From NCBI GenBank assembly GCA_963169345.1, contig CAUJCT010000019.1, positions 105,366-169,365 on the forward strand: a stretch of DNA of 64,000 nucleotides. The letters are read 5' to 3'. Shown in pieces: positions 1 to 64,000 of this stretch. The stretch is from Bacteroidota bacterium (GTDB lineage Bacteria > Bacteroidota > Bacteroidia > NS11-12g > UBA955). The stretch's first letter is position 1; every line of letters starts with the position of its first letter. The notes under the pieces are model-generated. The model saw nothing but the letters and a program-made list of their open reading frames with translations. It was not told where the DNA came from and ran no database searches. The position numbers and the translations under genes are program-made.

Positions 1-168
1 GATGACAATCAAACTAATATTCATCTACCCGCTGGTGTTGTTTGTTTTGAGTATGTCAAGATACTTGAAGAATTTAAAGTTATTAAGTTAATTGATAATA
101 TTTATTTCTCTTTAACAGAAAAAGGTTTAAGAGACCTTGATGAATTGAAGGCTGTAATCGAGAAATAG
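1..168 (+). CDS. 3' end of an unidentified CDS running in from upstream of the window
   Basis: Open frame from position 1 (…IHLPAGVVCFEYVKILEEF…KAVIEK) ending at TAG 166-168, followed by a hairpin plus T-tract. Confidence 0.3.
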   Translation, partial: DDNQTNIHLPAGVVCFEYVKILEEFKVIKLIDNIYFSLTEKGLRDLDELKAVIEK

Positions 169-180
169 ACTAATACTAAT

Positions 181-205
181 GGAGCTCTTAAAAGCTCCAT
201 TTTTG
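181..205 (+). terminator. Rho-independent terminator-like hairpin (GGAGCTcttaaaAGCTCC + TTTTT)
   Basis: 6-bp GC-containing inverted repeat followed by a T run immediately after the partial CDS. Confidence 0.45.
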
Positions 206-442
206 TATATAGACAGAGTTGTAATTATATGCTATAATAATTACAAGCTGGTTACTTCAATTCTTATTAGATTGTATGTAATGGATTGTGAGAACGTCTA
301 ACAGCTTTATACTATCCACATCAACATAATAAGTTCTTATACTAGCAATCTTTACAGACTTCGTTGACACTTCGGGCTAAAGCCCTTGTCATATATGCAT
401 ATTATGTTAAGTGGCTAAATGTTTCAGAAACAGAGTATTATA

Positions 443-1033
443 TTAAGGCTCAAATTTCCTTAGTTTAAGTTCAAATCTATTATTTGTTCCGCTTGCAATT
501 TTAATTTCTAGGTATTCGTCATAAATGTTCAAAATGTACTGTAACGAAAAGTCTCTGTGAGAAAATCCATGATTTACGGTTTGATTATCACTAAATTCGA
601 TATCCAATAATGGTTGAGAATTATCAATTTCAGACAATTTTATCGATTCATCCACTATATAGCATTTGAGATGTCCTGTATAAAATTGAGGGAAATTCAT
701 TGTTGTGATAATGACAAATTCTTGTCCAAACATAAATAGGTGTAATCTATTATATTTAGAAGAATATTCTGTTTTTATTACATCTTTGAATAGGTCATTA
801 GACTTAACATCTGCTTCTATCTTCTTCAATAATTCAGTACTTGCTAAATAGAGCTTATTAAATCGTCTGCTATAATCTTCAAAATTACGATAAGTACTAG
901 TGTAATTATTCCATTCCATATCAATCATCATCTTCAGTTGGACGTTCATCTTTAGGTCTACCGGATTCGCCTTTTTCAAAACGATCTTTTTCCATTTTTT
1001 GACCTTCATTAATCCGGCGAAGTTCTTCTTCAT
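443..1033 (-). CDS. hypothetical protein, third gene of a tightly coupled 3-gene operon (likely true start at the internal Met pair near 931)
   Basis: 591-nt ORF. Its 5' 113 nt overlaps the upstream small ORF in another frame, and an MM pair sits exactly at the upstream stop (ATGA-type coupling). Confidence 0.45.
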   Translation of the reverse strand: MKKNFAGLMKVKKWKKIVLKKANPVDLKMNVQLKMMIDMEWNNYTSTYRNFEDYSRRFNKLYLASTELLKKIEADVKSNDLFKDVIKTEYSSKYNRLHLFMFGQEFVIITTMNFPQFYTGHLKCYIVDESIKLSEIDNSQPLLDIEFSDNQTVNHGFSHRDFSLQYILNIYDEYLEIKIASGTNNRFELKLRKFEP

Positions 1034-1127
1034 TTCGGAGTTTTACTCTTTCATTTTCACGCCTTTGTTCTTCCCTTTGTCTTTGAAGTTCTTCTTGGCG
1101 TCTTTTGATTTCGTCATTATTGCTCAT
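921..1127 (-). CDS. small highly charged (Glu/Arg-rich, coiled-coil-like) hypothetical protein
   Basis: 68-aa ORF (EELQRQREEQRRENERVKLRNEEELRR). It starts 4 nt after the stop of the upstream 172-aa gene. Compositional bias makes the coding call uncertain. Confidence 0.3.
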   Translation of the reverse strand: MSNNDEIKRRQEELQRQREEQRRENERVKLRNEEELRRINEGQKMEKDRFEKGESGRPKDERPTEDDD

Positions 1128-1131
1128 AAAG

Positions 1132-1650
1132 TTATGAATTTTTGCAAATAAAAATTAGGGTTAATATTAGCCCAGTAATAAGTAAGGATAAAGAAATGAA
1201 ATTGAAAATTATTGTGAAATTGTCTAAAATCTTTGTCTGGCACTTATAGGTTGATTCATTATCAGTATTTACTATTTTACCTCTCTTTTTTCTTATTTGA
1301 AGTCTTGTAAATTTAATTTCTATCTGATTGGAGTAATATGATGTCTGTTGAGATAGAAGGTTGGAAATAATTGATGAAGTAAAGAATATCCATGACAGTT
1401 TGACTAATAAAAATGATACAACAATTGTATCGCTTTTAACAAAATCTTTAATAAATCCAATTGAAAAACCAAGTGCTCCTGTTGATAAGGAAATAATTAA
1501 TATATCAAATCGAGAAATTGCGTAAGATGAGGCTTCTTGACAGTTTTTAATCCATTCTTCTCTACGTTTAATGTAACTTTCAAGTTTAGCCTTTTCTGCG
1601 CCTATTTCACTATTGCTAATATCTTCCATTGAATTCAGTATAATCTTCAA
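1132..1650 (-). CDS. hypothetical membrane protein (3 predicted TM segments), first gene of the operon
   Basis: 172-aa ORF with hydrophobic stretches (ILIISLSTGALGFSIGFI; IVVSFLLVKLSWIFF; IIFNFISLSLLITGLILTLIF). A palindrome lies ~100 bp upstream. Confidence 0.45.
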   Translation of the reverse strand: MKIILNSMEDISNSEIGAEKAKLESYIKRREEWIKNCQEASSYAISRFDILIISLSTGALGFSIGFIKDFVKSDTIVVSFLLVKLSWIFFTSSIISNLLSQQTSYYSNQIEIKFTRLQIRKKRGKIVNTDNESTYKCQTKILDNFTIIFNFISLSLLITGLILTLIFICKNS

Positions 1651-1748
1651 ATATAGTTATTGAAAATAAAAGTTAATAACACATATCTTAGTTAAAAGTT
1701 ATATTTATTTAGTAGTATTAAAATTTACTCAACTTAAATTACCAGTTA

Positions 1749-1770
1749 AGTTATTTTCAAAAATAACAAA
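1749..1770. promoter_or_regulatory. 22-bp element AGTTATTTTCAAAAATAACAAA containing a perfect 18-bp palindrome GTTATTTTCAAAAATAAC
   Basis: An identical 22-mer recurs at 47537-47558 and a 1-mismatch copy at 47640-47661. It lies upstream of the minus-strand operon that starts at 1650. Confidence 0.4.
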
Positions 1771-1794
1771 TTATCCTATATTTGTGACGATATT

Positions 1795-1995
1795 TAACGT
1801 ACTGCGTTAGTTTTGTCGTCCAGTTGGAAACCGCGAATTTCTGAATAGCCGGACACGATTAGACTTAATGCCTCGCTACTGCGTGGGCTTATAGTTCTAT
1901 TTGTCTGGCTGGCTCTTCGCGGTGCCTCAACTGGCGATAGGCTATAATGTTCCACGCATTTTTTATTAACCGCCTGTTTAGGAACATTAGGGCAC
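1795..1995. other. GC-rich (~50% GC) island in an AT-rich intergenic region, a candidate structured RNA or 5' leader of the TM2 gene
   Basis: Local GC excess with several short complementary segments and no ORF. Located between the palindrome and the ATG at 2012. Confidence 0.25.
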
Positions 1996-2011
1996 CAACC
2001 TAAACAGACAA

Positions 2012-2671
2012 ATGAAATTATTTAACAGTTTTATTAAAGCATCGCTTCTTTCTCTATCAATCCTACTATTATTGCCATCCTGTACGATTACTAAAATGCG
2101 ATATAGTAATGGTATTAATGTGTCTTTTAATCTACTTGGCAACACACAAGATGGTGAGAGAAAGACAAAGAGACAAAAACACACTAACAAATCTTCAAAG
2201 ACTCAAAATGCAGATTCTTTTGTGAATTTTGATTTTGCAAGAACTCAACTAAAGGATTCAATGATAGGTCATTGTGTTAATGAAGAAAATTACACACTAG
2301 AAACAGTAGGTTATTGTCAAGAACAACAACTAAATAACTACAACCCTAAATTATCCAAAACAAACCAGAGTTTTCTCAAAAAAACACAACCGGTTCCTGT
2401 TATTGAGAATTCCGGAATAAATAATTCTGGGTTAGATGATAAAAATGTTAAGCCTAATAAAACACATTCAGGGAATAGCTGGATAATAGCATTATTACTA
2501 TGTATATTCTTCGGCATAATTGGTGCGCACAGATTCTATTTGGGATATACCGGAATTGGTATAATACAGCTACTGACTTTTGGATTATTGGGAATCTGGA
2601 CATTGATAGATTTCATAAGAATACTTACCGGATCATTAAAGCCTAAAGATGGAGATTATTTTGATTATTGA
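2012..2671 (+). CDS. TM2-domain lipoprotein
   Basis: Lipoprotein-type signal (LLLLPSC). C-terminal TM2-domain pattern (GAHRFYLGYTGIGIIQLLTFGLLGIWTLIDFIRILTG). Confidence 0.7.
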   Translation: MKLFNSFIKASLLSLSILLLLPSCTITKMRYSNGINVSFNLLGNTQDGERKTKRQKHTNKSSKTQNADSFVNFDFARTQLKDSMIGHCVNEENYTLETVGYCQEQQLNNYNPKLSKTNQSFLKKTQPVPVIENSGINNSGLDDKNVKPNKTHSGNSWIIALLLCIFFGIIGAHRFYLGYTGIGIIQLLTFGLLGIWTLIDFIRILTGSLKPKDGDYFDY

Positions 2672-4056
2672 TTTTACAATCTTTATTAATCTCAATATTA
2701 TAAAGATACCTATTTGGTAATTCACATTTCTTACAAGTTTATTCAAATTTAGGCACTCTCAACAACAAGAGCCCATTATATAGTAATATTTATCCGTGAA
2801 TAATATCATAATAGGTATGATATTATTATTAATATCAATAAAGAAGCAATCACTTTTTTGTGATATTTTGTTGATTGCAAACCCATTCAACTCGACAATA
2901 ATCAACATATATGCATTACTAATGATAAATATCTTATTTGCATGATAATACATTTTAGAAAGAGGCAAGCTTTATTCTCAATATCAATATTTATCATCAA
3001 TATAGAGGATATTCAAATATTCTTGACTTCGGTTAACATAGGACTTATTAAAATGTATATATTGGAACTGAATGTTGGAATAATTAATAAAAGTTAACCA
3101 TCAAGTTTACCAATTTGTGGGGTAGTGGCTGTGTAATAGCACGGCTAAATGATAAAGTACTTATTCTTCCAATAATTCAGGTGATATTTGGCTGGGTATT
3201 AATATTGTCAACTCAGATGGGTGTTATCGTATTCATTTAAAATATTGATATTAGATTCACTAATTGGTAACATTTTATGATCCATATATTTATAGATCAC
3301 TTTTTTATCAATATTTTTTTAATATTTGTTAGATTGACATTTCATATAGTTGGAAAATAGTATTTGGAAAGAATTTATCAATGGTATTAGAGGAGTATAT
3401 TAACTATAATCGGCATATTTCTTAGTCTATATCAATTAAATGTAATAACAGGAATTAAATTTAAATATACCATCTGAAGGAACATTGTTATTATTGTAAA
3501 TTCTAAAGCGGAGTTTTTTTGAAATGGGTTTTTTATTCAAATGTATCCAATAAATTGACTCTATATTAGTGAACGTGGCTGCTTTTTTCGACAGGTTGTA
3601 AATATAGTTCATTAATATTCAATACAACTTAATTCATTTTAATCCCTAAAAATATTTAAAGGGATTTAAATATTACACCGATAACTACAAATAAAATTAA
3701 CTTTTGCTTAAAAAATGTGTCATAAATCTATAATTTTAGGTACAATTTTTATACTTCTGGGATAGGTTTACTTCAAATTGCAGAATAAATGCAATATATA
3801 AAACATGCTATGTTGGTATGTAATATAATATTGATTAAATGACAAATCATCGTAAATTTTAAATACTATACATTTGTATAATTTTTACAATTATTGAGAT
3901 TGAATAAAGTTATGTATTCTATAGTTTTAAAATAAATATGAATGTGCTCAAATTGATATTGAACTAATTAAAGTTCTCTTATTTATATAAGTTGTTTATT
4001 TTTAACTTTATTTTCATTTTAGCCGAAAGAGCTTCACTTGAAAGTTTTTATAGATA

Positions 4057-4686
4057 TTATATAAATCCTTTTTTCAAAGCAATTACTGCCAGTTCAACAG
4101 CATTGTGTACCTCGAATTTTAAAAATATTTTCTTCTTTTGAGAGTTAATAGTGTTAACACTGACATTTCGCTGTTCAGCTATTTTATCAGTACTGTAACC
4201 TTTACATAAAAGCTTCAAAATTTCTAATTCAGCTTCTGTCAAAGTGTGAATTTCCGAAATTGTCTTCTGTCTTTCAAGTCTTTCAGATACTGTTTTTGAA
4301 TAGTATTTTTTATTTTCAAGATTGAATTTAATTACATCCTTCCATATTTCCAGGCTTTCTTCTTTTAACAAAATACTATCGACATTTAACTTCTGAAGTT
4401 GCAATAAATCATACATTATGTAATCATAACTGTTAGTTATGATTTTAGAGTTATAATGTTTATTTTTTATATGTTGAATCAATTCTATTCCGGTCATATC
4501 AGGTAAACACATGTCCACAATTAAGATATTATAGTTTGTTTGTCTATTTGCTTCCAATGCTTGAAAGCCATTAGAAGCAACATTAAAATTAATATTTGGA
4601 AAGATTGATTTTAAGTGTTTTTGTAAGCCATGTGAATAGGCAGGATGATCTTCAATTATTAAAATATTAGATTTAATTTGATCCAT
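4057..4686 (-). CDS. two-component response regulator, LuxR/FixJ (NarL) family
   Basis: Receiver domain (LIIEDHP…LIVDMCLPDMTG) plus C-terminal LuxR-type HTH (TEAELEILKLLCKGYSTDKIAEQRNVSVNTINSQKKKIFLKFEV). Confidence 0.8.
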   Translation of the reverse strand: MDQIKSNILIIEDHPAYSHGLQKHLKSIFPNINFNVASNGFQALEANRQTNYNILIVDMCLPDMTGIELIQHIKNKHYNSKIITNSYDYIMYDLLQLQKLNVDSILLKEESLEIWKDVIKFNLENKKYYSKTVSERLERQKTISEIHTLTEAELEILKLLCKGYSTDKIAEQRNVSVNTINSQKKKIFLKFEVHNAVELAVIALKKGFI

Positions 4687-4758
4687 AAAAGTTAGTTTTT
4701 TTTCAATACAATTCTAATTGTTTTATTACAATTATCAAAATATCAGAGAAATTTAGTT

Positions 4759-4796
4759 CACATGAATATGTGGTAAAGAGTCACATAATCATGTGA
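4759..4796. promoter_or_regulatory. two tandem CACAT-N4-ATGTG inverted repeats in the divergent promoter region
   Basis: cacatGAATatgtg (4759-4772) and tcacatAATCatgtga (4781-4796). They lie between the response regulator gene and the 4875 operon. Confidence 0.35.
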
Positions 4797-4874
4797 TTAA
4801 GTAAAAAAATATTAAATTTTTCTTGATTATAGAGGTTGTTTTCTATTAGTTCGCTTTTATAAAATAAAAACCCT

Positions 4875-6014
4875 ATGAAAATAAAATTAATAATTCTGAT
4901 TACTTTAATTGCTATTTTCCCTTTATCACTTTTTTCTCAACTAAGTATTCAATTTACTTCCATAAATAATTATTTATTTAACACAAAGGAAGCTCTGAAT
5001 TTTATTGTTATAAACAATGGTGTAAAATCCGTTCAAGTTCAGTTTTCAGGAAAGATAGTAAAATCAGATATTGGGAATGTCACCTTATTTAAAACAGAAC
5101 CATTAATTTTAAATGTAGGAGCAAATATCATTACACCTACAAGCATTAGTTTAAATGAAATAAATTATTTAGATAATGATATTAGAGAAATAGAGCAAAA
5201 AACGGGGACATATCCATCAGGTAATTATACAATCTGTATTTGGTCTGCCTGTACTAGCCCTGACTGTGATGGTTCGGGCCCAAGTGCAGGCTCAATAGAA
5301 CAACCGATATGTACTAATATTTCAATTGAAAATCCAACACCATTATTGTTGTCCTATCCATGTAACGAGACAGAGATTGAAGAAACTAAACCAGTTTATA
5401 CTTGGATCCCACCTGCACCTGTTGCGAGTTCGGCGTCTTTAAATTACAAAATGACACTTGTAGAAATATACGATGGTCAGACCAAATCGGACGCTCTAGC
5501 CATCAACAGACCATTAATTGAGTGGACTGGTATTTCCAACCCAATGCTCATGCACCCTTCTGACTTGCCAGCACTTGAAGGAGGAAAGTCATATGCCTGG
5601 CAAGTACAAGCTTTTGTTGGGCAGACTTATTTTGCGACTAGTGAACAGTGGAAGTTTAAATTGAAAAAGGATACCTTGAATTTGAAAAATGTACCTCGAG
5701 CACAATCTTATATTGAAATATCAGGGCAGACCGGGGCTTCCATTTTTTATGCGGTAGGGAAGTTGTATTTGAAAAATGTCGTACGGTTGCAGTCGGGAAT
5801 CATTAAGTTAAATATTATGGATAATTCCGGTTTAGCAGTTGATTTTAGTACCAATGAATTTCACATTAAACCAGGTGACAACCGCCTAATAATTGATCTT
5901 GAATCTGAATTGAAATTTATACATGGCAAAACTTACACATTGACGGGAAAATTGTTAGATGGAACCGTCTTTAAGATCAGATTTATCTACATAGACCCAG
6001 AGAAACTTAATTAA
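4875..6014 (+). CDS. secreted hypothetical protein (signal peptide, Cys-containing)
   Basis: 379-aa ORF with an N-terminal signal-like segment (LIILITLIAIFPLSLFSQ). First gene of the long plus-strand operon. Confidence 0.6.
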   Translation: MKIKLIILITLIAIFPLSLFSQLSIQFTSINNYLFNTKEALNFIVINNGVKSVQVQFSGKIVKSDIGNVTLFKTEPLILNVGANIITPTSISLNEINYLDNDIREIEQKTGTYPSGNYTICIWSACTSPDCDGSGPSAGSIEQPICTNISIENPTPLLLSYPCNETEIEETKPVYTWIPPAPVASSASLNYKMTLVEIYDGQTKSDALAINRPLIEWTGISNPMLMHPSDLPALEGGKSYAWQVQAFVGQTYFATSEQWKFKLKKDTLNLKNVPRAQSYIEISGQTGASIFYAVGKLYLKNVVRLQSGIIKLNIMDNSGLAVDFSTNEFHIKPGDNRLIIDLESELKFIHGKTYTLTGKLLDGTVFKIRFIYIDPEKLN

Positions 6015-6018
6015 ATTT

Positions 6019-6519
6019 ATGAATATCAATAGAATGCTGATATACCTATCCGTGGTATTATCAATAGGTGCGTTTGCTTTCAGCGCTTTCACGTTTCAAA
6101 AGGAAAAGCATATCTATTTTGTCAACAATGGTAAGTTGTATGACAATTTTAAATTGAAAATTGAATATGAAAGCCAGATCAAAACCATACGATCACAAAG
6201 AAAAAATATGATTGATAGTATTGAACTGACCCTTCGTCAATTGGAGTTGCAAAACAGGAATGATGAGTTTAAGATAGCACAAGGGTATTATATAGAAAAA
6301 GTAAAGAAGTTTGAGGAAGAGGAAGAGGTCTTAATCCAAGAGTACAACCAACAGATATGGAAACGATTGAACCAGTATGCGGTCGACTTTAGCAAGGAGA
6401 AAGGCATAGATATTCTGCTTGGTGCTAGTGGAGATGGGAATCTATTGCACGCCGATGATCAAATCGATATGACTAAGGAACTCATCGCTTATGCAAATAA
6501 CCGTTATGCCGGCAAATAG
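6019..6519 (+). CDS. Skp/OmpH-like periplasmic chaperone (tentative)
   Basis: 166 aa with N-terminal signal/anchor followed by an E/K/Q-rich coiled-coil, size typical of OmpH family. Confidence 0.45.
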   Translation: MNINRMLIYLSVVLSIGAFAFSAFTFQKEKHIYFVNNGKLYDNFKLKIEYESQIKTIRSQRKNMIDSIELTLRQLELQNRNDEFKIAQGYYIEKVKKFEEEEEVLIQEYNQQIWKRLNQYAVDFSKEKGIDILLGASGDGNLLHADDQIDMTKELIAYANNRYAGK

Positions 6520-7102
6520 AATCGCATTTTACGCCTGTATATTGTTATTGGTCAACGCTTGCAAGCCCAAGAGTTTGGAACCAAGTGATTTAATTAGCTG
6601 GGTTCAGAATCGAGACAATGGGTTGGTGAAAGAGGAAGTGATAGGAGAGGCTAAGTACACGGTGATGTACATGCCACCGCAATATTTGCTTGCGAAGTCT
6701 TTGCTCAATTTGGATTCATTTGCGATAAATTCAAATTCAGATTGCAACCATTGTTTTGTTATAAAAATGGAGCCGGTAGATGGTAAGTCCCAGTTTTTGA
6801 CTCTTGGAGCAATGGGAAAAAGTGAACCATACGAACGTATAAACTATTACATGAATGATATAGCTCAGGATATAAACATTCTGGTAGGAAACGATACGGT
6901 TTGTATGGATAATCTTGTCTTAGAAAGATACTACAACGTTTCACCTTCACAAAATCTTGTCGTTGCGTTTAGAACACCTGGAGCTGATATGCAAGGTAAA
7001 GGTGTTCGATTGTCTATAAATGACAGGTCAATTCACACAGGTCAGATGAACTTTGAGTTCTCATCGAGCCTGATGAAGGATATTCCAAAACTAAAAAAAT
7101 AA
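6491..7102 (+). CDS. lipoprotein, hypothetical
   Basis: 203-aa ORF with lipobox-like LLVNAC. It overlaps the upstream gene by 29 nt. Confidence 0.5.
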   Translation: MQITVMPANRIAFYACILLLVNACKPKSLEPSDLISWVQNRDNGLVKEEVIGEAKYTVMYMPPQYLLAKSLLNLDSFAINSNSDCNHCFVIKMEPVDGKSQFLTLGAMGKSEPYERINYYMNDIAQDINILVGNDTVCMDNLVLERYYNVSPSQNLVVAFRTPGADMQGKGVRLSINDRSIHTGQMNFEFSSSLMKDIPKLKK

Positions 7103-7114
7103 ATCAAAGAACTT

Positions 7115-10100
7115 ATGAAACCTAGTTTGTTTAAAACTATAAGAAAAAGGGGAAAATTCATCGCGTGTTTTTTCGCACTCAATCTACTGGTAGAAGTGGT
7201 GGCTCCGTTACAGGCTTACGCGTTGACAGGAGGGCCCAGCCAGCCGGAAGTCACCAGTTTTGAACCGGTGGGAACTACGGAAATGGTGGATTTGTTTAGC
7301 GGTGACTTCAGTTATAACATTCCCTTGTTTGATATTGGCGGCTATCCGGTAAATATCAGTTACCATGGCGGTATATCGATGGATCAGGAGGCGTCTTGGG
7401 TGGGATTGGGCTGGAATATTAACCCAGGAGCTATCAATAGGGGAATGAGAGGAGTGCCGGATGATTTTATTGGTGATGAGGTAAAGAAAACCATGAATAT
7501 CAAAAAAAATGAAACATGGGCAACAAATTTTAACTCTGACGGTGAAATATTTGGATTTACCTCTAGCAAAATAAAATTGGGAGGGAAAACTTTTAATACT
7601 AAAAATTCTTACAATCAAGGCAAAAGGATGAATAAACTTAGCAAATTTAATTTTGGTTTTGGAATAGTTTACAATACTTATAAAGGGATTGGTTATTCTT
7701 TGGATTTGAAATTTGACATTAATAAAACAAGTTATTTTTCTAGGGAGGAATTCAATGAAAACATGGATTTATTAGATAATTTTAAAAAAATTAAAGATGA
7801 CCCTGATTTAGATTTAATTAATAGGGAAGGTTCTAAGGATTATTATCAAGCTTTGGATGCAAATTATAAGAGCACAACTGCACAAAAGGTTGTTAAAAAA
7901 CAATCAAGTTTAAATGCAAATATTAATCTTTCAGCTTCATCGAATGAGGGAGCTAAGATTAACTTGACAATGTCTAATAACTTTCAAGATTTGATGGATG
8001 ATAGAACCAATTTATACAGAACAATAACACCATCAATTGGGTTAGGATATAATAGTTTGCTGGGAGTAAATTCATTTGATGTTGGTTTGTCAAAGCGGTA
8101 TAGCTGGCAAGTGGAGGTAGAAAAGGGAGCATATTATTCAGGCTCTATAAATAGGAGTGTTAATTCGTATATTCCAATAGGTTCATATAGTTATACGCCT
8201 AACATTCACTTTCCTACATTAAGTACATCGCAATCTTATAACGCAACAGTCGGCTTTGATGCATTCGGAGGACACCCAAATATGAGATTAAGCGGCTTCT
8301 ACAATTCTGAGGAGCTAAAGGATTCAAATATTATATATAATGCATTTGGATATTTGCAGGAACAAGAAGTGTTCTGGCATAGAGGAAAAAACTATGTGTT
8401 AATGGATTTTAACAGGGAGAAAGAATCGAAAGGAAATAAAAGCTCAACGCACTTACCTTTATCAAATCATACTTACGATATTTTCATGGTAACTGGCCAG
8501 GGCAATGGTGGCATTTATCGCCCTCATAGAAAGACAATTGGTTTGTTGTGTGACCCATACACTGAAAATAGTAATAAAAAAACTGGAATGAATGACTTCG
8601 GAATTGAGTTAGGATTTGGGGCCAATTTTCATTGGGGATTCAATTACAAAAACAAGGTGCAGAATTCATCTACTGGACTTTGGTATAATAATAATCAAAG
8701 AAATTTTTCAATAAAGTTTAACGAAGATGCTGATTTTTTTAATTCAAGTTTATCTGTTGATTTTTCAAAAAAGAATAATGTACTGCTTAAGGACAAGGAC
8801 AATGAATTAGTAGAGCTATTAAATTATAGAATGGAAGATGGAACTTTGAATAAGAGAAACAACCACTTTTACTTCAAATCTGCAGGAGAGCAAACTCCGT
8901 CTGACAATGATTTAGGAGATAATTGGGGCGGAAAGTTTCCTGTTTCGTTAAGAATAGGAAAGACAGAAGGACATGAGAGAAACTTTAGATTTGGCAAGGT
9001 TACAAACAAATTGAATGAGTCGACTCATGAAGTAAAGGGCCACTCAACATGGAACACCCCGCGTAACAGCGCAATTGAGTATTTATCCGCGGAAGAAGCG
9101 AGTCATGGGGGGATAGGCATGGAACCATTTATTGTAAGCTACCCACAAAATTATTGGACGTATTATATCAAGAGTCAAAATCTCCCGACCGTTGAGGTTG
9201 AAGAACGGTACAATGGAGCAAATGGCGCCAAGGCACATCATATTTCCGAGATCATCACTTATGGAGGTGATGGCATGCGGTATGTGTATGGTTTGCCCGC
9301 TTATAACAAAAAGCAACATGAGGTTAATTTTGCAGTTTCAAAGGACATTGTGGGGGGTGATTTATCTACTCGTTATGAGGATTGGGCCAGAGGGCTTGTT
9401 AAATACGAGCCAGGCCAAGATAATTCGACTAGAAATACCAGAGGGGCGGATAATTTCTTTATGAGCACTGAAATGCCTCCTTATGCACATTCATATCTCT
9501 TGACAGGAGTTCTTTCACCAGATTACTCAGATTTAACTGGTGATGGCATTACAGATGATGACTATGGCAGCGCGGTAAGATTCAACTATTACAAAGTGCC
9601 AGGATCCTATAAGTGGAGGACACCTTATGAAAAGGATTCAGCAAATTTGGATCTAGGGTATATTACTGATTTCAGCGACAATAAAGGTTCGTATGTGTAT
9701 GGAGAAAAGGAGATTTGGTACGTACAATCCATGGAGTCAAAGACGCATGTAGCTGAATTTAAATTATCAAGACGATTTGATGGTCATGGAGTAGCTTCAG
9801 AAAATGGTGGACTGGATACCTCAGAGTCTAATACGCTAATGAAATTGGATTCTATAGTGATATATAGCAAACTGGACATTCTTGCCAATGGCAGGAACGC
9901 AGTGCCTGTAAAGACCATAGTGTTTAAGTACGATTACAGTCTGTGTGCCGGTATACCTAATAATTCTGTAGGACAGGGTAAACTTACTTTAAAAAGCATT
10001 TATTTTACATACGGAAACAGTGGAAAGGGTGTTTTGAACCCTTATCAATTTGAATACTCCAATTTCAACCCGGCATACAGCCATGTGCATTTCGATAAAT

Positions 10101-13100
10101 GGGGCAACTACAAGTATGCGAATGAAAACTTGCCCAACCGGGATTTTCCTTATTCGGATATGGATTCAAACAGGGAAGTATATGACAAGTACGCTAGTGC
10201 CTGGAATCTGACTAAAGTCAAGTTACCTTCAGGAGGGGAGATTAATGTTACTTATGAAGCAGATGATTATGCGTACGTGCAAGATCGACGTGCGATGCAA
10301 ATGATAAAGGTAATAGGAGCAAGTTCTGACTATAAAAATTTCAAATTGTATAATGCCTTAAAAATTAAACCAGATATTTATAAGAAAAACAAACCAATCG
10401 TCGCAACATTATACGATGAAGGTAGAAATAATAATTTTTTGTATTTCAAATTATTGGAAGAACCAGCAGAAATTCCTACTTCAGGTCAATCAGATTATAT
10501 AGTAAATAAATACCTTAAAGATGAAAATGGGCAAAAGATGAGTTTTGTTTATTATAGATTCAAAGTGAATATGGATCCAAGGGCAAAAAATGAAGACCAT
10601 TTTGAATATATTTCAGGGTATGCGGAAATCGAATTAAATAAATGTGGAATTACAGATGATAAAAAATATGGTTTTATAAAACTCAAGGAGGTAGATCAGG
10701 GAGATGTAGGGCTAACCAAGGCACAGCCTATAGCCAAACAAGCTTGGCAGGAAGGTATGCAAAACCTAAGGAAAGTCATGTACCCTGGTAGTGATCAAAG
10801 TCAGCCTGATGTAAATGGAGATAAACAAAGTGCATTTAAAGCTCTGTTGAATTCTTATGGTCAAGCATTGAATATGTTCACCGGTCCTTATCAAAACCTG
10901 AGATGGAAACACATTGCCAAGAATTTCGAAGTGGGTAAGTCGTTCATTAGACTATACAGACCAGATAATTTCAAAGTTGGTGGAGGTAGTCGAGTTAAAA
11001 GAATCACAATTAACGACAATTGGTCGGCTATGAATACTAATCAGGAATCAAATGAGTATGGTCAGGAATACTTTTATTTAACAAAAAACCAAAATGGAGA
11101 GGTAATTAGTAGTGGCGTTGCCTCATACGAGCCATTTGTAGGAGGTGATGAAAATCCATTTAGGATACCGACGTTTTATTCTACAAACAGGTTCATGTTC
11201 CCTGATTTGAATGAATACTTGGAAGAACCCTTTGGAGAATCATTTTTTCCTTCTGCTAGTGTAGGTTATTCTAAAATTATAGTCAAGAATATTCCAAAAC
11301 CAGGTGTCGTCGCCAGCAGTACAGGAAAGATAGTGCATGAGTTCTATACTTATAAGGACTTTCCCATAGTAACTAGGAATACAAATTTGAAATATTTGAC
11401 AAATGGGAATGGAAATTCAAGTGATGAAAAAAATGTAAATAATAAAAAAGCGAAGAAGTTTAGCAAAGCTTTAGCTAGTTTGTTTAGTGTAGTCAAACGC
11501 GATTATATGGCTGCCACGCAAGGATATTCTATCATATTGAATGATATGCATGGAAAGCCAAAGTCAATGAAGGTGTATAGTGCGTTGGACGAGGCTGGAG
11601 ATGATATTGAAAAGTTATTCAGTGGGAGAATGCTCTCTGGAACAGAATATAAATATAAAACAAGTCTATCTGAAAATAGGCATAAGTTTGATGATTTATA
11701 CACTTCAAAGGACACCTTGCTTCCTTTTATTCCCGGAACTGAATTAAACAACACTGTCTGGGTCATGAAGGAAAACGGGGAATTGGTTGAACGAGAAATC
11801 GCAACTTCATATGATGTTTCAGTGGAGACTAAACAATCAAAATCACATTATCGACATGCTGGTGTAGATTTTAATACGGAGAATTTCTTATTAGCTGGAA
11901 TACCATGCCCATATCCTAAATATCTGGTGAATCAATCCTTGTTTCAAGCGGCTATTGTTACCAAGGTGATTCAGCAGTATGGTGTCTTAGAAGAAGTGAT
12001 TGCCTATGACCATTCATCCGTTGTACGGACAAAAAATCTAGTATGGGATGAGCAAACAGGTCAAGTATTATTGACCTCTACAACAAATGAGTTCAATGAC
12101 CCAATCTATAATTTCACCTATCCTGCTCATTTGGCCTATGAAGGCATGGGACCCGCATATAAGAATTTGGATTACGAAACTTATCTAACTATAGGCAGTG
12201 ATGGTGATGTCAATGTCAATATATTAAGTGAAGAAGACCAGGATATGTTCGTTGAAGGTGATGAACTTTTACTACGGAAAGATGAAGTGGTAATACGAGC
12301 GTGGGTATTGAAAGTGGTTAAAAATTCAAGTACAGGCAACTATCATCAGATTCGACTCATAAATCAGGCTGGACATGAAATAGGATCTGGCACATGGTAT
12401 TCTCGAGTAATTCGTTCAGGTAGACGTAATCTTTCTGGAGCTCCAGTTGGTGCTATTACAACCATGTTTAAAGGGATTTTTAACAACGACTCTTCTAAAA
12501 GGTTGAAATTAAATAAAGAAGTTGTACAAAGCGCCGCCATGACCTATTCAGACCAATGGCAGGGGTATGTAGACAAGGCCTCGTTTTTACGGTATGTTTG
12601 CGACACCTCACAGATTGGTAATGAAGAAGCTTATGCCCTAATTAAATCTATAGTGGAAACAGGGAATATCGGAGCATATTATCAGAATGGAAGCAACCTG
12701 TCGCCTGACGCATCAACATTGTCAGCATATACCGGAGGATTAAAAAATTCAGTGGAAAGTTATGCCAGATCTCTTGATGTAACTCAATGTGGTACTAACA
12801 AGGAATTAATCGGGACTTATTTTGGTCAGAGAATCGAAACTCCGGGAGTGTTTAATTTCAAGGCAAAATTCCGATGTGTTGGATCTGGAGATACTGTAAT
12901 ACGTGACCTGACATGCGAAATATTTCTGGAAAAAGTGGATTCTGATTGTGAAATCGAACTTGACAGTTTGGACGAAGTAGGTTCTTATTACCTTGATGCT
13001 GGATATCTGTATTTCAATGGCTATAAAGGAGAGGACTCTTGCCTGTTTAAGTTAACTTTCCCGAATATATGTTTTCTCAAGGTAGATTGTAGATATGTTC

Positions 13101-14293
13101 AAGATTGTGATTATTACGTCGGCAAGATTGTAAACCCTTACGTCAATAACATCCGGGGTGTCTGGAGACAGAAAGAGTCGTTTGCCTATAATTCAGGTAG
13201 AAATTATGAAGTGAAGAGTAACAATAACACAAACATTAGAAAGGATGGGTTGATAAATGACTACCACCCTTTTTGGCTGTTCAAGGATACGTCTGAAAAT
13301 GGCATTTATCAAAGCAATCACAATAAGTGGGTCTCTTCAAGTACTGCGACACTATTTGCTCCTGAGGGCAACGGTCTTGAGGAAATGGACGCTTTAGGGA
13401 TCTATTCTTCCCAACTATTTGGATACAACGATTTGTTGTCTGTTGCCCAGGCTTCAAACGCTAGACATTCCCAGATTGCTAGCGATAATTTTGAAGATTA
13501 TTTCAGTGCTTATGTTGGTTGTCAAAGAGAAAAGCACTTTGATTTCAGGAATGGATTGAATCTCGGTCAAATCACATTGCCAACTTATGCCTATGATTTA
13601 TTGAAAGTAGTGAATGTATTGCCAATTCCATCCTCAACTTTCGCTCATGCGCATATCGCCAGAGATACTGCTCATACAGGCTTGTTCAGCCTTTGCGTTA
13701 ATTCTGGGGCAACTCATTCCAATATCAGAAAACTGGATTATTCTGATTTGGCACTGGCTTCTGGAAATGACAGTCTGTTCAGATTGAAATCTGTAGAGGA
13801 TATGATTACCACTTTTGCTCCTACTAACGGTAGATATGTTTTATCATCCTGGGTCTATCAAACTGCTGAAGATCAGAACAGTCTGAATACATATTCGGAT
13901 GCTTATGTTAATGTCAAGGTCTTTAAGGACGGTACCGCAATTGTAGATAAGAACTATCTGGCATCTGGTAAAATCATAGACAAATGGCAGAGGATATACG
14001 GGGTGCTAGATATCCCGACAGAGTCTGACAGCATACGCGTGACTTTTGTAAATAATGGGGAAAGCAATGCTTATTTTGACGATATAAGGATACATCCTTT
14101 TGATTCAAAGATGATATGCAATGTCTATCATTTCACCAATTTGAAAGTCATAGCAATACTGGATGAGAATAACTTCGCCACTTTTTACGAATACGATAAT
14201 GAAGGTAGTCTGATTCGTGTGAAACGTGAAACTGAAAATGGCATCTTGACCATTCAAGAGTCTAGAAAATCAATTAGAAAAACACCAAATTAA
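7115..14293 (+). CDS. giant (2,392 aa) SpvB/TcB (TcaC)-like toxin-complex protein with an N/K-rich insertion and C-terminal YD-like repeat
   Basis: Signal peptide, then the SpvB N-terminal-domain pattern (GDFSYNIPLFDIGGYPVNISYHGGIS…WVGLGWNINPGAINRGMRGVPDDFIGDE). A mid region resembles TcdB mid domains. C-terminal FYEYDNEGSLIRV is YD-type. Confidence 0.8.
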   Translation: MKPSLFKTIRKRGKFIACFFALNLLVEVVAPLQAYALTGGPSQPEVTSFEPVGTTEMVDLFSGDFSYNIPLFDIGGYPVNISYHGGISMDQEASWVGLGWNINPGAINRGMRGVPDDFIGDEVKKTMNIKKNETWATNFNSDGEIFGFTSSKIKLGGKTFNTKNSYNQGKRMNKLSKFNFGFGIVYNTYKGIGYSLDLKFDINKTSYFSREEFNENMDLLDNFKKIKDDPDLDLINREGSKDYYQALDANYKSTTAQKVVKKQSSLNANINLSASSNEGAKINLTMSNNFQDLMDDRTNLYRTITPSIGLGYNSLLGVNSFDVGLSKRYSWQVEVEKGAYYSGSINRSVNSYIPIGSYSYTPNIHFPTLSTSQSYNATVGFDAFGGHPNMRLSGFYNSEELKDSNIIYNAFGYLQEQEVFWHRGKNYVLMDFNREKESKGNKSSTHLPLSNHTYDIFMVTGQGNGGIYRPHRKTIGLLCDPYTENSNKKTGMNDFGIELGFGANFHWGFNYKNKVQNSSTGLWYNNNQRNFSIKFNEDADFFNSSLSVDFSKKNNVLLKDKDNELVELLNYRMEDGTLNKRNNHFYFKSAGEQTPSDNDLGDNWGGKFPVSLRIGKTEGHERNFRFGKVTNKLNESTHEVKGHSTWNTPRNSAIEYLSAEEASHGGIGMEPFIVSYPQNYWTYYIKSQNLPTVEVEERYNGANGAKAHHISEIITYGGDGMRYVYGLPAYNKKQHEVNFAVSKDIVGGDLSTRYEDWARGLVKYEPGQDNSTRNTRGADNFFMSTEMPPYAHSYLLTGVLSPDYSDLTGDGITDDDYGSAVRFNYYKVPGSYKWRTPYEKDSANLDLGYITDFSDNKGSYVYGEKEIWYVQSMESKTHVAEFKLSRRFDGHGVASENGGLDTSESNTLMKLDSIVIYSKLDILANGRNAVPVKTIVFKYDYSLCAGIPNNSVGQGKLTLKSIYFTYGNSGKGVLNPYQFEYSNFNPAYSHVHFDKWGNYKYANENLPNRDFPYSDMDSNREVYDKYASAWNLTKVKLPSGGEINVTYEADDYAYVQDRRAMQMIKVIGASSDYKNFKLYNALKIKPDIYKKNKPIVATLYDEGRNNNFLYFKLLEEPAEIPTSGQSDYIVNKYLKDENGQKMSFVYYRFKVNMDPRAKNEDHFEYISGYAEIELNKCGITDDKKYGFIKLKEVDQGDVGLTKAQPIAKQAWQEGMQNLRKVMYPGSDQSQPDVNGDKQSAFKALLNSYGQALNMFTGPYQNLRWKHIAKNFEVGKSFIRLYRPDNFKVGGGSRVKRITINDNWSAMNTNQESNEYGQEYFYLTKNQNGEVISSGVASYEPFVGGDENPFRIPTFYSTNRFMFPDLNEYLEEPFGESFFPSASVGYSKIIVKNIPKPGVVASSTGKIVHEFYTYKDFPIVTRNTNLKYLTNGNGNSSDEKNVNNKKAKKFSKALASLFSVVKRDYMAATQGYSIILNDMHGKPKSMKVYSALDEAGDDIEKLFSGRMLSGTEYKYKTSLSENRHKFDDLYTSKDTLLPFIPGTELNNTVWVMKENGELVEREIATSYDVSVETKQSKSHYRHAGVDFNTENFLLAGIPCPYPKYLVNQSLFQAAIVTKVIQQYGVLEEVIAYDHSSVVRTKNLVWDEQTGQVLLTSTTNEFNDPIYNFTYPAHLAYEGMGPAYKNLDYETYLTIGSDGDVNVNILSEEDQDMFVEGDELLLRKDEVVIRAWVLKVVKNSSTGNYHQIRLINQAGHEIGSGTWYSRVIRSGRRNLSGAPVGAITTMFKGIFNNDSSKRLKLNKEVVQSAAMTYSDQWQGYVDKASFLRYVCDTSQIGNEEAYALIKSIVETGNIGAYYQNGSNLSPDASTLSAYTGGLKNSVESYARSLDVTQCGTNKELIGTYFGQRIETPGVFNFKAKFRCVGSGDTVIRDLTCEIFLEKVDSDCEIELDSLDEVGSYYLDAGYLYFNGYKGEDSCLFKLTFPNICFLKVDCRYVQDCDYYVGKIVNPYVNNIRGVWRQKESFAYNSGRNYEVKSNNNTNIRKDGLINDYHPFWLFKDTSENGIYQSNHNKWVSSSTATLFAPEGNGLEEMDALGIYSSQLFGYNDLLSVAQASNARHSQIASDNFEDYFSAYVGCQREKHFDFRNGLNLGQITLPTYAYDLLKVVNVLPIPSSTFAHAHIARDTAHTGLFSLCVNSGATHSNIRKLDYSDLALASGNDSLFRLKSVEDMITTFAPTNGRYVLSSWVYQTAEDQNSLNTYSDAYVNVKVFKDGTAIVDKNYLASGKIIDKWQRIYGVLDIPTESDSIRVTFVNNGESNAYFDDIRIHPFDSKMICNVYHFTNLKVIAILDENNFATFYEYDNEGSLIRVKRETENGILTIQESRKSIRKTPN

Positions 14294-14295
14294 CT

Positions 14296-15150
14296 ATGAA
14301 AAAAGGAACAGTAGCCATAATACTCCTTGTCTTTAGCGTCCTATCTGGATTTGCTATTGGGGTCTTTAATGTGATAATGGATGACTCAATGGAAAATACG
14401 GAGTCAATAGAATCATATATGGAAGAAAATGATTCAAGTTATAAACGAGTAGATCCATTCGCAGCTTCGGAACTAATTTCAGTATTGAAAAAAATGAAAG
14501 AATCAAAAATTATTCATGCGAAATTTAATGTGAAGCTGTTTAGCATGGATCAAATGAAGCAGTTTGAATCTTTTGAAGGGGAGTACATTCGAAATGAAAT
14601 GGGTGAAACTTATATCTCTTCTTATGAATCTGAGAATTTAATGACTTCGGAATATTTTATTGCTGTTGATCACTTGGAGAAGATGATCTATGTTGAGAAA
14701 CCTGAATTTATGGGGTCTGGAGACGTTTCATCTATGAATATACTCTTCGAACTGGATTCTATTGTTAATTTTCAAGACAGTTCTATTGTTTACAATATGA
14801 TAGATGGTTCATATTCAAAATTGAGCGTCTTTATTGAAACACCCTCCTATTATCAGATTGACATAATTTATGAAACTGCAACAAAAAAAATTTCAAAGCT
14901 TGTTCTTTACCCGTTTCAAGATGTTTTTATTGAGCCTGAGTCTGGTGAAATCGGGAAAATTGAAGTAGAAAACACGGAAAATACTATTGTAGAAGAAGTT
15001 CCTGGACTCATTGTCATTGAATATACCAAACTAGAATGTAATTCGGAAATAAAACAACTAAAAATTGATTCTAAACGATATTTTGAAAATAAAGATGGAA
15101 AACTGGTAGTAAATCGTAAATACAAAAACTATGAAATCGATTACGAATAA
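14296..15150 (+). CDS. membrane-anchored hypothetical protein between the two giant genes
   Basis: 284 aa with N-terminal TM/signal (VAIILLVFSVLSGFAIGVF). It lies 2 nt after the upstream stop and overlaps the downstream giant ORF by 20 nt. Confidence 0.55.
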   Translation: MKKGTVAIILLVFSVLSGFAIGVFNVIMDDSMENTESIESYMEENDSSYKRVDPFAASELISVLKKMKESKIIHAKFNVKLFSMDQMKQFESFEGEYIRNEMGETYISSYESENLMTSEYFIAVDHLEKMIYVEKPEFMGSGDVSSMNILFELDSIVNFQDSSIVYNMIDGSYSKLSVFIETPSYYQIDIIYETATKKISKLVLYPFQDVFIEPESGEIGKIEVENTENTIVEEVPGLIVIEYTKLECNSEIKQLKIDSKRYFENKDGKLVVNRKYKNYEIDYE

Positions 15151-18100
15151 ATATTTAAGGAATTTAAGTAAATTAAAGTGGTTTGCCAACTTGGGTCCGA
15201 CAAATCAGATTCTATACAGATATCTAAGTTTGTTGAGTTTGCTGATATCCTCTTTCATTCCTATCTCTTCCAATGCTCAATTCATGCCGGAGAAATTTTC
15301 AAGCATATGTTCTGGAGAAAAGCTCAAGACAATTATTACATCCTCATCTTTGCCTTTGAAAATTGACAGTGTCATGGATGACAAGCTGACTATGATTGAA
15401 TCAGGTGGAGCATGGCGTTCTGATTTCAAGCATCGCAGCATAACCAATAGGATTACAATTTGTGTCAAGGATACGAATAGAGCAATGCAGAAATTCGACT
15501 ACCTTTTCAATCTGAGCATTGATACAATAAATTCCTTGAATCAGAAAGGAAGCTTCAATGTTGTCATGAGGGTTTCGTATGATCCAGCCTCTCATAAAGC
15601 CTATATGGATAAGTCAGTCTTTCAATTTATGGGATGTCATAAGTTTTCCATAAAACTGAATGGAATCACCGATAGTGCTTTGTTAAATCCTAGTTCATTT
15701 GACGCGGCCAGTATGCAGACAAATTTCTATATAGAATCAGAAATAATAATTGAGCGGTATTATTTGGATGCCTATTCTACGCCGATTGAAAGTTTAAATC
15801 ACTCTTTTGTAGGAAAGGACAGGTTGATGTTCTACTGGACACCACCGAGTTCAAGTGCACCTAACATGTACGAGTTGGAATGGACCTATATAGATACTGC
15901 TGGTATGGATCCTGATTCTATTCGATACGATTTTAACTCTAACAGTTCTCGGGTTTTATTGTCTCAGACAAGTTTTGAAATAAATACCATATACGATGCG
16001 GGTGTTATCTTATATAGGGTCAGACGAGTGCGCCCGGATTCCGTCTACTTCAAGTATAACAAATACAGCGATTGGTTTCCTATTGGGCTATCAGACAAAG
16101 GATTTGTCAGCGCATATTCAAGCAATAAGGTGTTTGTCGCTTCGCACGAACAAATGGGTAAGAATTGGGATTACCAGATTGCTTTCGCGGAAGAGGGATT
16201 GAAGAAAGAAGTTGTCAATTATTTTGATGGATCGCTTAAACGGAGGCAGGGAGTTACCTTGTCCAATAGCAATAATTTCACCTTGGTCGACGAAAGTATA
16301 TACGATTATCACGGCAGGGAGGTCATTAAGATAATACCGGCTCCAACAGATAGCGGCACAATAAAATTTTACAAGGATTTTAATTTGAATGTCTCAGGAC
16401 AACCCTACTCAGCGAGAGACTTTGACTCGACCGATGCCATGGAAGACCGTTGTAATGGGCAATACAAGGCTGCCCCTTTAGGTACTCAAAATGGCGCCGG
16501 AAGATATTATTCCACAGATAATCCGGATAAATCAAATGAGAACGCCGCCATACCGGATGCAGGAGGTTATCCCTTGGTCCAGACACAATTGATGCCTGAT
16601 CCGACAGGAAGGGTCGCCTCACAGGGCGGGATTGGGGTTGCGCATCAGTTAGGAAGTGGGCATGAGACCAAATACTCTTATGGAACTTCAACTCAAGAGG
16701 AACTTGACAAGATGTTCGGAAGTGAAATGGGGGTTGTTTCGCATTATAAGAAAAATTCCGTAACGGACCCAAATGGGCAAGTTAGTATTTCCTACATAGA
16801 TCAGCATGGGCGGGTCGTCGCCACATCTCTTGCAGGAGGTGTGCCAGGTATGGTTGATACGGTTGGATCCTACATGTGTGAAGAGTTCGTTATGAACAAG
16901 CTATCAAAAAATAATGTTCCAATCGACAATTCCTTGGTAGTAAGATACGGTTTTTCAGTTTTTGCAAGTCATGTCAACAAGATTTATTACAATCTTCAAA
17001 GCGACAAGTTCCTGTTCGGCTGTATTGGATTGAATCATTGCTATACGTGTAGGTATAATGTCGATATGTATCTGACAGACGACTGCGGAAACAATTTACT
17101 TCAATTCAACCGAATAATTGGCGTGCATCAGGATACGAGTTGTGGTATTCTCGAATTTACACTGGTCGATAGTATTGACGCGATACTTGGTAGTGTCAGT
17201 CCGAATTCGGATTCCGTGGCATTGACATTGACACCGGGAAATTATTTCTTGTATAAGGTGCTCAGAGTTAACACAGATTCTCTTGATTTCGCGATTGATG
17301 AGGTTTTGTTCAATGATTCCACATGTTACAAGACTATAGATGAGTTTATAGAGGTCGAACTGTCCAAGATTGATTTTAATGAATGTGATTGTGATACATG
17401 TGGCCTGGATTCCATGACCTATTGCGATTCGAGAAAAACGCTGATGCTAAGCGATTTTGAACCCTTGGTCGGTCAATTCGCACTCAACGATGAACTTGAT
17501 TATTCCGATTCCACGAGTATCTTGAGATACTACGGTGAAGGATATTTCTATCAATACGTAGATGCTAACGCCTATAAGGATGAGTATGGGGTCAAGGATA
17601 CAATCTGGATTGACGGTATGCCAATTCTACCAACTGAACTGGAGCCAGAAGATTTCACGAATTACTACAAGGAAACGTGGGGAGAGGCACTGTTGCCATA
17701 TCATCCTGAGTATTGTCAATACCGATACTGTATGGACTCTTTACAGCCAAGTTTATTGTTTGATGAAGACATGATGGCGATTGAAAACTATGACACGGCG
17801 ATGTTCTATGGATATTTGGATCCACTGAAATACAAGGCCGAATATCCCGATATAGTTTCAGATCCATTTTTTGTTAATTCTGGTGGGACGCTCAATTGGA
17901 GGGGGAATCAGATGAAGGATAAGTTGGAGTATATGGATGACTTCAGTCAGTCAGATTCCAATGATCCCCTGTCAATCGGCGCTTCGAGTAGTGATATCTG
18001 GCAGTTCTCAAAATCTATTGGGTATTGTGAAAGTATTTCTGACAGTCTTGAACGTGCGGAGTGCTTCAAGAACAGGTATGATGATCTGACCATCAACAAT

Positions 18101-21100
18101 TGGATGGACGATGAGTTTGGTAGAAATAATTATTGGAATAAATTCAAGACTTTGTATTTCCAACTAAAGCAACATTATATAGAGGAAAAAATGAATGAGT
18201 TGAGCTTCTCTATAGCCTGTATTCCTAAAATAGGCACAAACAATTGCCCGAGAAGTGAATACTACAATAAGGTTTCTCATTTCGTTCGGTACAATAACAA
18301 ATTGGCTAATGTGGATTCAACACCTAACAAGGAGGACTTGCTAGATTCCTTGAAAACTTATGGTTCTTGTGAAGCCAATATGCAACATTGGGAAGAGGCG
18401 TTAAGCCTTTGTGAGAATTTTTCCGTACACAAGGATTCAATACTATATTATTTTAAAAAGGTTTGCCAAGCAGGTGGGTCATCCCAATCTTCCTTAAATA
18501 TCATCGGTTCCAGTGAAATTCCGAGCAGTCTGCAGGGCAATCTTGCCTATAAATCATTTCACGAGGTGCTGGTTCACTTTCTTGGCTCCAATTATAAGAA
18601 TGAGTGGTGCAACATCGATTTGATCAATATGCCAAGGGCTTATAATACGAATTATCTGAACGAAGGGGGCTCTGAAGTGACAGAATGTCTTTGTGATAAT
18701 CTAAAACAAGAGATCAAGTTGTTCAAGGGTTGCCATTCTAAATTTGATTCTACGGAATTGAGCATAGAAGGCCATTTGGTAAACGATTTTATCAATACTA
18801 TGGTCGATGATAATCTATTCAATATCACCGATACGGCATCGAGAACATTATCTGCCTATGCAGGTATGGCGGATCTGGTCAATAGGTTGTTCGTCCCTAT
18901 AATGGGAGGTGTGCCGGGTAATTATAAGATTAAGATGCACAAAGATGCGGTCTACGGTAATGAAAAGTCGTATTTCATTTATAGAACCATACCATCTGAA
19001 GGATGCAAGTTCTCATTTAGATTAAATCCGAATGTCTCCAACTTTACGAATATTGATACGACTAAGTCATTTAAGATGACAGTGCGAAGCGATGGGTCTA
19101 TCAATTATAGATTCTACAAGTTTGGGGGGGCTACTGTCGACGTATTTGTTTACAACACCTGTTTTAATTCGTTAGGGAAATGTTCTGAAAATCTATCTTA
19201 TGCGGAGATATCTGATTTTACTGTTTTTTTAAATGACAAGTTTAACTCGAATATGACAGATATTGAAGTTGAACAACTTGTTGCCCAATGTGGAAATGCA
19301 GGATTGCCTAGTATTGTTCTGGATAAGAAAAACACCTACTATTTGCGTTATGGATCGTGTCCAGAGCATTACAGAAATTACAAGGAAGCAAAGGACATAT
19401 ACCTCCTGAGCTTCTTGAATGAAATGATGAGGCCTAATGAATATTGGCGTAATACGATGACTGGTTTTGAATTGGGAGACCAATCTAAACGTTATCTGAA
19501 TACCTACGAACCGAATTTTCACTGTAATTCTGGGAAGGCCGATTTTCTAGTACAGACAAAAGATTATCATTTGTATAAGGAGTTTGTAGGAACGATACAC
19601 GATAATTACTGGTGGGTTAATGCCAAATATGTTGTGGACAGTTCCCTCACTGTATTGGGCTGTACGAGTAGTTGTGTCAAGGTATATGATACCATCTTTC
19701 TAAATAATTATAACAACGACCCCTATTTCGTCGGTGGATTTTGGATTGGTGCACGTTGCGATTTGTATAAGGACTCGACTTGCTTTGTATCCTTTGGTGA
19801 TCCATTCAAGCAGCTGGGGTTAGCAGGAAGGCCTTCCATTTCACAAATTGATTCCCTGACTAATTACCGATGGGATGGATCGGTAGGGAATTATGTTGTT
19901 ACAGCGTTTAATAGAAGTTCAGGAGATTCGATTGTGCTGACTATGATGAACCAATGCAAGGCGCAGTGCAATCCATTGTTCAAAGTGAAGGACATTGCGG
20001 TGAATTACAAGGATGTATTTGCGATTCCAGGTAAAGGTGGTTTCGCCAGATTAAAGGATGTTACTGCGAGAACAGGTTTTGACAGGGGGTACGGTTGGCC
20101 ATTCCTGGATATGCTTAATGGACTTACAAAAGCGGATAATTTAAGTGGTGGAGCTATCAAGGATATACGAAAAATCCAGAAGACTCATTTGCTGAATAAT
20201 TATTTTGACCAGTTAATTCCAGAAGCTGGGTCATATTACTACAGCAACGAACTGACAAATGATAGCGTTCTTGTCGGTTACTTACAGGATAACATTGGGG
20301 CATCCTCAAAATGCAGTTTTGGCTTGAGAAAATGGGGAAGCGATAGGTCTTTTAGTTTCGCGGATTTGGATGTGTTCAAGGACATGACGGCCGATCCTGT
20401 TGCCATTGAAGATGGTATGAAAAACGAAAGGCTGGATATGGCAGGCTACTTCTTTGCCATTAAGGGGGGGCATCTGAATAGTCCTGGAGATACGACCTGG
20501 TACGATCTGAGAGGTTGGAGCTCTTGCTGGAAATTCTTTGAGATTAGCGCCCTGTCTGGTAATTCAAGAGTCATTTTCAATTTACCAGAGGGGTTGTCGG
20601 CCAATTGTGGATGTTACGCCTGTACGGAGACAAAATCGTTCTACGATAGCTTGTACAACGAATACCCTAATTTATATCCTGGGCATCCAAATTACGCTCA
20701 AATTGTTACAAATTATATCAATAGAAAACTCAATACAAGCCTGAGTTTCACCGAAATTCAGACGAATTGGGATGAATGTGGCGTTTCATTCAGACGGTTC
20801 ACTTCAATTCCTGAGTCGGATTATCGTTTATCGGTAAAAAACACCGATTGCGTCAACCATGGGGATAGCATGCTGTATGAACTGATGGATGATTTGGGTC
20901 TGTCCTTTGGTGTCACCAAGGTAAAGGATGAAGACAGTTCGGTGTTTCTTTTGAATTTCTCAGGATTGTTGCCAACGGAAATTGCCACGATCCAGGACTC
21001 AATAGCGAAATACTTCAGTTCTCCCTATTGCGATGCCTTTATACATTGGAAACATTATCGAAGCGATTACGATATGATCCTTTATAACCTGGATTCGGCA

Positions 21101-24100
21101 TCTACACTGGATCCGGATCAAAACCTTTCAGGATTTACAATTTGGTTCGCTTCGGTCAAGGAAAATTTGTTTGACAATTCATCGGACCTGATCCTATCAA
21201 GCTATGACGACATCAGTTACAGCGAAGACTTCTTTGCAACTGAAAACACCTCGAATTGGTACGCGAAAATCAAATTCCGTGATTTGGATGAAAAGTCCAG
21301 GACACGATTTGAGGACACATTGATTGCTTGGGTCAACTCATTCGGAGGTTTTGAACTAAAACGCTCGTATTATGTGCCGGAACTTTCCTTGCATGGGGAT
21401 AATCTTCAGATTTGTGTCGTTGATGGAGGAGATACCTTATGTACATATTGCGATAGTGTGAAGGCCTATGTCAGGGATTACCAATACAGCACATACGCCG
21501 ATTCTCTCAATGTACGATTAGCCATGAGCCCAGTCTACTTGGAGCCGTATCTGAAGTTAAAGACAGGCGTTGATGTGCAAGTGTTTGATGGGCCAGGAAC
21601 TTGCGTCAGTTGTGCAAACAAAAGCTTGTACATATGCGACCAGCCCGAACAAAAGCTTCTTGGTATAGTTGAACTATTAAACCGAATCGCCAAATTAAAA
21701 AAACTCAATTCGACGAATTACGCGTTAAATGCAAGTTTTACCACTTTGTTAAATTCCATCAAGCCTGAAGACATCGTGCTTAATTCACCTTCCTACAGTT
21801 ACAAGCCAAATACCCAGGGAGGTTGGCATGTAATGCTTAAATACAATACCACTTTTTCTGAAGTGTTGTTTTTAAGTATAGATACGAATGATTTTCAGAA
21901 AATATTCAATCCTGGCATCGATACATTCAAACAAATTCGTCCAATTTTGGAAGATGGTGTTGTCAGCGGGTTTAGTATTGAAGGCGTAGACAGCTTGTAC
22001 AACAGTCTGACATTCAATTGCTATATGAATGGACTCAAGGCCTACGCGTGTTGTGAATTGCCTGTAACTATGCTTTGTCCCAGACCTTTCACAAGGGAGT
22101 ATGACCAGTATGAATCACCATGCAAGCAGGAAGAAGTAGTACAGGCAGTAAATGCCGGTACTTTTAAGTATTACGCATATCTGGATTCCATTCGCAACGA
22201 TATCAAGATACGTTACCAGACCTTTTGCCTCACGCATGCCAAGGAAGATATTCGGATAGGTCATAACCAACACAGGTACCACAGTACCTTGTACTATTAC
22301 GACCAAGCTGGAAATCTGAGCAAGACGGTTCCTCCTCAAGGGGTCAATGAACTGGCCTTGTCAGCCCAAAGGTTGGATAGCCTGGAAGTCTATAGATCCA
22401 ACATCAACCGAAACGATAGTTTTGTAAATTCGAATCATACGATGTCGACCCTATACAGATATAACGCGTTGAACCAGTTGATCTGGCAAAAAACGCCTGA
22501 TGGCGGTGAATCAAATTTCTGGTACGACAGACTTGGAAGACTCGTGTTGAGTCAGAACGCGAACCAATTGGCCAGAAGTGGTGTTGCGCAAAAGATATAC
22601 AGTTATACCAAGTTTGATAATTTGGGAAGAATTTTGGAAGTAGGTGAAATTAGTAACAGGACGATCAGCCAGGATTCCCTAATCAGTGATTTGGAATATT
22701 ACGACTTTTGGTTATCAGGGTCACTTGCAAGGATTCAAATAACAAAGACTTTTTATGATTATCCAATAACAGAGTCTATTGACTTGATGTTTGTGGAAGG
22801 CCAGAGAAATTTGAGAGGACGCGTCGCTTCCATCTGTTATTACAACGCTTATGCTAGTGCCGATACTACCGCGTATACCCGGGCTACGCATTACAGTTAT
22901 GATATACACGGGAATGTGGATCATCTCGTGCAAGATTTTCCAGATATGGAATCTTTGGGGCATAGATACAAGCATCTTGCATATACGTACGACGTGATAA
23001 GCGGTAAGGTGCATTCGGTCGCCTATCAAGCTGGGCAAGCGGACCAATGGTTTCACCGCTATCAATACGATTCGGACAACAGGTTGGTGTTGGCCGAGAC
23101 CAGTGCCGATAGCGTGATATGGGATAAGGACGCCGAATACACCTATTACAAGCATGGGCCTATAGCCAGAACTATACTAGGAGAAAAAGCTGTGCAAGGT
23201 GTTGATTACGCCTACACCATTCATGGTTGGATTAAGGGCGTGAACAGCAATATCTTGAATCCAAGTTATGACATTGGCTCAGATGGATATTGCTACTTGA
23301 GAACCTATACGGCTAGAGATGCCTTCGGATACACTATAGGCTATTACAACGATATAGCTGGAAGTGTGTTTGATGGGGATTATAAGAGTATTGGAAGCAC
23401 CGGTTTTGAATCGGGTAAATCAGGCAGCCCTATAGGTACTACTAGTGGAAATTTGTACAACGGAAATATCAGCCACATGGTCAGTTCGGTAAATGTATTA
23501 TTAGCCATGAATGGAGGCAGTCCTTTGGCCACATCCTACCGATACGACCAGTTGAACCGGATAAAACAAGTACAAACCTATAATGGCATAGACCTGGATA
23601 GTAACAAGTGGGATCCAGGGAGCTTCCAAACAGCGTGGAATGAAAAGTTTGATTTTGATGCCAACGGCAACATCACCGGACTACTCAGGTATGGGGCGAG
23701 TACAGTTATGGACAAGCTTACTTATAATTACAAATCTGGCAATAACCAGTTAGTATCCGTGGATGATACAGTGAATGCCACTAGGTATTTAAGTGATGTG
23801 GACAACCAGATGGCTGGCAATTACCGTTACGACCATATTGGTAACTTGACACACGATTCTCTGGAACAGATTGATAGCATCTATTGGAATGTGTATGGGA
23901 AAATTTCGAAGATACAACGGGATGCGAATAGCACGAGGGCGAATCTTGATTTTCACTACGACGCGATGGGGCAACGGGTTCTGAAGATTGTGAAGAAAGG
24001 CGAACTGGAGAAGGACTGGCTGTACACCTGGTACGTACGTGACGCACAAGGTAACATCATTTCAACGTATACAAAAAAGAGTTATTTTGAGAATATTGGG

Positions 24101-26467
24101 GATACATCATTATACAGGCAAATCAATAACAGCCTGATCTCCCAGATGAATACCGACAGTCTGGCCAATTTCCTGAAAGAGAAATTCAAGGGGTCGCAAT
24201 TCGATGCCGCGTTGTCGGATGTAATTAATAATAGGGGCTTTTTAGAAGATTGGTACACGCTGTATGGTGGAGATAGCCTGTTAACTTATGACAGTTCATT
24301 CGCCCAGGATTTTTTCCAGTATTATTGCGATTATTATAATGATAACTCGGATAGGCAGGGGTTCTTTGATAAGCTTTGGGCAATAGGACAAGACAGCCTG
24401 ATTTCCTTGGTAGGTAAAGGCTGTTACAACCTCAACGATCTTATGACCGCTCTGCTCGGATACGACGGGTCTGACGAGATATTGAATGCTCTGGGTGCTA
24501 TCGACATATCAAGGGTGGAGCAAATCTATTACATGAGCGGTGGAATGCCTCCGGCCCCATCCTTGGCTACCATGATTGGTACTATTAGAAGTAATCCTGA
24601 CGCGGTTGTGGCAAATTCCATAACGAACTGGTTCAACATTTATGAGATCGAAAGCGTAATAAGAGGCTTGAGTTCAACATTAAGGGATAATGGATTTGCG
24701 GCTTATGACTTTTGTAACACAATGAGTCACCTGGCTGGTTGTGGATTCACTGACTACTGGTACGGTTATGTCTACGACCATGTGGATGAGGACACCTTTA
24801 AAAATATAATTTATCAGGTTTCCGAATCATCCTATCTGACATCCTTCTTATTGACTAAGGATATAATGGCAGTAAATAAACTCGCAAGTTTGCAAAGCGA
24901 CATCTTGTCAGACGCGTTGAGAGAATTTGATGGCTTGGATATTATGTCGTATTTAGGTTATATTTATAAACGCTTCGGTAAGAACATTTACAATCAAGTC
25001 ATTGAGGATTTAGGAGGCAATATTAAGATAATCAAGGCTTTGACATTAGATGAACAACATATTTACGGCTCCAGTAGACACGGCATCCGCAAGCCAAAGG
25101 CGGTTTTGGCAAGCAAGACGTACGAGTTGGAAGAGATCGGAGAAAACGGGGAATTATCCAGTATAGGATATTCCACAGACAGCACGATTTCTTGGTTGAA
25201 CTACAGATACTTTACCCGGACTTTGACCAAGAAACAATACGAGTTAAGCAACCACTTAGGAAATGTTTTGGCTACAATCTTGGATAGGAAGACGCCTGTA
25301 ATAGAAGAAGAAGGAGGCGATACGTTATTGTATTATATTGCTGATGTTAGTACCGCTCAATATTATTATGCCTTCGGGAGCGTAATTCAGGAGATGAAGT
25401 ACGCCCACGTGGAGGAGGGTGATACGGCTGGCTACATTTTTGGGTTTAATGGGAAAGAATATGATATTGAAACCAAATTACAAGATTATGGATTTAGAAT
25501 ATACAATAACGGAATTGGAAAGTTTCTTAGTGTAGACCCATTGACTGATGATTATCCATTTTATTCTCCTTATCATTTCGCAGGTAATACCCCAGTTTAT
25601 GCTATAGATATGGACGGGTTAGAGCCAATCCCTCCTAGAGTAATGTATGATCCGATTGGCGCGTTTTGTGATTGGATTTGGGGTGAAACTCCTGAAGAAA
25701 GAAAGAAGTCAATGGATTACATTAATTCGACTATGGGAATAGGGCCAGATCCTGAAGGAATTACTTATTCGAATTCAGAATTAACTTTTTGGGCTGGAGT
25801 TTCAATTTCAGCAAATTCATTAAATGATTATAATAATCTAACTTACAATCCGTTTGGTGCATCATCTAGATTTTCTGGTAGTACAGCCAAAACAAAACCT
25901 ACACCAACAAATTCTTCCAATTCTACTAAAAAGCCTTATTATAGCTCAAGTTCAAGCACAACCAAAACTAAATATGGTACAAGTACTTCAACTAAACCAG
26001 TACTTAAATATACTTCTACATATAGTAGCAAAGTAAATTCAAATATTGCATTTTCATATGGAATTAAATCCGCGTGGGCTTTAGACAAATCTGGGATGTA
26101 TACTCAAAGAGGTAGAAATTTGCAATCTCTAAATTCAAAATACATATACAAGCCTGCTGGATATAGGGATTTAGATGAATTTCATAATATCAATAATTTT
26201 GTACTTTTTGATTTTTATCATTTTGGAACTCAACATGCAGTTAGTTTTAAATCATGGGGAGGTAATACTTGGAATAAGTCGCTTTGGATTGGATATATTG
26301 ATAAAATCTCAAAAACAATTGGGACTACTCATAAAGGATATTTTATTCAATCAGCATCACTTGATGTTGTTGTACCTAATGATGCTGCCAAGCAAAAATT
26401 AGAATCTGAATTAGATGCATATGCAAAGAAAAATAATGTAAAATTAAATATTACAGTTCAAAATTAA
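15131..26467 (+). CDS. giant (3,778 aa) RHS/YD-repeat polymorphic toxin (TcC/Rhs-like) with ~2,370-aa Cys-rich N-terminal extension, RHS core and variable C-terminal toxin tip
   Basis: Many YD repeats (YYYDQAGNL, YRYNALNQL, WYDRLGRLV, YTYDVISGKV, YQYDSDNRLV, YRYDQLNRI, YRYDHIGNL, FHYDAMGQRV). RHS core signature (GKFLSVDPLTDDYPFYSPYHFAGNTPVYAIDMDGL) parallels Rhs GRFISQDP…YxYxxNNPVxxVDPLGL. Confidence 0.85.
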   Translation: MKSITNKYLRNLSKLKWFANLGPTNQILYRYLSLLSLLISSFIPISSNAQFMPEKFSSICSGEKLKTIITSSSLPLKIDSVMDDKLTMIESGGAWRSDFKHRSITNRITICVKDTNRAMQKFDYLFNLSIDTINSLNQKGSFNVVMRVSYDPASHKAYMDKSVFQFMGCHKFSIKLNGITDSALLNPSSFDAASMQTNFYIESEIIIERYYLDAYSTPIESLNHSFVGKDRLMFYWTPPSSSAPNMYELEWTYIDTAGMDPDSIRYDFNSNSSRVLLSQTSFEINTIYDAGVILYRVRRVRPDSVYFKYNKYSDWFPIGLSDKGFVSAYSSNKVFVASHEQMGKNWDYQIAFAEEGLKKEVVNYFDGSLKRRQGVTLSNSNNFTLVDESIYDYHGREVIKIIPAPTDSGTIKFYKDFNLNVSGQPYSARDFDSTDAMEDRCNGQYKAAPLGTQNGAGRYYSTDNPDKSNENAAIPDAGGYPLVQTQLMPDPTGRVASQGGIGVAHQLGSGHETKYSYGTSTQEELDKMFGSEMGVVSHYKKNSVTDPNGQVSISYIDQHGRVVATSLAGGVPGMVDTVGSYMCEEFVMNKLSKNNVPIDNSLVVRYGFSVFASHVNKIYYNLQSDKFLFGCIGLNHCYTCRYNVDMYLTDDCGNNLLQFNRIIGVHQDTSCGILEFTLVDSIDAILGSVSPNSDSVALTLTPGNYFLYKVLRVNTDSLDFAIDEVLFNDSTCYKTIDEFIEVELSKIDFNECDCDTCGLDSMTYCDSRKTLMLSDFEPLVGQFALNDELDYSDSTSILRYYGEGYFYQYVDANAYKDEYGVKDTIWIDGMPILPTELEPEDFTNYYKETWGEALLPYHPEYCQYRYCMDSLQPSLLFDEDMMAIENYDTAMFYGYLDPLKYKAEYPDIVSDPFFVNSGGTLNWRGNQMKDKLEYMDDFSQSDSNDPLSIGASSSDIWQFSKSIGYCESISDSLERAECFKNRYDDLTINNWMDDEFGRNNYWNKFKTLYFQLKQHYIEEKMNELSFSIACIPKIGTNNCPRSEYYNKVSHFVRYNNKLANVDSTPNKEDLLDSLKTYGSCEANMQHWEEALSLCENFSVHKDSILYYFKKVCQAGGSSQSSLNIIGSSEIPSSLQGNLAYKSFHEVLVHFLGSNYKNEWCNIDLINMPRAYNTNYLNEGGSEVTECLCDNLKQEIKLFKGCHSKFDSTELSIEGHLVNDFINTMVDDNLFNITDTASRTLSAYAGMADLVNRLFVPIMGGVPGNYKIKMHKDAVYGNEKSYFIYRTIPSEGCKFSFRLNPNVSNFTNIDTTKSFKMTVRSDGSINYRFYKFGGATVDVFVYNTCFNSLGKCSENLSYAEISDFTVFLNDKFNSNMTDIEVEQLVAQCGNAGLPSIVLDKKNTYYLRYGSCPEHYRNYKEAKDIYLLSFLNEMMRPNEYWRNTMTGFELGDQSKRYLNTYEPNFHCNSGKADFLVQTKDYHLYKEFVGTIHDNYWWVNAKYVVDSSLTVLGCTSSCVKVYDTIFLNNYNNDPYFVGGFWIGARCDLYKDSTCFVSFGDPFKQLGLAGRPSISQIDSLTNYRWDGSVGNYVVTAFNRSSGDSIVLTMMNQCKAQCNPLFKVKDIAVNYKDVFAIPGKGGFARLKDVTARTGFDRGYGWPFLDMLNGLTKADNLSGGAIKDIRKIQKTHLLNNYFDQLIPEAGSYYYSNELTNDSVLVGYLQDNIGASSKCSFGLRKWGSDRSFSFADLDVFKDMTADPVAIEDGMKNERLDMAGYFFAIKGGHLNSPGDTTWYDLRGWSSCWKFFEISALSGNSRVIFNLPEGLSANCGCYACTETKSFYDSLYNEYPNLYPGHPNYAQIVTNYINRKLNTSLSFTEIQTNWDECGVSFRRFTSIPESDYRLSVKNTDCVNHGDSMLYELMDDLGLSFGVTKVKDEDSSVFLLNFSGLLPTEIATIQDSIAKYFSSPYCDAFIHWKHYRSDYDMILYNLDSASTLDPDQNLSGFTIWFASVKENLFDNSSDLILSSYDDISYSEDFFATENTSNWYAKIKFRDLDEKSRTRFEDTLIAWVNSFGGFELKRSYYVPELSLHGDNLQICVVDGGDTLCTYCDSVKAYVRDYQYSTYADSLNVRLAMSPVYLEPYLKLKTGVDVQVFDGPGTCVSCANKSLYICDQPEQKLLGIVELLNRIAKLKKLNSTNYALNASFTTLLNSIKPEDIVLNSPSYSYKPNTQGGWHVMLKYNTTFSEVLFLSIDTNDFQKIFNPGIDTFKQIRPILEDGVVSGFSIEGVDSLYNSLTFNCYMNGLKAYACCELPVTMLCPRPFTREYDQYESPCKQEEVVQAVNAGTFKYYAYLDSIRNDIKIRYQTFCLTHAKEDIRIGHNQHRYHSTLYYYDQAGNLSKTVPPQGVNELALSAQRLDSLEVYRSNINRNDSFVNSNHTMSTLYRYNALNQLIWQKTPDGGESNFWYDRLGRLVLSQNANQLARSGVAQKIYSYTKFDNLGRILEVGEISNRTISQDSLISDLEYYDFWLSGSLARIQITKTFYDYPITESIDLMFVEGQRNLRGRVASICYYNAYASADTTAYTRATHYSYDIHGNVDHLVQDFPDMESLGHRYKHLAYTYDVISGKVHSVAYQAGQADQWFHRYQYDSDNRLVLAETSADSVIWDKDAEYTYYKHGPIARTILGEKAVQGVDYAYTIHGWIKGVNSNILNPSYDIGSDGYCYLRTYTARDAFGYTIGYYNDIAGSVFDGDYKSIGSTGFESGKSGSPIGTTSGNLYNGNISHMVSSVNVLLAMNGGSPLATSYRYDQLNRIKQVQTYNGIDLDSNKWDPGSFQTAWNEKFDFDANGNITGLLRYGASTVMDKLTYNYKSGNNQLVSVDDTVNATRYLSDVDNQMAGNYRYDHIGNLTHDSLEQIDSIYWNVYGKISKIQRDANSTRANLDFHYDAMGQRVLKIVKKGELEKDWLYTWYVRDAQGNIISTYTKKSYFENIGDTSLYRQINNSLISQMNTDSLANFLKEKFKGSQFDAALSDVINNRGFLEDWYTLYGGDSLLTYDSSFAQDFFQYYCDYYNDNSDRQGFFDKLWAIGQDSLISLVGKGCYNLNDLMTALLGYDGSDEILNALGAIDISRVEQIYYMSGGMPPAPSLATMIGTIRSNPDAVVANSITNWFNIYEIESVIRGLSSTLRDNGFAAYDFCNTMSHLAGCGFTDYWYGYVYDHVDEDTFKNIIYQVSESSYLTSFLLTKDIMAVNKLASLQSDILSDALREFDGLDIMSYLGYIYKRFGKNIYNQVIEDLGGNIKIIKALTLDEQHIYGSSRHGIRKPKAVLASKTYELEEIGENGELSSIGYSTDSTISWLNYRYFTRTLTKKQYELSNHLGNVLATILDRKTPVIEEEGGDTLLYYIADVSTAQYYYAFGSVIQEMKYAHVEEGDTAGYIFGFNGKEYDIETKLQDYGFRIYNNGIGKFLSVDPLTDDYPFYSPYHFAGNTPVYAIDMDGLEPIPPRVMYDPIGAFCDWIWGETPEERKKSMDYINSTMGIGPDPEGITYSNSELTFWAGVSISANSLNDYNNLTYNPFGASSRFSGSTAKTKPTPTNSSNSTKKPYYSSSSSTTKTKYGTSTSTKPVLKYTSTYSSKVNSNIAFSYGIKSAWALDKSGMYTQRGRNLQSLNSKYIYKPAGYRDLDEFHNINNFVLFDFYHFGTQHAVSFKSWGGNTWNKSLWIGYIDKISKTIGTTHKGYFIQSASLDVVVPNDAAKQKLESELDAYAKKNNVKLNITVQN
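25622..26464 (+). other. C-terminal variable toxin tip (~281 aa) of the RHS protein downstream of the DMDGL core boundary
   Basis: Sequence after DMDGL(EP) has a Ser/Thr/Lys-rich linker then a ~150-aa domain I cannot assign. Local AT content rises sharply relative to the RHS repeat region. Confidence 0.6.
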
Positions 26468-26473
26468 ATATAT

Positions 26474-27307
26474 TTGAAAAATTTATCATTTTCAAAACGC
26501 AAAATAAATAACCAAATGACTATACTTGAAGCATTAGAAAAATGTGATAAGAAGCTTGAGTTTCATTTTTCATTTGATCTCAAAACAAATTATAATGAGT
26601 TAGTTTTATATATTTTATACACTAACCCGTTAAAATTAAGAATGGATTTGATGTCAATTTCTGGATATGTAGAAGATGCGCCAATAATAGAATCTGAACT
26701 TAAAGGCTATTTATATGAAACAGAAGAAAGATCATATCAGTTTTATGACAAAGAAAAACAAGTTGAATATATGATTATGAGAAATTATCATAAAGCAGGT
26801 GGTTCTTATCAACTTTATGTAACAATAAATACTACAAAATTTGAATATACCCCGAGTTTTGAGTGGATATCGGATCTTTATTCTAAATTTCCTTTCATAA
26901 TTGGTTATGTATATGACCAATTGTTTGTAGATTTTCAATCTTCTACTCAGCCTATCATAATGAGAGTAAATCATATTGACCCTGGAGAATACAGCCATTT
27001 GGTTTCTATAAATGCTATAGGTCATGAATCTTTAGATGTTTCTAGGAATTATGGGCGAAAATGCCTTGTAGGTTCACTTTGGCTAATGGCTTCCTGGCAA
27101 ATGTTTATTACTAGTCGTTTTGAAGAAAAGCTTGGATCAAAATTTATCTCCCCCCAAAATGTTAAGGTTTTATATAATAATGAATTTAGAGTTATTCAAC
27201 TTTATGATAATCCCTTTGAAAGTCATTTAAAAGAGAATTTAGATAAATTAAAAGCAATTCGAGATTTAAATCATTTTGATGAAATTGAATACAGAGACAA
27301 TAAATAA
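26474..27307 (+). CDS. putative cognate immunity protein of the RHS toxin tip
   Basis: 277-aa ORF starting 7 nt after the toxin stop and sharing its AT-rich composition. Assigned by the polymorphic toxin/immunity positional rule only. Confidence 0.5.
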   Translation: MKNLSFSKRKINNQMTILEALEKCDKKLEFHFSFDLKTNYNELVLYILYTNPLKLRMDLMSISGYVEDAPIIESELKGYLYETEERSYQFYDKEKQVEYMIMRNYHKAGGSYQLYVTINTTKFEYTPSFEWISDLYSKFPFIIGYVYDQLFVDFQSSTQPIIMRVNHIDPGEYSHLVSINAIGHESLDVSRNYGRKCLVGSLWLMASWQMFITSRFEEKLGSKFISPQNVKVLYNNEFRVIQLYDNPFESHLKENLDKLKAIRDLNHFDEIEYRDNK

Positions 27308-27869
27308 AACCAAACTAAACAAACGATTATTTTGGATTAAATTTCTTTCCTTAATTTACATTACTTTTTCGATTTGTCTGATTTTAGGATTGGAATTAAG
27401 GTTGTCTGAATTTATCCAAGGATTATTGTTTATTCTTGTTTTTAACCTAATTATAAAATCAGTACAATTAAGAAGGTTGATTGAATATCTTTTTTATACA
27501 TACATTGTTTACAATATTACTGAATATATAATTTTAAGATTTTATTTTAAACTGCAACTATTATATATTCTTGAGTTCATTAAATGGTTTCTTTTATCTA
27601 TTCTTGGATTATCTCTTTTTAAAACATCTTTTAAGATTTATGGAATTTCAATATTGCTAAGTTCTATACTACTAGTTGTTGCTCCAATTGTATATGCAAA
27701 TTTAGTTAAAATTGGTTTTGTAGAAATTAATCTAATGTCAAAAAGAATTATTTTTATTTTTCTCGAAGTTGTAATGTTGATTCCTTTTTGCATTTTGATC
27801 TTTCTCTCAAGTTCGCAAAAAAAAGTTGTAAAGTATATTTTAGATGATAATATAAATTTAGATGGTTGA
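27276..27869 (+). CDS. polytopic membrane protein (possible second immunity or accessory protein, could be spurious in AT-rich DNA)
   Basis: 197 aa with ~5 hydrophobic segments. It overlaps the putative immunity gene by 32 nt. Confidence 0.35.
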   Translation: MMKLNTETINKTKLNKRLFWIKFLSLIYITFSICLILGLELRLSEFIQGLLFILVFNLIIKSVQLRRLIEYLFYTYIVYNITEYIILRFYFKLQLLYILEFIKWFLLSILGLSLFKTSFKIYGISILLSSILLVVAPIVYANLVKIGFVEINLMSKRIIFIFLEVVMLIPFCILIFLSSSQKKVVKYILDDNINLDG

Positions 27870-27973
27870 CTGAAATAGAATAATTATTTGAATGAATTCT
27901 AAATATATATAAGCAATAGTTCTTGTATTTTAATTTTCAATTCCTAACTTTTAACATAGCAAACTAAAACTTC

Positions 27974-30370
27974 ATGCGCATACTCTTTACATTTGCATGT
28001 CTCATTTATGGAAACATAACCTATACACAGGAAATCTTATACTCATTTGACAGTTGCAAGAATGATTTCGGAGCAAATTCATCAAGTTTTGAATATAATT
28101 TCTCAGGTTGTCAGAACAAAAATAGTCAATCTTCATCAGGTAAGACTAGACTAGATCTTAGGTCATTCACCGACAGCCTTAAACTGAAAAATTCGGTTAA
28201 AACAAGCACTGATAATAGCAATGACTATGGAAACAGGATTTTTAACTTTCCGAGACTCACTTACGATTGGTTGAAAAATGAACTTCCCAAGGGCAATGAT
28301 CTTCTAAAGTTTTCTATGAACATGCGCTCAGAAAACTTTGGTACCACATCTCAAAATCCAATGATTAGAAGTGAGCTTATGTACAGTAGATTGTATTTGA
28401 GCCCTACTTTCACTGTTTTGGGACTTCCCTTTACTTCTAATCTGTTTTTTACCACCGAAGCCAACAATACCTATAAAAATAATTTCTTTTCATTCAGGTT
28501 GGATGTGAATGCTTTGAGAAGAATAGCTCAGGAAAGACTCAGAAAGGAAGTTGAGCAAGCAAAAAAGCTGGATAGGTCTAGGCAGCTAGAACTCAATAAG
28601 CAGGCACTTGAAACCAAAAAATACCAGCAGGAGCTTGATAAGGTGGAGTCGGAAATGAATGAATACAAGCAGTGGAATTCGCAGATTCAGAATCAAGCTC
28701 AATTAAAGTCCAAGGCGTATTTGGATAAAGAAAGAGCCCAACTCGAAGAGCAACTTAAAACAGCTTCAGACGAGCAGAAAGAGCAGATGATAGCAGCGTA
28801 CAATCAAAAATCTGATTCGGTACAAAATGCTCTGAGGTCTCAACTTGAAGACTCTGCGGCAAAGTTAAAAGGCACCATGCCCAATTTGGATACATCCAAA
28901 CTCAACAGAATAAACAGGCTCAAAACAAAGATGGAACAACTCAATCAGAGGGCTAAAGAAATTGAGAGTTTAAGACAAAAGGACACATTGGGACTGTCGG
29001 AAAAAGCAGAAGGGTTGCGACATCCTGAGAAATTGAAATCCATGACCCAAGGTCAGTTACCCGGAAAAGGACTAATGAACCGGTTCTTGTCGGTAGACAG
29101 ACTCGGGGTAGGTTTAATTGCACCTATGTATTCAGAGTTCACTTTGAGTGCTGCATCTGTTAAAGGTTTGGACATAGGTGTTTCAAAAACCAATTGGTAT
29201 TACGATATCAGTCTGGGAAGAATGACCAAACAGTTTACCGGCCCATTTTCATCTGTTCAACCTGAATATGACCGAAACATGGCTATAGCCAGAATTGGAC
29301 TTGGAGAAAGAAACAATGCGCATTTAGCTGTAGAATATTTCAGTGCCTTTGACACAAAAGTGACAGACAGCATGTCTCCAATGGTAAACAATGGGGTACT
29401 TGCATTGGAATTTAAATATGTTTTCTTAAAGCATTTAACAGTAGATGGTGATTTGGCTCAAAGTAATTACAAAGAAAAATTCAACAGTCTAAATATTTCT
29501 TCGTCTTCTAATTCAAGCAATTCGATATTCAATATCAGAGACAGCAGAGCATACCGGTTAAAGGCTACACAAGAGGCTGGCAAAAACACAAAGCTGCAGG
29601 TTGAAGCCAGGCAAGTAGGAGCAGCCTTCAGGTCATTGGGTAACCCCTTTTTAAGAAGAAATTTTAGAGAAATCGATGCCAGACTGGAACAAAGTTTCTA
29701 TAAAAAGCAGATACTCTTGCAAGCCAATTACAAAGAGATGCGAGATAATGTTCTGGAATTGAATCAGGCCACCAACAGACTGAAAGGTTGGGGTATCAAA
29801 CTACAAACCGCATTTGAAAAATGGCCTAACCTGACTTTAAGTCACAGCCCATACCAGCAAGGCAATAACCATCCGGATAGCTTATACAGAACCAACAATC
29901 AGTTTTCTATTTCCATGGCAATGCTCACCTACAAAAAGCGATTCAAGGGTCTTAACTGGAATATGATGGCTTGTGCCACCAGGTCAGCCATGGAGATATA
30001 CGGCAGAGGTCCTGTTGACTATAGAATGCTGACGATAACCAATATGGTTCAATTAGGCTTAAGACACAACATCATGTTGAATTACATGTCCAACACAACA
30101 CTGCCTGGAGTAGATTCATTGAACTCAAATTCCATACAATTCAATTATATTTACCTGGCTAAAAAAGGATTTACTATTGGCACAATAGGAGAACATACAA
30201 TTTACAAAAATCAGGCATTCAGATCAGGGGGCGGATTAACAGCGAGTGCCAATTTAATTAAGAATCTTTCATTGTCGGCTCTAGTTCGCTACGATAAAAT
30301 TGATGGATTATGGCGATTAGAGAATCAGGATGTTTGGACCGGAAGGCTTGTGCTTTTATGGAGTTGGTGA
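27974..30370 (+). CDS. outer-membrane beta-barrel-like protein with long Q/E/K-rich coiled-coil insert
   Basis: 798 aa with signal peptide, ~160-aa coiled-coil segment (residues ~180-340) and C-terminal aromatic-terminated strand (…LVLLWSW). Confidence 0.5.
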   Translation: MRILFTFACLIYGNITYTQEILYSFDSCKNDFGANSSSFEYNFSGCQNKNSQSSSGKTRLDLRSFTDSLKLKNSVKTSTDNSNDYGNRIFNFPRLTYDWLKNELPKGNDLLKFSMNMRSENFGTTSQNPMIRSELMYSRLYLSPTFTVLGLPFTSNLFFTTEANNTYKNNFFSFRLDVNALRRIAQERLRKEVEQAKKLDRSRQLELNKQALETKKYQQELDKVESEMNEYKQWNSQIQNQAQLKSKAYLDKERAQLEEQLKTASDEQKEQMIAAYNQKSDSVQNALRSQLEDSAAKLKGTMPNLDTSKLNRINRLKTKMEQLNQRAKEIESLRQKDTLGLSEKAEGLRHPEKLKSMTQGQLPGKGLMNRFLSVDRLGVGLIAPMYSEFTLSAASVKGLDIGVSKTNWYYDISLGRMTKQFTGPFSSVQPEYDRNMAIARIGLGERNNAHLAVEYFSAFDTKVTDSMSPMVNNGVLALEFKYVFLKHLTVDGDLAQSNYKEKFNSLNISSSSNSSNSIFNIRDSRAYRLKATQEAGKNTKLQVEARQVGAAFRSLGNPFLRRNFREIDARLEQSFYKKQILLQANYKEMRDNVLELNQATNRLKGWGIKLQTAFEKWPNLTLSHSPYQQGNNHPDSLYRTNNQFSISMAMLTYKKRFKGLNWNMMACATRSAMEIYGRGPVDYRMLTITNMVQLGLRHNIMLNYMSNTTLPGVDSLNSNSIQFNYIYLAKKGFTIGTIGEHTIYKNQAFRSGGGLTASANLIKNLSLSALVRYDKIDGLWRLENQDVWTGRLVLLWSW

Positions 30371-30449
30371 AATAAGAAGTTTAACTATGCTCTAATACTT
30401 AGAAAATAATAAAAACAAAATCTATCAAATTAACAAAACATTCAATTTT

Positions 30450-32153
30450 ATGAAATCAAAAATTAAAACCTTAACTATTTGCGTTTGTGCTTTTTTTACA
30501 TTGAATTCGAACGCACAGAAATGGACCAGAACACTAACCACATCAAATCCGGAGAATGAAGTTGGGATACTAAAGACAAACGATGGCTCAGGATCGTTGA
30601 TCAATGTGTGCAATGTAACTGTAAACGGCCAGAGTGACTTCGTGATCTCAAAGCTAAACAGCGATGGCACAATCAATTGGTCTTACACTTATACGATGAG
30701 TAATGCAAGTGAAGTTATCAATAGTTTTATCCTGGACAGGAACAACGACATAGTCCTTGTCGGATCCACAAATTCTTCTGGGGTTCAAAAAGGGTTGGTG
30801 TTGAAAGTGGATCACACGAATGGTAACATCTTGTTTTCATATAGGACTCAATCAAGTGGTAATAGTGCATATATAAGAAAAGTCATCCAAATGAACTCTG
30901 GTTATTCAGATGATTATGTGATATTGGGAACTGTGAACTATCCTGTAACCAATCTTGTAGCAAGAATAGATGGAAATAATGGCGCAACTATATGGGCGCA
31001 CAATCATAATGTAGTATTGGGGAATACAGATCTTTGGTATACTTTAAATCAAGTCAATAATAATGATATTGTCATTGGAGGGGGCCTGTACAATGGATCA
31101 AATAACGATCATGCTGTCATACATTTGAATCCGTCGAATGGCGGAAGAATTATTATTAAGAGATGGAATATCACGAATGGAACAGCTGCAAATGGCGGAT
31201 TTGATGATGCAGTTGTAATACCGGGGACAGATACTTTGGTCTTAGCATTTGTCCAAAATGGTGGCGGAGCTGCTACAAAGCATGGTTTCGCTATATATGA
31301 TGCTGGAGCTAAGAATCTTGTTTCAGCGAATATCAATTATTTGGGAAGTACAAACACAAGGGCGTTGCGAATAGATTTCAATTCTGACAAACGCGAGCTT
31401 ATGATTGGTGGAGTTTCAGGTGCAACATATAATGATCATTTCATCCAACTGGTTGATATTGATAGCAAGTTGATAAAGTCTTCAGGTAAGTTCGATGGAA
31501 CTATTAACCGTTCAGCATTCAAATTGGCTAATACTTGGGTGAGTTATATTTCTACAAACCAATTCGTGCTAGGTAATACGGTAATCCCGCTAGGCACGTA
31601 TCCGAACGGAAATGAAGTCGTCATATCAATGGTAGGCGGCCCTTTTGTGAGCTGTTACGATAGCATTGATATCTCTAATGACACGTTAGTGATACCAAAT
31701 TCATTCACGACCACCATGGATTCGACGAACCAGACTATAGATTCCGTTAGCTTTAGCAGGGACACCTTTCAGTTTAATGATACATTGCGATGCTATTCCG
31801 ATCAGGATTTAATAAGAAGAGCCCGTTCAAACCAGTACTTGTCCGGAGAGTACGAAAACACGGTCTTCCCATTCCCATTAACAGGCTTACTTAAAGAGGA
31901 GATGCTGACTTTTGAGGTCTATCCGAATCCAAGCAATGGCGCACAAAGCTTGATCTTGGATATTAATAATCTGCTAAATCTTGAAACTATTGTGACAATT
32001 TATGATGCTCAAGGAAACATGGTGTATACCAGCACTATTCCAGGAGATTCATTGAATGTTGATGTCGACGTCAGCATATTAGAAAAAGGTCTATATATTA
32101 TTAAATTAAGCAATTCTCAAAACTCGAGTTATTCGAAAATTCAAATAAATTAG
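30450..32153 (+). CDS. secreted beta-rich protein with T9SS (Por) C-terminal sorting domain
   Basis: Signal peptide. C-terminal FEVYPNPSNGAQSLILD…GLYIIKLSNSQNSSYSKIQIN matches T9SS type-A CTD. Confidence 0.7.
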   Translation: MKSKIKTLTICVCAFFTLNSNAQKWTRTLTTSNPENEVGILKTNDGSGSLINVCNVTVNGQSDFVISKLNSDGTINWSYTYTMSNASEVINSFILDRNNDIVLVGSTNSSGVQKGLVLKVDHTNGNILFSYRTQSSGNSAYIRKVIQMNSGYSDDYVILGTVNYPVTNLVARIDGNNGATIWAHNHNVVLGNTDLWYTLNQVNNNDIVIGGGLYNGSNNDHAVIHLNPSNGGRIIIKRWNITNGTAANGGFDDAVVIPGTDTLVLAFVQNGGGAATKHGFAIYDAGAKNLVSANINYLGSTNTRALRIDFNSDKRELMIGGVSGATYNDHFIQLVDIDSKLIKSSGKFDGTINRSAFKLANTWVSYISTNQFVLGNTVIPLGTYPNGNEVVISMVGGPFVSCYDSIDISNDTLVIPNSFTTTMDSTNQTIDSVSFSRDTFQFNDTLRCYSDQDLIRRARSNQYLSGEYENTVFPFPLTGLLKEEMLTFEVYPNPSNGAQSLILDINNLLNLETIVTIYDAQGNMVYTSTIPGDSLNVDVDVSILEKGLYIIKLSNSQNSSYSKIQIN

Positions 32154-32159
32154 CAAATA

Positions 32160-32190
32160 AAAAGGTCTCAGAAATGAGGCCTTTTTTATT
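32160..32190 (+). terminator. Rho-independent terminator-like hairpin
   Basis: AGGTCTCAgaaaTGAGGCCT imperfect inverted repeat followed by TTTTTT just after the stop at 32153. Confidence 0.5.
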
Positions 32191-32516
32191 CCATACTACT
32201 AAAATTTTAATTGAATAGTGTTTTTCGAATTAATTTAAGAGCAAATTGTTTGAATTTATCATAAAAATGCCTTTACTTTGAGTCAACTATAAATATACTA
32301 AAGCTCAATCTCTTGTTTACAAAGATTTAAATTTAAGGAAATATATCTAAAGACAGATAACATATTTTTAGATGGAAATATATTTATTAGAGATATTTAG
32401 ATTTTTTTAGATCAAAACAATTTACTTAAACATAAAACAAACAATATCATTAACTATAAAAAAGATTAGGCAATAATATGGTTGGTTAACCTAATTGCAT
32501 TTTTACGGAATACAAA

Positions 32517-32948
32517 TCAATAGTTCGATTTTATTATTTTTATTAGTAAGAGGGTGAAAAAGAAACTTGAAAAAAAGCACCAAGTCAAAATGAAAATTAA
32601 AAGGTGTTGCTTATAGTAACCATAATCGGTTAAAAATGGATAAACCAATGTATAAAGAATTGTTATAAACTGTAGCTTTATTGACATAGTAATATAGCTT
32701 AATAATGCAGGAAAATTACCGCTTTCACGAATAAATTTCATTGGTCTAGTGGTCATTGACTGAATCATTGTTAAAATTGTGATGAAAAAGCCTATAAGTG
32801 AGATGAATACCTTGCTTAATTCGCTCAATTTGTCGCAGGACTCTTTGAACATATAAATTCTTTTCTCAAAAACTATTGTACATAAGGTTAGTAAGACGGA
32901 TATAACCAAAGCCCTATATTTCTCCCATATTTTAGCACTTTTACTCAT
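32517..32948 (-). CDS. small membrane protein (3-4 TM), third gene of an unknown 3-gene cassette
   Basis: 143-aa hydrophobic ORF. ATGA overlap with the upstream 192-aa gene. Confidence 0.5.
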   Translation of the reverse strand: MSKSAKIWEKYRALVISVLLTLCTIVFEKRIYMFKESCDKLSELSKVFISLIGFFITILTMIQSMTTRPMKFIRESGNFPALLSYITMSIKLQFITILYTLVYPFLTDYGYYKQHLLIFILTWCFFSSFFFTLLLIKIIKSNY

Positions 32949-33523
32949 TCATTAACTCTTTTATCATAAGTGGCTAATAAATCTTCTCTTTCAAACAAAA
33001 ACATTTTTTCAATTTCGAACATTCTTGCTTTAATAGCAATTTCATTAATGTGTCTTGTATATTCTACATATATCTTTCTTCTCATTACTTCACTAACTAA
33101 ATCAAATGGTTTAAAGTAGTTTCCGTCTTCATCTTGTCCATAGACTTCCATTTTTCCAACCTGTTTCATACCATCTGAATTAAACCGCTTAAACAAATCA
33201 ACTAGACTTCTAAATTTCGGTAGATTCAAATGATTCCCCTTTCCAACGCTTTTATATTCTATTGTAAGTTGATCTGCATTTGTATCCTTACTTGCATCTA
33301 CTATTTGAGAAACACTTTTTTCTTGAGAAGCAAAAATATTGCCATTTGTTACTCTTGCTATTGAGATTTTAAAAGACCTTAGAGTCCTTAATGATTTATA
33401 GTTTTTGAGAATTTTGGGGTCATAAACATTGAGAAATTTAATTTTTTCTTGCAAATTATGACAACGCTTAAAATATTCATAAAACTTTTCTCTAGTAACC
33501 CCATTTTGAATTCTTTCGATCAT
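32945..33523 (-). CDS. hypothetical soluble protein, middle gene of the cassette
   Basis: 192-aa ORF with no family I can assign. Translationally coupled to the downstream membrane protein. Confidence 0.5.
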   Translation of the reverse strand: MIERIQNGVTREKFYEYFKRCHNLQEKIKFLNVYDPKILKNYKSLRTLRSFKISIARVTNGNIFASQEKSVSQIVDASKDTNADQLTIEYKSVGKGNHLNLPKFRSLVDLFKRFNSDGMKQVGKMEVYGQDEDGNYFKPFDLVSEVMRRKIYVEYTRHINEIAIKARMFEIEKMFLFEREDLLATYDKRVNE

Positions 33524-33553
33524 AAGTATTTGCGAATATTCATCATATATGAA

Positions 33554-33907
33554 TTAAGTTGCAAATCCTAAAGATTCTTCATTTGTTAAAGGTAGTTCTT
33601 TGGCTTCCTTTCTAGAAGCATTACTAGCAAGCGGCAAGTTATAATATTTACTATTAATGAATGTGCCTTTGAAATAACCATTTGATGAATACTCTATTTC
33701 ACCCACCTTATAAGTTTGAGGTATCGGAGCAGAATAATCGCCTTGGTTGTTTAATTCTGCCAAAAATAAGTCTTTTAGCTTTTGATTTTCGTTGCTGATT
33801 TTTTTTGAAAATTTCAGCTCATAGAAATCTATTGTGATTTCTTTTGTATTAGCCATTTTCAAATAAATGAAAAAATAGTTAAACAGCAAAATTATTGTAT
33901 AAAACAA
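33554..33907 (-). CDS. small hypothetical protein, first gene of the cassette (true start probably the internal Met at ~33856, MANTKEITIDF…)
   Basis: ORF 117 aa. A hydrophobic N-terminal extension in AT-rich DNA makes the later Met more plausible. Confidence 0.45.
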   Translation of the reverse strand: MFYTIILLFNYFFIYLKMANTKEITIDFYELKFSKKISNENQKLKDLFLAELNNQGDYSAPIPQTYKVGEIEYSSNGYFKGTFINSKYYNLPLASNASRKEAKELPLTNEESLGFAT

Positions 33908-34171
33908 TCATAAATGACTTACAATTAGCTTCATTCTGAGTGTAAACATATTAAATATAGCTGGTTAGACTCAAGTCAAAGTTTTATGTATTTGTAAACA
34001 TAAATTAAATGCCTATAAGAAGAATATAAGAAATACTGTATTTGAAATATTGTTGCTGCTATAAATTACCACATTGACAAAGCACATAACGAAACGTATG
34101 ATGGTACGCTTGACACTGGCGTGGCTGTTGTCCTTTACGTTATGTAGGCTGTGGTAAGCCTTGAGCAGTAA

Positions 34172-34609
34172 TTGATATACAGTTACGCCTTTTTTAATGC
34201 TCAAAATTACCACTATATGAACCCATACTTTACACCACGTCCACCGAAAAGCCTTGGTGCTTCCATTGCTCTTACACTTTTATTTGGTCCATTTGGATTA
34301 TTCTATGCCTCCATTATTGGAGGATTAGTAATGTCATTCCTTGTTCCAATATGTTTAATTGGGATAAGTATCATTTCAGCACAATACAACACAATTGATC
34401 CATACGACTTCCTTATGATTTTATTCAGTTCTTGGATTATCGTTCTAATAATATACTGGCCAATATGCATTGTTTGTGGAGTAGTTGCAGTAGGTAAGTA
34501 TAGCAAGAAAGTGTACTCAGAAGCATCAACTCAAATGTTGTTTGGAAATAATGTCAATAGTCATTCTCAGACAACATCTGTTTCAAACGCTTCTCTCCTT
34601 CAGCAATGA
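34172..34609 (+). CDS. membrane protein, hypothetical
   Basis: 145 aa with 3 hydrophobic segments. Confidence 0.45.
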   Translation: MIYSYAFFNAQNYHYMNPYFTPRPPKSLGASIALTLLFGPFGLFYASIIGGLVMSFLVPICLIGISIISAQYNTIDPYDFLMILFSSWIIVLIIYWPICIVCGVVAVGKYSKKVYSEASTQMLFGNNVNSHSQTTSVSNASLLQQ

Positions 34610-34712
34610 CTGAAAGATAATCCTGGCAAGAATTTGAACGATTACTACAAGAAATCAAAGTAGAATATGGAAGCCGAACATTGATGCATTGGGTCATTAT
34701 CTGATAGAACCT

Positions 34713-35573
34713 CTACAATGGTTCACAATTTCTTAGGTTGTATCGAAATTGAAACTCGTGGCAGTATCTAATCAGATGATGTTTTGAAACCCAATGATAG
34801 ACACCTGTTATACCTCGTTTTAGATGACTCCAAAAACCTTCAATGGTTTTTGTGTGAATTTCAGGATTATCAAAATCAACATACTCTTTAGCCCCATTAT
34901 TGATTACATAATGTTCTCTTCCCTTTCGACTGACTCTTCTGTATCCCATGTGGTCATCAGTCATTACTACCGTTCCATCATTAGTATAACTCTTGGCAAA
35001 TGAAGAAAGCCCTTTAACTCTTTTTACTACTACAACCCTTACATTTCCTCCTCTTTCAACAAATCCAACTACTGGGGTCTTGTTTTCACTAACTAGACCA
35101 CGTTTGCTTCTAACATATCTTTTATTCTTCATCTTTCCACCAACATAGGTCTCGTCTACCTCCACAGTTCCACAAAGTTTTTTCTTGAATTCAGGGTTGT
35201 TGAACATAGCTTTCCTGATTCTATGCAACATAAACCAAGCTGTTGGCTGGGTTACATTAATTTCTCGAGCAAGACCATAGAAAGAAATACCTTTCTTTGA
35301 ATTGATAAAGGTTATTATGGCTCTTAGCTATTTTTGTATTGGAATGTGTGAGTTCTCGAATATTGTTCCCTTTAAAACGCTAAACTGCTTTTTACAGACA
35401 CTACACTTGTATCTATTTACAGTCTTTAAGTACCAGAATTTCTCATAACAGCCACAATGAGGACAGTCTTGATGAGTGTTCCAATGGATTTGACCTAGCT
35501 GTTCGGTACATTGTTCTTCAGATAAATTCGAAATCTCATAGAGATTTTTAAAATGAAATGTTGAGTTAATCAT
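34713..35573 (-). pseudogene. IS1595-family transposase interrupted by a single in-frame TAG (at 35328-35330), an IS remnant
   Basis: N-terminal zinc-ribbon part (CPHCGCYEKFWYLKTVNRYKCSVCKKQFSVLKGTIFENSHIPIQK), TAG, then the same frame continues LRAIITFINSKKGISFYGLAREINVTQPTAWFMLHRIRKAMF… through the DDE domain (TIEGFWSHLKRGITGVYHWVSKHHLIRYCHEFQFRYN). The TAG sits where family members have Trp (KW). Confidence 0.75.
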
Positions 35574-35885
35574 AATTGGTATGGATTATATTTACAATGC
35601 CTAATATTCAATCAATTATTTGATTTATAAAGTTTTACATCAAATATTTTTGAGAAATATTTCTTCTTTCTAAAATCAAAGTTATTACTTCTGTAAAGTA
35701 AGTTTTTCAATGGTATGGATTAGTTGCTTTACGTTTGAGAGAGGCGTTAACGCACCCCTTTCTTTATATAACTTCCCTAACAATATAAAACATCCAACTT
35801 GGTGATTAAGTTGTTAACATTTTTTTTGCAAGACTTGAAAATTGTTTTTTATTTCTTTCTATCTTCGCATCAGTACTCAACGTTG

Positions 35886-36078
35886 ACTCTTTATGACAAG
35901 ATACGCTTGTAAAGAGAACTGAGCCGCCCGACGGGGCACTCCGATGTTGCAAATTATTTCATAAGGTGAGGTCAGCAGTACCGATGGGAAAATTTTCTCT
36001 CACCTGTGTCGACAAAATTAAGTCCTCCATTTGTAAAGGAGGGCCAGAAAGGAAACCCTAGCTAGGTTTCCTTTTTTG
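35886..36078 (+). other. candidate structured non-coding RNA or riboswitch-like leader ending in an intrinsic terminator (36052-36078)
   Basis: Relatively GC-rich and ORF-free. Successive hairpins: CTCTTTA…TAAAGAG, GCCGCCCgacGGGGC, GGTGAG…CTCACC, CCTCCatttgtaaaGGAGG. Terminal GGAAACCctagctaGGTTTCC is followed by TTTTTT, 25 nt before the next ATG. Confidence 0.4.
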
Positions 36079-36107
36079 TTTTTCAAATATTATCGTAGTT
36101 TTGTTAT

Positions 36108-36311
36108 ATGAGTCAAAAATTTAAAACTGGTGACATTGTTCGTTTAAAGTCAGGTGGTCCCAAAATGACAGTTGCTAACACTAAAACGAGCCGAGATATA
36201 CATAATCCAATTATAAATGTATATTGTGCATATTGGGATGAAAACGACCAAACTTTTCGAAACACTGTCTTTATAGAACATATGATAGAACTGGTTCCTG
36301 AAAAAGATTGA
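36108..36311 (+). CDS. DUF2158 (YodC-like) small protein
   Basis: 67 aa. FKTGDIVRLKSGGPKMTV…C.YW motif pattern is typical of this family. Confidence 0.65.
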   Translation: MSQKFKTGDIVRLKSGGPKMTVANTKTSRDIHNPIINVYCAYWDENDQTFRNTVFIEHMIELVPEKD

Positions 36312-36352
36312 TTATTGATATTAAATTTAATCAAGGTTAACCATCCATATTA

Positions 36353-38587
36353 TTGCCAAAGATTATGAAAAAGCAATTCCTAACATTAGTAATAACTCTT
36401 TTGTTTCACACAATAAATGCTCAAAATTTTGATTGGGGCTTTACACTCGGGACATCTCAAAGTGAGGAAGGTTCAAATGTAACCAGAGATGTAAATGGTA
36501 ATGTTTTTATCACTGGACCTTTATTAGGTACACTTGATTTTAACCCTGGTCCTGGAGTCAATAATTTGAGTCTATCAGGTCCTGCATCAATATTTATCGC
36601 AAAATATAATTCAAAAGGTACTTATCAATGGGCTAAAACATTACCTACAAATAACTATGTCATGGCTAAAGATATTGTTACTGATAAATATGGAAATGTG
36701 TATGTTTTAGGGCAGTCAACAGGTGTTATTGATCTTGACCCTGGTTCTGGAACTGTGCTTGATTCTGGATTTTTGTTTTTTATACTTAAATTGAATAGTT
36801 CAGGTCAATATGTTTCGTCTCATGTTTTTAAAACACAACTTCGTGAATTTAATGTTGACCAACTTTGTATGATTCAATTGGGGAAAAATGATAATATATA
36901 TTGTGTTATGAATTATTATCAGAAGATTGATTTGGACCCTGGTCCTGATTCTTTAATACTTGATTCAAAAGCCTTGAGCACATACGTAGTCAAACTTGAT
37001 TCTTCTGGAAGCTTATTATGGGGAGGGAAAATTACTGGAACAAGCGGTATCAATTATATTAATGGGATTGACTTAGATGATGAAGAAAATTTATATTTAA
37101 CCGGAGCATTTCAAACAACTAAGGATTTCGATCTTTTTGGTGGAAATTTAACAATGACTTCGAACGGTCAGTTGGATGCATTTGTGGTGAAATATAATAA
37201 AGATGGAAATCTTATTCATCGGTATTCCATGGGAACTGGTTTAGGTGATAGGGGACAAGCAATTAAAGTCTCTGGTGCCGACTTATATATAAGTGGAAAT
37301 TATACCGGAGGAGGGATTGATTTCGATCCAAGCTCTAGCAGTAAGTCACCTGGAGCGTCAGGTACAATTAATATGTTTTTATTAAAATGGGATACTGCAT
37401 TCAATTATAAGTGGGTTAAGAAAAATGAAGGGGATGCTCAAAATTTTTTAATAAGATATTTAGATGTTAATAGTTGGGGCAATATTACATTAATCGGAAC
37501 TACAGGTGGTATAAGCGTAGACATGGATTTTGACAGTACGAAATTTGCTTATATAAGTACATTTAAAAATTCTGCTTTTGCTTGTAAATATGATTCAAAA
37601 GGAGCTTTAATTTGGATGTCAAGTTTTACTGGAGGTACTAGTAATTCAGATATCAATGTACGAGATGCCTTTGAGGATAATTGGAATAGATTGAGTATTT
37701 GTGGGAATTTTCCATCAATGATCAATATTAATCCATCGGGGTCGACTTTTATAAATACAAATGGTTTCAAAGACATCTTTTTTACAAATCTTCAAAGTAA
37801 TACAACCTATGATACAGCTATTTCATTTTGTGATAGTGTCATTTCACCTAGCGGAAAGTATGTTTGGCTTAGTAGTGGTAAGTATAGCGATACTATACAA
37901 AATGTCAATGGAGGTGATAGTATATTCAGACCCAATTTGACAAATAGAACTCAGTATATGAGCAGTACTATATCAGTCTGTGGACAGTATAAATCACCTT
38001 CGGGGAAGCTATTTAAACAGTCAGGTACTTATTTTGACACAATACCAAACATATATGGCTGTTTCAATTTCCAGACCATCAACCTTACCGTATTGCCCAT
38101 AAGTTATTCAAGCTTAAAAGCTTCCGCTTGCGAATTATACATTTCACCTAGCGGGCGTTATAAATGGTATTCTGGAGGTATTTATACTGATACATTAAAG
38201 AATTATTTCGGATGCGATAGCGTGATTCTAATTGATCTTTCAATCAATAATCCTCAATACGCTTCTATCAAACAAACAGCATGTGGAACTTATACATCTC
38301 CAAGTGGTAAATATACCTATACCTACTCTTTGGTGTTTAAAGATACAATTTCTACGATTGCGGGATGTGATAGCATACTGACTGTCAATTTGACGATTTT
38401 ACCTACTGATAAAGCTGTAGTGCCCGTAAAGGCTTGTGGAACTTATGTTTCTCCAAGTGGCAAGTATATGTGGAACAATAGCGGCACCTATTTTGATACA
38501 CTTAATAATAGTTTCGGTTGCGACAGTATACTAGAAATCAGGCTTGAAATAAACAATTCAGTTTCATCCGTTCTGAATTTCAGCTAA
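36353..38587 (+). CDS. T9SS cargo adhesin-like protein, N-terminal part (SBBP beta-propeller repeats plus 6-7 Cys-containing ~45-aa modules), terminated by an in-frame TAA
   Basis: Signal peptide. DVNGNVFITG / DKYGNVYVLG / DEENLYLTG SBBP-like repeats. Repeated modules C(G/E)(T/L)Y.SPSGKY…G(C)DSI. The frame continues unbroken after TAA 38585-38587 into the next ORF. Confidence 0.6.
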   Translation: MPKIMKKQFLTLVITLLFHTINAQNFDWGFTLGTSQSEEGSNVTRDVNGNVFITGPLLGTLDFNPGPGVNNLSLSGPASIFIAKYNSKGTYQWAKTLPTNNYVMAKDIVTDKYGNVYVLGQSTGVIDLDPGSGTVLDSGFLFFILKLNSSGQYVSSHVFKTQLREFNVDQLCMIQLGKNDNIYCVMNYYQKIDLDPGPDSLILDSKALSTYVVKLDSSGSLLWGGKITGTSGINYINGIDLDDEENLYLTGAFQTTKDFDLFGGNLTMTSNGQLDAFVVKYNKDGNLIHRYSMGTGLGDRGQAIKVSGADLYISGNYTGGGIDFDPSSSSKSPGASGTINMFLLKWDTAFNYKWVKKNEGDAQNFLIRYLDVNSWGNITLIGTTGGISVDMDFDSTKFAYISTFKNSAFACKYDSKGALIWMSSFTGGTSNSDINVRDAFEDNWNRLSICGNFPSMININPSGSTFINTNGFKDIFFTNLQSNTTYDTAISFCDSVISPSGKYVWLSSGKYSDTIQNVNGGDSIFRPNLTNRTQYMSSTISVCGQYKSPSGKLFKQSGTYFDTIPNIYGCFNFQTINLTVLPISYSSLKASACELYISPSGRYKWYSGGIYTDTLKNYFGCDSVILIDLSINNPQYASIKQTACGTYTSPSGKYTYTYSLVFKDTISTIAGCDSILTVNLTILPTDKAVVPVKACGTYVSPSGKYMWNNSGTYFDTLNNSFGCDSILEIRLEINNSVSSVLNFS

Positions 38588-38701
38588 TGTTACGGAGAAA
38601 GTGTCATAGTCGGGAGCAAGTCATACTTCAAGCCGGGCAAATTTCTTGATACCCTTATTACTTTTAACGGATGTGACAGCTTTGTAGAGATTAATATTAA
38701 T

Positions 38702-39181
38702 GTGGCACCGCAAATCGATGTGAACATTGTCAAGGAAGGCAGAATTTTGAGAGCTGTCAAAGGATATGATAGTTATCAATGGCTGAAATGTTACAATGGG
38801 CAATATGCCTTGTTAAATGGCTTTAGCGAAGATTCTTTAAATGCGCCTGAATCTGGTCATTATGCTGTAGAGATTAGGCAGGCTACATGTATGGATAGCT
38901 CTATTTGTATAGAAGTCTTCGAGACCAATATATCAGACTTGAATATCAAGACAGTTCATTTTTACCCTAATCCAGCTGAATCCTTCGTTCATATTGAATC
39001 GGACAGAGTGATTGTGGGCGTTGAACTTATAGCTGCGGATGGTAGACGTTACGTGGTTGAAGTAATTCCAGGAATGTTACTTAATATAGAACTTGGAGAA
39101 TTTGAATCTGGGATTTACACTTTGGTGTTGCGATTGTCTGACAAAGAATTCATCATGAGACAACTTAGTGTTCTTAGGTAA
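38702..39181 (+). CDS. C-terminal continuation of the preceding gene carrying the T9SS C-terminal sorting domain (same reading frame, separated only by one TAA)
   Basis: 38588-38701 in the same frame encodes another repeat module (CYGESVIVGSKSYFKPGKFLDTLITFNGCDSFVEINI). The C-terminus VHFYPNPAESFVHIESDRV…GIYTLVLRLSDKEFIMRQLSVLR is a T9SS CTD. Confidence 0.55.
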   Translation: MAPQIDVNIVKEGRILRAVKGYDSYQWLKCYNGQYALLNGFSEDSLNAPESGHYAVEIRQATCMDSSICIEVFETNISDLNIKTVHFYPNPAESFVHIESDRVIVGVELIAADGRRYVVEVIPGMLLNIELGEFESGIYTLVLRLSDKEFIMRQLSVLR

Positions 39182-42103
39182 TCATCTTAAGAGTGTTATG
39201 CTCACCTTCTGACTCTGTATGCCTCCTCGTTTTGGGATGATGAAGATGACGCATATATAAACTCCCTGCTCGCAATCTTCACCTTTATAGGTGCCGTCCC
39301 AGCCCTGGTTGACGTCCTCGCTGTAAAATACTCTCTCACCCCAGCGGTTGTATATCTCCATACGGTATTTGTTCACGAATGGAGTGACTTGTGGCTTGTA
39401 TACATCATTGACTCCATTGCCATCCGGTGAGAAGCAATCTGGAATTAACAGTCTTATTTCAGTGTAAAGTGTGCCAGTTTGCTTTATGGCAGTATCCTTG
39501 CACCCTTCGGAATTGGTAACGACCAAAGTAATCATTCTACTGTTGGTATCCTCGAAACCTATCGTCGGACTTTTCTCGGAACTTTCGGAAACTTGGTCAA
39601 ATATCCATTTCCATTGTTTGACCCCTACGCTAGAAAGGTCGTTCATCTGGAATTCTGCCGTGTTGAACTTGGTGTCAGGTAACCGGATATAACTGAAATT
39701 GGCTTCTGGTTTTGGATAAACTACGACTTGTTGATCCGTCGTATCCTTGCATCCAAAACTGTCTGTGACTATAAGTCTGACATTGTACTTGCCCTGACTT
39801 CCAAATTGATGAGATACTTGTTCGTTGGTTTCGAATCCCCCATCGTTAAAATCCCAATAAAAACTGTTATTACTTTTTGTTCCGAATGAACTGGAACTCT
39901 CAAGTCGAATTCTCTCTGGGAAACAGACCGTGTCCGAGCCAAACCTAGCAACAGGAGGTTCAAGAACGCGCAATGGTAATTGAGCAGTATCCTTGCATCC
40001 GTTTTCAGATTCTGTTTTTAATTTTATCAGGTAATCTCCAAAATTGGAGTAGCTGTAATTTAGGTTGTTGGATGTGAAGTTCTTGCCATCTCCAGTTTGC
40101 CAGTCAAATCCCAATAGATTAACTGTTGAGTCTAAAATGGAGACTTTTAAATTAAACAGATTTCCTTCCAGGCATTGTGTGTCCTTTAGTGGGTTGATGA
40201 TTTTGGTAACACCATACTTTTCAAGTAAAATGTCTTTTGATACCGTGTCCTTGCATCCAAATTTATTTGAAACGATTAATTTGAATATATGTTTGCCAAA
40301 TTCCTTGGTTATCCAATCATTGATTCCTTCAGCATTTCCAATTGAATCAGTATCATAATACCAAGTATAGTCCACCGAATCATAAGCTTTGATGGTCTGG
40401 TCTGTAAGGTTGAAGCTGTTTGAATTTTGACATTGTGCACTGTCATTTATAGAGAATCTGGCAATCGGGTGCCTTAAGACTGCGATTTCCTTTTCTGTCG
40501 TGTCGGTACATGAGTGTTTCGAAAGTGCAATAAGCTTTACAGTGTAATCACCATAAGACAAATATCTATGTGTTGGGGATTTAGCGGTATCTTCTTGCAG
40601 GTCGCCAAAGTCCCACCGATAATTTAAATTTCCTGTTGATATTGTGGATGTATTCAGATAGTCAAATTGGTTGCCTTTGTAACATTGCGAATCTTTGTTT
40701 GTTTGAAAGAAAGCTACTGGATGCTCAGCAACCAGCACAGATTTCGAAATCGTGTCGTAACAATTGGTCAGGTATGAGTAGGCAATCAGTTGAACATTTT
40801 TGATGCCTGTATTTGAATAGTTGATGGTCTTTGTTGTCAATCCGATAGATGAATCTCCATTGCCATAATCCCAATAGTAGCTGAGCGTGTTCATCGCGCT
40901 GAACGTTGTCGCACTCGTAAAATCAAAGGAATTGCCGTTGAAGCACTGAATAGTGTCATTAATTGTAAACTGGGATATTGGTCGTTCAAGAAGACTGATA
41001 GGATGACTAGCTGAATCTCGACATCCATTTTCAGTTTCAACAACGTACCAAAGTGTATAATTATCGGATTTGTTAGGGTAGAATTTTGATGCGGGTTTGA
41101 AGGCTGTATCCTGAGTTCCATCCCCGAATTTCCATGTGCTCGACAATTTGCCGTATTTGAGTTTGGAGTTGTTTAGGATTTTAAATTCATTCTTTTGCCA
41201 GCATTGTGAATCGTTTGGTATGGTGAAATCTATGACAGGAAAAGCAAAAGTTATGGCAGGCTGAATTAAAGTATCTGAACAGCCGTTATCCGCCCAAGAT
41301 ACAAGCCTTACAGAAAAAGTATCCTCCGTTATAAACGAATGTGAAAACAAATTGGCTGTAGATGCAAACCCATCAGATAATTTCCAGTCAAGAAATAGGA
41401 TTGAATCATCGGTTGTCTCTGTCCTATCAATAAAATTGAACAGATTCTCTTTGAAACATTGCTTGTCTTTGTCGATGTCGAAGTTTGCTTTGGGGTTGGC
41501 TTTTATCATCACTGAATGATAAAAGGTGTCTTTGCATCCATTTGTGTTCTCAGTTTGGAGCCTTATCGATTTTTTACCAGAACTTGGGAATTTCAAATTT
41601 TCAATAGATAATGAAGTATCCGATACAAAGGTATCCAAATGCCAATGGAAACTTGACAGATTAGTGCCAGATAATCGGTTGGCCTGTATAGTGAAGTTGT
41701 TTTCATTCAGACATTGCGTGTCCTTGTTGATTGACAAGTTGAGTTCAGAATTCTCAAACACTTTGACTATTCTATCAGAAGTATCTGGACAACCGAAAAA
41801 ACTCTTGGTTATGAGTCTGATTTTAAATGTTCCCGAATCCTTGTATTGTTTAGTGCAAATCGTATCATTAGAGTTCGTTCCATCGCTAAAGTCCCAGCTT
41901 ACCATCCCTTTTTGGTCACCTAAAACTCTGCTAGTGTCAACGAGATAAAAAGCGCTTGTCCTTTGGCACATCACGGTATCTGAAATTGTAAATCCCGCAT
42001 ATACTTTAGGTTGCAACACAACGATGGTATCCTTGCCGACACAATTGGCGCTATCTGTAGCTTTCAGAATGTATTGTCCGGGCTTGTTGACAAAAATATT
42101 CAC
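39182..42103 (-). CDS. PKD-repeat surface protein with gliding-motility/T9SS type-B C-terminal domain, the C-terminal part of a split gene
   Basis: About 10 PKD-like ~85-aa modules (…GCKDT/GCSDT/GCRDS…). C-terminal CFSPDGNGVNDVYKP…YNRWGERVFYSEDVNQGWDGTYKG…GVYICVIF. It has no signal peptide of its own and begins at GTG directly after the upstream ORF's TAA in the same frame. Confidence 0.6.
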   Translation of the reverse strand: MNIFVNKPGQYILKATDSANCVGKDTIVVLQPKVYAGFTISDTVMCQRTSAFYLVDTSRVLGDQKGMVSWDFSDGTNSNDTICTKQYKDSGTFKIRLITKSFFGCPDTSDRIVKVFENSELNLSINKDTQCLNENNFTIQANRLSGTNLSSFHWHLDTFVSDTSLSIENLKFPSSGKKSIRLQTENTNGCKDTFYHSVMIKANPKANFDIDKDKQCFKENLFNFIDRTETTDDSILFLDWKLSDGFASTANLFSHSFITEDTFSVRLVSWADNGCSDTLIQPAITFAFPVIDFTIPNDSQCWQKNEFKILNNSKLKYGKLSSTWKFGDGTQDTAFKPASKFYPNKSDNYTLWYVVETENGCRDSASHPISLLERPISQFTINDTIQCFNGNSFDFTSATTFSAMNTLSYYWDYGNGDSSIGLTTKTINYSNTGIKNVQLIAYSYLTNCYDTISKSVLVAEHPVAFFQTNKDSQCYKGNQFDYLNTSTISTGNLNYRWDFGDLQEDTAKSPTHRYLSYGDYTVKLIALSKHSCTDTTEKEIAVLRHPIARFSINDSAQCQNSNSFNLTDQTIKAYDSVDYTWYYDTDSIGNAEGINDWITKEFGKHIFKLIVSNKFGCKDTVSKDILLEKYGVTKIINPLKDTQCLEGNLFNLKVSILDSTVNLLGFDWQTGDGKNFTSNNLNYSYSNFGDYLIKLKTESENGCKDTAQLPLRVLEPPVARFGSDTVCFPERIRLESSSSFGTKSNNSFYWDFNDGGFETNEQVSHQFGSQGKYNVRLIVTDSFGCKDTTDQQVVVYPKPEANFSYIRLPDTKFNTAEFQMNDLSSVGVKQWKWIFDQVSESSEKSPTIGFEDTNSRMITLVVTNSEGCKDTAIKQTGTLYTEIRLLIPDCFSPDGNGVNDVYKPQVTPFVNKYRMEIYNRWGERVFYSEDVNQGWDGTYKGEDCEQGVYICVIFIIPKRGGIQSQKVSITLLR

Positions 42104-43621
42104 TTAAGACTGACCAGTACTCCATTCATGTTTAGCAAAAGGCTTTCCTGGTCGCAAGATTAGAAAAATCTGATTGCAAAATGCTGTATCATTTCCCAAT
42201 ATTGGCTTTGGATCTTTAATTTCAATTTTCTTAACAAATGAGTCCTTGTATCCTGAATAAAAAAAGTAAGCCTTTACAGTATAATAACCAGCCTTAGTAT
42301 AGATATGCGTGGCACCATACTTGTTTTTTGATGAATTAAGAATTCCAGAAATGGTATCACCAAAATCCCAAACTGTTGAGTCTAGGTTCTCAGTTTTTGA
42401 CAAGGTAAATTGCGTTGTGTCGTTGTTGCAATTGCGCCAATAGTTAAAGATTCGTTTAATGAAAAAAGACTGAGTGAATGCTGGCAGTCCGAGCTGGGTC
42501 TTACCCTTGGCTAAGGTAATTTGACTCCTTACAAAGTTTACATTGGCAGCATTAGTATCCGGTTTGTTGATGCATGACAAGTATGTCACAATGAACTGGG
42601 ACATATAAATTTTATTATCTGGACCGAGCTGAAGACTTCCAAAAGTGCCGTTTATTACGCTATCAATTACAACCCTAGAATTTCTAAATGCGGTGCTAGA
42701 AGTGGCCAGCGCATTATATTGAACTAGCTTCGCCTGTCCATGATCCGTCAAGTACAAGTATTTACCATTCGGAGAAAACTCGGCACCGTAACCATATCGA
42801 AATGGGAATTTCCAAACATTACTGACTTGGCCTGTAGCGCTATTGAAATTACCAATTACTGCTGTATCCTTGTTGTAGTTCACTGCAACGAACTTTTTGC
42901 CGTTTCCCGAAACCTTTAAGGCTCCTATCATCGAATAACCACCGTTGATATAAAGTCCAGTCCTAGAGTATACTGGCGTAGTGTTTACACCCAATGAATT
43001 CACTTTGTATGCCGCTATGGAATCAGATTTGTATTTGTATGCAAGTATCCAAAATTCCCTACCGTTAGCATGACTAACGGCAGTCAGTTTCTCACAAACA
43101 GGCGTCAAAAGTTTCGTGTTTTTGGAACTCACAACAACATCACCTCTCCCAGAATCCAATCTCATATCAACGATACTGTATGTCATACCGTCATCACGCC
43201 CAAGATCCTGAACACAAAATATGAAATACAGGCTTGGACTATCAGGATATGGCACGATGATGGCGGATTGAGTAGAAGAAGCATTTCCTAATAAGTCGTA
43301 TCCATTAGGCATTTTCTTATGAATGCTGTCATACACATTTACACCGTCTGTATAAAAAAGCAATCTGCCAGTGCCAGTGCTTATTGAGGCACAACCTTCA
43401 TAAGTTTTCATGGCGCTGTTTGTCATGGAGGTAAGAGTCCCAGAATTGAAACTTATTGCCCCATATTCGCCAAAATACCAATTGTTGGCCTCTTTTTGAG
43501 CTTGTAAATTCACAGCGAATGCTAAAGCTAAAAAAAACACAAAATACTTTGAATAGCCAAACTCACACTTCTTATTATCAAGTGATTGAATTAACAATTG
43601 TATTTTCCATAAACACCGCAT
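42104..43621 (-). CDS. N-terminal part (signal peptide plus beta-rich domain) of the same split T9SS protein
   Basis: 505-aa ORF with a signal peptide (KYFVFFLALAFAVNLQAQ). Its stop TAA (42104-42106) abuts the GTG of the downstream ORF in frame. Confidence 0.6.
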   Translation of the reverse strand: MRCLWKIQLLIQSLDNKKCEFGYSKYFVFFLALAFAVNLQAQKEANNWYFGEYGAISFNSGTLTSMTNSAMKTYEGCASISTGTGRLLFYTDGVNVYDSIHKKMPNGYDLLGNASSTQSAIIVPYPDSPSLYFIFCVQDLGRDDGMTYSIVDMRLDSGRGDVVVSSKNTKLLTPVCEKLTAVSHANGREFWILAYKYKSDSIAAYKVNSLGVNTTPVYSRTGLYINGGYSMIGALKVSGNGKKFVAVNYNKDTAVIGNFNSATGQVSNVWKFPFRYGYGAEFSPNGKYLYLTDHGQAKLVQYNALATSSTAFRNSRVVIDSVINGTFGSLQLGPDNKIYMSQFIVTYLSCINKPDTNAANVNFVRSQITLAKGKTQLGLPAFTQSFFIKRIFNYWRNCNNDTTQFTLSKTENLDSTVWDFGDTISGILNSSKNKYGATHIYTKAGYYTVKAYFFYSGYKDSFVKKIEIKDPKPILGNDTAFCNQIFLILRPGKPFAKHEWSTGQS

Positions 43622-43775
43622 TAGGTTTTAGTTTTATATATCCGGGTTGACGGTTTTAAAAATCGAATTTAGGGTTTTTTTGTGAAATTATTGTAAATTA
43701 ATAGAGTGGGATGGTATATTTGGTAGGTAATCAGCGGATAATAACTCATTTTTTGAAGAATTAAATGAAAATTGC

Positions 43776-46700
43776 TTATTTAAATTGCGTTTTATCTATT
43801 GCAATAATGCATGAAGATATCATTTCATCAAGTGTATTTGAAAATTGACAGTTCTCAATTAGCCATTCAATTTGCTTACTTGATATTGTGACGTTTTTGT
43901 GCGAAAGGTCTTTAAGTGTGTAAATTTTTCTAACTCTTGATTTTTGGCCTTTTAATTTATCTAATTCTGGTATAAGTATTTCTAGCCAAAGATCTGCGAA
44001 TTGATCTAAGTCGACATAAAGATCATCTTCAGTTTCAGGATTAAATAAATTTAATAATTTTTCGGCATTTAATTTGTCTTTCCCTGAGAGTGAATTAACT
44101 TTTAAATTGTGATTTAATATATTTTCTCCTTGATTTAATGCTCTTCTTTTTTTCCATGGCAACAATTGCTTCTCTTGACTTCGTAGTTTTCTAATTATGT
44201 CCTTTAGCTTTTGTGAAGTATCAATTTCTTTCCAATTTCGTTGAACAATGGTTGTTTTTGACAAGTATGATTTAAGTAAATAAGTAATGTCAGAAAAATC
44301 TGTGTAACCTTTGTTATTTTCATCAATCAATAACCATTTTGGACTTTTTCGGGTACTTCCTCTAAAGGAAAAGAAACACCAATTTTTGTCGGTTTCAATA
44401 AAACTGATAGCTGTCTTAACGGTTGAATCAACATCTTTGTAAAGATCATAAATAGCATGGTCTATTAGTGCGCTTTCCCCTTCTATAAGGCCATATAAAT
44501 CTTGTGTGCTATCCCTTACGCCTTCCCATTCATAATCACTACTTGAATATTCTGTGTAAGCTTCAATAATATTTTGAGTACTCAAACTATTTTTGAGATA
44601 TTTCTCATAAATGACTTTAGGTATTCCTACATTGTTTCCAATTAAATCTTCTGTAAGCAATAAAGTGTCTATTATCCTTCTGTCGCCGTTTAAGGAGAAT
44701 TCTTCAGAATCATTTGGCCACATTACTGTAATTTCATTATGTTCGCAATCCATCCTTTCAATACGGCCAATACGCTGTTCAATAACCCTAAGTACGCTTG
44801 GCATGTCTAGTAAGATAAGACAGCTGGAATCTTGAAGATTAATCCCTTCAGACATAGCATCAGAACAAAAAGCAATCAACTTTTCTTTTGAATGATTTTC
44901 TAGTGAAAACAGCTTCATTACTTCGGTTCTGTCTTTGCTGTTATGTCCTGCTGCAACAATGGTTTTAAATTGGGGATTTCTTTCTTGAAGTAACTTGTTT
45001 AAGTAATCAAGTGTGATTACTGTTGAATCAAAAGCTAATATCTTGTTATGCTCTTCTAAAGCCTTAATAATGGTATCGATCTTACTAATTTCTCGATTTT
45101 TACTTAATTGATTTACAAGTCTTCCAATTTTTTCATATATTTCAATCTCTTTGTCACATGTAGTTTTATACAATGTCTCATCATATAACCAATGATAACT
45201 TTCTTGTAAAAGTCTTTTATCTATAAACATTTTAGGCACTATGTTTTTAAGTTTTTTTACCTTTCCAATCATATCACCTGATAAGTTTTTAGTAGAGTTT
45301 AGTCCAAATTCTTGATTAGCGGCATTTGTCCCATATAAGTATTCATGAATGGCACATTGGGAAGATCTCAATTTTACCCTAACCATATAGGCTGCTAATG
45401 CTGTTGCTGAAGTAAACCTTTGGTTAATATAATTAACCATTTCTTCATCTCCTTTAATAAAATTTGGGATTTTGATTCTTTGCAAATAATGAATTCCTTT
45501 CAATTTGGATGTCAATGTTGAAATTTGCATCCCAATTTTTTTGTCAGAGACTGTCTCATTAGTTTCATAAACGATTGAATTTGTTTTCGGGTACTTACAA
45601 ATATGCCCTAACCTATTAGTATATAATTTTGGAGATCGTTCAATCATTTTATTCAGTTCTTTTTTCGTTCGACGAACTATAAACTGATTCACATATTTTT
45701 TAAGTTGCTCAAGGTGCTGTTTGTTAATGCCCTTTTTTCTTTTCTTCCTTAACTCAAAATAAGTTTTTAAATCGTCGTCACTAAGGTTATCAATATCAAG
45801 AAGTTCAATTAATCTCAAAATATCATCTATTTTTTTATTGATGGGGGTTGCGGTTGACAAAATTACATTACATGAACCTTTTGGAATAATTGCTTTACTT
45901 CTTTTAGAATGAGGATGAAGGTAATTATGAGCTTCATCAATAACCAATATATCAGAACTATGGATAGCCTTTTGGATATTCCTTTGATTTTTATCCAAGC
46001 CAAGACTTAATTTCCCCATTGATTCAATTTTATTATAAAGCACAAAATGTTCCTGTTCTCTTTCCCAATTTTCAATAACAGTTTTAGGACAAATTATTAA
46101 CGCATTTGAACGATCCTTTCTACCATTTTCCCATAGCCAATGAAACAATGTATAAGCAAGAGCCGTAGCAAATTTAGTTTTCCCACTTCCTGTTGGGTCA
46201 GCTATTAGTACTCGTCCTTGATCTTGGATAATTTTCATTGCTCGCGCTATTCCCATTTTTTGAGAAGGCCACAATTTATGGGTTATTAAAGCTTGATAAA
46301 GAACAGGATAATCTTTCATCCATTTGCTTTCTAAAATTTCAGAAATCGCTCTGGCTAAAGCCTCTTGCCAGGTTGCTTCTTTGAATAATTTACTAAATAA
46401 TTCAATCAGGTGGTAGTTATAATCATCGGATATAGTATAATAATATTCAGCTATTCGTTTAATATCTGAATATTGCTCTTTTTCCTTTTTAGACGAAGAA
46501 CTTTGAATTCTAATGTTTGCTTCTGTTTGTAAAATAGTTCCTGATTTGCTAAAATTGGATGAACCCAATATGGCTGTTTCGTCACCTATATATATTTTTG
46601 CATGGAGTTTATCCCTTACTTTAAATTCTATACAATTATTATTGATTTTCTCAATAATATTAAGAACAGAACCACATAGTTTTAAACTAACATTTTGCTT

Positions 46701-47009
46701 TACCCAATAATTTTTTATCTCGGTTGGAAGTGAATAGTGAGGAAGTCGAGCGCTCACTCTCTCATCAGGATCAAAGCCTATTACAATTCGAAGCTTTTTT
46801 AACTTTGGATAATCATTAACTCCAAAAACATCTATTAAATTGGATAAGGAAGTAAATCCTGTAAGTATTAAATAATTCTCTGAATTTTGAATGTCCTTTA
46901 AAAGCAAATCTTTGACTCTTCGATCTTGTTCCTTAAGATTTAAAGGAAAATCTTCTTGATTTGGCAAGTCAAGTTTATAGTTAAAGTCGAATAGATTAGG
47001 TGTTTTCAT
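43776..47009 (-). CDS. PLD-family (HKD) nuclease domain fused to an SF2 (DEAH-type) helicase with ~320-aa C-terminal unknown domain, a candidate single-protein defence gene
   Basis: HKD motif HAKIYIGDETAILGSSNFS (res ~136-154). Helicase motif I LIADPTGSGKT, Ia LIICPKT, II VIDEAHNY, III ILSTATP, V FCSDAMSEGINLQ, VI QRIGRIER. Confidence 0.85.
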   Translation of the reverse strand: MKTPNLFDFNYKLDLPNQEDFPLNLKEQDRRVKDLLLKDIQNSENYLILTGFTSLSNLIDVFGVNDYPKLKKLRIVIGFDPDERVSARLPHYSLPTEIKNYWVKQNVSLKLCGSVLNIIEKINNNCIEFKVRDKLHAKIYIGDETAILGSSNFSKSGTILQTEANIRIQSSSSKKEKEQYSDIKRIAEYYYTISDDYNYHLIELFSKLFKEATWQEALARAISEILESKWMKDYPVLYQALITHKLWPSQKMGIARAMKIIQDQGRVLIADPTGSGKTKFATALAYTLFHWLWENGRKDRSNALIICPKTVIENWEREQEHFVLYNKIESMGKLSLGLDKNQRNIQKAIHSSDILVIDEAHNYLHPHSKRSKAIIPKGSCNVILSTATPINKKIDDILRLIELLDIDNLSDDDLKTYFELRKKRKKGINKQHLEQLKKYVNQFIVRRTKKELNKMIERSPKLYTNRLGHICKYPKTNSIVYETNETVSDKKIGMQISTLTSKLKGIHYLQRIKIPNFIKGDEEMVNYINQRFTSATALAAYMVRVKLRSSQCAIHEYLYGTNAANQEFGLNSTKNLSGDMIGKVKKLKNIVPKMFIDKRLLQESYHWLYDETLYKTTCDKEIEIYEKIGRLVNQLSKNREISKIDTIIKALEEHNKILAFDSTVITLDYLNKLLQERNPQFKTIVAAGHNSKDRTEVMKLFSLENHSKEKLIAFCSDAMSEGINLQDSSCLILLDMPSVLRVIEQRIGRIERMDCEHNEITVMWPNDSEEFSLNGDRRIIDTLLLTEDLIGNNVGIPKVIYEKYLKNSLSTQNIIEAYTEYSSSDYEWEGVRDSTQDLYGLIEGESALIDHAIYDLYKDVDSTVKTAISFIETDKNWCFFSFRGSTRKSPKWLLIDENNKGYTDFSDITYLLKSYLSKTTIVQRNWKEIDTSQKLKDIIRKLRSQEKQLLPWKKRRALNQGENILNHNLKVNSLSGKDKLNAEKLLNLFNPETEDDLYVDLDQFADLWLEILIPELDKLKGQKSRVRKIYTLKDLSHKNVTISSKQIEWLIENCQFSNTLDEMISSCIIAIDKTQFK

Positions 47010-47209
47010 TTATAAAAATTAATTTAATTGTGTTGTCTCCTTCACTGAGGATAGAGATCAAACAAAAATAATCTATAAATTAAATAAAAATATGGTTGAG
47101 TTTTCAGTGGGATTTGAGATGATTTGAGAATAAATTAAAATAACTGATCCTTATAGTATAGTTCTCATATTTTGTTTCAAACTATAAAAGATGAATACTA
47201 TTCAAAAAT

Positions 47210-47476
47210 TTAAAAAGACTTTCGCTTGTATTTGTCAATAAAAAGCTTGACGGACTTACTGTTGTATAGAATCAATTTTCTTACCGGTTGAGAAAATTCA
47301 ATCTCTCCTTGGTTTCTTAACTTTTGGATGGTAGACTTGCTTTTTATATTTAAGATAGACATTAGTTCTTTTTCAGTTATCCATTCTTTTTCTATCTTCA
47401 AATTTTCTTTGACTTTAAATATTATTTCATCGATTAATTTATAGAATGCTTCTGTTTCAATTATAATGACTTCCAT
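47210..47476 (-). CDS. excisionase/AlpA-like helix-turn-helix DNA-binding protein (mobile-element regulator)
   Basis: 88 aa. C-terminal …ITEKELMSILNIKSKSTIQKLRNQGEIEF… resembles Bacteroidota Xis-type HTH proteins. It lies upstream of and co-oriented with the PLD-helicase. Confidence 0.65.
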   Translation of the reverse strand: MEVIIIETEAFYKLIDEIIFKVKENLKIEKEWITEKELMSILNIKSKSTIQKLRNQGEIEFSQPVRKLILYNSKSVKLFIDKYKRKSF

Positions 47477-47536
47477 ATAAATGCAAAGTTATATCTAAAA
47501 TGACAAAAAAACAACTTAAGTTGCAGATAATTAGGT

Positions 47537-47558
47537 AGTTATTTTCAAAAATAACAAA
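47537..47558. promoter_or_regulatory. second copy of AGTTATTTTCAAAAATAACAAA palindrome-containing element
   Basis: Identical 22-mer to 1749-1770. Located ~60 bp upstream of the HTH gene start in the divergent region with 47890(+). Confidence 0.4.
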
Positions 47559-47639
47559 CTAATTTATTGTATTATTATATCAATAAATTGGTAAATAAAT
47601 ACTATTTTAGTGATATAGAAGAGTTTATCAAATTTTCTT

Positions 47640-47661
47640 AGTTATTTTTAAAAATAACAAC
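47640..47661. promoter_or_regulatory. third, 1-mismatch copy (AGTTATTTTTAAAAATAACAAC), still a perfect 18-bp palindrome
   Basis: Located 110 bp from the previous copy in the same intergenic region. Confidence 0.35.
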
Positions 47662-47889
47662 GGTCATTAATCAACATTTTTCGAATTTATCCACTTTGAA
47701 AAGTTGGGATTGATTTTTGAATAATTAATTTAGAAAATATCGTAGTTTAAATCAACGATTCTAAGAATTATTCAAAAGCTATATAATTACAGATTTCTTA
47801 GACATAAATAAACGGCTTTTCTGAAATTACTTTTTTCTAAAATTTTTTGTAATTTAGCAGAGAATTACATTAAATCAGATTAAACAACT

Positions 47890-48432
47890 ATGACAAAAAA
47901 AGAAATAGAACAATGGATTATAGTCTTGAATGACCTCTTAATATTGACAGAAAATGAATTGAGCATGCAGGAAGATTTCAACTCTTACACATCTAGTAAG
48001 ATTAGCAATCTTCAGAGTGAGCTGAATGCAAACGAAGCTGCATTAAACAAAACATCCAATGATCCAACCCAGCAAGCTACTATTAAACACAATTTTGTTA
48101 ATTCTTTAAATGATCTTTCCAGAAGAATTAATGAGTTGCGTTATAAACCTATGCCACCATTTCAAATTGAAAAAGAATTTCGCCACTTTCATCAGACAAA
48201 CTTCAATTTCATAAAGCCAATTATGGCTCAAGTACCTTTTAGTTACAGTATTACACCAGACCCTCAGAACATTTACGGGAAAATACATAGAACTTGGGCA
48301 ATTAAGAATGTTTCAGAACTAAATGAATTTCTTAATTTAATAAATGACAAATTCGAAAGAGACATTAAACAATTAGATATGACTGAAATTGAGGGTGTTT
48401 CTCCAGTCTACTTTGTAATACATAGCAACTAA
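47890..48432 (+). CDS. hypothetical protein (island cargo)
   Basis: 180-aa ORF, no recognisable motifs. Confidence 0.5.
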   Translation: MTKKEIEQWIIVLNDLLILTENELSMQEDFNSYTSSKISNLQSELNANEAALNKTSNDPTQQATIKHNFVNSLNDLSRRINELRYKPMPPFQIEKEFRHFHQTNFNFIKPIMAQVPFSYSITPDPQNIYGKIHRTWAIKNVSELNEFLNLINDKFERDIKQLDMTEIEGVSPVYFVIHSN

Positions 48433-48652
48433 TTATATTGCATGAAAAGTAAAATTACATCCCAGTAAAATAAATCAAATCAGAAAATGCTAATAAAGGA
48501 ACTAATGGTGTAAATAGACAATATTCACAAGTTCACGGCAATAGAGGCATGCAACTCAACCCTAATCAGTCTAATAAGCAATAAACTTTGTCTTACTTTT
48601 TATAGAACAGACACATTCCCTTTTTGGGTTTAAGGAGGAAAATAATTTAAGT

Positions 48653-49615
48653 ATGCAGTTCATTTTTGACACAAATTATTATCGAGGTATTGTATTTGGA
48701 AAGGAATTGCTAGATATTCAAAAAAAGCTTTTTGAGCAAAAGGATAGGGAGCGTCTAAAAGGACATGAAATTCTATTTCCTAATATTGTCGCCATTGAAT
48801 TAATTAGCCATTTAAAGAGCGGTGATAATGCCCTTAGAGTATGTTATACTGCTCTACACTTTCTGGCTAATCATTGTAATAGAAACGGGGCGAATAAATT
48901 CAAAGGAACTTATATGCCAACTTATGAGGACCTAATTTCATTTTATTTCTTTCAAACTCCATCTGATCAATTTGGTATAGTTAATCGAAATTTAAATAAA
49001 TATGCTAATGACATTGGAGGGGTTTATAATATTGCAAATACTTTTGATTATAGGGATGTCATTAAGGAAATATCAGAATTTAAGAAATTTGGTATAAACA
49101 ATTTGATCTCAAATATTGAAAAGCACTATTTACCTGCGATACATCCTAATAAAATTTCAGATAAAGATATTTTCAATAAAAATGCAGAAGTGAAGGAGGA
49201 GTTTGAGCGGGCGTATAAAGTTGGAGATTATCATAAATGGTGGGGGTTGGTTTTTCTATCAATGGCAATGCAAGATAAAAAAATTGAGAAAATCAAACTC
49301 ACAAAGGAAGAGTTTCAACATGGCTTTTTGAATGATTTCAAGGTGTCAATTGATTTCTTTGTCAATCATGTTTGGCGTAAAGTTGCGGACACCAAAAAAG
49401 TAGAGTATTTTTATTCTCCTGAGACCGATGGAAAAAAAAGGTGGAATAGTTATTATGATATGCAGCTAATCTTTGCCACTGAATTTGAAAATTATAAGAA
49501 TCGTAATACAATCTTAGTAACAACTGAAAGAAAGATACAGGAGGCTTTTGCAAAAATGGGAAAAGAAAATCTTGTAATTAGTCCAGGCGAGTACCAAGAA
49601 TTGTTGGAAAAATAA
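48653..49615 (+). CDS. hypothetical protein with PIN-like N-terminus (weak)
   Basis: 320 aa. It starts MQFIFDTNYY… (the D-T-N pattern of PIN domains), with E in IVAIELISHL. Confidence 0.45.
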   Translation: MQFIFDTNYYRGIVFGKELLDIQKKLFEQKDRERLKGHEILFPNIVAIELISHLKSGDNALRVCYTALHFLANHCNRNGANKFKGTYMPTYEDLISFYFFQTPSDQFGIVNRNLNKYANDIGGVYNIANTFDYRDVIKEISEFKKFGINNLISNIEKHYLPAIHPNKISDKDIFNKNAEVKEEFERAYKVGDYHKWWGLVFLSMAMQDKKIEKIKLTKEEFQHGFLNDFKVSIDFFVNHVWRKVADTKKVEYFYSPETDGKKRWNSYYDMQLIFATEFENYKNRNTILVTTERKIQEAFAKMGKENLVISPGEYQELLEK

Positions 49616-50099
49616 AGAAAGTAGCAAAGTTAGGCGACTAGCCCAACCCAGGCATATAGAGCTTAAAAGCGTTAGGCATAAACACAAGCAATTCATAAGC
49701 ACACTTTTATTCTGATTCCTTTATGACTTTTTTGCAGCGACACCCTGAAAAATGGCTTTATTTTTAATTTTTCCTGTTTTGTTTTTTCTTTTGCAAAATT
49801 ACCATTTGCAGACTTAGGAAGTTTTCTAATGAAATAAAATCTTCGGCTATTGATAAAGTTTAATATTTGGATGCGTCTCGTTCGGTCAGGTTTCTGCATT
49901 ATTGTTTACCTATGCTTATATTGTCATTAGCTGTGTTTTGAATTTGTTGCTCAATAAAGTTATCATTATCACATGCAAGTCAACTGACAACCTTGGAATC
50001 TAGAATTGAGGAACGAAAAAATGAGTAAAGCTCATATTATGCCACTATCAAAGTAAGTTATAGGAATTCTCAGAAATTAAATCTCAACAAATGCTGACT

Positions 50100-50394
50100 C
50101 GAAGTATATTTTACCAAGCCAAAATGCAAATCGAATACCAATTAGTAATTATGCCATTTTTACGCACTTTATCGTATGGGATATAAGGGAAAGACTACTA
50201 GACATAGTTTCAGAGCCTTTGCAATATCTAACATCAAAGAAAAGCATTGTTCCCGCCACGAGGTTGTTGACCGACAATTAGCCCATGCTCATAGAAACTG
50301 TGTTAATGCTGCTTATGACAGGTCGCAATTTCTAGATGAGGAAGGTAATGATGTAAGAATGGGCAGATTACATAGACAAGATGAAATAATTTAA
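50100..50394 (+). pseudogene. decayed C-terminal fragment of a P4-type tyrosine integrase (frameshifted)
   Basis: One frame (from 50108) gives ILPSQNANRIPISNYAIFTHF. The ORF at 50176-50394 in another frame gives TRHSFRAFAISN…VDRQLAHAHRNCVNAAYDRSQFLDEEGNDVRM, matching the conserved integrase C-terminus (HGFR…QLAHA..N.VRAAYNRA.YL.ER). The catalytic N-terminal portion is absent. Confidence 0.55.
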
Positions 50395-50454
50395 CTTGAA
50401 AGCTTATTATTGTTAAATTTGAAAATAGTTATTTAGTTTAAGGAAATAATTGAT

Positions 50455-51075
50455 ATGGAAAAACTACTTGCAAGAATAAATAGCGCAAATAATCCTATAA
50501 TTGTTCCTGTTAATATAGAAAAATATTCAACACCGAATAATTGTTTTTACAATGTAATGAAGAAAGTAGCGTTGGATGGTGGCCATATTGTTTATGGATG
50601 GAAAATACATCATGGTAAATTGCTTGATGAGGCGGAAAGGCACGCAGTATGGAGGTCTCCTAATGGGGAGTTAATAGATATATCGCCATTCAATTCGAAT
50701 GGAAAAATTACATTTATAGAGGAAGATATGGGTTGGAAATACAGAGGACAATTTGAGGATAACATTCGAGTTAATATTACAGACAATCCATTAGTTGATG
50801 ACTTAATTTTATTGTGTGAGACAATTACAAAGCTCTGGCAAACGAGTTCAAGAAAGTCATCCCAAGAGATTTCCATTCATGTATTAATAAAGAAGCAAAT
50901 TGATGTACTTGAAGCAAACAAAATTAAGTTCGAATTTTTTGCTTTGAAAAACCAAGATCGTGAGTGCCTTTGTTTCTGTGGTAGTTCCTTAAAGTATAAA
51001 AAGTGCCATGTTTTTAATGAAGAAACTCAGCGAGAAATCCTTGGTTGGGCTAATAATGTCCTTAAAGAAGTTTAA
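50455..51075 (+). CDS. hypothetical protein with C-terminal SEC-C-like metal-binding motif
   Basis: 206 aa ending …CLCFCGSSLKYKKCH… (compare SEC-C CPCGSGKKYKKCC). Confidence 0.5.
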   Translation: MEKLLARINSANNPIIVPVNIEKYSTPNNCFYNVMKKVALDGGHIVYGWKIHHGKLLDEAERHAVWRSPNGELIDISPFNSNGKITFIEEDMGWKYRGQFEDNIRVNITDNPLVDDLILLCETITKLWQTSSRKSSQEISIHVLIKKQIDVLEANKIKFEFFALKNQDRECLCFCGSSLKYKKCHVFNEETQREILGWANNVLKEV

Positions 51076-51116
51076 ATAATAATAAAAAATATATTACAGC
51101 ATAATTTATACTTTAG

Positions 51117-52340
51117 TTACCTCAAACTCCCAAACACTTTGTCTGAGGCTTCGTCCACAGCCTCGTCTCTAATACTCGAAAGGTAAATTTGGGTAGTTTT
51201 AATATCGCTGTGCCCTAACATTTTACTAACTACTGAAATATCTATACCGGAGTCTCTGGCTAATGATGCAAATGAATGACGAATGGTATTGGTTGACATA
51301 TATTCAAAATCAATCCCAAGATGAGTCGCCAATTTCTTTAAATCTCTGTTATAATTTCTGATAGCCCCTCTCGAAATAGAATATGCCCTCTCTAAGCTCA
51401 TATCTTTATTTAGGAATGGTAAAATGTAATCTTCACTAGTTTTGTCCTCTGAAAAATGTTTAATAAGCGTTTCAAGTGGCTCCGAAATGCCGACATTATA
51501 CAACTTAGCCGTTTTTCGCCGATTATAGTAAATTCTATCATTTGTAATATCCTTGAGTTTTAGAAAACATATATCGGTGAAGCTCGCTCCTCTCATATAA
51601 AATGAGAACAGGAACACCAATCTAGTGCGCTCCATTGTTTTGTTAGTCAGTTTAGCTGACTTGATCTTTTCCAAAGCCTCCTTTGGCAAAGCTCTTTTAG
51701 CGGTATCTTGTCTTCTTACCTGATATTGGTCGAATGGATAGGCATCTTTGGGAAGTATTTTGTCAGAAATTGCTCTGTTCACCAATGCCCTCAATGCTCT
51801 AAGTTTTACCCCCAAACCATTTACACTATTACCTTTGGCTAGATACTTTTGTTCCATCTTTTTAATCCAAAAAGGAGTGATGTGTTCTAAGGGAATATCA
51901 GCAGTGCCATTGTAATTAATTACCCACTGCAGAAAGTCGTTGTATGCTTTTGCATTCCCGAACCTTCCTGCACCCTTCATTTCTTCAATAACAGTCTTTG
52001 TGTATTCAGCTATGCTGACGGCAATTGATTCATTCAAAATTCTAGTTTTAATCTCAGAAATCCCCATTCTTTTTATATCTCCAGATTCATCTAAGGCAGA
52101 CAATATGCTAAAAGCCTCAGCACTTCTGGTTTTTATCTTGGCATTTTCAGCCCCAATATTCTTGATTTTTTTACAGGTAGAGCGTATAGTTTGGCTGCTT
52201 TCATTCCATTCGCTTGGTTCTAATGTAACTCCCAAAGGAATTGAGGTACTTTTACGGTTTGCTATTATTCGCAGTATTAAAGGATAACCGTCCCTTTTTC
52301 TGTTTCTTTCATCTAAAATAACCCTGACACTATAAGACAT
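51117..52340 (-). CDS. site-specific tyrosine recombinase (Bacteroidota phage-integrase family)
   Basis: 407 aa. C-terminal catalytic region …RHSFASLARDSGIDISVVSKMLGHSDIKTTQIYLS… (R…HxxR…Y). Confidence 0.85.
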   Translation of the reverse strand: MSYSVRVILDERNRKRDGYPLILRIIANRKSTSIPLGVTLEPSEWNESSQTIRSTCKKIKNIGAENAKIKTRSAEAFSILSALDESGDIKRMGISEIKTRILNESIAVSIAEYTKTVIEEMKGAGRFGNAKAYNDFLQWVINYNGTADIPLEHITPFWIKKMEQKYLAKGNSVNGLGVKLRALRALVNRAISDKILPKDAYPFDQYQVRRQDTAKRALPKEALEKIKSAKLTNKTMERTRLVFLFSFYMRGASFTDICFLKLKDITNDRIYYNRRKTAKLYNVGISEPLETLIKHFSEDKTSEDYILPFLNKDMSLERAYSISRGAIRNYNRDLKKLATHLGIDFEYMSTNTIRHSFASLARDSGIDISVVSKMLGHSDIKTTQIYLSSIRDEAVDEASDKVFGSLR

Positions 52341-52342
52341 AT

Positions 52343-52373
52343 TGCAAACATAATTTGCAAACCATTTGCAAAC
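52343..52373. promoter_or_regulatory. three tandem TTGCAAAC direct repeats (spacing 12/11 bp), candidate arm-type integrase/Xis binding sites or int promoter elements
   Basis: ttgcaaac at 52343-52350, 52355-52362 and 52366-52373, immediately upstream of the integrase start and ~100 bp from the tRNA-fragment att site. Confidence 0.35.
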
Positions 52374-52473
52374 AAATTTTGTTTCAATATATATTAATTT
52401 GAATTTATTTTTTGTTTATATATATGAATATCAATTATATAATGTAATTCATGTATCATAATAAACTAGTATT

Positions 52474-52522
52474 CCTCAGATTTCTAATCTGTGGGTCAGG
52501 GGTTCGAATCCCTTCGGGATCA
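52474..52522 (+). tRNA. partial tRNA gene: 3' ~49 nt (anticodon arm, variable loop, T-arm, 3' acceptor strand) of a tRNA-Arg(TCT)-like gene, a probable att-site remnant
   Basis: tcaga-TTTCTAA-tctgt anticodon arm (U33, anticodon TCT, A37). Variable loop gggtc. T-arm aGGGG-TTCGAAT-CCCtt. 3' strand cgggatc + a. No matching 5' acceptor strand or D-arm upstream, only AT-rich DNA. Confidence 0.5.
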
Positions 52523-52530
52523 CTAGCATC

Positions 52531-52560
52531 AAAGCCTCCACGTATGTGGAGGCTTTTTTT
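52531..52560 (+). terminator. Rho-independent terminator (AAAGCCTCCACgtatGTGGAGGCTTTTTTT)
   Basis: Perfect 11-bp stem, 4-nt loop, 7 T's directly after the tRNA fragment. Confidence 0.7.
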
Positions 52561-52750
52561 ATGCCCTTAAAAAATCCCCAAGCGTCATCAGACCTTGAGG
52601 GATTTTTGAAAGGGCATAAAAAATAAGTCTTGCATCAGCAGGACTTTGATGCTTTTGCAGGACCTTTTTCTGGGATCATGAAATAATCCCTAGGCCCCAA
52701 GCGTCGCCAGAACTTGAGGGATTTTTGAAGAGGTATAAAAAATAAGTATT
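52561..52750. repeat. two tandem copies (~85% identical, ~55-65 nt) of a hairpin-forming element
   Basis: Copy 1 at 52576-52628 and copy 2 at 52695-52747 share ccccaagcgtc..cagaac/cttgagggatttttgaa.gg.ataaaaaataagt. Copy 1 is embedded in a long imperfect inverted repeat ATGCCCTTaaaaaatcccCAAG…CTTGagggatttttgAAAGGGCAT. Confidence 0.5.
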
Positions 52751-53058
52751 ACATTTTCATCGGGTCATTTTGTGAATTTGAATTACTGGAATCAATACCC
52801 TTACATTCTAATTGGCCGATTTTTGAATTCTGAACGGACTTCTTCCTAATCCATTCACTCATTTTTAACACTATATTTGTCTAACATTTATTATAATGGA
52901 ACGGTAAAAAAGACGATTATTATTACAGTTACAGTACTTTGTATAATAGTAGTTCGTTTTATTACTAATGACGATACAGGGGATAATTGTTAGGTCAAAC
53001 TTGGTTGAATGTATTGTGCTTGTAATTGGGGTGTTTTAAGGTTTAATGAAATTATTTT

Positions 53059-54030
53059 ATGAAAATTTATTCAATGAGAGCTATGTTTAGTATGGTTGAT
53101 ATGCGAATCCTTCTTTTGAGTATTGCGCTTACTCAATTGTGTTCTACATTTGGGACTGAAGTAAGTGAGAAATTTTGCACTTTTTATCGCACATCAACAG
53201 TTCATAAAGTAAATGCAATGGATAGTTTTTATAGAATTACGGATACAGTGTTTCAATTTGAATTTTATGAGAATGGGGTTTTTGTGAGGACTGATAAGAA
53301 ATTTACTGAGATTTACCGGCAAGGAAAGAAAAATAAAATGTGGCATAAGACTTTCAGAGTTATCAAAGGGAAATATATAAATAAGGGGGATTCAATTGAG
53401 ATCTTGTCTGGATTTAAAGAAGCTGGAAATACTTTGAGCCGATTCTACTTACGTCAAGAAGTAGCTTATTGGGCCAGAAGAAACTTTACTGTGTATTTAT
53501 GGGATACAGAGAAGCAGTATAACTATACAAAGGTGTCAAATTGGGAATCGAATGAGTATTGTCAAAGGAAATTTAGACACAAGTTGAACTTAATACATGA
53601 ACGATTGATGGATAGGTCATCTGATACAATAAGTTTTTGGCGTATGGATTCTGTTTACTTTGATTTTATGGATCTTCCCAAACCTAAATTCCTCTATCCG
53701 GGAGCACATCTATATATACATACTTATGTTTTCTATAATGCATATTTATGGTATTCGTATGTTGATACTGCTCAGTTTGAGAATAAGCACCTGTATGATA
53801 GCACCGGTTGTCTTCACAAGTATTACTATTTAGGAAACATACATCAAACGATTAACTCCTGTTATTATGAATTTAAGTTTGAAAATTTAAAGTATGAATT
53901 AAAAGTTGTAAGTATTCGGGATAGCAAGGATGATTCTTATTACCGTTTGGTGCGAGATACACAGGGGAAATTGCGAATGATTGAACACTACAATGTTAAT
54001 GGGGTATTGATAGAGAGATTTAGTTGGTGA
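53059..54030 (+). CDS. secreted hypothetical protein
   Basis: 323 aa with an N-terminal signal-like segment, Tyr/Trp-rich. Confidence 0.5.
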   Translation: MKIYSMRAMFSMVDMRILLLSIALTQLCSTFGTEVSEKFCTFYRTSTVHKVNAMDSFYRITDTVFQFEFYENGVFVRTDKKFTEIYRQGKKNKMWHKTFRVIKGKYINKGDSIEILSGFKEAGNTLSRFYLRQEVAYWARRNFTVYLWDTEKQYNYTKVSNWESNEYCQRKFRHKLNLIHERLMDRSSDTISFWRMDSVYFDFMDLPKPKFLYPGAHLYIHTYVFYNAYLWYSYVDTAQFENKHLYDSTGCLHKYYYLGNIHQTINSCYYEFKFENLKYELKVVSIRDSKDDSYYRLVRDTQGKLRMIEHYNVNGVLIERFSW

Positions 54031-54300
54031 TGTCCAGATTATGTTGAGTCATTTAATGAACTTTTCTGCAATTTATGAATGGGTCAATTTCTTTCAAAAT
54101 TATAAATCGGGTTTCAAAGTAACCTTATTGCTAACACAACGTTTGAGAAATTCCCTTCTTAGTTTTTATATGAATTTCTCTAATAATTTGAAAAGCATAT
54201 TGAGATTGTGAGGTATACTAACTTAAAGGAAGCTTTGCCGATTCAATGTGCCTAAAAAGATTTATAGAATTTATTTTAGTATTTTTGAGACATCTCGATT

Positions 54301-54738
54301 ATGTTAAAGCGACTTTTATATAGCGAGAATGAAAGGACAACCATCCTCATTCGCCTGATGCTTGGCGCAGTGTTTTTATCGGAGGGTATTCAGAAATTTT
54401 TATTTTCTGAAACTCTGGGAGCTGGCAGATTTGAGAAGATTGGGTTGCCCAACGCTGATTTTTTGGGGCCATTTGTTGCAACTCTGGAGATAGTGAGTGG
54501 TGTGGGGATATTATTTGGCTGTTTAAGTAGGATATTTGCTACAGTTACTTGTTTTATTATGTTTGTGGCTATAATTACTACAAAGTTAGATGTGTTACAA
54601 GATGAAGGCTTTTGGCAAATGATGCATGGAAGTCGCACAGATTGGGCCATGCTTTTAGGAAGTGTTTTCTTGATTTTTAAAGGCTCAGGTAAGTGGTCGG
54701 TTGATAATTGGATATTGAATTTTAAACAATGGAAATAG
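54301..54738 (+). CDS. DoxX-family membrane protein
   Basis: 145 aa with 4 TM segments. Pattern RLMLGAVFLSEGIQKF…G…E.VSGVGILFG is typical of DoxX. Confidence 0.6.
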   Translation: MLKRLLYSENERTTILIRLMLGAVFLSEGIQKFLFSETLGAGRFEKIGLPNADFLGPFVATLEIVSGVGILFGCLSRIFATVTCFIMFVAIITTKLDVLQDEGFWQMMHGSRTDWAMLLGSVFLIFKGSGKWSVDNWILNFKQWK

Positions 54739-55502
54739 TAATTATGTCTCTGGTGGCTTTTGTAGTCGCCATTCTAACATTCTTTTCGGGATTTGGTTTA
54801 GGTACCATTCTGACGCCTGTTTTTATGATTTATTTTCCTGTAGATTTAGCTATTGGACTTACCGGAGTTGTACATTTTTTGAATAACATTTTTAAGTTAT
54901 TACTGGTAGGAAAGGGCGCTGATAAAAATACACTTTTAAGATTTGGATTACCTGCAGTACTGGCAGCTTTTGCTGGAGCCTGGTTGTTGTTTCAGATTCC
55001 GGATGTTGAGCCCCTTTTCAGCTATGAAGCTTTTAATCGTCATTTTGAAGTGTCACCTCTTAAGTTCATTATTTCAATTTTGTTGTTATTTTTTGCTGTT
55101 CTCGATTTGGTGCCTTTTCTTAATAAAATTAAATTCGAAGACAAACACATGCCTGTTGGAGGGATTTTAAGTGGTTTTTTTGGCGGACTTTCGGGTAATC
55201 AAGGCGCCTTGCGAAGTGCTTTCCTAATTCGTTCGAAACTCAAAAAAGAAACTTTTATAGCCACGACGGTTGTTATTTCCTGTTTTGTCGATTTTAGCAG
55301 ATTGTCAGTTTATGCATCCAGATTTTCTTTAGATGATTTAAATGCACACACAACATTGGTGATATGTGCTACATTATCTGCTATTGCCGGTGCTTTTTTG
55401 GGCAATAAATTGTTGAAGAAAGTAACATTTAAATTTGTCCAAACAATAGTAGCCATCATGCTCATAGTGCTTTCACTTGCATTGGGTGCTGGAGTGATTT
55501 AA
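54729..55502 (+). CDS. TauE/SafE (DUF81) family sulfite/anion exporter-like membrane protein
   Basis: 257 aa, polytopic with two internally repeated halves (…FFSGFGLGTILTPVFM… and …GILSGFFGGLSGNQGALRSAFLI…). Confidence 0.65.
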   Translation: MEIVIMSLVAFVVAILTFFSGFGLGTILTPVFMIYFPVDLAIGLTGVVHFLNNIFKLLLVGKGADKNTLLRFGLPAVLAAFAGAWLLFQIPDVEPLFSYEAFNRHFEVSPLKFIISILLLFFAVLDLVPFLNKIKFEDKHMPVGGILSGFFGGLSGNQGALRSAFLIRSKLKKETFIATTVVISCFVDFSRLSVYASRFSLDDLNAHTTLVICATLSAIAGAFLGNKLLKKVTFKFVQTIVAIMLIVLSLALGAGVI

Positions 55503-55654
55503 TTTGTGTCAGATTCTGTTATACTAATCAGAAAAAATAGATTCACACTTTTTGGACTCAGTTGAACGAATTAAAATTCTCCATCTAAATTGGTCCTTCT
55601 GTTTGATTTGGTAAATAGAATAGAATGATAAAATTTCAGTAAACAACCTGAATA

Positions 55655-57265
55655 CTAAAATTTAATCCATTGTTCGGCCATTACTTTGTCATCACTAACA
55701 CGCAAAACGATTGTGTAGATTCCGGAACTCAATTCAGATACATCTATGTTTGGATTTGAATAATCAATAGTGATATCTTTCATTACTATTTTACCCGTGT
55801 TATTGTAAATATCTGCTTTGACAGGGGTTCTGTAATAATCGAAAAACCGTGGTAAAATATGCAGCACATCCTGCACAGGATTTGGATAAATGAAATGATT
55901 GAAACTGAAGTTGTATTTGTAAGGTGCTTGAAATCGGGAGCGCCATAATTCACGGCCATGTGTATTATCCATACAATTAAAATACAATTCACCACTCATA
56001 ACAATACTGCTTGTTGGAAGCATATTTTTAGTTGGGTCATTACTTATTGTTGTAATGAGGTAAGCTGAATCATCGCGAATCTCGAACAATGCTTGACGAA
56101 AATCCTTGGTAAAGCCGAAGAACAATAATTTTTGTTCTGTAGTTATAAATCCATGGAAAATGGGATGTAACTCTATCCCTTGTTTGAAGTGTACTTTATG
56201 TGCCTTTTCATTTTCATCTATGTATGCAATTTGTTCTTCCAAATCAAAATTGTAATTGATATACAATCTGTTTTGAAATACTTTTAGTTTTCTTGGGAAT
56301 AAACTAGTGGCTCCTTGCACAACTGGAATTATCTTTGTTCCAGTATCTGTTCCATCAGAACGCCATAATTGATAATGGCCAATTAAATTATCAGATGTGT
56401 TAAAATACACCCGTCCATTATAAGCACATAAAAGTTGGGTATTACTACCAATATATCCTTGTATAAAATCTTTGACTAAATAGGTGCCGGTGGTTGTCAA
56501 ATCTGTTACCCATAGCTCCCGCCCGGTAGCACTGTCATTTGCTGTAAAAAATGTTTGATTGCCGACTGTTGTAAAGTAGTCAGGAATGTCGTAATAATTG
56601 TTTCGAAATTGTTTGATAAACACAAAGTCATTGATGCCCGGATCAAATTTAAACATATTAAAAAGCATGATGCTCGGGCTTATGTTGTCATATTCTATTG
56701 CTACCAGTTTGCCTTGAATATTGTGAAGAGCTTTAGGCATTTTTATTAATCCTGATGAGTTGAAATGACTGATCATGATGGTGCCGTTTGATGTTCCGTC
56801 AGTTCTCCAAACTTGATATTTATGGATGTTACTGTACGCTATAAAATAGACAGTATCGTTTATACTCGTAAGTCCCATTGGGGGATAATTTTTTAAATTT
56901 CCAGGTAAAATATCTTTTAAGAGAAATGAGGTATTTTTATTTCTGTCATAGCACCAAATTTCAGGGCCATGTTGTATATCTGCATAAATAAAATAAACCT
57001 TTCCATTAGCAGATATAATTTGTTTATTGAAACTTTGCACCGGATGTGGGAGATCTTTAATAGCAACAGTTCCGGCAGCAGTTCCATTGCTTCTCCAAAT
57101 CTCATTTTGACCTGTATAGAAGTATATTTCATTGTTCATGACATGAAAACTATCAGGGGAAGAAGAAACTTCTCCATCCACGATATCTTTCAACATGCTT
57201 ATTTGAGTATATGCATTAAAATAAGGCAGCAACAAGCATAAAAGAACAAGGAACCTTTTTTTCAT
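55655..57265 (-). CDS. secreted ELWxxDGT-repeat protein with T9SS C-terminal sorting domain
   Basis: Repeats EIWRSNGTAAGT / QVWRTDGTSNGT / ELWVTDLTTTGT / QLWRSDGTDTGT. C-terminus FIYPNPVQDVLHI…GIYTIVLRVSDDKVMAEQWIKF. Confidence 0.7.
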   Translation of the reverse strand: MKKRFLVLLCLLLPYFNAYTQISMLKDIVDGEVSSSPDSFHVMNNEIYFYTGQNEIWRSNGTAAGTVAIKDLPHPVQSFNKQIISANGKVYFIYADIQHGPEIWCYDRNKNTSFLLKDILPGNLKNYPPMGLTSINDTVYFIAYSNIHKYQVWRTDGTSNGTIMISHFNSSGLIKMPKALHNIQGKLVAIEYDNISPSIMLFNMFKFDPGINDFVFIKQFRNNYYDIPDYFTTVGNQTFFTANDSATGRELWVTDLTTTGTYLVKDFIQGYIGSNTQLLCAYNGRVYFNTSDNLIGHYQLWRSDGTDTGTKIIPVVQGATSLFPRKLKVFQNRLYINYNFDLEEQIAYIDENEKAHKVHFKQGIELHPIFHGFITTEQKLLFFGFTKDFRQALFEIRDDSAYLITTISNDPTKNMLPTSSIVMSGELYFNCMDNTHGRELWRSRFQAPYKYNFSFNHFIYPNPVQDVLHILPRFFDYYRTPVKADIYNNTGKIVMKDITIDYSNPNIDVSELSSGIYTIVLRVSDDKVMAEQWIKF

Positions 57266-57638
57266 TGTGTTTTATATTTAAACCAAAAATAGTTTAATTT
57301 CTTGATAGAATTAAAGTTTAATAAATCATATTTTGGACATATTTTCAATTGTTTATAAATGAAAGCATTATACTCAATATCAAATTTTATCACTTACCTT
57401 TGATAAGAAATAGATGCTAAAAAAGTTAAGGATATTTATTCTGATAAGTTTGACTAAGTCAGATTTTAGTAATGGAAGTGAAAAAAATGAATTGAAAAGG
57501 GTGCTGAATCAACTGAGTTTAAAGTTGAATTAAATTTATCAATGTACTTTTGATACAACTATATTTTCTAAGTACAAAGTAATTGCAATCTGTCAATAGG
57601 ATTGATGTATGCGTCCGTTTGAAGAATTTATCTTTTAA

Positions 57639-59879
57639 TTAATAGTTCAAAGCCAATCCCAGTCCATAGCCCATGTCACTGTCGTAATGTGCCCTTATTC
57701 CTATGTTTCTGCTGACTATATAACGCAGGTCCATCATGTATTCTTTGTCTGAATTAAGCATAAAGCCCATGCGCAAACGTTTACTTAAAGGAATGTCTTC
57801 TCTTGAAAGTGATAATCGGACGATACCATCATGATAAGCCTCCGCCTGAAAATTAATCAGCATTGGCAATAAGGCAGTAAAACCAATACTAATTGCCCTT
57901 CGGGTGTCTTTTTCGTTTTTTTGATTAAAAATATTGGTCTCATGTAAATCAATTCCCATTTTTCTATATCTCCAGTCAAAGCCTGCGAATACGGCCAATC
58001 TTTGCATTTTGCCGAAGTGCCGATTCAGATGGGTCTCTACTTCGTAGCCATGCATGTCGTTATAGCCTAAACGCCATTCTGAGCTCAGACTCCATCTTGC
58101 ATTCATGAGCATCCACTCTCCATCATTGCCATTACTTGCAATATCATTTTGTGCAGTGAAATGAATCATGTTACTTTCCATTTGTAGCATCCTGTATGCC
58201 ATCGATTTATTCATGATTCTTGGATTGTGATAATTGCCAACTTCAAATACTCTGTTCATGCCAGCCATCATGTGATAGAGGATATGGCAATGAAAGAACC
58301 AGTCGCCTTCTGTGTTGGCAATGAATTCTATTGTATCTGTTTCCATTGGCATAATATCTATGATGTTTTTTAATGGAGAACTGTCACCATGTGAATTGAG
58401 TAATCTGAAATCGAAACCATGTAAATGAATGGGATGTCGCATCATGGAATTGTTATAAAGCACAATTCTTAAAATCTCGCCTTTTTTAACCGGAATTTTA
58501 TCACTTTCTGACAGTACTCTATTATCCATGCTCCACACATAACGACTCATATTTCCTGTCAGAATAAATTTTAGTGACTTGACCGGAGCTTCGGGCAGTT
58601 TTGTGTTAAATGGCGATTTAAGCATATCGTAATTTAAAGTCACTATGTTACTCAAAGCGTTGGAATTATATCTGTTTGGATCGCTTTCTTCCTGTTTGTT
58701 TCTCTTTTTTGAATGACCTGTGATTTCAGGGTACATGACAATGTTCATGTCCATTTTATTGAGACTCATATTCATACCCATGTCATCTAAATTGCCATTG
58801 AATTTCATCATGTCATTCATCATTTTCATCCCATCAAAATATTTAAGTCTGCTTAAAGGTTCTAATCGTTTTTCCTGGCCATTGCCAATCAACAAACTTG
58901 CCGACTGAGTGCGGTCTTCTGTAGTCGCCATTAATTCGTACGAAAACCCATCTTCAGGAATCTGTACAATGATGTCGTACGTTTCGGAAACTGCGATGAT
59001 AAGTCTGTCGACTTCAACCGGTACAACATCGTTGCCATCGCTTGCTACCACTGTCATTTTACCACCAGAATATCTCAGCCAGAAATAAGATGAAGCTCCT
59101 CCATTGGATATACGGAGTCTGATTTTATCACCACCTTTGATGCTTTGATTATTTATAGAATTGATTTTAGATTGAATCTGGCCATTCAGCAATACTGCGT
59201 CGTAATACACATCACTAACATCCATGGCAGTCATTCGTTTCCATTCATTAGTAAGTTTGGTGCCAAATCGACCGCTTATAATAGATTCCGAGTAGCTTTG
59301 AGTAGCGCCTTTTCGTATTGCAAACCAATCATTGGCAGCACTCAACATTCGCTGTACATTTTTAGGGTTAAGGTTGGTCCATTCACTCAGTATGATTGGA
59401 ATTTCAGGAAGGTCGTCTATACCCGGTCGAAAATATTTATCGTCTTTTCTCTTGTGTATAATAAGGTTACCATACATGCCAATTTGTTCCTGGAGGCCGG
59501 TATGAGAATGGTACCAGTGTGTGCCATTTTGAATAAGCGGAAATTTATAGGTGTAAATGGAATGTGCAGGTATAGGCATTTGTGTAAGAAAGGGAACGCC
59601 ATCTTCCTTATTGGGTAAAAATATGCCATGCCAGTGCAAGGAAGTGCTTTCATTCATTAAATTATGCACGACAATTTCTGCTGTATCACCTTCTGTAAAT
59701 TCGAGTGTGGGCATGGGTATCTGACCATTAACTGCAATGGCTTTTTTGGTTTTGCCTGCGTAATTAACCATCGTATCGTTGATGTATAGGTCGTAATGAA
59801 CCAGTTTCTGTGCAAAAACAGTTGTATTGATAATGGCTAGAAGCCACACAAGGAGTAAAATGATATATGCTCTATACAT
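57639..59879 (-). CDS. multicopper oxidase (CopA-type) fused to a C-terminal CopB-like outer-membrane domain
   Basis: Copper-site motifs HWHG, WYHSHTG, HPIHLHG, HCHILYHMMAGM. A ~200-aa C-terminal extension ends …GLGLALNY (beta-barrel-like terminus). Confidence 0.75.
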   Translation of the reverse strand: MYRAYIILLLVWLLAIINTTVFAQKLVHYDLYINDTMVNYAGKTKKAIAVNGQIPMPTLEFTEGDTAEIVVHNLMNESTSLHWHGIFLPNKEDGVPFLTQMPIPAHSIYTYKFPLIQNGTHWYHSHTGLQEQIGMYGNLIIHKRKDDKYFRPGIDDLPEIPIILSEWTNLNPKNVQRMLSAANDWFAIRKGATQSYSESIISGRFGTKLTNEWKRMTAMDVSDVYYDAVLLNGQIQSKINSINNQSIKGGDKIRLRISNGGASSYFWLRYSGGKMTVVASDGNDVVPVEVDRLIIAVSETYDIIVQIPEDGFSYELMATTEDRTQSASLLIGNGQEKRLEPLSRLKYFDGMKMMNDMMKFNGNLDDMGMNMSLNKMDMNIVMYPEITGHSKKRNKQEESDPNRYNSNALSNIVTLNYDMLKSPFNTKLPEAPVKSLKFILTGNMSRYVWSMDNRVLSESDKIPVKKGEILRIVLYNNSMMRHPIHLHGFDFRLLNSHGDSSPLKNIIDIMPMETDTIEFIANTEGDWFFHCHILYHMMAGMNRVFEVGNYHNPRIMNKSMAYRMLQMESNMIHFTAQNDIASNGNDGEWMLMNARWSLSSEWRLGYNDMHGYEVETHLNRHFGKMQRLAVFAGFDWRYRKMGIDLHETNIFNQKNEKDTRRAISIGFTALLPMLINFQAEAYHDGIVRLSLSREDIPLSKRLRMGFMLNSDKEYMMDLRYIVSRNIGIRAHYDSDMGYGLGLALNY

Positions 59880-59895
59880 CTTATTTATTGTTTAT

Positions 59896-60357
59896 TTATT
59901 GTTTTGAGTTTTTATACTTTTTGAAATGATTTTGATTTTCGAAATACAATACTTCATCGTTGTCTGAGATGGCAATATAGGCATGAGCTTTATTGACTTT
60001 GGTTTGACTGTAAGGGTCGATGGCGAATCGTGTTTCCGGATTGTTTTTAAGCTGTTCTTCACACATGTTGCAACATCCGTAGTATACAATATAATTAATT
60101 TTAACAGGAATTTGTGGCTCACCCATGTATTTGTTGTTAACCATGCAGACCAGGTTGGCAGGAATAGAATCTGTTAGTGTTAATTGACTGTTTGTATTCA
60201 TTCCATCCGCTTTGAATTGTTGATTACAAGACATGATCATGATAGATAAAATAGCGAAGCCAAGAGTCAATAATTTTCTGCAACCATTGCTTAGATTCAA
60301 TTCCCGGATTTGTACTTTCTGTATATGGAACATACTTTCTCGCTTGTGACTCTTCAT
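59896..60357 (-). CDS. periplasmic/lipoprotein YHS-like metal-binding domain protein
   Basis: …KINYIVYYGCCNMCEEQLKNNPE… resembles YHS/TRASH pattern (YYFCS..C…F..NPE). Lipobox-like LSIMIMSC near the N-terminus. The start codon is uncertain. Confidence 0.45.
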   Translation of the reverse strand: MKSHKRESMFHIQKVQIRELNLSNGCRKLLTLGFAILSIMIMSCNQQFKADGMNTNSQLTLTDSIPANLVCMVNNKYMGEPQIPVKINYIVYYGCCNMCEEQLKNNPETRFAIDPYSQTKVNKAHAYIAISDNDEVLYFENQNHFKKYKNSKQ

Positions 60358-60803
60358 TACAATTTTTTTGTTTCTACGACTTTTCCGCAGTTAAGCATTG
60401 AAGAACCGTAATAAGGGTTTTTGATTTCTTTTTCACGACTGATCCAATACGCTTTCTTCATAGGACAGTACTGGTAGTACAATGGACCTTTAACTGAATC
60501 ATTGTTTTTGACCAATTGCCACATTAAAGTAGAGACTTCTTTGAAATTGGTTCGTTTCTTTTCTAAATCAGCTGACTTGGATAATTTTTCTACAGCTTTA
60601 ATAAGTGATTTTTTTTCTTTGAATTCAGCTTCCTTTTTGAGGTCACTCAGAAAGACATCAATTGCTTTTTTTGATTCTTCATTATTGCTGTTTACCAGGG
60701 CATTTTTTATTACTAGATAATCATCCAGTAATTTGTTTGCATCGATGGCATAGGATGTTTGATGAAACAAAGCCATAGCCAGTAATAGGATTAAATTTTT
60801 CAT
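60357..60803 (-). CDS. DUF3347-like periplasmic protein of copper-resistance clusters
   Basis: 148 aa with signal peptide. C-terminal YYQYCPMKKAYWISREKEIKNPYYGSSMLNCG pattern. Confidence 0.5.
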   Translation of the reverse strand: MKNLILLLAMALFHQTSYAIDANKLLDDYLVIKNALVNSNNEESKKAIDVFLSDLKKEAEFKEKKSLIKAVEKLSKSADLEKKRTNFKEVSTLMWQLVKNNDSVKGPLYYQYCPMKKAYWISREKEIKNPYYGSSMLNCGKVVETKKL

Positions 60804-60814
60804 TGTTGTTTAAA

Positions 60815-61036
60815 TTAAGGTTGAATGAGTTCTATTTGATATCCCAGTGATTGTATGGTGTCTTCTATACTGTCTGTATTAGCTGAAACACTAACAACGG
60901 TGAGGATTTTGTCGGCATGGTTGGTGTCCACTTCCCACCTTTCAATATCCTTTAAATTGTCCATTCCAGATTGTATGCTTCTGACACAGCCACTGCATTT
61001 GATATTTGTTTTGAATTTATAAATGTTGTTTGACAT
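60815..61036 (-). CDS. heavy-metal-associated (HMA) domain copper chaperone, CopZ-like
   Basis: 73 aa, …FKTNIKCSGCVRSIQSGM… (metal-binding CxxC in HMA fold context). Confidence 0.65.
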   Translation of the reverse strand: MSNNIYKFKTNIKCSGCVRSIQSGMDNLKDIERWEVDTNHADKILTVVSVSANTDSIEDTIQSLGYQIELIQP

Positions 61037-61051
61037 ATTGATAAAATTATT

Positions 61052-61306
61052 TTATGGATTTACTACGCAGCAAGCAGAATGGCATTCAGCTTTTTCAGTA
61101 TCGGTATCAATTGAAGTGCTGTATCCGGCATCTTCAATTGATTGAATGACTTTTGATTTCAGTATATCCGATTCCAACATGATTTTAACGGAGCCTTTGG
61201 TGAGTTCCTGAATTTGTACACCATTGATTTGATCAATTGCGTTTTTCACTCTTTGCATACAATGTGAACTCTGCATGCCTGGTATTTGAATGTTTATGGG
61301 TTTCAT
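61052..61306 (-). CDS. HMA-like domain protein with variant metal site (MQSSHC) and C-terminal Cys cluster
   Basis: 84 aa, IQIPGMQSSHCMQRVKNAI… in place of the GMxCxxC pattern. Ends …AECHSACCVVNP. Confidence 0.45.
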   Translation of the reverse strand: MKPINIQIPGMQSSHCMQRVKNAIDQINGVQIQELTKGSVKIMLESDILKSKVIQSIEDAGYSTSIDTDTEKAECHSACCVVNP

Positions 61307-61482
61307 CTTTTATATAAATTAGTAATACAAAATTCTTAAAATTGGATGTATGAGCTGTTGTATTATTTTGGTTATGAGTTATGAAATTTACGTTTTAAAT
61401 TTTTTTTAATTGCCTTTATAACGTAATTGTTTATTATGAGTTTATATAGTTATAACAACAGTTTAGCGATAGTTGTATTCAA

Positions 61483-63900
61483 TTAATTTCTCTTGAGTTT
61501 TAATCTCAGACTATTGCTAACGACACTGACACTGCTCAATGCCATAGCGGCGCCCGCTATCATGGGGTTAAGTAAAAAACCATTGAAAGGGTACAAAATA
61601 CCTGCAGCAATAGGAATGCCTATGAGGTTGTAAATAAATGCCCAGAATAAATTCTGCCTGATAGTATTCACTGTATGTTTGGATAAAGTAATAGCCTGAT
61701 GAATTTTGGATAAATCGGATGAGATAATCGTCATTTTAGCCGCTTCAATGGCTATATCACTTCCTTTACCCATTGCTATGCTGAGGTCGGCAGTGGCAAG
61801 TGCTGCACTGTCATTAATGCCGTCTCCAACCATTGCTACTATTTTACCTTGTTGTTGAAGTGATTGAATAAATTCAACTTTCTGATGAGGTAATACATCA
61901 GATTTGAATGATTTAATCCCTGTTTGTCTGGCAACTGCCAAAGCCGAATTATAGTTGTCTCCGGTTAACATATAAACATCAATACCCAATTGTGTTAATT
62001 CTTCAATGGCGGCTTTTGAGTTGGGTTTAATTTGATCGGTAATGGATATAGCTGCAAGAGCTTGTTTACTGTCAGCAAACCAAATAAGCGTTTGTGCTTT
62101 TTGATTCATAGACTTTGTAAATTCATTGAGCTCCTCAGGGATAGAAATATTGTTTTCTTTAAGCAGACTACCATTGCCAATATAATAAACATCTTGATTG
62201 TATTGAGCTTTTGCGCCTTTCCCGGTAACGCTTTCAAAATTGTTTATTTCAACTATGTCAGCCTCTTTTAATTTGTTTACAACAGCTTCTGCTAATGGAT
62301 GCTCAGAGTGTTTTTCAATGCTGAATAAGATGTTTTCATGTGTTTTAGATTTATTCAACCATTTTATTTCTGAAACTACAGGATGTCCAATTGTGATAGT
62401 GCCTGTTTTATCGAGAACAATAGCATTCACTTTTTTAGCTATTTCTAAACTTTCAGCATCCCTGATTAAGATACCGGATTCGGCACCTTTACCTACCCCC
62501 ACCATAATGGCGGTTGGTGTAGCCAGCCCAAGTGCACAAGGACATGCTATAACAAGCACTGTTACAGAAGTCATGAGACCTTGAACAAATCCATTTTCAC
62601 CACCAAGAACTGTCCATAAGATGAAAGTCAGAACTGAAATTGACAAGACAACCGGAACGAATATGGCAGCTACTTTGTCAACTGTTTTTTGTACAGGTGC
62701 TTTACTTCCCTGGGCTTCTTGTACCATTTTGATGATTTGAGCCAACATGGTATCGCTTCCAATTTTATGCGCTTTAAACTTAAAACTACCTTTTTGATTG
62801 ATAGTTCCGGTGAAAACTTTATCATTTAGGCTTTTCCAAACTGGAACAGGCTCTCCACTAAGCATACTCTCATCAACAAAAGACTCTCCTTCGGTTATAA
62901 TACCATCAACAGCAATCTTTTCACCTGGTTTCACTATGATAATATCATCTATTTTAACGTCATTAATGGGGATGGTTTTATGAGTTCCGTTGTTCTGAAT
63001 GATGGTGACATTTTTAGGTTGTAGTCCAATAAGTTTTTTAATTGCTGCAGAAGTGTTGCCTTTAGCTTTTTCCTCAAGCATTTTGCCAATTAAAATAAAT
63101 GTGATAACAACTGCAGAGGCTTCAAAGTAAACATGTGGATGTATACCTGCCTGATGCCAGTAATCTTCGAAAATGATGTTGATTATACTGAACAGATAAG
63201 CAATGCCTGTACTAAGTGCTACCAAAGTATCCATATTGGCTGATAGATGGTTGGCTTGTTTCCATGCATTAATAAAAAAATCTTTGCCAAACCACAAGAC
63301 AACTGGTGTAGAGAGTGCCCACATGATATAGTTGGCATAAGGTAAGTCCATTAAAAACATACCAATAATCATAAGAGGCAGGGAAAAAATGACAGACCAT
63401 ACAGTGCGGTTTTTTAATTTGAGATAGTTCTTTTGATTGATGTCTTCAATTGTGATTTCTTGCTCTTCTCTGCTTGAAATCAGTAAGTCGTATCCTATTG
63501 ATTGAACTGCCTTTTGAATGTTTTCAGGGTTGGTCATTGATGGCAGGTATTCAACTAATAAAGTAGCATTAGCAAAATTAACGGAAGCATCTATAACTCC
63601 GGGAGTGGATTTAACAATACTCTCCGCACTGATGGCACAGGATGCACAGGTCATGTGTAAGACTGGGAAACTCGATTTTATGGTGATAACATCATATCCC
63701 ATATCCTTTATGCTTTTTATTGATTTCTTAATAGCATCAGGGTCACTTACTGAGATGATAGCCTGTTTATTGTTGAGTTCAACTTTGTGTTGTTCAACCC
63801 CATTTATCTTTGAAAGCGCGTTGTCGACAATTAAGGCGCAATGTTCACTTTCAACATTTACTAATGGAAGGTAAACGGTCTCACTTTTATTATTTGCCAT
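61483..63900 (-). CDS. copper-translocating P1B-type ATPase (CopA-like) with two N-terminal HMA domains
   Basis: Two HMA sites: HCALIVDNAL (CxxxxC-like variant) and MTCASCAISAE. Transport motifs CPC (IACPCALG), DKTGT(IT), GDGINDSAALA, and TGE-type actuator region. Confidence 0.9.
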   Translation of the reverse strand: MANNKSETVYLPLVNVESEHCALIVDNALSKINGVEQHKVELNNKQAIISVSDPDAIKKSIKSIKDMGYDVITIKSSFPVLHMTCASCAISAESIVKSTPGVIDASVNFANATLLVEYLPSMTNPENIQKAVQSIGYDLLISSREEQEITIEDINQKNYLKLKNRTVWSVIFSLPLMIIGMFLMDLPYANYIMWALSTPVVLWFGKDFFINAWKQANHLSANMDTLVALSTGIAYLFSIINIIFEDYWHQAGIHPHVYFEASAVVITFILIGKMLEEKAKGNTSAAIKKLIGLQPKNVTIIQNNGTHKTIPINDVKIDDIIIVKPGEKIAVDGIITEGESFVDESMLSGEPVPVWKSLNDKVFTGTINQKGSFKFKAHKIGSDTMLAQIIKMVQEAQGSKAPVQKTVDKVAAIFVPVVLSISVLTFILWTVLGGENGFVQGLMTSVTVLVIACPCALGLATPTAIMVGVGKGAESGILIRDAESLEIAKKVNAIVLDKTGTITIGHPVVSEIKWLNKSKTHENILFSIEKHSEHPLAEAVVNKLKEADIVEINNFESVTGKGAKAQYNQDVYYIGNGSLLKENNISIPEELNEFTKSMNQKAQTLIWFADSKQALAAISITDQIKPNSKAAIEELTQLGIDVYMLTGDNYNSALAVARQTGIKSFKSDVLPHQKVEFIQSLQQQGKIVAMVGDGINDSAALATADLSIAMGKGSDIAIEAAKMTIISSDLSKIHQAITLSKHTVNTIRQNLFWAFIYNLIGIPIAAGILYPFNGFLLNPMIAGAAMALSSVSVVSNSLRLKLKRN

Positions 63901-64000
63901 ATCATTGAAATTTAATGATGCAAAACTGGCGGTTAAAAAGCAACTTAATGTTATGTAATTTTAAGTGTGGTTTGTAAGATTTACTTACACTTTATCCAAA

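Follow-up and report, generated by a model that had tools for sequence, protein, structure and literature searches.

The window, that is, the whole 64,000-nucleotide stretch of DNA that was analysed, carries on its minus strand a gene for a protein with a PLD nuclease domain, a Swi2/Snf2 ATPase and a family-specific C-terminal domain (CTD). The gene occupies positions 43776..47009 including the stop codon, starts with ATG and encodes 1,077 aa, as read from the list of open reading frames and the translation. Homologues and an AF2 model agree with this gene model. The alignment with homologues begins at the very N-terminus, more than 100 full-length homologues share 42-80% identity with the protein, and the AF2 model covers its full length (pLDDT 76.8). 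According to Pfam and the AF2 model, the three domains follow each other in one polypeptide in the order PLD, SF2 ATPase and CTD, all encoded on the minus strand. The PLD (HKD) domain spans residues ~36-181 (46467..46904). The Swi2/Snf2-type SF2 ATPase, a predicted dsDNA translocase, spans residues ~245-765 (44715..46277) and has a helical insertion (~459-640) between its two RecA lobes. The CTD takes up residues ~770-1077 (43779..44702). The original prediction had divided the protein into the same three parts, and its domain reading was correct.

The N-terminal domain had been taken for a single-HKD PLD nuclease, and we found that it matches Pfam PLDc_2 above the cut-off (29.6-32.6 bits, cut-off 27), as did all 20 N-terminal domains of family members that were tested. 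RE_NgoFVII (PF09565), a model of the PLD domain at the N-terminus of a restriction endonuclease, matched 18 of 20 N-terminal domains; the query itself scored 22.5 bits over residues 36-181, just below the cut-off of 23.8. The PADLOC models of DpdK and DrmC match the same residues. The chain contains one true HKD motif, the canonical H136-A-K138-x4-D143-x5-G149-S-S-N152 (residues 136-154, positions 46548-46604, minus strand). Across 42 homologues with 28-43% identity, H136, G149 and S150 never vary; for K138 and N152, conservation is 90% or higher. A search of PDB sequences with the N-terminal profile gave a weak match (E=0.037) to a poxvirus two-HKD enzyme only, so membership in the PLD superfamily rests on Pfam and the motif. 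By these sequence matches, the domain belongs to the restriction-endonuclease branch of the PLD (HKD) superfamily.

The motor consists of an SNF2-type N-lobe and a Helicase_C lobe; it shows the Snf2 fold and contains motifs I-VI. Its residues K277, D358, E359, H361, Q745, R746, G748 and R749 are, like H136, invariant in the same 42 homologues, in line with the complete SF2 helicase that had been predicted. The predicted nuclease and motor activities are thus, judged by residue conservation, both under purifying selection. The CTD, ~310 aa long, is made up of an acidic helical part, a small beta unit and a basic helical bundle with a conserved LLPxKKRRAL motif. It also contains several invariant Trp residues, and it always accompanies the PLD-Snf2 core among the family members. 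We detected no recognisable fold match for this domain and no relative outside the family, which bears out the earlier remark that it holds no recognised motif.

Clustering at 50% identity divides the family into at least 447 clusters, most of them from Bacteroidota. A full-length alignment of the family yields generic Snf2 patterns, and an alignment of the CTD yields specific ones. A scan of genome contigs with the full-length-alignment profile returned two true members and otherwise almost exclusively unrelated helicases. No family members were found in phage records or in IMG/VR contigs. Some PHROG helicase families match the protein partially.

We then examined the island around the gene. 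As had been noted, an HTH gene lies upstream and co-oriented: an HTH_17/excisionase-like gene of 88 aa (47210-47476, minus strand; Pfam HTH_17 30 bits, PHROG 66 'excisionase and transcriptional regulator') is located 200 nt away. This gene was not found conserved next to homologues of the PLD-Snf2 gene, and it was rejected as a partner. Being of excisionase type, it belongs to the backbone of the element or island. Four plus-strand ORFs with no assigned function follow (47890-48432, 48653-49615, 50176-50394 and 50455-51075, together spanning 47890..51075). Searches with Pfam and PADLOC gave no match for them, except for a SEC-C motif and phrog_37148 on the ORF of 206 aa, and they are absent from the neighbourhoods of PLD-Snf2 homologues.

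A tyrosine integrase of the Bacteroidota mobile-element type is encoded on the minus strand at 51117..52340 (Pfam Arm-DNA-bind_5, SAM_5 and Phage_integrase); it is 22-24% identical to the integrases of other islands bearing homologues. Beyond it, at 52474..52522 on the plus strand, lies a ~49-nt 3' fragment resembling tRNA-Arg(TCT), whose Rfam tRNA score of 21.8 bits falls short of the cut-off (29). The fragment includes the anticodon arm, the T arm and the 3' acceptor strand, aligns with the intact tRNA-Arg(tct) of homologue locus L004, and is followed by a terminator-like hairpin at ~52531-52561. It is a probable att remnant. The G+C content of the island segment is 0.31, compared with 0.35-0.37 in the flanks. 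ARAGORN and other searches found no intact tRNA in the window, and no second att copy was found there. This leaves the island's left border undefined, a point that we counted against our best explanation.

Checking neighbourhood conservation in 39 non-redundant homologue loci, we found variable loci with known defence systems and mobile-element genes. The neighbourhood differs in all 39, and no neighbour family occurs in more than 5 of them, in keeping with the earlier view of a stand-alone gene. Among the 124 genes within two positions of the PLD-Snf2 gene, no methyltransferase family recurs two or more times. A PD-(D/E)xK-like gene of 560 aa adjoins in locus L004 and in L101/L118 (one non-redundant group); it was rejected as a partner because it adjoins in only 2 of the 39 loci and is absent from the window.

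The predicted defence and mobile-element context was supported by PADLOC, which identified established defence systems near homologues in the annotated contigs with scores of 190-910 bits: Gabija (GajA 805 bits, GajB 744 bits), SIR2-HerA (462 and 539 bits), Lamassu (LmuA 292 bits, LmuB 665 and 194 bits) and PDC-S06 (913 bits). Further matches to LmuB, AriA, PtuA, GajB and HerA include PARIS- and Septu-like ATPases, and other neighbours encode NERD, HEPN, AbiEi, Cas2, ArdC, relaxase/T4CP and integrases beside tRNA genes. Many loci belong to elements that are integrative, mobilisable or conjugative and have integrase, RteC, relaxase, T4CP, TraG or ArdC genes in the vicinity; others lack element genes nearby. 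The backbones of the elements are unrelated (integrases 22-40% identical, HTH proteins unrelated). Together with the loci lacking element genes, this indicates that the gene behaves as cargo and not as a backbone gene. By guilt by association, these neighbours show a strong association of the family with mobile elements and defence islands. Because the neighbours are integrases, conjugation genes and defence systems, with no recurring partner or methylase, a single-gene, island-borne defence role is well supported by context.

To place the family, we compared it with known systems. SauUSI is a characterised stand-alone Type IV enzyme with PLD, SF2 ATPase, coupler and target-recognition domains (PMC7913695). 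This ATP-dependent restriction endonuclease of Staphylococcus aureus (PDB 7CLG) is likewise a single polypeptide acting without a methyltransferase, a property that for the protein in the window is read from the genes. Its parts have the same order (N-terminal single-HxK PLD, linker, SF2 ATPase, helical region and C-terminal recognition domain), and its size is similar (953 aa versus 1,077 aa). The protein thus has a SauUSI-type layout, a stand-alone PLD, SF2 ATPase and C-terminal domain with no cognate methylase conserved. No homology to SauUSI or to its SRA-like target-recognition domain was found, and SauUSI did not appear among the sequence and structure matches of the protein.

MtsD of MANTIS/Gao_RL is a fusion of PLD (H122) and SF2 (K260) with a cryo-EM structure; it is a proven ATPase-dependent nuclease effector and forms a dimer with one PLD site (bioRxiv 10.64898/2026.09.23.753747). 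Comparative work calls it an 'HKD-endoDNase + Swi2/Snf2 helicase', and its N-terminal PLD histidine H122 and Walker A lysine K260 have counterparts here in H136 and K277. MtsD depends on MtsA (DUF499 AAA+), MtsB and the MTase MtsC of this BREX-related type 2 system, none of which is encoded on the island, and it has no TRD-like C-terminal domain, whereas the protein here has a large CTD. MtsD is the closest characterised PLD-SF2 fusion, and that it does not act alone was counted against an autonomous reading. Two models that presumably represent MtsD matched below threshold: NCBIfam NF042964 ('phospholipase D-like domain-containing anti-phage protein') with 55.9 bits against a cut-off of 1100, and PADLOC PLD_Helicase with 35.6 bits over residues 709-762 only. 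Membership in MANTIS/Gao_RL was rejected on these sub-threshold scores and because the island encodes neither the DUF499 AAA+ protein nor the small DUF protein nor the N6-adenine methyltransferase of that system.

PbeA is another HKD-SF2 fusion and is linked to a CxC ABC ATPase (PMC10853773). In PbeA (PbeABCD) and in HKD-SF2 restriction subunits of ATP-dependent R-M systems, an N-terminal HKD domain and an SF2 motor form the DNA-cleaving arm, as they may here. These proteins pair with an ABC ATPase, a small protein and a DndE-like protein, or with a methylase, whereas the present family has no such conserved partner. A distant relative on the Lactococcus plasmid pJM1F (23% identity over residues 48-391) is encoded by a gene that overlaps one for a large N6 methylase. 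Computational work had pointed out HKD-SWI2/SNF2 fusions in R-M systems years earlier (PMC3417536, citing Iyer 2006).

The best HMM matches are to DpdE and DrmD for the motor and to DpdK and DrmC for the PLD domain. Dpd (DpdE and DpdK) and DISARM (DrmD and DrmC) also combine a Snf2-like motor with a PLD nuclease, but on separate proteins of multi-gene systems. Membership in Dpd (7-deazaguanine DNA modification/restriction) was rejected, with DpdE at 99.1 bits against a cut-off of 500, DpdK at 18.8 bits against 100 and no dpd genes nearby. DISARM was rejected too: DrmD reached 78.6 bits against a cut-off of 610 and, as had been pointed out, the partners DrmA, DrmB and the methylase DrmM are absent from the neighbourhood. 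Among Snf2-type defence helicases, ZorD has nuclease activity and works with ZorABC. The solitary Snf2-nuclease fusion HmaA protects against phage, reportedly by an Abi-like strategy (PMC11232893). Its nuclease is a C-terminal PD-(D/E)xK domain as opposed to the N-terminal PLD domain here, and Hma membership was rejected since PADLOC HmaA gave 43.7 bits over the helicase C-lobe only and NOV_C did not match.

The original prediction had regarded a single protein with PLD and helicase domains as undescribed and DISARM DrmC with DrmD as the nearest known pairing. Neither statement is supported, given the single-protein precedents SauUSI, MtsD and PbeA and the HKD-SWI2/SNF2 fusions. Since this design is already known, the protein represents a new family and not a new kind of system.

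The protein is very probably an anti-phage or anti-plasmid nuclease. We favour, with a probability of roughly 0.6, the reading that it is a restriction-type motor nuclease that depends on ATP, works autonomously and travels as defence cargo on a small island with an integrase. By analogy, its best reading would be a SauUSI-like autonomous motor nuclease with a new sensor domain; a modular model of a PLD N-terminal domain combined with a variable sensor has been proposed (PMC12191111). Two protomers may dimerise through their single-HKD PLD domains and form one metal-independent active site, as in Nuc, BfiI, SauUSI and MtsD. The Swi2/Snf2 module would translocate on dsDNA without unwinding it, as suggested by SauUSI, BfiI and MtsD. 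Along the same lines, the CTD may recognise a target or trigger and license ATPase activity and cleavage. Following Type IV logic, the recognised feature would most likely be a phage-type base modification, and less likely a structural feature or end that foreign DNA typically shows when it invades or replicates. Because no methyltransferase or partner is conserved, self DNA would be spared by the absence of the recognised feature.

It is possible, though unlikely, that the protein instead depends on a separate sensor and cuts DNA as one component of a multi-gene system, once an SMC/ABC or STAND protein encoded nearby or in trans has switched it on; in that case, the window's copy would be an orphan or be served in trans. 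The distance from Lamassu lmuB to the start of the PLD-Snf2 gene behind it is -8, 5 and 95 nt in loci L091, L093 and L103, respectively, and in L091 and L099 a STAND-like NTPase gene (1,074-1,247 aa) follows and overlaps its end by 31 and 1 nt. SbcC-like or SMC_N ATPases are encoded within a few kb of the gene in L004, L006 and the P0060 contig, and both the requirement of MtsD for MtsABC and the link of PbeA to an ABC ATPase fit such a dependence. However, no sensor gene of this kind lies on the window's island, no relationship was detected between the two STAND proteins, and the large conserved CTD has been kept, although it would be superfluous for a pure effector. Lamassu and SIR2-HerA each adjoin in 5 of the 39 loci, and their place and orientation vary, as expected from clustering in defence islands. 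An abortive-infection nuclease, silent until a phage cue and then degrading host and phage DNA and killing the cell, is about equally doubtful. The lack of a methylase, and hence of an obvious self-mark, would suit it, as would the Abi-like report for HmaA (PMC11232893) and the proposal that HKD-SF2 fusions act suicidally by attacking self DNA (PMC10853773). Against this, SauUSI has the same architecture and restricts directly through modification-dependent recognition; no sequence feature tells the two modes apart.

That the gene serves the mobile element rather than the host, in DNA processing, exclusion of rival plasmids or elements, or the element's own maintenance, is improbable. The many loci on mobile elements would fit such a service, but their backbones are unrelated, loci without nearby element genes carry the gene as well, and anti-plasmid activity would itself count as defence. 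Least probable is a housekeeping role for the Snf2 protein, for instance as a RapA-like transcription factor or as a translocase in repair or recombination, with the PLD domain in a TDP1-like repair role. RapA is the top Foldseek match of the protein, and repair factors do occur among Snf2 proteins. Yet the neighbourhood changes from locus to locus, the gene lies in a low-G+C island beside an integrase, the NCBIfam RapA match reaches 41.8 bits where the cut-off is 576, and the PLD domain is of the restriction-endonuclease branch.

If the autonomous motor nuclease is protective alone, a broad family (largely from Bacteroidota) would join the few such enzymes, among which SauUSI is so far the sole well-studied PLD example. 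The CTD would then be a new recognition module, maybe useful for detecting DNA modification or structure, and a gap in Bacteroidota defence annotation would be filled. Concepts would be unchanged, since PLD-helicase fusions are already established as restriction effectors. Counting against autonomy is a sister clade in which the PLD-Snf2 gene is closely tied to Lamassu and STAND genes, so that it may depend on a partner. A speculative extension, to which we give little weight, is that the CTD is a new non-self sensor telling foreign from host DNA without a methylation mark, and that in sister clades the protein is the shared DNA-destroying effector of Lamassu (SMC) and STAND operons, joining sensor systems thought to be independent. 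No system named 'PLD-helicase' turned up in the literature searched. PADLOC 2.0 and NCBIfam match the protein partially and below threshold, and its existing name in the sources is merely 'SNF2-related protein'.

The gene at 43776-47009 on the reverse strand is an intact ORF encoding a protein of 1,077 aa (the query). PLDc_2 of Pfam matched its residues ~119-179 with 29.6 bits (cut-off 27 bits), and the DpdK and DrmC models of PADLOC matched the same N-terminal residues. The query has a single HKD motif, H136-A-K-I-Y-I-G-D-x5-G-S-S-N152, which fits the canonical HxKx4Dx6GSxN pattern. We also scanned the first 235 residues of 20 family members singly: PLDc_2 was matched by all 20, and PF09565, which represents the N-terminal PLD domain of the NgoFVII restriction endonuclease, by 18 (residues 36-181 in the query). 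These profile searches confirmed the original prediction of an N-terminal single-HKD PLD nuclease. The central part matched SNF2-rel_dom (62.7 bits), ResIII, and Helicase_C in Pfam. The top PDB-sequence matches of the family profile were Swi2/Snf2 enzymes only, SsoRad54-like (6e-18) followed by CHD1L, RapA, and ISWI, and Foldseek with an AF2 model of the full-length query (pLDDT 76.8) returned RapA, CSB, and CHD1. The initial description as a DEAH-type SF2 helicase was correct and is sharpened by these matches: judging from profiles and model, the motor is of the Swi2/Snf2 type. Such motors translocate on duplex DNA instead of unwinding it. The C-terminal ~310 residues, already described as lacking a recognisable motif, had zero matches in Pfam, PADLOC, and PDB sequences. 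This C-terminal domain (CTD) consists of an acidic, helical stretch at 770-860 (pI 4.2), a small unit of beta structure at 861-930, and a basic helical bundle containing a near-invariant LLPxKKRRAL motif.

More than 100 homologues of full length (~1,075 aa) and 42-80% identity emerged from a word-indexed search; they are named 'SNF2-related protein' at most and originate in Terrimonas, Chryseobacterium, Olivibacter, Pedobacter, Dyadobacter, Niastella, and other Bacteroidota. A CTD-only profile matched at least 447 clusters among 1.84 billion cluster representatives, 162 of them at E<=1e-30. In every match the CTD formed the C-terminal end of a ~1,060-1,230-aa protein or of an obvious fragment, and it is therefore family-specific rather than a shuffled module. 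We aligned 42 representatives from this search (28-43% identical to the query). SNF2-rel_dom and Helicase_C were kept in all 42, and PLDc_2 was detectable in 31. Residues H136, G149, S150, K277, T278, D358, E359, H361, Q745, R746, G748, and R749 were invariant. This invariance of catalytic motifs shows that nuclease and ATPase alike are under purifying selection. Phage records and IMG/VR contigs yielded no family member.

We examined 13 annotated contexts, those of the window and of twelve homologue-bearing contigs. In the Chryseobacterium locus, an SbcCD-like pair is followed by Gabija (GajA 805 bits, GajB 744 bits), after which come a serine recombinase and tRNA-Arg(tct). The Olivibacter locus encodes a DUF4011 helicase, an SbcCD-like pair, PDC-S06 (913 bits), and Cas2, and the Niastella locus NERD proteins and helicases. 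An integrative element (L088) carries an integrase beside tRNA-Gly, HTH_17, DUF5712, and a HEPN protein. Other contigs contain Endonuclease_NS, WYL, and AbiEi_2 (L090); SIR2-HerA (462 and 539 bits), ArdC, T4CP, and TraG (L095); a relaxase and T4CP (P0060); RteC, HTH_17, a STAND-like NTPase, HigB, and an integrase (L099); or Lamassu immediately upstream of the gene (L091 and L093).

Metagenome contigs scanned with patterns specific to the CTD contributed 42 more loci, and removal of near-duplicates left 39 non-redundant loci. We compared the ORFs flanking the gene, at most six per side, all-against-all. No neighbour family occurred in more than 5 of the 39 loci: HerA, usually with SIR2, and Lamassu were each found in five, while SbcC-like ATPases, PDC-S06/AAA_13, serine recombinases, and tyrosine integrases were each found in four. 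Among 124 genes located no more than two positions away from it, PADLOC matched LmuB, AriA, PtuA, PDC-M62A, GajB, HerA, and capP. Pfam matches to the same genes were mostly ABC/AAA ATPases, SF1 helicases, AbiEii, and HerA, with no methyltransferase family in two or more. The integrases of homologue-bearing elements were 22-40% identical and their HTH proteins unrelated. Because the neighbours are variable, defence-rich, and partner-free and the integration genes differ in this way, the gene behaves like a lone cargo gene carried by defence islands and by several mobile-element backbones unrelated to one another. An association with known defence genes was thus evident in the loci surveyed, with homologues beside Gabija, SIR2-HerA, Lamassu, and PDC-S06.

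Two further neighbours recur. A ~560-aa protein adjoins the gene at 8261-9943 of contig L004 and 11235-12941 of L101 (also 10917-12584 of L118). It has a PD-(D/E)xK-like motif (…DLLI…IIVETKAS…), no Pfam or PADLOC match, and 54% identity between contexts; it lies upstream in one context and downstream in another, and is absent from the window. Homologous ~1,130-aa proteins lie close to the gene, on opposite sides, at 4269-7652 of contig L114 (35 nt) and 10912-14304 of L123 (-4 nt).

On the same strand of the window, 200 nt upstream of the gene, is an HTH_17 gene for 88 aa that matches the PHROG 'excisionase and transcriptional regulator', in agreement with the predicted co-oriented excisionase-like gene. 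Upstream of it a 22-nt palindrome-like element, TAGTTATTTT[C/T]AAAAATAACAA, occurs twice, at 47536-47557 and 47639-47660 (103 nt apart); the two copies could be operator or recombinase arm sites. Four ORFs of 180, 320, 72, and 206 aa (47890-51075, opposite strand) lack Pfam or PADLOC matches and are possibly further uncharacterised cargo; the 206-aa product has a SEC-C motif and matches phrog_37148 (E=1e-14). Beyond them, Pfam identified a tyrosine integrase of the Bacteroidota mobile-element type (51117-52340). A 49-nt fragment (52474-52522) can be aligned to a tRNA-Arg(TCT) over its anticodon and T arms and its 3' acceptor strand, and a terminator-like hairpin comes after the fragment. Neither ARAGORN nor Rfam at gathering threshold reported a tRNA in the window, where a second copy of the fragment was also sought and not found. 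G+C content is 0.31 at 43.6-52.5 kb vs 0.35-0.37 on both sides, and the left-hand genes (42104-43621 and 39182-42103) encode PKD/CHU_C surface proteins and likely belong to the host. The island, bounded by an integrase and containing a tRNA remnant, is thus real, yet it looks decayed, since a single tRNA fragment marks only one end. Just past the remnant and terminator is a 60-nt direct repeat (52576-52635 and 52695-52754; 87% identity, 119 nt apart).

The architecture had been considered undescribed, with DISARM as the nearest PLD-helicase pairing and single-protein nuclease-helicases using other nucleases. Precedents contradict the last two points and leave the first unsupported. SauUSI combines PLD, SF2, coupler, and TRD in one stand-alone enzyme (PMC7913695), and in PbeA an HKD domain is fused to SF2 (PMC10853773). 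MtsD of MANTIS, a system previously called Gao_RL, likewise fuses PLD and SF2, and its catalytic H122 and K260 lie at nearly the positions of H136 and K277 in the query; MtsD forms a dimer that has one PLD site and requires MtsABC (10.64898/2026.09.23.753747). HKD domains fused to SWI2/SNF2 ATPases in restriction-modification systems were reported by Iyer et al. 2006 (cited in PMC3417536), and HmaA, a solitary Snf2-nuclease fusion, is able to protect against T4 (PMC11232893). Every curated HMM of these families scored far below its cut-off, as for Dpd (DpdE 99 vs 500 bits), DISARM (DrmD 78.6 vs 610 bits), and NF042964 (55.9 vs 1100 bits), and the partner genes of Dpd and DISARM are absent. SauUSI was not retrieved by PDB-sequence searches with the family profile or by Foldseek structure searches. 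Because, in addition, the CTD is unique and the defining partner genes are absent, the family, by the tests applied, lies outside SauUSI, MANTIS, Pbe, HmaA, DISARM, and Dpd. It is a sizeable uncharacterised family that varies a known theme, joining a stand-alone PLD nuclease and Snf2 motor to a new CTD. Distant relatives on cyanobacterial and Lactococcus plasmids share 23-28% identity across the PLD and N-lobe. One of them, on Lactococcus cremoris plasmid pJM1F, is a 1,233-aa PLD-helicase (23% identical) whose gene overlaps a 1,106-aa N6 DNA methylase gene; the pair (1737-8745) resembles a classical two-gene ATP-dependent restriction-modification system.

The support for the predicted defensive role comes from context, namely defence islands and mobile elements, and we estimate a probability of roughly 0.6-0.75 that the family protein is a defence nuclease. 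From domain content and context we infer the following steps. With a single HKD motif per chain, two chains would build one PLD active site, as in Nuc and BfiI. The Snf2 motor would travel along duplex DNA driven by ATP, and the CTD is the only candidate for recognising a target or trigger. With neither a methylase nor any other partner conserved, host DNA would have to be free of whatever feature is recognised, and would so be spared. The best precedent is SauUSI, in which the active site is likewise formed from two chains (as in MtsD; 10.64898/2026.09.23.753747) and a C-terminal TRD senses modified cytosine, switching on the ATPase so that the enzyme translocates and shreds the DNA between sites (PMC7913695). 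Since no partner is conserved, the CTD is the sole recognition candidate, and SauUSI is the best precedent, we favour a SauUSI-like autonomous motor nuclease. Our confidence that base modification is also the trigger here is fairly low.

The protein may instead serve as an effector for other sensors, a rival reading kept alive by the arrangement of genes in some loci. In a sister clade of 41-44% identity and in a close homologue (76%, contig L103), the gene starts -8, 5, or 95 nt past Lamassu lmuB, and in L091 and L099 the next gene, for a STAND-like NTPase (1,074-1,247 aa), overlaps the end of the PLD-Snf2 gene by 31 and 1 nt (L091 7669-16950; L093 2406-11769; L099 8001-14482; L103 3929-10915). 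This tight arrangement could reflect functional (operonic) coupling or ordinary defence-island packing. Since no partner is conserved, the CTD is the sole recognition candidate, and SauUSI is the best precedent, we favour a SauUSI-like autonomous motor nuclease.

Elsewhere in the window, an IS1595-family transposase at 34713-35231 (also at 12682-13542 of contig L001) has its Zn-ribbon and DDE parts in separate ORF calls and may be frameshifted or decayed. Additional low-G+C patches (0.24-0.31 vs ~0.35-0.44 around) at 1-5000, 26000-28000, and 32000-34000 may be other foreign insertions; the patch at 32.5-33.9 kb adjoins the IS element and contains small ORFs without family matches.

Follow-up and report, generated by a model that had tools for sequence, protein, structure and literature searches.

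Among the closest described systems is the 10K island of Riemerella anatipestifer, in which an IntN1-like integrase is found at the 3' end of a tRNA-Arg gene and the integrase together with attP suffices for integration and excision (PMC6764341). The locus described here, in a 64-kb stretch of Bacteroidota DNA that we call the window, is similar to this island in several ways: the host belongs to the Flavobacteriales, the tyrosine integrase is of the Bacteroidota IntN1-like type (the two enzymes being likened by type, not by sequence identity), the target is the 3' part of tRNA-Arg, the int-plus-att module is compact (1.7 kb in the 10K island, 1.4 kb in the window) and the cargo varies between strains. 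The 10K island has both of its 53-bp direct repeats and has been shown to excise and integrate, whereas the window has one att end, known from sequence alone. Moreover, the repeat of the 10K island consists of the tRNA 3' end and terminator, whereas the corresponding block in the window starts in the anticodon stem.

NBU1 and NBU2, with their integrases IntN1 and IntN2, are mobilisable Bacteroides elements that integrate at the 3' ends of tRNA genes, and the common core of NBU1 is short, about 14 bp. The window shares with them integration at a tRNA 3' end and the Bacteroidota-type architecture with the integrase at one end of the element beside att, and, like mobilisable elements, two relatives of the window element (on contigs L118 and L116) have genes for a relaxase or T4CP. 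However, the window integrase is at most 30% identical to annotated Bacteroides integrases, as to its nearest annotated relatives in general, mob or oriT genes were not detected in the window, and the identity block extends over 46 nt from the anticodon stem. As with lambda-type integrases, an N-terminal arm-binding domain is combined with tandem direct repeats whose distance from the core is fixed, and the related contig L001 has repeats on both core sides; in the window, however, the predicted sites overlap the putative integrase promoter and there are just two clear ones, on the P side. Streptococcal ICE/CIME systems are known for tandem accretion and for miniature elements at one att site. 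Similarly, the att site of a resident element has been reused by a second element in L001, and short units bounded by duplicated tRNA 3' ends and terminators occur downstream of tRNA-Arg in L038 and L105, although the second element is seen without its far end and the short units are known only as sequences.

An anticodon-loop sublocation class has been described (bioRxiv 10.1101/2020.11.02.365908). We interpret positions 51117–52526 as the integrase-proximal junction (attR type) of an element inserted at this sublocation of tRNA-Arg(TCT), with the island extending leftward, and we give this reading a probability of about 0.8.

A tRNA-Arg fragment beside an intact integrase

The features of the junction and of its right flank are the following.

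51117–52340, minus strand: tyrosine integrase of Bacteroidota type, intact, 407 aa (Pfam: Arm-DNA-bind_5, SAM_5 and catalytic domain)
52345–52352, minus strand: TATGTTTG, putative Bacteroidota-type -7 promoter box (TAnnTTTG) for the integrase, at a conserved position upstream of the ATG
52353–52374, plus strand: pair of tandem 11-bp direct repeats, ATTTGCAAACC and ATTTGCAAACA, which by conservation and spacing are candidate arm-type sites for integrase binding
52378–52476, no strand: AT-rich spacer from arm repeats to core, the rest of the P arm, by comparison with relatives
52477–52522, plus strand: att core, the 3' 46 nt of tRNA-Arg(TCT) (tRNA positions 28–73), by identity to full Flavobacteriales genes
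52531–52556, plus strand: intrinsic terminator that belonged to the original tRNA gene, part of the native flank (stem of 11 bp, loop of 4 nt, then a T-run)
52558–52754, plus strand: unit of about 120–135 nt in two copies, one partial, which follows the tRNA-Arg terminator in several species

An earlier note on this DNA had claimed a tRNA with its 3' part only at 52474–52522. The partial tRNA is real, with its extent corrected to 52477–52522: alignment to full-length tRNA-Arg(TCT) gave a 46-nt block with a 100% match to the Flavobacteriales gene from position 28 through the discriminator. The anticodon loop, TTTCTAA, lies at 52481–52487 with CAGA/TCTG on either side. The 22-nt 3' end of the fragment is present in 103 stretches of the genome collection, nearly all within complete tRNA-Arg genes, most of them with anticodon TCT. 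Neither ARAGORN nor Rfam at gathering thresholds found a complete tRNA anywhere in the window, including 52440–52525, where the note would have taken one as contrary evidence; a local scan gave a sub-threshold Rfam tRNA match at 52463–52522 (21.8 bits, the gathering score being 29). These results support the view of the fragment as an att-type remnant of a tRNA-targeting integrative element. The intact tyrosine integrase described beside it is also present, its ATG 136 bp from the fragment (given previously as 130 bp). The catalytic residues R216, K276, R354, H377 and Y386 do not vary across the family alignment, dN/dS against L118 is 0.064, and the gene is maintained under strong purifying selection.

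The terminator reported after the fragment was found at 52531–52556, and homologous hairpins come after intact tRNA-Arg genes in five contigs from five other species (L064, L105, L038, L017 and L011). In the same five, DNA downstream of the intact gene is 77–94% homologous to the right flank of the window, and the repeat units at 52558–52754 are pre-existing flank, outside the island. When three independent relatives (L001, L113 and L118) were compared at the fragment, similarity broke at 52523–52526, no more than 4 bp from its 3' end, running further only in those that have the same native flank. On these alignments the related contigs settle the orientation, with the predicted island to the left of the tRNA fragment. 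An island reaching rightwards to the copper cluster, an option left open before, is ruled out because the right flank follows intact tRNA-Arg genes in other genomes.

The order integrase, arm sites, core and terminator would also fit an attP that is not integrated, whether on a plasmid, on a phage or on an excised element. Alternatively, the junction might be an artefact of assembly at a repeated tRNA sequence. Logan contigs do break within or close to the core (L002 stops at 52506, L003 starts at 52866). Both ideas are highly improbable given that the flank past the core is homologous to chromosomal DNA in the five species, that L118, an independent JGI contig, spans integrase, core and the same flank, and that the phage and plasmid collections gave no close match. 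Its neighbours, too, are T9SS substrates, adhesin-like genes of giant size and a cluster for copper resistance; genes for replication, conjugation or virions are missing from these surroundings.

Arm-type repeats and the integrase promoter

Copies of TTGCAAAC start at 52342, 52355 and 52366, so that three of the six copies in 64 kb lie within 32 bp. The earlier note had described them as three evenly spaced arm sites; the copies are present, but their spacing is 13 and 11 nt, and two of the three behave as arm sites would. The third, integrase-proximal copy (52342–52349) is unconserved and is overlapped by the TATGTTTG box. The Bacteroidota promoter consensus has TTTG at -33 and TAnnTTTG at -7. 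In the window, L118, L113 and L115, TAnnTTTG is found at -12 from the integrase ATG, and the TTGCAAAC reading is not conserved there. This copy is better read as a putative -7 promoter box of the integrase than as an arm site.

The two remaining repeats are enclosed in a 28-nt block (52350–52377) that is invariant in the window, L001, L118, L113 and L115 (alignment A1) despite a diverging spacer; the spacer (52378–52476) is 91% identical to that of L118, and in L113, L115 and L116 its length is kept while its sequence has diverged. The repeats are kept in relatives with as little as 64% integrase identity. From the end of the arm repeats to the anticodon loop there are 106–107 nt in all five elements compared, which use three different tRNAs, and L116, whose tRNA differs and whose repeat has co-varied (GTGCGAAC), has this same spacing. 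Because they are invariant and stand at a fixed distance from the loop, the ATTTGCAAACC and ATTTGCAAACA repeats are good candidates for arm sites.

The arm repeats also overlap -33/-7-type promoter motifs, and part of their conservation could be due to promoter function. Perhaps, then, the TTGCAAAC repeats are an integrase promoter or operator alone, with no role in recombination: they abut the integrase start codon, and the four relatives with TAnnTTTG at -12 also have TTTG at -32/-36. We regard this as improbable, given that an identical 21-mer of the repeat block is present beyond the core in L001, on the far side, where no integrase gene starts, that the repeat-to-loop distance is constant across different tRNAs and even with the different repeat of L116, and that the integrase has a dedicated arm-binding domain. 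The two roles are in any case compatible, as the integrase could autoregulate through arm sites overlapping its own promoter.

Cargo and the decayed integrase

The region to the left of the integrase contains the following features.

43776–47009, minus strand: PLD-nuclease and SNF2/DEAD helicase fusion, 1077 aa, defence-like cargo (Pfam)
47210–47476, minus strand: HTH_17 protein (E=6e-7; phrog_66, "excisionase and transcriptional regulator")
47890–48432, plus strand: cargo protein, 180 aa, no family assignment
48653–49615, plus strand: cargo protein, 320 aa, no family assignment
50030–50394, plus strand: decayed C-terminal third of a P4/CP4-57-type integrase (NCBIfam PRK09692)
50455–51075, plus strand: cargo protein, 206 aa, with a C-terminal SEC-C-like Cys motif (19.8 bits) and a match to phrog_37148

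Pfam confirmed the PLD and SNF2 helicase domains and the HTH_17 protein named previously as cargo. The PLD-helicase has partial matches to DpdE, DrmD and PLD-antiphage profiles, every one under the curated cut-off, and its GC content suggests that it belongs to the island. The HTH_17 protein is 39% identical to the product of a gene directly adjoining the integrase in L115 and is a probable excisionase/regulator partner of the integrase. For the 180-aa and 320-aa proteins there were no matches in Pfam, PHROG, PADLOC or NCBIfam; the AF2 model of the latter is unusable (pLDDT 37). The "PIN-like start" (MQFIFDTN...) suggested earlier gained no support from Pfam, from BLASTP against a real PIN_12 neighbour or from structure prediction. 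The SEC-C-like motif of the 206-aa protein is borderline, just below the cut-off of 20.4 bits, and its match to phrog_37148 (E=1e-14) is to a family of unknown function. Relaxase, T4SS and replication genes were absent from the window.

The second, decayed P4-type integrase proposed inside the island is present, starting about 70 bp upstream of the 50100 first given. Undetected by Pfam alone, the frameshift-corrected translation of 50030–50386 matches PRK09692 at profile positions 280–395 of 413 (E=4.3e-15); the reading frame shifts twice, near 50170 and near 50339, and there are stops in frame. The remnant resembles P4/CP4-57-type integrases in its C-terminal catalytic region, including RHSFR, LAHA...AAY and the EWADYID tail, but of some 413 residues only some 120 are left, the N-terminal two thirds having been lost along with any associated att site. 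L118 has the same region, 79% identical; set beside a dS of 0.25 for the integrase, this is roughly neutral divergence. The remnant was therefore linked to the integrase already in the common ancestor of the window element and its 94%-related counterpart in L118.

Near 43.5 kb the GC content falls from about 0.40 to about 0.30, and this shift would place the left boundary of the island at about 43.7 kb. The boundary claimed at 43776 is unproven, the att repeat being absent there. Mismatch-tolerant searches of the window, whose left flank is 52 kb, found no second core, second arm-repeat block or tRNA 5' part, bearing out the earlier statement that the far boundary, with its intact tRNA copy, is not identifiable in the window.

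Related elements and the state of the island

As far as 52526 the co-occurring variant L001 matches the window at 99.97% identity; beyond this point it diverges, with its own terminator, two further arm repeats and complete GajA/GajB. The site appears to be a live hotspot, because in L001 this Gabija-carrying segment is inserted exactly at the core. The earlier proposal of successive insertions is thus upheld as to the hotspot; the P4 remnant, being shared with L118, does not establish successive insertions in this genome. In L113, whose integrase is 77% identical, similarity spans exactly the integrase stop codon to the fragment 3' end and the cargo is unrelated; no intact tRNA-Arg is present in the 10 kb on its cargo side, and the two-ended canonical structure is therefore unseen in this clade of integrases. 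No close relative with an empty site was found.

Such comparisons might indicate a docking platform, in which a vertically kept, self-immobile integrase with an orphan tRNA fragment captures circular elements with matching core and arm sites and so turns over a defence array. The integrase is under strong purifying selection though attL is undetectable, L118 (94% nucleotide identity in int) has the same module and flank with different cargo beyond 49610, just within the 3' end of the 320-aa gene, the L113 module adjoins the same 798/803-aa backbone gene, and the Gabija segment was captured exactly at the core. This nevertheless seems doubtful to us: cargo differs behind the integrase, on the 3' side of the gene, whereas captures would land at the core, recently mobile elements would show purifying selection equally, the relaxase or T4CP genes of L118 and L116 are typical of self-contained mobilisable elements, and the capture in L001 is a single event whose far end is not seen.

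For an integrated island, which we prefer, a mechanism can be proposed on the model of lambda-type and IntN1-type integrases. The N-terminal arm-binding domain would bind the two 11-bp repeats and the catalytic domains the CAGA/TCTG half-sites of the anticodon stem, some 107 bp away, with strand exchange presumably in or near the 7-nt anticodon loop. The tRNA would be completed at the far end by the element's own 3' tRNA copy; the original 3' part, displaced together with its terminator, would be left beside the integrase as the fragment in the window. The HTH_17 protein would be the likely excision cofactor. The dead P4-type integrase would have been inherited with the element, together with the defence-like PLD-SNF2 helicase and the unassigned proteins as cargo.

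Most likely, at somewhat better than even odds, the island has been truncated or separated from attL and for that reason would be unable to excise; less likely, attL lies beyond the window or has been relocated by rearrangement. The locus is one end of an ordinary tRNA-targeting genomic island and belongs to an already known kind, and the Gabija segment of L001, inserted there with its own terminator and arm repeats, suggests that the core remains recombination-competent.

The tRNA-Arg(TCT) fragment as att core

The features of the window to which we refer are the following.

47210-47476, HTH_17 gene
50030-50394, remnant of a P4/CP4-57-type integrase, in three frame segments
51117-52340, minus strand, int, a tyrosine integrase gene (407 aa)
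52350-52377, 28-nt block ATAATTTGCAAACCATTTGCAAACAAAT
52477-52522, orphan 3' part of tRNA-Arg(TCT), the core
52531-52556, terminator with an 11-bp stem, 3' of the fragment
52558-52754, two copies of a ~120-135-nt unit, downstream of the terminator

The earlier note had proposed aligning a full-length tRNA-Arg(TCT) to the fragment, and when this was done with the common Flavobacteriales gene, window 52477-52522 proved identical in 46/46 nt to positions 28-73, from the 5' strand of the anticodon stem to the discriminator base. The 22-nt sequence 52501-52522 occurs in 103 stretches of a species-representative genome collection, nearly all within complete tRNA-Arg genes and mostly with anticodon TCT. 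The same note's view of a truncated tRNA, which a complete gene at the site would have contradicted, stands: ARAGORN found 0 tRNAs in the 64-kb window, Rfam at gathering thresholds gave no match in the window, and a sensitive Rfam scan of 27 kb returned no tRNA-like piece other than the fragment. Its other observations, namely the terminator, an intact integrase gene, three copies of TTGCAAAC and a P4-type remnant, are also right, with coordinates slightly adjusted.

The core, which matches the 3' part of a tRNA exactly, thus adjoins int, at a distance of 136 bp from its ATG. An identity block running from the anticodon stem to the tRNA 3' end is the signature of the anticodon-loop sublocation, a described class of tRNA-targeting integrases (bioRxiv 10.1101/2020.11.02.365908). 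The symmetric CAGA/TCTG stem halves would provide core-type half-sites, and strand crossover would probably take place in the 7-nt anticodon loop, 52481-52487. This fits the comparison with L001 (Logan ERR10643337), a variant contig from a sample series that also yields contigs 100% identical to the window. The L001 core carries one substitution (52516, G to A) and diverges from the window after 52526, so any exchange must lie 5' of 52516.

In L113, a contig with a related integrase, a 73-nt tRNA-like gene (7721-7793, minus strand) lies among small ORFs ~2 kb past the tRNA-Arg fragment. It was called tRNA-Leu(TAA), for which it is far too short, and its anticodon loop, AACTAAG, has no U33; it may be a suppressor-like or element-borne tRNA.

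Side and boundary of the island

Four comparisons agree in placing the island to the left of the fragment. In five other species (contigs L038, L105, L017, L011 and L064) the DNA downstream of a complete tRNA-Arg(TCT) has 77-94% identity with window 52523-~52745, and the right flank of the window is therefore what normally follows tRNA-Arg(TCT). L001 is 99.97% identical to the window over 48740-52526 and wholly different after. With L113, whose integrase is 77% identical, similarity begins at the int stop codon and ends with the final base of the fragment. L118, whose int is 94% identical in nucleotides, has int, repeats, core and right flank in common with the window and other cargo past window 49610. 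The earlier suggestion that the island might run rightwards into the copper cluster is rejected, because the right flank is the normal 3' flank of tRNA-Arg and relatives break at the core. The polymorphism is bounded by this core, with breaks at 52523-52526 against L001 and L113, and the cargo differs in L118, L113 and L115.

An empty site in a close relative was sought via flank genes (the 323-aa protein, the TauE protein and the left-flank PKD gene) and was not found; the contigs with the PKD gene all belong to the same strain, and the 323-aa protein is almost an orphan in searches. The right flank, 52523-54056, adjoins variable DNA on its right side too: contig L120, 99% identical to the window, begins inside the repeat unit and parts from the window at 54056 (L120:1466), directly after the orphan 323-aa gene.

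Integrase and candidate arm sites

The 407-aa integrase has the Bacteroidota architecture of Arm-DNA-bind_5, SAM_5 and catalytic domains (PF00589, E=2.5e-17; arm-binding PF17293, E=4.6e-9). Its R-K-R-H-Y set is intact, and R216, K276, R354, H377 and Y386 are invariant in the alignment of relatives (A2). Against the L118 orthologue dN/dS is 0.064 and dS 0.25. Its identity to annotated phage and plasmid integrases does not exceed 30%, and back-translation searches of JGI metagenomes and IMG/VR gave no close relative.

The sequence TTGCAAAC has three copies between the int ATG and the fragment, and six in the whole window. The 28-nt block ATAATTTGCAAACCATTTGCAAACAAAT is invariant in the window, L001, L118, L113 and L115, with integrases down to 64% identity, while the adjoining spacer diverges among them; the core of L115 is tRNA-Leu(TAG)-like, yet the block is unchanged. 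L116, whose integrase is 37% identical, shows this layout again, with two copies of a co-varied repeat, TTGTGCGAACA, and a core resembling tRNA-Val(TAC). The gap between the end of the last repeat and the anticodon loop measures 106-107 nt in all five elements, and a 21-mer of the repeat block, ATTTGCAAACCATTTGCAAAC, is found in L001 also beyond the core, past a different terminator. Invariance, fixed spacing, co-variation in L116, the far-side copy in L001 and the arm-binding domain make the two 11-bp repeats good candidates for arm sites. At the level of sequence, an integrase with an arm-binding N-terminal domain is thus accompanied by repeated sites at a set distance from the core.

The int-proximal third copy is not kept as TTGCAAAC in relatives. 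Relative to the ATG, it always reads TAnnTTTG at -12 and is accompanied by TTTG at -32/-36; this is the Bacteroidota -7/-33 promoter consensus. The overlap of the candidate arm sites with the predicted int promoter suggests autoregulation, and a nearly leaderless int transcript from the predicted TATGTTTG box.

A phage-like contig (L119:4100-4620, IMG/VR UViG_3300035208_004279) carries ~12 iterons of the TTGCAAAC type in one intergenic region with no integrase nearby. As iterons without an integrase, it was judged unrelated to the element of the window. In Bacteroidota mobile DNA the octamer may recur as a motif bound by proteins.

The missing partner end

In the standard model the far end of such an element is an intact tRNA followed by the P' arm of the element (attL), the partner of the int-side junction (attR). 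Searches of the window with exact k-mers, and with up to 3 mismatches, found no second core, arm block, P' arm or tRNA 5' half. No second core was thus present within the 64 kb as a direct repeat inside an intact tRNA; it may lie outside the window. The left junction was also sought through the DNA upstream of intact tRNA-Arg genes from 17 relatives, where no homology was found, and L113 has no intact tRNA-Arg within 10 kb on the cargo side.

An 803-aa gene of L113 is 52% identical to window gene 27974-30370 and in the same relative orientation, which suggests a chromosomal backbone to the left common to the window and L113. The sole hint of a left edge in the window is a GC drop from ~0.40 to ~0.30 near 43.5 kb. 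The element extends to at least 47.2 kb, because the HTH_17 gene (47210-47476) matches an excisionase PHROG and shares 39% identity with the immediate neighbour of int in L115. Most likely, attL has been truncated or displaced.

A complete two-ended island at tRNA-Arg(TCT) was found in JBIKRF010000007.1 (L100 and L040, ~42.9-58.7 kb). It has an intact tRNA, an adjacent same-strand Bacteroidota-type integrase with 23% identity to that of the window, and a 68-nt direct repeat that starts at about tRNA position 7 and lies 15.7 kb from the intact tRNA. This island differs from the clade of the window in its sublocation and in the placement of int.

The P4-type remnant

Joined, the three frame segments at 50030-50394 encode ~120 residues from the C-terminal end of a P4/CP4-57-type integrase (NCBIfam PRK09692, E=4.3e-15). 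The match reaches 55 bits against a cut-off of 434 and covers profile positions 280-395 of 413 only, short of full-length membership; the segment is a pseudogene fragment of this family and not a member gene. Between the window and L118, identity is 100% in the arm repeats and the core, 96.6% in the right flank, 91% in the spacer, 87% at third codon positions of int and 79% in the remnant region. Since the split of the two elements the remnant has changed at roughly the neutral rate, and it was already linked to int in their common ancestor. Of the successive insertions at a hotspot that the earlier note proposed, the decayed P4-type integrase is indeed present; given this old linkage it is no evidence for a recent second insertion in the window genome.

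Cargo of the island

The largest cargo product, a 1077-aa PLD and SNF2 helicase, resembles DpdE (99 bits, cut-off 500), DrmD (79, cut-off 610) and PLD-antiphage (56, cut-off 1100), far below the cut-off in each case, and no partner genes of DISARM, Dpd or PLD-helicase defence systems were found. From these scores the protein may be called defence-like only, and it is not assigned to any of these systems. In a 206-aa protein the SEC-C motif is borderline; this protein also matches a PHROG without assigned function. The 180-aa and 320-aa proteins match nothing in family searches; the latter, whose start had been called PIN-like, has no Pfam match and no similarity to the PIN_12 protein of L118, and its AF2 model has a pLDDT of 37.

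Related elements carry other genes of defence or mobility type, namely NA-iREase2 and RelA_SpoT (L113), PIN_12, DUF5677, CoiA_N and a TrwC fragment (L118), or a relaxase and T4CP (L116). Unlike L118 and L116, the window has no relaxase, oriT or T4SS/T4CP among its ORFs by Pfam, and does not qualify as an IME or ICE; a large ICE reaching left was rejected, since no conjugation or mobilisation genes lie in the window. Nor does it qualify as a prophage: the PHROG matches are the integrase, the excisionase-like protein, the helicase and one unassigned family, with no virion, packaging or lysis gene.

An 18-nt palindrome, GTTATTTTnnAAAATAAC, has only three copies in the window. Two (47538-47555 and 47641-47658) fall between the divergent HTH_17 and 180-aa genes of the island, in their promoter region, and one (1750-1767) lies 45.8 kb away, upstream of a TM2-domain gene; a similar sequence is found in the gap region of L113 near 16240. 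The palindrome may be an operator.

Insertions at the tRNA-Arg(TCT) 3' end

Past the core, L001:1-6123 has its own terminator, two arm repeats (ATTTGCAAAC), 1.2 kb of non-coding DNA, Gabija and a recombinase fragment with the serine-recombinase 'Recombinase' domain. The Gabija system is complete (GajA, E=4.5e-166; GajB, E=2.5e-130) and inserted exactly at the att core; the best match in the GajA search was 58%, and the contig covers the near end of the Gabija segment only. A core with arm repeats to its left and right is expected in attP, in a circular form, or when a second element has inserted in tandem into the resident attR core. Because the island of the window has no L001-specific DNA, we favour a putative tandem insertion into the resident attR core.

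The ~120-135-nt unit follows the tRNA-Arg(TCT) terminator in several species (L038:3512-3642, L105:1991-2122, L017:3067-3325, L011:6830-7086 and L010:397-528). Three elements make it up: a box of conserved sequence, CCAAGCGTCG..GACCTTGAGGGGATTTT..AAAGGGCATAAAAA, a hairpin that differs from copy to copy and has Ts after it, and lastly TTTTGCAGGACC...CTGGGATCAYG..TAATCCC. RNAalifold found no convincing common fold among the units, with weak support. A further tRNA 3' end, from the T-loop, with a terminator comes after the unit in L038 and L105, where the unit is thus bracketed by duplicates. These units resemble att scars, or miniature elements, of a class of integrases that target the T-loop, a sublocation that would be typical of P4-type integrases. 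Together with the L001 insertion, the duplicated 3' ends make the tRNA-Arg(TCT) 3' end a recurrent insertion point across the compared genomes.

A bolder reading, which we consider quite improbable, is that int and the orphan fragment are no stranded relic but a docking module, maintained in the chromosome and able to work with no intact tRNA gene. This module would repeatedly capture circular cassettes with a matching core and ATTTGCAAAC repeats, such as the Gabija segment of L001, and so collect defence genes in freshwater Bacteroidota much as an integron does.

Host genome and flanking regions

The genome is that of a low-GC (~35%) member of the Bacteroidota, and the window encodes T9SS sorting domains, PKD/CHU_C adhesin-like proteins, giant proteins and a copper-resistance cluster. 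A same-strand gene string at 4875-32153, with a T9SS-sorted protein as its last member, includes two giant ORFs (7115-26467) of 2392 and 3778 aa, the larger with DUF6443. Homologues of its first and last members adjoin each other in contig L028. The synteny of L028, with tRNA-Arg near homologues of 4875-6014 and 27974-30370, was set aside as uninformative, since its gene order conflicts with the window.

An ~11-kb stretch (32.2-43.6 kb) without counterpart in L113 contains an IS1595-family transposase (34713-35500; also L004:12682-13542), split into Zn-ribbon and DDE ORFs. In-frame tandem repeats of ~195 bp occur at 36534-36947, within a 744-aa ORF (36353-38587). Upstream of the TM2-domain gene (2012-2671), a GC-rich non-coding stretch of ~220 nt (~1790-2010) in otherwise AT-rich intergenic DNA looks like a structured RNA leader, and had no Rfam match at gathering threshold.

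Relation to known systems

The closest characterised system is the 10K island of Riemerella anatipestifer, in which an IntN1-like integrase acts at a tRNA-Arg 3' end and int plus attP are enough to integrate and excise (PMC6764341). On sequence grounds, the locus combines an intact integrase, a tRNA-derived core, an arm-site architecture and a polymorphic boundary, with no second att end within the available sequence. Its broader family is that of the NBU-type Bacteroides elements. Biologically the locus is the expected kind of element; the one unusual point is a well-maintained integrase beside an orphan att site whose partner end is missing.

These results set out how the att site is built in a so far uncharacterised clade of Bacteroidota integrases, whose identity to annotated integrases is 30% or less: a core of the anticodon-loop sublocation, two invariant 11-bp candidate arm repeats and a fixed spacing of ~107 nt. 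The clade uses at least three different tRNAs, carries mostly defence-type cargo, and is found in uncultured freshwater and environmental lineages. This anatomy is useful for marking island boundaries in MAGs, and the 1.4-kb int-plus-att module is a candidate site-specific integration tool for Flavobacteriales, as has been done for Riemerella.

Follow-up and report, generated by a model that had tools for sequence, protein, structure and literature searches.

Which protein would read an inverted-repeat sequence that stands twice in front of a small helix-turn-helix (HTH) gene on an integrative island and once more on the chromosome, and which genes would it serve? The window (the whole stretch of DNA that was analysed, 64 kb in length) is A/T-rich (∼30% GC) and Bacteroidota-like, and it encodes giant PKD/CHU_C surface proteins. 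On the comparative evidence presented here, we lean towards an 18-bp operator read by a dimer, most likely the HTH_17 protein encoded by the island itself, with a pair of sites at the promoter of the HTH gene and a third site at the promoter of a structured RNA.

The 22-mer AGTTATTTTCAAAAATAACAAA occurs exactly at 1749–1770 and at 47537–47558, in both cases on the plus strand, as a preliminary description of this DNA had stated; identity between these two copies (copies 1 and 2) reaches 24 of 25 nt in the output of a repeat finder. A related copy (copy 3), AGTTATTTTTAAAAATAACAAC, lies at 47640–47661 and differs from the 22-mer at two positions. The symmetry of the three copies is other than was first described. 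The shared core had been taken for a perfect 18-bp palindrome, and the third copy for one with a single central change that keeps the palindrome; however, the centre CA of copies 1 and 2 is not self-complementary, so that only their 8-bp arms are perfect, and the central one of the two changes in copy 3 is what creates perfect symmetry. With its TA centre, copy 3 is the sole perfect 18-bp palindrome among the three. The sites, with the intervals originally reported for them, are as follows.

1750–1767, no strand assigned: third operator-like site (copy 1), GTTATTTT-CA-AAAATAAC, reported as 1749–1770.
47538–47555, no strand assigned: proximal operator (copy 2), GTTATTTT-CA-AAAATAAC, reported as 47537–47558.
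47641–47658, no strand assigned: distal operator (copy 3), GTTATTTT-TA-AAAATAAC, reported as 47640–47661.

The proximal and distal operators are 103 bp apart, measured start to start. A scan of the whole window that allowed up to three mismatches returned these three sites only, where dinucleotide shuffles gave an expectation of 0.02 matches and none of 100 shuffles attained the observed count; the earlier judgement that such a repeat is unlikely by chance is borne out. Half-sites were present without enrichment (12 in the window vs. 8.5 expected), and six of the 12 fall within the three full sites. A possible second site near copy 1, at 1657–1671 (GTTATT-GAAAATAAA), has 3 bp missing and was taken as a chance occurrence. 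When the motif is folded as a single strand, only an all-A/T stem of 7 bp results, closed by a loop of 4 nt; DNA parameters give it −3.5 kcal/mol. Neither the stable G+C-rich stem nor the U-run of a terminator was found in the palindrome, and a stem this weak means that it is not a terminator, in agreement with what had been proposed.

The two island copies are set among the following genes and features.

43776–47009: gene for a 1077-aa protein with PLD and SNF2 helicase domains, a separate gene downstream of the HTH gene with a 200-bp gap between them.
47210–47476, minus strand: 88-aa HTH_17 gene with its ATG at 47476, the candidate binder of the palindrome.
47890 onwards, plus strand: 180-aa ORF.
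51117–52340: IntDOT-type integrase gene, with Arm-DNA-bind_5, SAM_5 and Phage_integrase domains.
52463–52522: tRNA-like 3′ fragment that adjoins the integrase gene and is followed by a terminator (RF00005, 21.8 bits, below threshold).

Both copies lie inside the 413-bp gap between the HTH gene on the minus strand and the 180-aa ORF on the plus strand. The placement originally given, in a divergent region upstream of both the HTH gene and the PLD-helicase, thus holds for the HTH gene; the helicase gene is a separate one, 200 bp further downstream. The 1077-aa protein obtained merely generic matches to DpdE, DrmD and PLD-helicase models in the defence and NCBI family libraries, and the same libraries returned no matches for the HTH protein or for the 165-, 68- and 196-aa proteins. 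The tRNA-like fragment is probably an att remnant; no repeat of it that could represent a second att copy was detected within the window.

Relatives of the HTH protein were found as six clusters among 5.8 billion proteins, and the DNA was examined for three lineages. HTH loci were scanned with the pattern GTTATTTT-NN-AAAATAAC, and three independent HTH modules were compared, namely those of the window, the L021 lineage and the L023 lineage. Sites, cargo and chromosomal neighbours at these loci were:

Window: HTH protein 100% identical; sites at 47538 and 47641, spacing 103 bp, arms perfect; cargo of PLD-helicase and unknown genes; neighbour a 505-aa surface protein gene (42104–43621).
L021/L022: HTH protein 85% identical; sites at 9818 and 9920, spacing 102 bp, arms perfect; cargo (L021) of ThiF / E2 / Multi_ubiq, an M78 peptidase and HNH; neighbour an orthologue of window gene 27974–30370.
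L023/L024: HTH protein 70% identical; sites at 5650 and 5750, spacing 100 bp, arms perfect; cargo (L023) of a Cap4 nuclease and unknown genes; neighbour an orthologue of the response regulator gene at 4057–4686.

The equivalents of the proximal operator are the sites at 9920 in L021 and 5750 in L023, and they are also present in L022 and L024; those of the distal operator are at 9818 and 5650. The proximal site begins 76–81 bp from the ATG of the HTH gene in the L021 and L023 lineages, matching the window, and its position shifts by ∼5 bp among loci. The centre dinucleotide is variable across sites (TA, CA, TG or AC), as would be expected for a dimer contacting the arms alone. In a three-way alignment of the upstream regions, both operators were invariant over their T+8+8 columns (34 in all), compared with ∼27% of the other columns. 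One further cluster, P0002, has an N-terminal extension reading ...FVIFKNN..., which is the translation of TTTGTTATTTTCAAAAATAAC; it was not counted as an independent case because its upstream region is nearly the same as that of L021. Co-occurrence with the gene and conservation above background, as would characterise an autoregulatory operator, were therefore recorded in three independent loci. A more distant relative, L025 (HTH protein 53% identical), had no such site upstream; its locus instead carries palindromes of the form TTGTTGCA-N4-TGCAACAA ∼500 bp upstream, and its recognition helix differs at just three positions (a single case).

Both blastn and tblastx comparisons identified the HTH gene and its upstream region as the sole element common to the three islands. 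Since the paired sites recur with the HTH gene while the cargo differs, and since the arms are invariant where the flanks have diverged, the pair belongs to the HTH gene and not to the PLD-helicase. The motif had been tied to the PLD-helicase module in the preliminary description; that association does not survive the comparison, as the helicase is not shared and each island has different cargo. The operator pair is most likely the autoregulatory operator of the HTH gene. Furthermore, with cargo and insertion sites varying around this only common part, the regulator and its operator pair represent the constant module of what appears to be a small, integrative island family with swappable and defence-like cargo. 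The idea that the palindrome serves a dimeric protein, possibly the island HTH, gains from the perfect-arm pairs that follow the gene in homologues of 85% and 70% identity; that the HTH protein itself is the binder, we infer.

Assignment of the 88-aa protein to HTH_17 (PF12728) was based on a score of 30.0 bits over residues 32–82, against a gathering cutoff of 27, and precomputed annotation placed all six homologue clusters in PF12728. An AlphaFold2 model built from the six-sequence alignment (pLDDT 78) consists of an N-terminal helix (residues 8–25), a winged helix-turn-helix (31–72) and a C-terminal helix (73–87). Foldseek comparison of this model with the PDB retrieved the Xis protein of mycobacteriophage Pukovnik (4j2n; rmsd 1.3 Å, target-normalised TM 0.77–0.79) and BldC (6ama/6amk; rmsd 1.5–1.6 Å), with a putative excisionase of Klebsiella (2kvv) also among the best local matches. 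The E-values were weak (0.14–0.25) because the domain is small, and sequence identity was just 12–16%. The predicted structure nonetheless has the winged-helix fold of the Xis type, and the extra N- and C-terminal helices of the model could supply the interface for dimerisation on which a palindromic site depends. The HTH protein is most likely what binds the palindrome, this being the most economical reading of its association with the site pair.

The promoter of the HTH gene was located with the Bacteroidota −7 consensus TAnnTTTG, which has a frequency of 0.00073 per position in the window.

47484–47491, minus strand: −7 box of the HTH gene, TAACTTTG, a perfect match 7 nt before the ATG.

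Equivalent boxes are TAATTTTG in L021 and TATTTTTG in L023, each 8 nt before the ATG. With a perfect −7 box only 7–8 nt from the start codon, the HTH mRNA would be leaderless or nearly so. Transcription starts, both here and for the structured RNA discussed below, were inferred from consensus boxes alone. Relative to the start assigned in this way, the operators are centred near −68 (about −67 to −73) and −170, outside the core promoter, and their spacing of 100–103 bp corresponds to roughly ten helical turns. As predicted from these positions, the geometry fits upstream activation or cooperative binding/looping better than simple occlusion.

Copy 1 raises a separate question, as it lies on the chromosome between two divergent transcription units. 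The distance of ∼100 bp previously given between this copy and the minus-strand operon 1650→443 is correct for the TTG at 1650 (99 bp); from the ATG at 1629, where the database gene call starts (P0007, 165 aa), it is 120 bp. The 165-aa gene and the gene for a Glu/Arg-rich peptide of ∼66 aa constitute a conserved two-gene cassette, found in several Bacteroidota including Tenacibaculum mesophilum, while the third gene of the operon is variable. At least one cassette neighbourhood, that in L148, is defence-like, with a dynamin-like DUF4365 protein and SLFN/AlbA_2. The operon possesses a perfect −7 box of its own at 1655–1648, 18 nt ahead of the ATG, and relative to the start implied by that box the palindrome lies at about −115. 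No palindrome was detected upstream of the operon homologues in any of eight loci (L148–L155, four distinct lineages), even when up to three mismatches were allowed. This absence speaks against the proposal that the site co-regulates the 443–1650 operon, and so does a locus that retains a version of copy 1 (L157, described below), where the DNA to the left of the palindrome is unrelated. Copy 1 probably does not control the operon, which appears to sit in variable DNA abutting it; a functional link between the operon and the island, or an effect of the palindrome on the operon, is a possibility that found no support in these comparisons.

Two further origins of copy 1 were considered and rejected. 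First alignments suggested that copy 1 and its flank might be a duplicated HTH promoter, with a shared spacing from palindrome to −7 box and a similar ATGGAAG start. This idea was dropped because Smith-Waterman scores outside the palindrome were no better than those of shuffles: beyond the palindrome, local alignments of the copy 1 flank to the HTH upstream regions all scored within the shuffled range. The alternative of a relic of an HTH island, left at the hot spot by the response regulator gene that is occupied in L023, was discarded when neither an HTH remnant nor further homology was found.

To the right of copy 1, on the plus strand, are a promoter, a structured RNA and a gene.

1777–1784, plus strand: −7 box of the structured RNA, TATATTTG, a perfect match 9 nt downstream of copy 1.
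1786–1965, plus strand: structured RNA of ∼175–180 nt, GC-rich, with a U-run at its end.
2012–2671, plus strand: TM2-domain lipoprotein gene (Pfam TM2, 71 bits), downstream of the RNA.

The RNA has a folding z-score of −5.1 relative to shuffles and a GC content of 47%, compared with ∼30% in its surroundings. It is syntenic with the TM2 gene in all three genomes in which it was compared:

Window: reference for both elements.
L157: TM2 protein 90% identical, RNA 96.9% identical to that of the window.
L160: TM2 protein 43% identical, RNA 88.6% identical overall with a nearly invariant core.

An example of the core sequence is CCAGTTGGAAACCGCGAATTTCT. As the stretch 1786–1965 is far more conserved than the adjacent coding sequence, we take it to be a functional RNA, and the TM2 gene may be co-transcribed with it by read-through. 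The consensus fold of the three sequences is a rod of 55 pairs with its 5′ and 3′ ends paired; covariation was absent from this alignment because the three sequences are almost identical. Searches of Rfam 15 gave no match at gathering scores, and queries of 500 nt and 196 nt gave noise only at E-values up to 10, in a comparison that took in 6S, 6S-Flavo, SRP, RNase P, tmRNA and riboswitches. No copies of the RNA were present in the phage, plasmid and viral collections.

The arrangement of this promoter suggests where copy 1 belongs. With the −7 box 9 nt past the palindrome, copy 1 extends from about −39 to −22, over the −33 region, and its centre is ∼31 bp upstream of the inferred RNA start; such a position would be of the repressor type. 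L157 has the identical −7 box, and L160 has TATCTTCG in its place. At the same position as copy 1, L157 has GTTATTTT-AA-AAAACAAC, which agrees at 15 of 16 arm positions, and L160 has just a degenerate A/T quasi-palindrome (12/18). Homology between the window and L157 starts exactly at the left edge of the palindrome and extends to the right of it: L157 shows no relationship over the 100 nt on the left, whereas identity is 88.5% in the non-coding DNA past the right end of the TM2 gene. Because the homology begins at the palindrome and the left flank is unrelated, copy 1 belongs to the plus-strand RNA/TM2 promoter, of which it appears to be the outermost conserved element, and the structured RNA is the likely target of this operator. 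A perfect site at the RNA promoter was seen only in the window genome, the one known to carry the HTH island. There, copy 1 resembles the resident proximal operator (24/25 nt) more than it resembles its own orthologue in L157, which is weak evidence that it has been tuned to that operator or converted by it.

Several other explanations of the palindrome were weighed against these observations. Chance matches, or a generic A/T-rich repeat without function, could be suspected from searches of large collections. A 21-mer that represents all three copies gave 14 single matches, all in unrelated genomes, among 185,579 species representatives (a set that does not include the source genome), and the looser 16-base core gave >120 matches of a chance type in viral contigs, which we regard as uninformative. 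The former number is close to our chance estimate, and the three Bacteroidota matches that were inspected were within coding sequence or isolated; in collections of this size, A/T-rich palindromes of this sort do turn up by chance. When the dual-operator pattern was used instead, only two matches were obtained from metagenome contigs, neither with the HTH gene (in L146 the match adjoins a Fic gene, and in L147 it belongs to a GGTTATTTT..AAAATAACC repeat array that is unrelated), and none from viral contigs; the near absence of the dual-site pattern from these collections indicates a rare module rather than a generic repeat. Relatives of the HTH protein in viral contigs were limited to one distant match (L156, 34% identity), which sits in a phage early operon with its own, different operators. 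Together with the expectation of 0.02 in the window and the retention of the paired arrangement with the HTH gene in independent loci despite diverged flanks, these data effectively refute chance as an explanation. A role as a promoter element can be argued from the TG-centred form of the palindrome, which contains TATTTTTG. That sequence is a perfect −7 box and could start minus-strand transcripts; copies 1 and 2 both bear it on the minus strand, in the sense orientation for the 165-aa and HTH genes. In relatives, however, the HTH-sense strand reads TA, AC or CA at the centre; the −7 match is thereby lost or flipped to the other strand while the arms stay perfect, and the conserved feature is therefore the pair of symmetric arms and not a promoter box. 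A conserved, perfect −7 box is in any case present 7–8 nt before the ATG of each HTH gene, and a one-sided box leaves the conservation of two symmetric arms unexplained. We consider a promoter role very improbable.

Two alternatives give more weight to copy 1. The palindrome might be the site of a host regulator, native at the RNA promoter and acquired by the HTH promoters of the islands, whose expression would thereby be coupled to the physiology of the host; the HTH protein would in that case be no more than an excisionase or a regulator with other targets. Copy 1 is indeed chromosomal and is also found at the same promoter in L157, where 15 of 16 arm positions agree; such a factor could be common to the three island-bearing hosts, as these are related to one another; and palindromes are not usually read by excisionase-type domains. 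Yet it is with the HTH gene that the two sites are inherited, whatever the insertion site or the cargo, and the 64-kb window contains neither further copies nor more than the 12 half-sites noted above (8.5 expected). Moreover, the more distant L160 keeps the RNA without the palindrome, so the site is not obligatory in the RNA promoter, at least in that lineage. A host regulator is, in our view, unlikely. Core or accessory recombination or excision sites for the island integrase and excisionase, reflecting past site-specific recombination, appear improbable to us. This explanation draws on the fact that copies 1 and 2 are direct repeats matching beyond the arms (24/25 nt), on the breakpoint of window/L157 homology exactly at copy 1, on the excisionase fold of the HTH protein, and on a palindrome with one mismatch in L148, located 37 bp past the stop codon of an 803-aa gene, where L021 has its island. 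Against it, each pair lies within an island, in front of its HTH gene, roughly 350–600 bp from the junctions in L021 and L023 and ∼3.8 kb from the junction in the window. The sites are inverted, not direct, repeats. The crossover region of a tyrosine recombinase is 6–8 bp, for which a 2-bp centre is too short. It is the tRNA-like fragment at 52463–52522, not a palindrome, that marks the junction of the window island; the empty site after window gene 27974–30370 has no palindrome; and the 46 kb that separate copy 1 from copy 2 are ordinary chromosome with orthologues in relatives.

In the mechanism that we favour, a dimeric DNA-binding protein, putatively the 88-aa HTH_17 protein of the island with its extra helices perhaps mediating dimerisation, would read the invariant arms of 8 bp each (GTTATTTT / AAAATAAC), between which 2 bp are free to vary. 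The operator pair and the HTH gene would move as one unit, at the margin of integrative defence islands whose cargo changes. Through this pair the HTH protein probably autoregulates, either by activation from upstream sites or by cooperative binding or looping, and it may also set the expression of neighbouring island genes. The third operator would be a chromosomal one, at which bound protein is expected to repress the RNA/TM2 promoter. A stronger version, in which the island regulator directly controls a host gene, the operator having been put on the RNA promoter by selection or gene conversion, and in which the RNA is of an undescribed class, is a tentative extension to which we assign a small chance.

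These results define a candidate operator for a subgroup of HTH_17 proteins that is uncharacterised, and describe islands that swap cargo (PLD-helicase, ubiquitin-like system or Cap4 nuclease) and keep the regulator with its operator pair. If the control of the RNA promoter is real, the arrival or activation of an island would rewire how a conserved small RNA of the host is expressed. This RNA is apparently undescribed and extremely conserved, and could represent a new and widely conserved Bacteroidota RNA family.

Among the small “excisionase family” genes of Bacteroidota mobile elements, those for HTH_17 proteins are the most common; to our knowledge, regulatory roles for such proteins are known for CTnDOT only. 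In that element, Xis2c and Xis2d are small excisionase-type HTH proteins that bind in a sequence-specific manner upstream of element promoters and regulate transcription, and an upstream binding position of about −50 to −70 is reported for RteC (PMC3809561). The HTH protein described here is likewise small and predicted to be of the excisionase type, and it is encoded on a Bacteroidota integrative element, so that CTnDOT offers, by analogy, a precedent for an excisionase-type regulator in the same phylum. Unlike the CTnDOT case, the site is a palindrome and occurs as a phased pair before the regulator's own gene, the HTH protein, a candidate binder, has an extra N-terminal helix, and one site falls outside the element, at the promoter of a chromosomal RNA.

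The modelled HTH protein shares its winged-helix fold with BldC and Pukovnik Xis, at 12–16% sequence identity. Direct repeats, bound by monomers or in head-to-tail arrays, are the usual targets of excisionase-type domains, for which a palindrome is atypical; BldC of Streptomyces and Gp36 of mycobacteriophage D29 bind direct repeats as head-to-tail oligomers, and Gp36, an Xis/MerR-like repressor, is an example of an excisionase-type domain acting as a transcription regulator (PMC12266134). In contrast to the direct repeats of BldC and Gp36, the inverted repeat found here implies a symmetric dimer.

The arrangement of a small regulator gene preceded by repeated palindromes, with a divergent control region, is also that of autoregulated repressor/operator modules with multiple phased operators on mobile elements, of the lambda CI/Cro and Xre types, and the integral-turn spacing suggests cooperativity or looping as in CI/Cro-type modules. 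The differences are that the regulator is an HTH_17 winged helix, that the operators are upstream of the core promoter, and that no repressor/antirepressor pair is evident. MerR proteins have a winged-helix N-terminal domain and bind palindromes as dimers. Copy 1 resembles MerR operators in lying within the promoter, where it occupies the −33 region together with the upstream half of the spacer; the HTH protein differs from MerR in having neither a long C-terminal coiled coil nor an effector domain, and the sites at the HTH promoter are far upstream (−68 and −170), outside the spacer. As a kind of element, then, an autoregulated regulator on a mobile element is ordinary. What may be unusual is the palindromic site for an excisionase-type domain, its possible reach onto a host RNA promoter, and the RNA itself.

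Within the TG-centred form of the 18-bp operator-like palindrome, TATTTTTG matches the -7 promoter consensus of Bacteroidota perfectly (window positions 47544-47551 and 1756-1763, minus strand), and in relatives neither the centre of the palindrome nor its orientation is conserved. Variants and look-alikes of the motif were recorded at the following related loci:

L148, 2826-2843: one-mismatch palindrome, GTTATTAT-AT-AAAATAAC, 37 bp past the stop codon of an 803-aa gene orthologous to 27974-30370 of the window
L025, about 185-265: two other palindromes, TTGTTGCA-N4-TGCAACAA, and a half-site, ~500 bp upstream of the ATG of the HTH homologue
L147 (metagenome contig), about 120-520: dense array of GGTTATTTT..AAAATAACC units interspersed with ATAACCGGTTATGG palindromes

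By a rough estimate, about 0.05 one-mismatch palindromes would be expected by chance across all of the related loci examined. The motif itself is absent at L025, where the HTH homologue (53% identical) adjoins a Fic gene, and the palindromes found there may represent a diverged operator set. The L147 array is a separate repeat family that has only an A/T core in common with the motif.

In related genomes (L021, L148 and L023), hot spots of island insertion were located in the 3' flanks of the orthologues of two window genes:

27974-30370: hot-spot gene 1, 798 aa
4057-4686: hot-spot gene 2, NarL-type response regulator

At one and the same spot 3' of the orthologue of the first gene, where the one-mismatch palindrome of L148 lies, L021 carries an island with the HTH gene and L148 an island with the two-TM cassette described below. 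No island is present in the window in the 3' flank of 27974-30370, and the response-regulator hot spot is occupied by 1.3 kb of A/T-rich, ORF-free DNA (2700-4057), the first 312 nt of which are 88.5% conserved in L157, a relative that also carries the TM2 lipoprotein gene.

Several features lie close to the start of the island integrase:

52463-52522, plus strand: tRNA-like 3' fragment (RF00005, 21.8 bits, below threshold)
52528-52560: terminator hairpin accompanying the tRNA-like fragment
52555-52579 / 52599-52623: inverted repeat
52576-52635 and 52695-52754: 60-nt direct repeat, copies 87% identical and 119 bp apart

The tRNA-like fragment, ~125 bp beyond the integrase start, includes a possible Arg-UCU anticodon arm as well as the T-loop GGTTCGAATCC, and is probably the island's att remnant; the 64-kb window contains neither an intact tRNA nor a second copy of the fragment. 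The direct repeat is positioned immediately outside it, and both 60-nt copies hold an internal inverted repeat, TTTTTTATGCCC...GGGCATAAAAAA.

A structured RNA was identified upstream of the TM2 lipoprotein gene, both in the window and in two relatives:

1786-1965, plus strand: GC-rich RNA of ~175-180 nt with a U-run at its 3' end
L157, 138-320, and L160, 143-326: the same RNA in relatives

The predicted fold is rod-like (55 pairs, z = -5.1), and RNA identity among the three genomes is 89-97%, versus only 43-90% for the TM2 proteins. Searches of Rfam returned no family for this RNA, and no match was found in phage, plasmid and viral collections. The sequence probably represents a small RNA or leader, conserved in Bacteroidota and hitherto undescribed.

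The minus-strand operon of the window (443-1629) and its homologous loci (L148-L155) share a conserved two-gene cassette encoding a 165-aa two-TM protein and a ~66-aa Glu/Arg-rich peptide; several Bacteroidota carry this cassette, Tenacibaculum mesophilum CP050861 among them. The third gene beside the cassette varies, as do the neighbourhoods, and the surroundings in L148 are defence-like (dynamin-like DUF4365, SLFN/AlbA_2). Pfam, PADLOC and NCBIfam gave zero matches. The cassette may represent a toxin-antitoxin or abortive-infection module. Sister islands carry cargo that includes the following:

L021, 4906-7251: ThiF / Prok-E2 / Multi_ubiq cluster (ubiquitin-like conjugation) and M78 peptidase
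L023, 380-1513: Cap4-nuclease gene

The cargo of L021 and L023 is consistent with exchangeable defence cassettes situated behind a single regulatory module.
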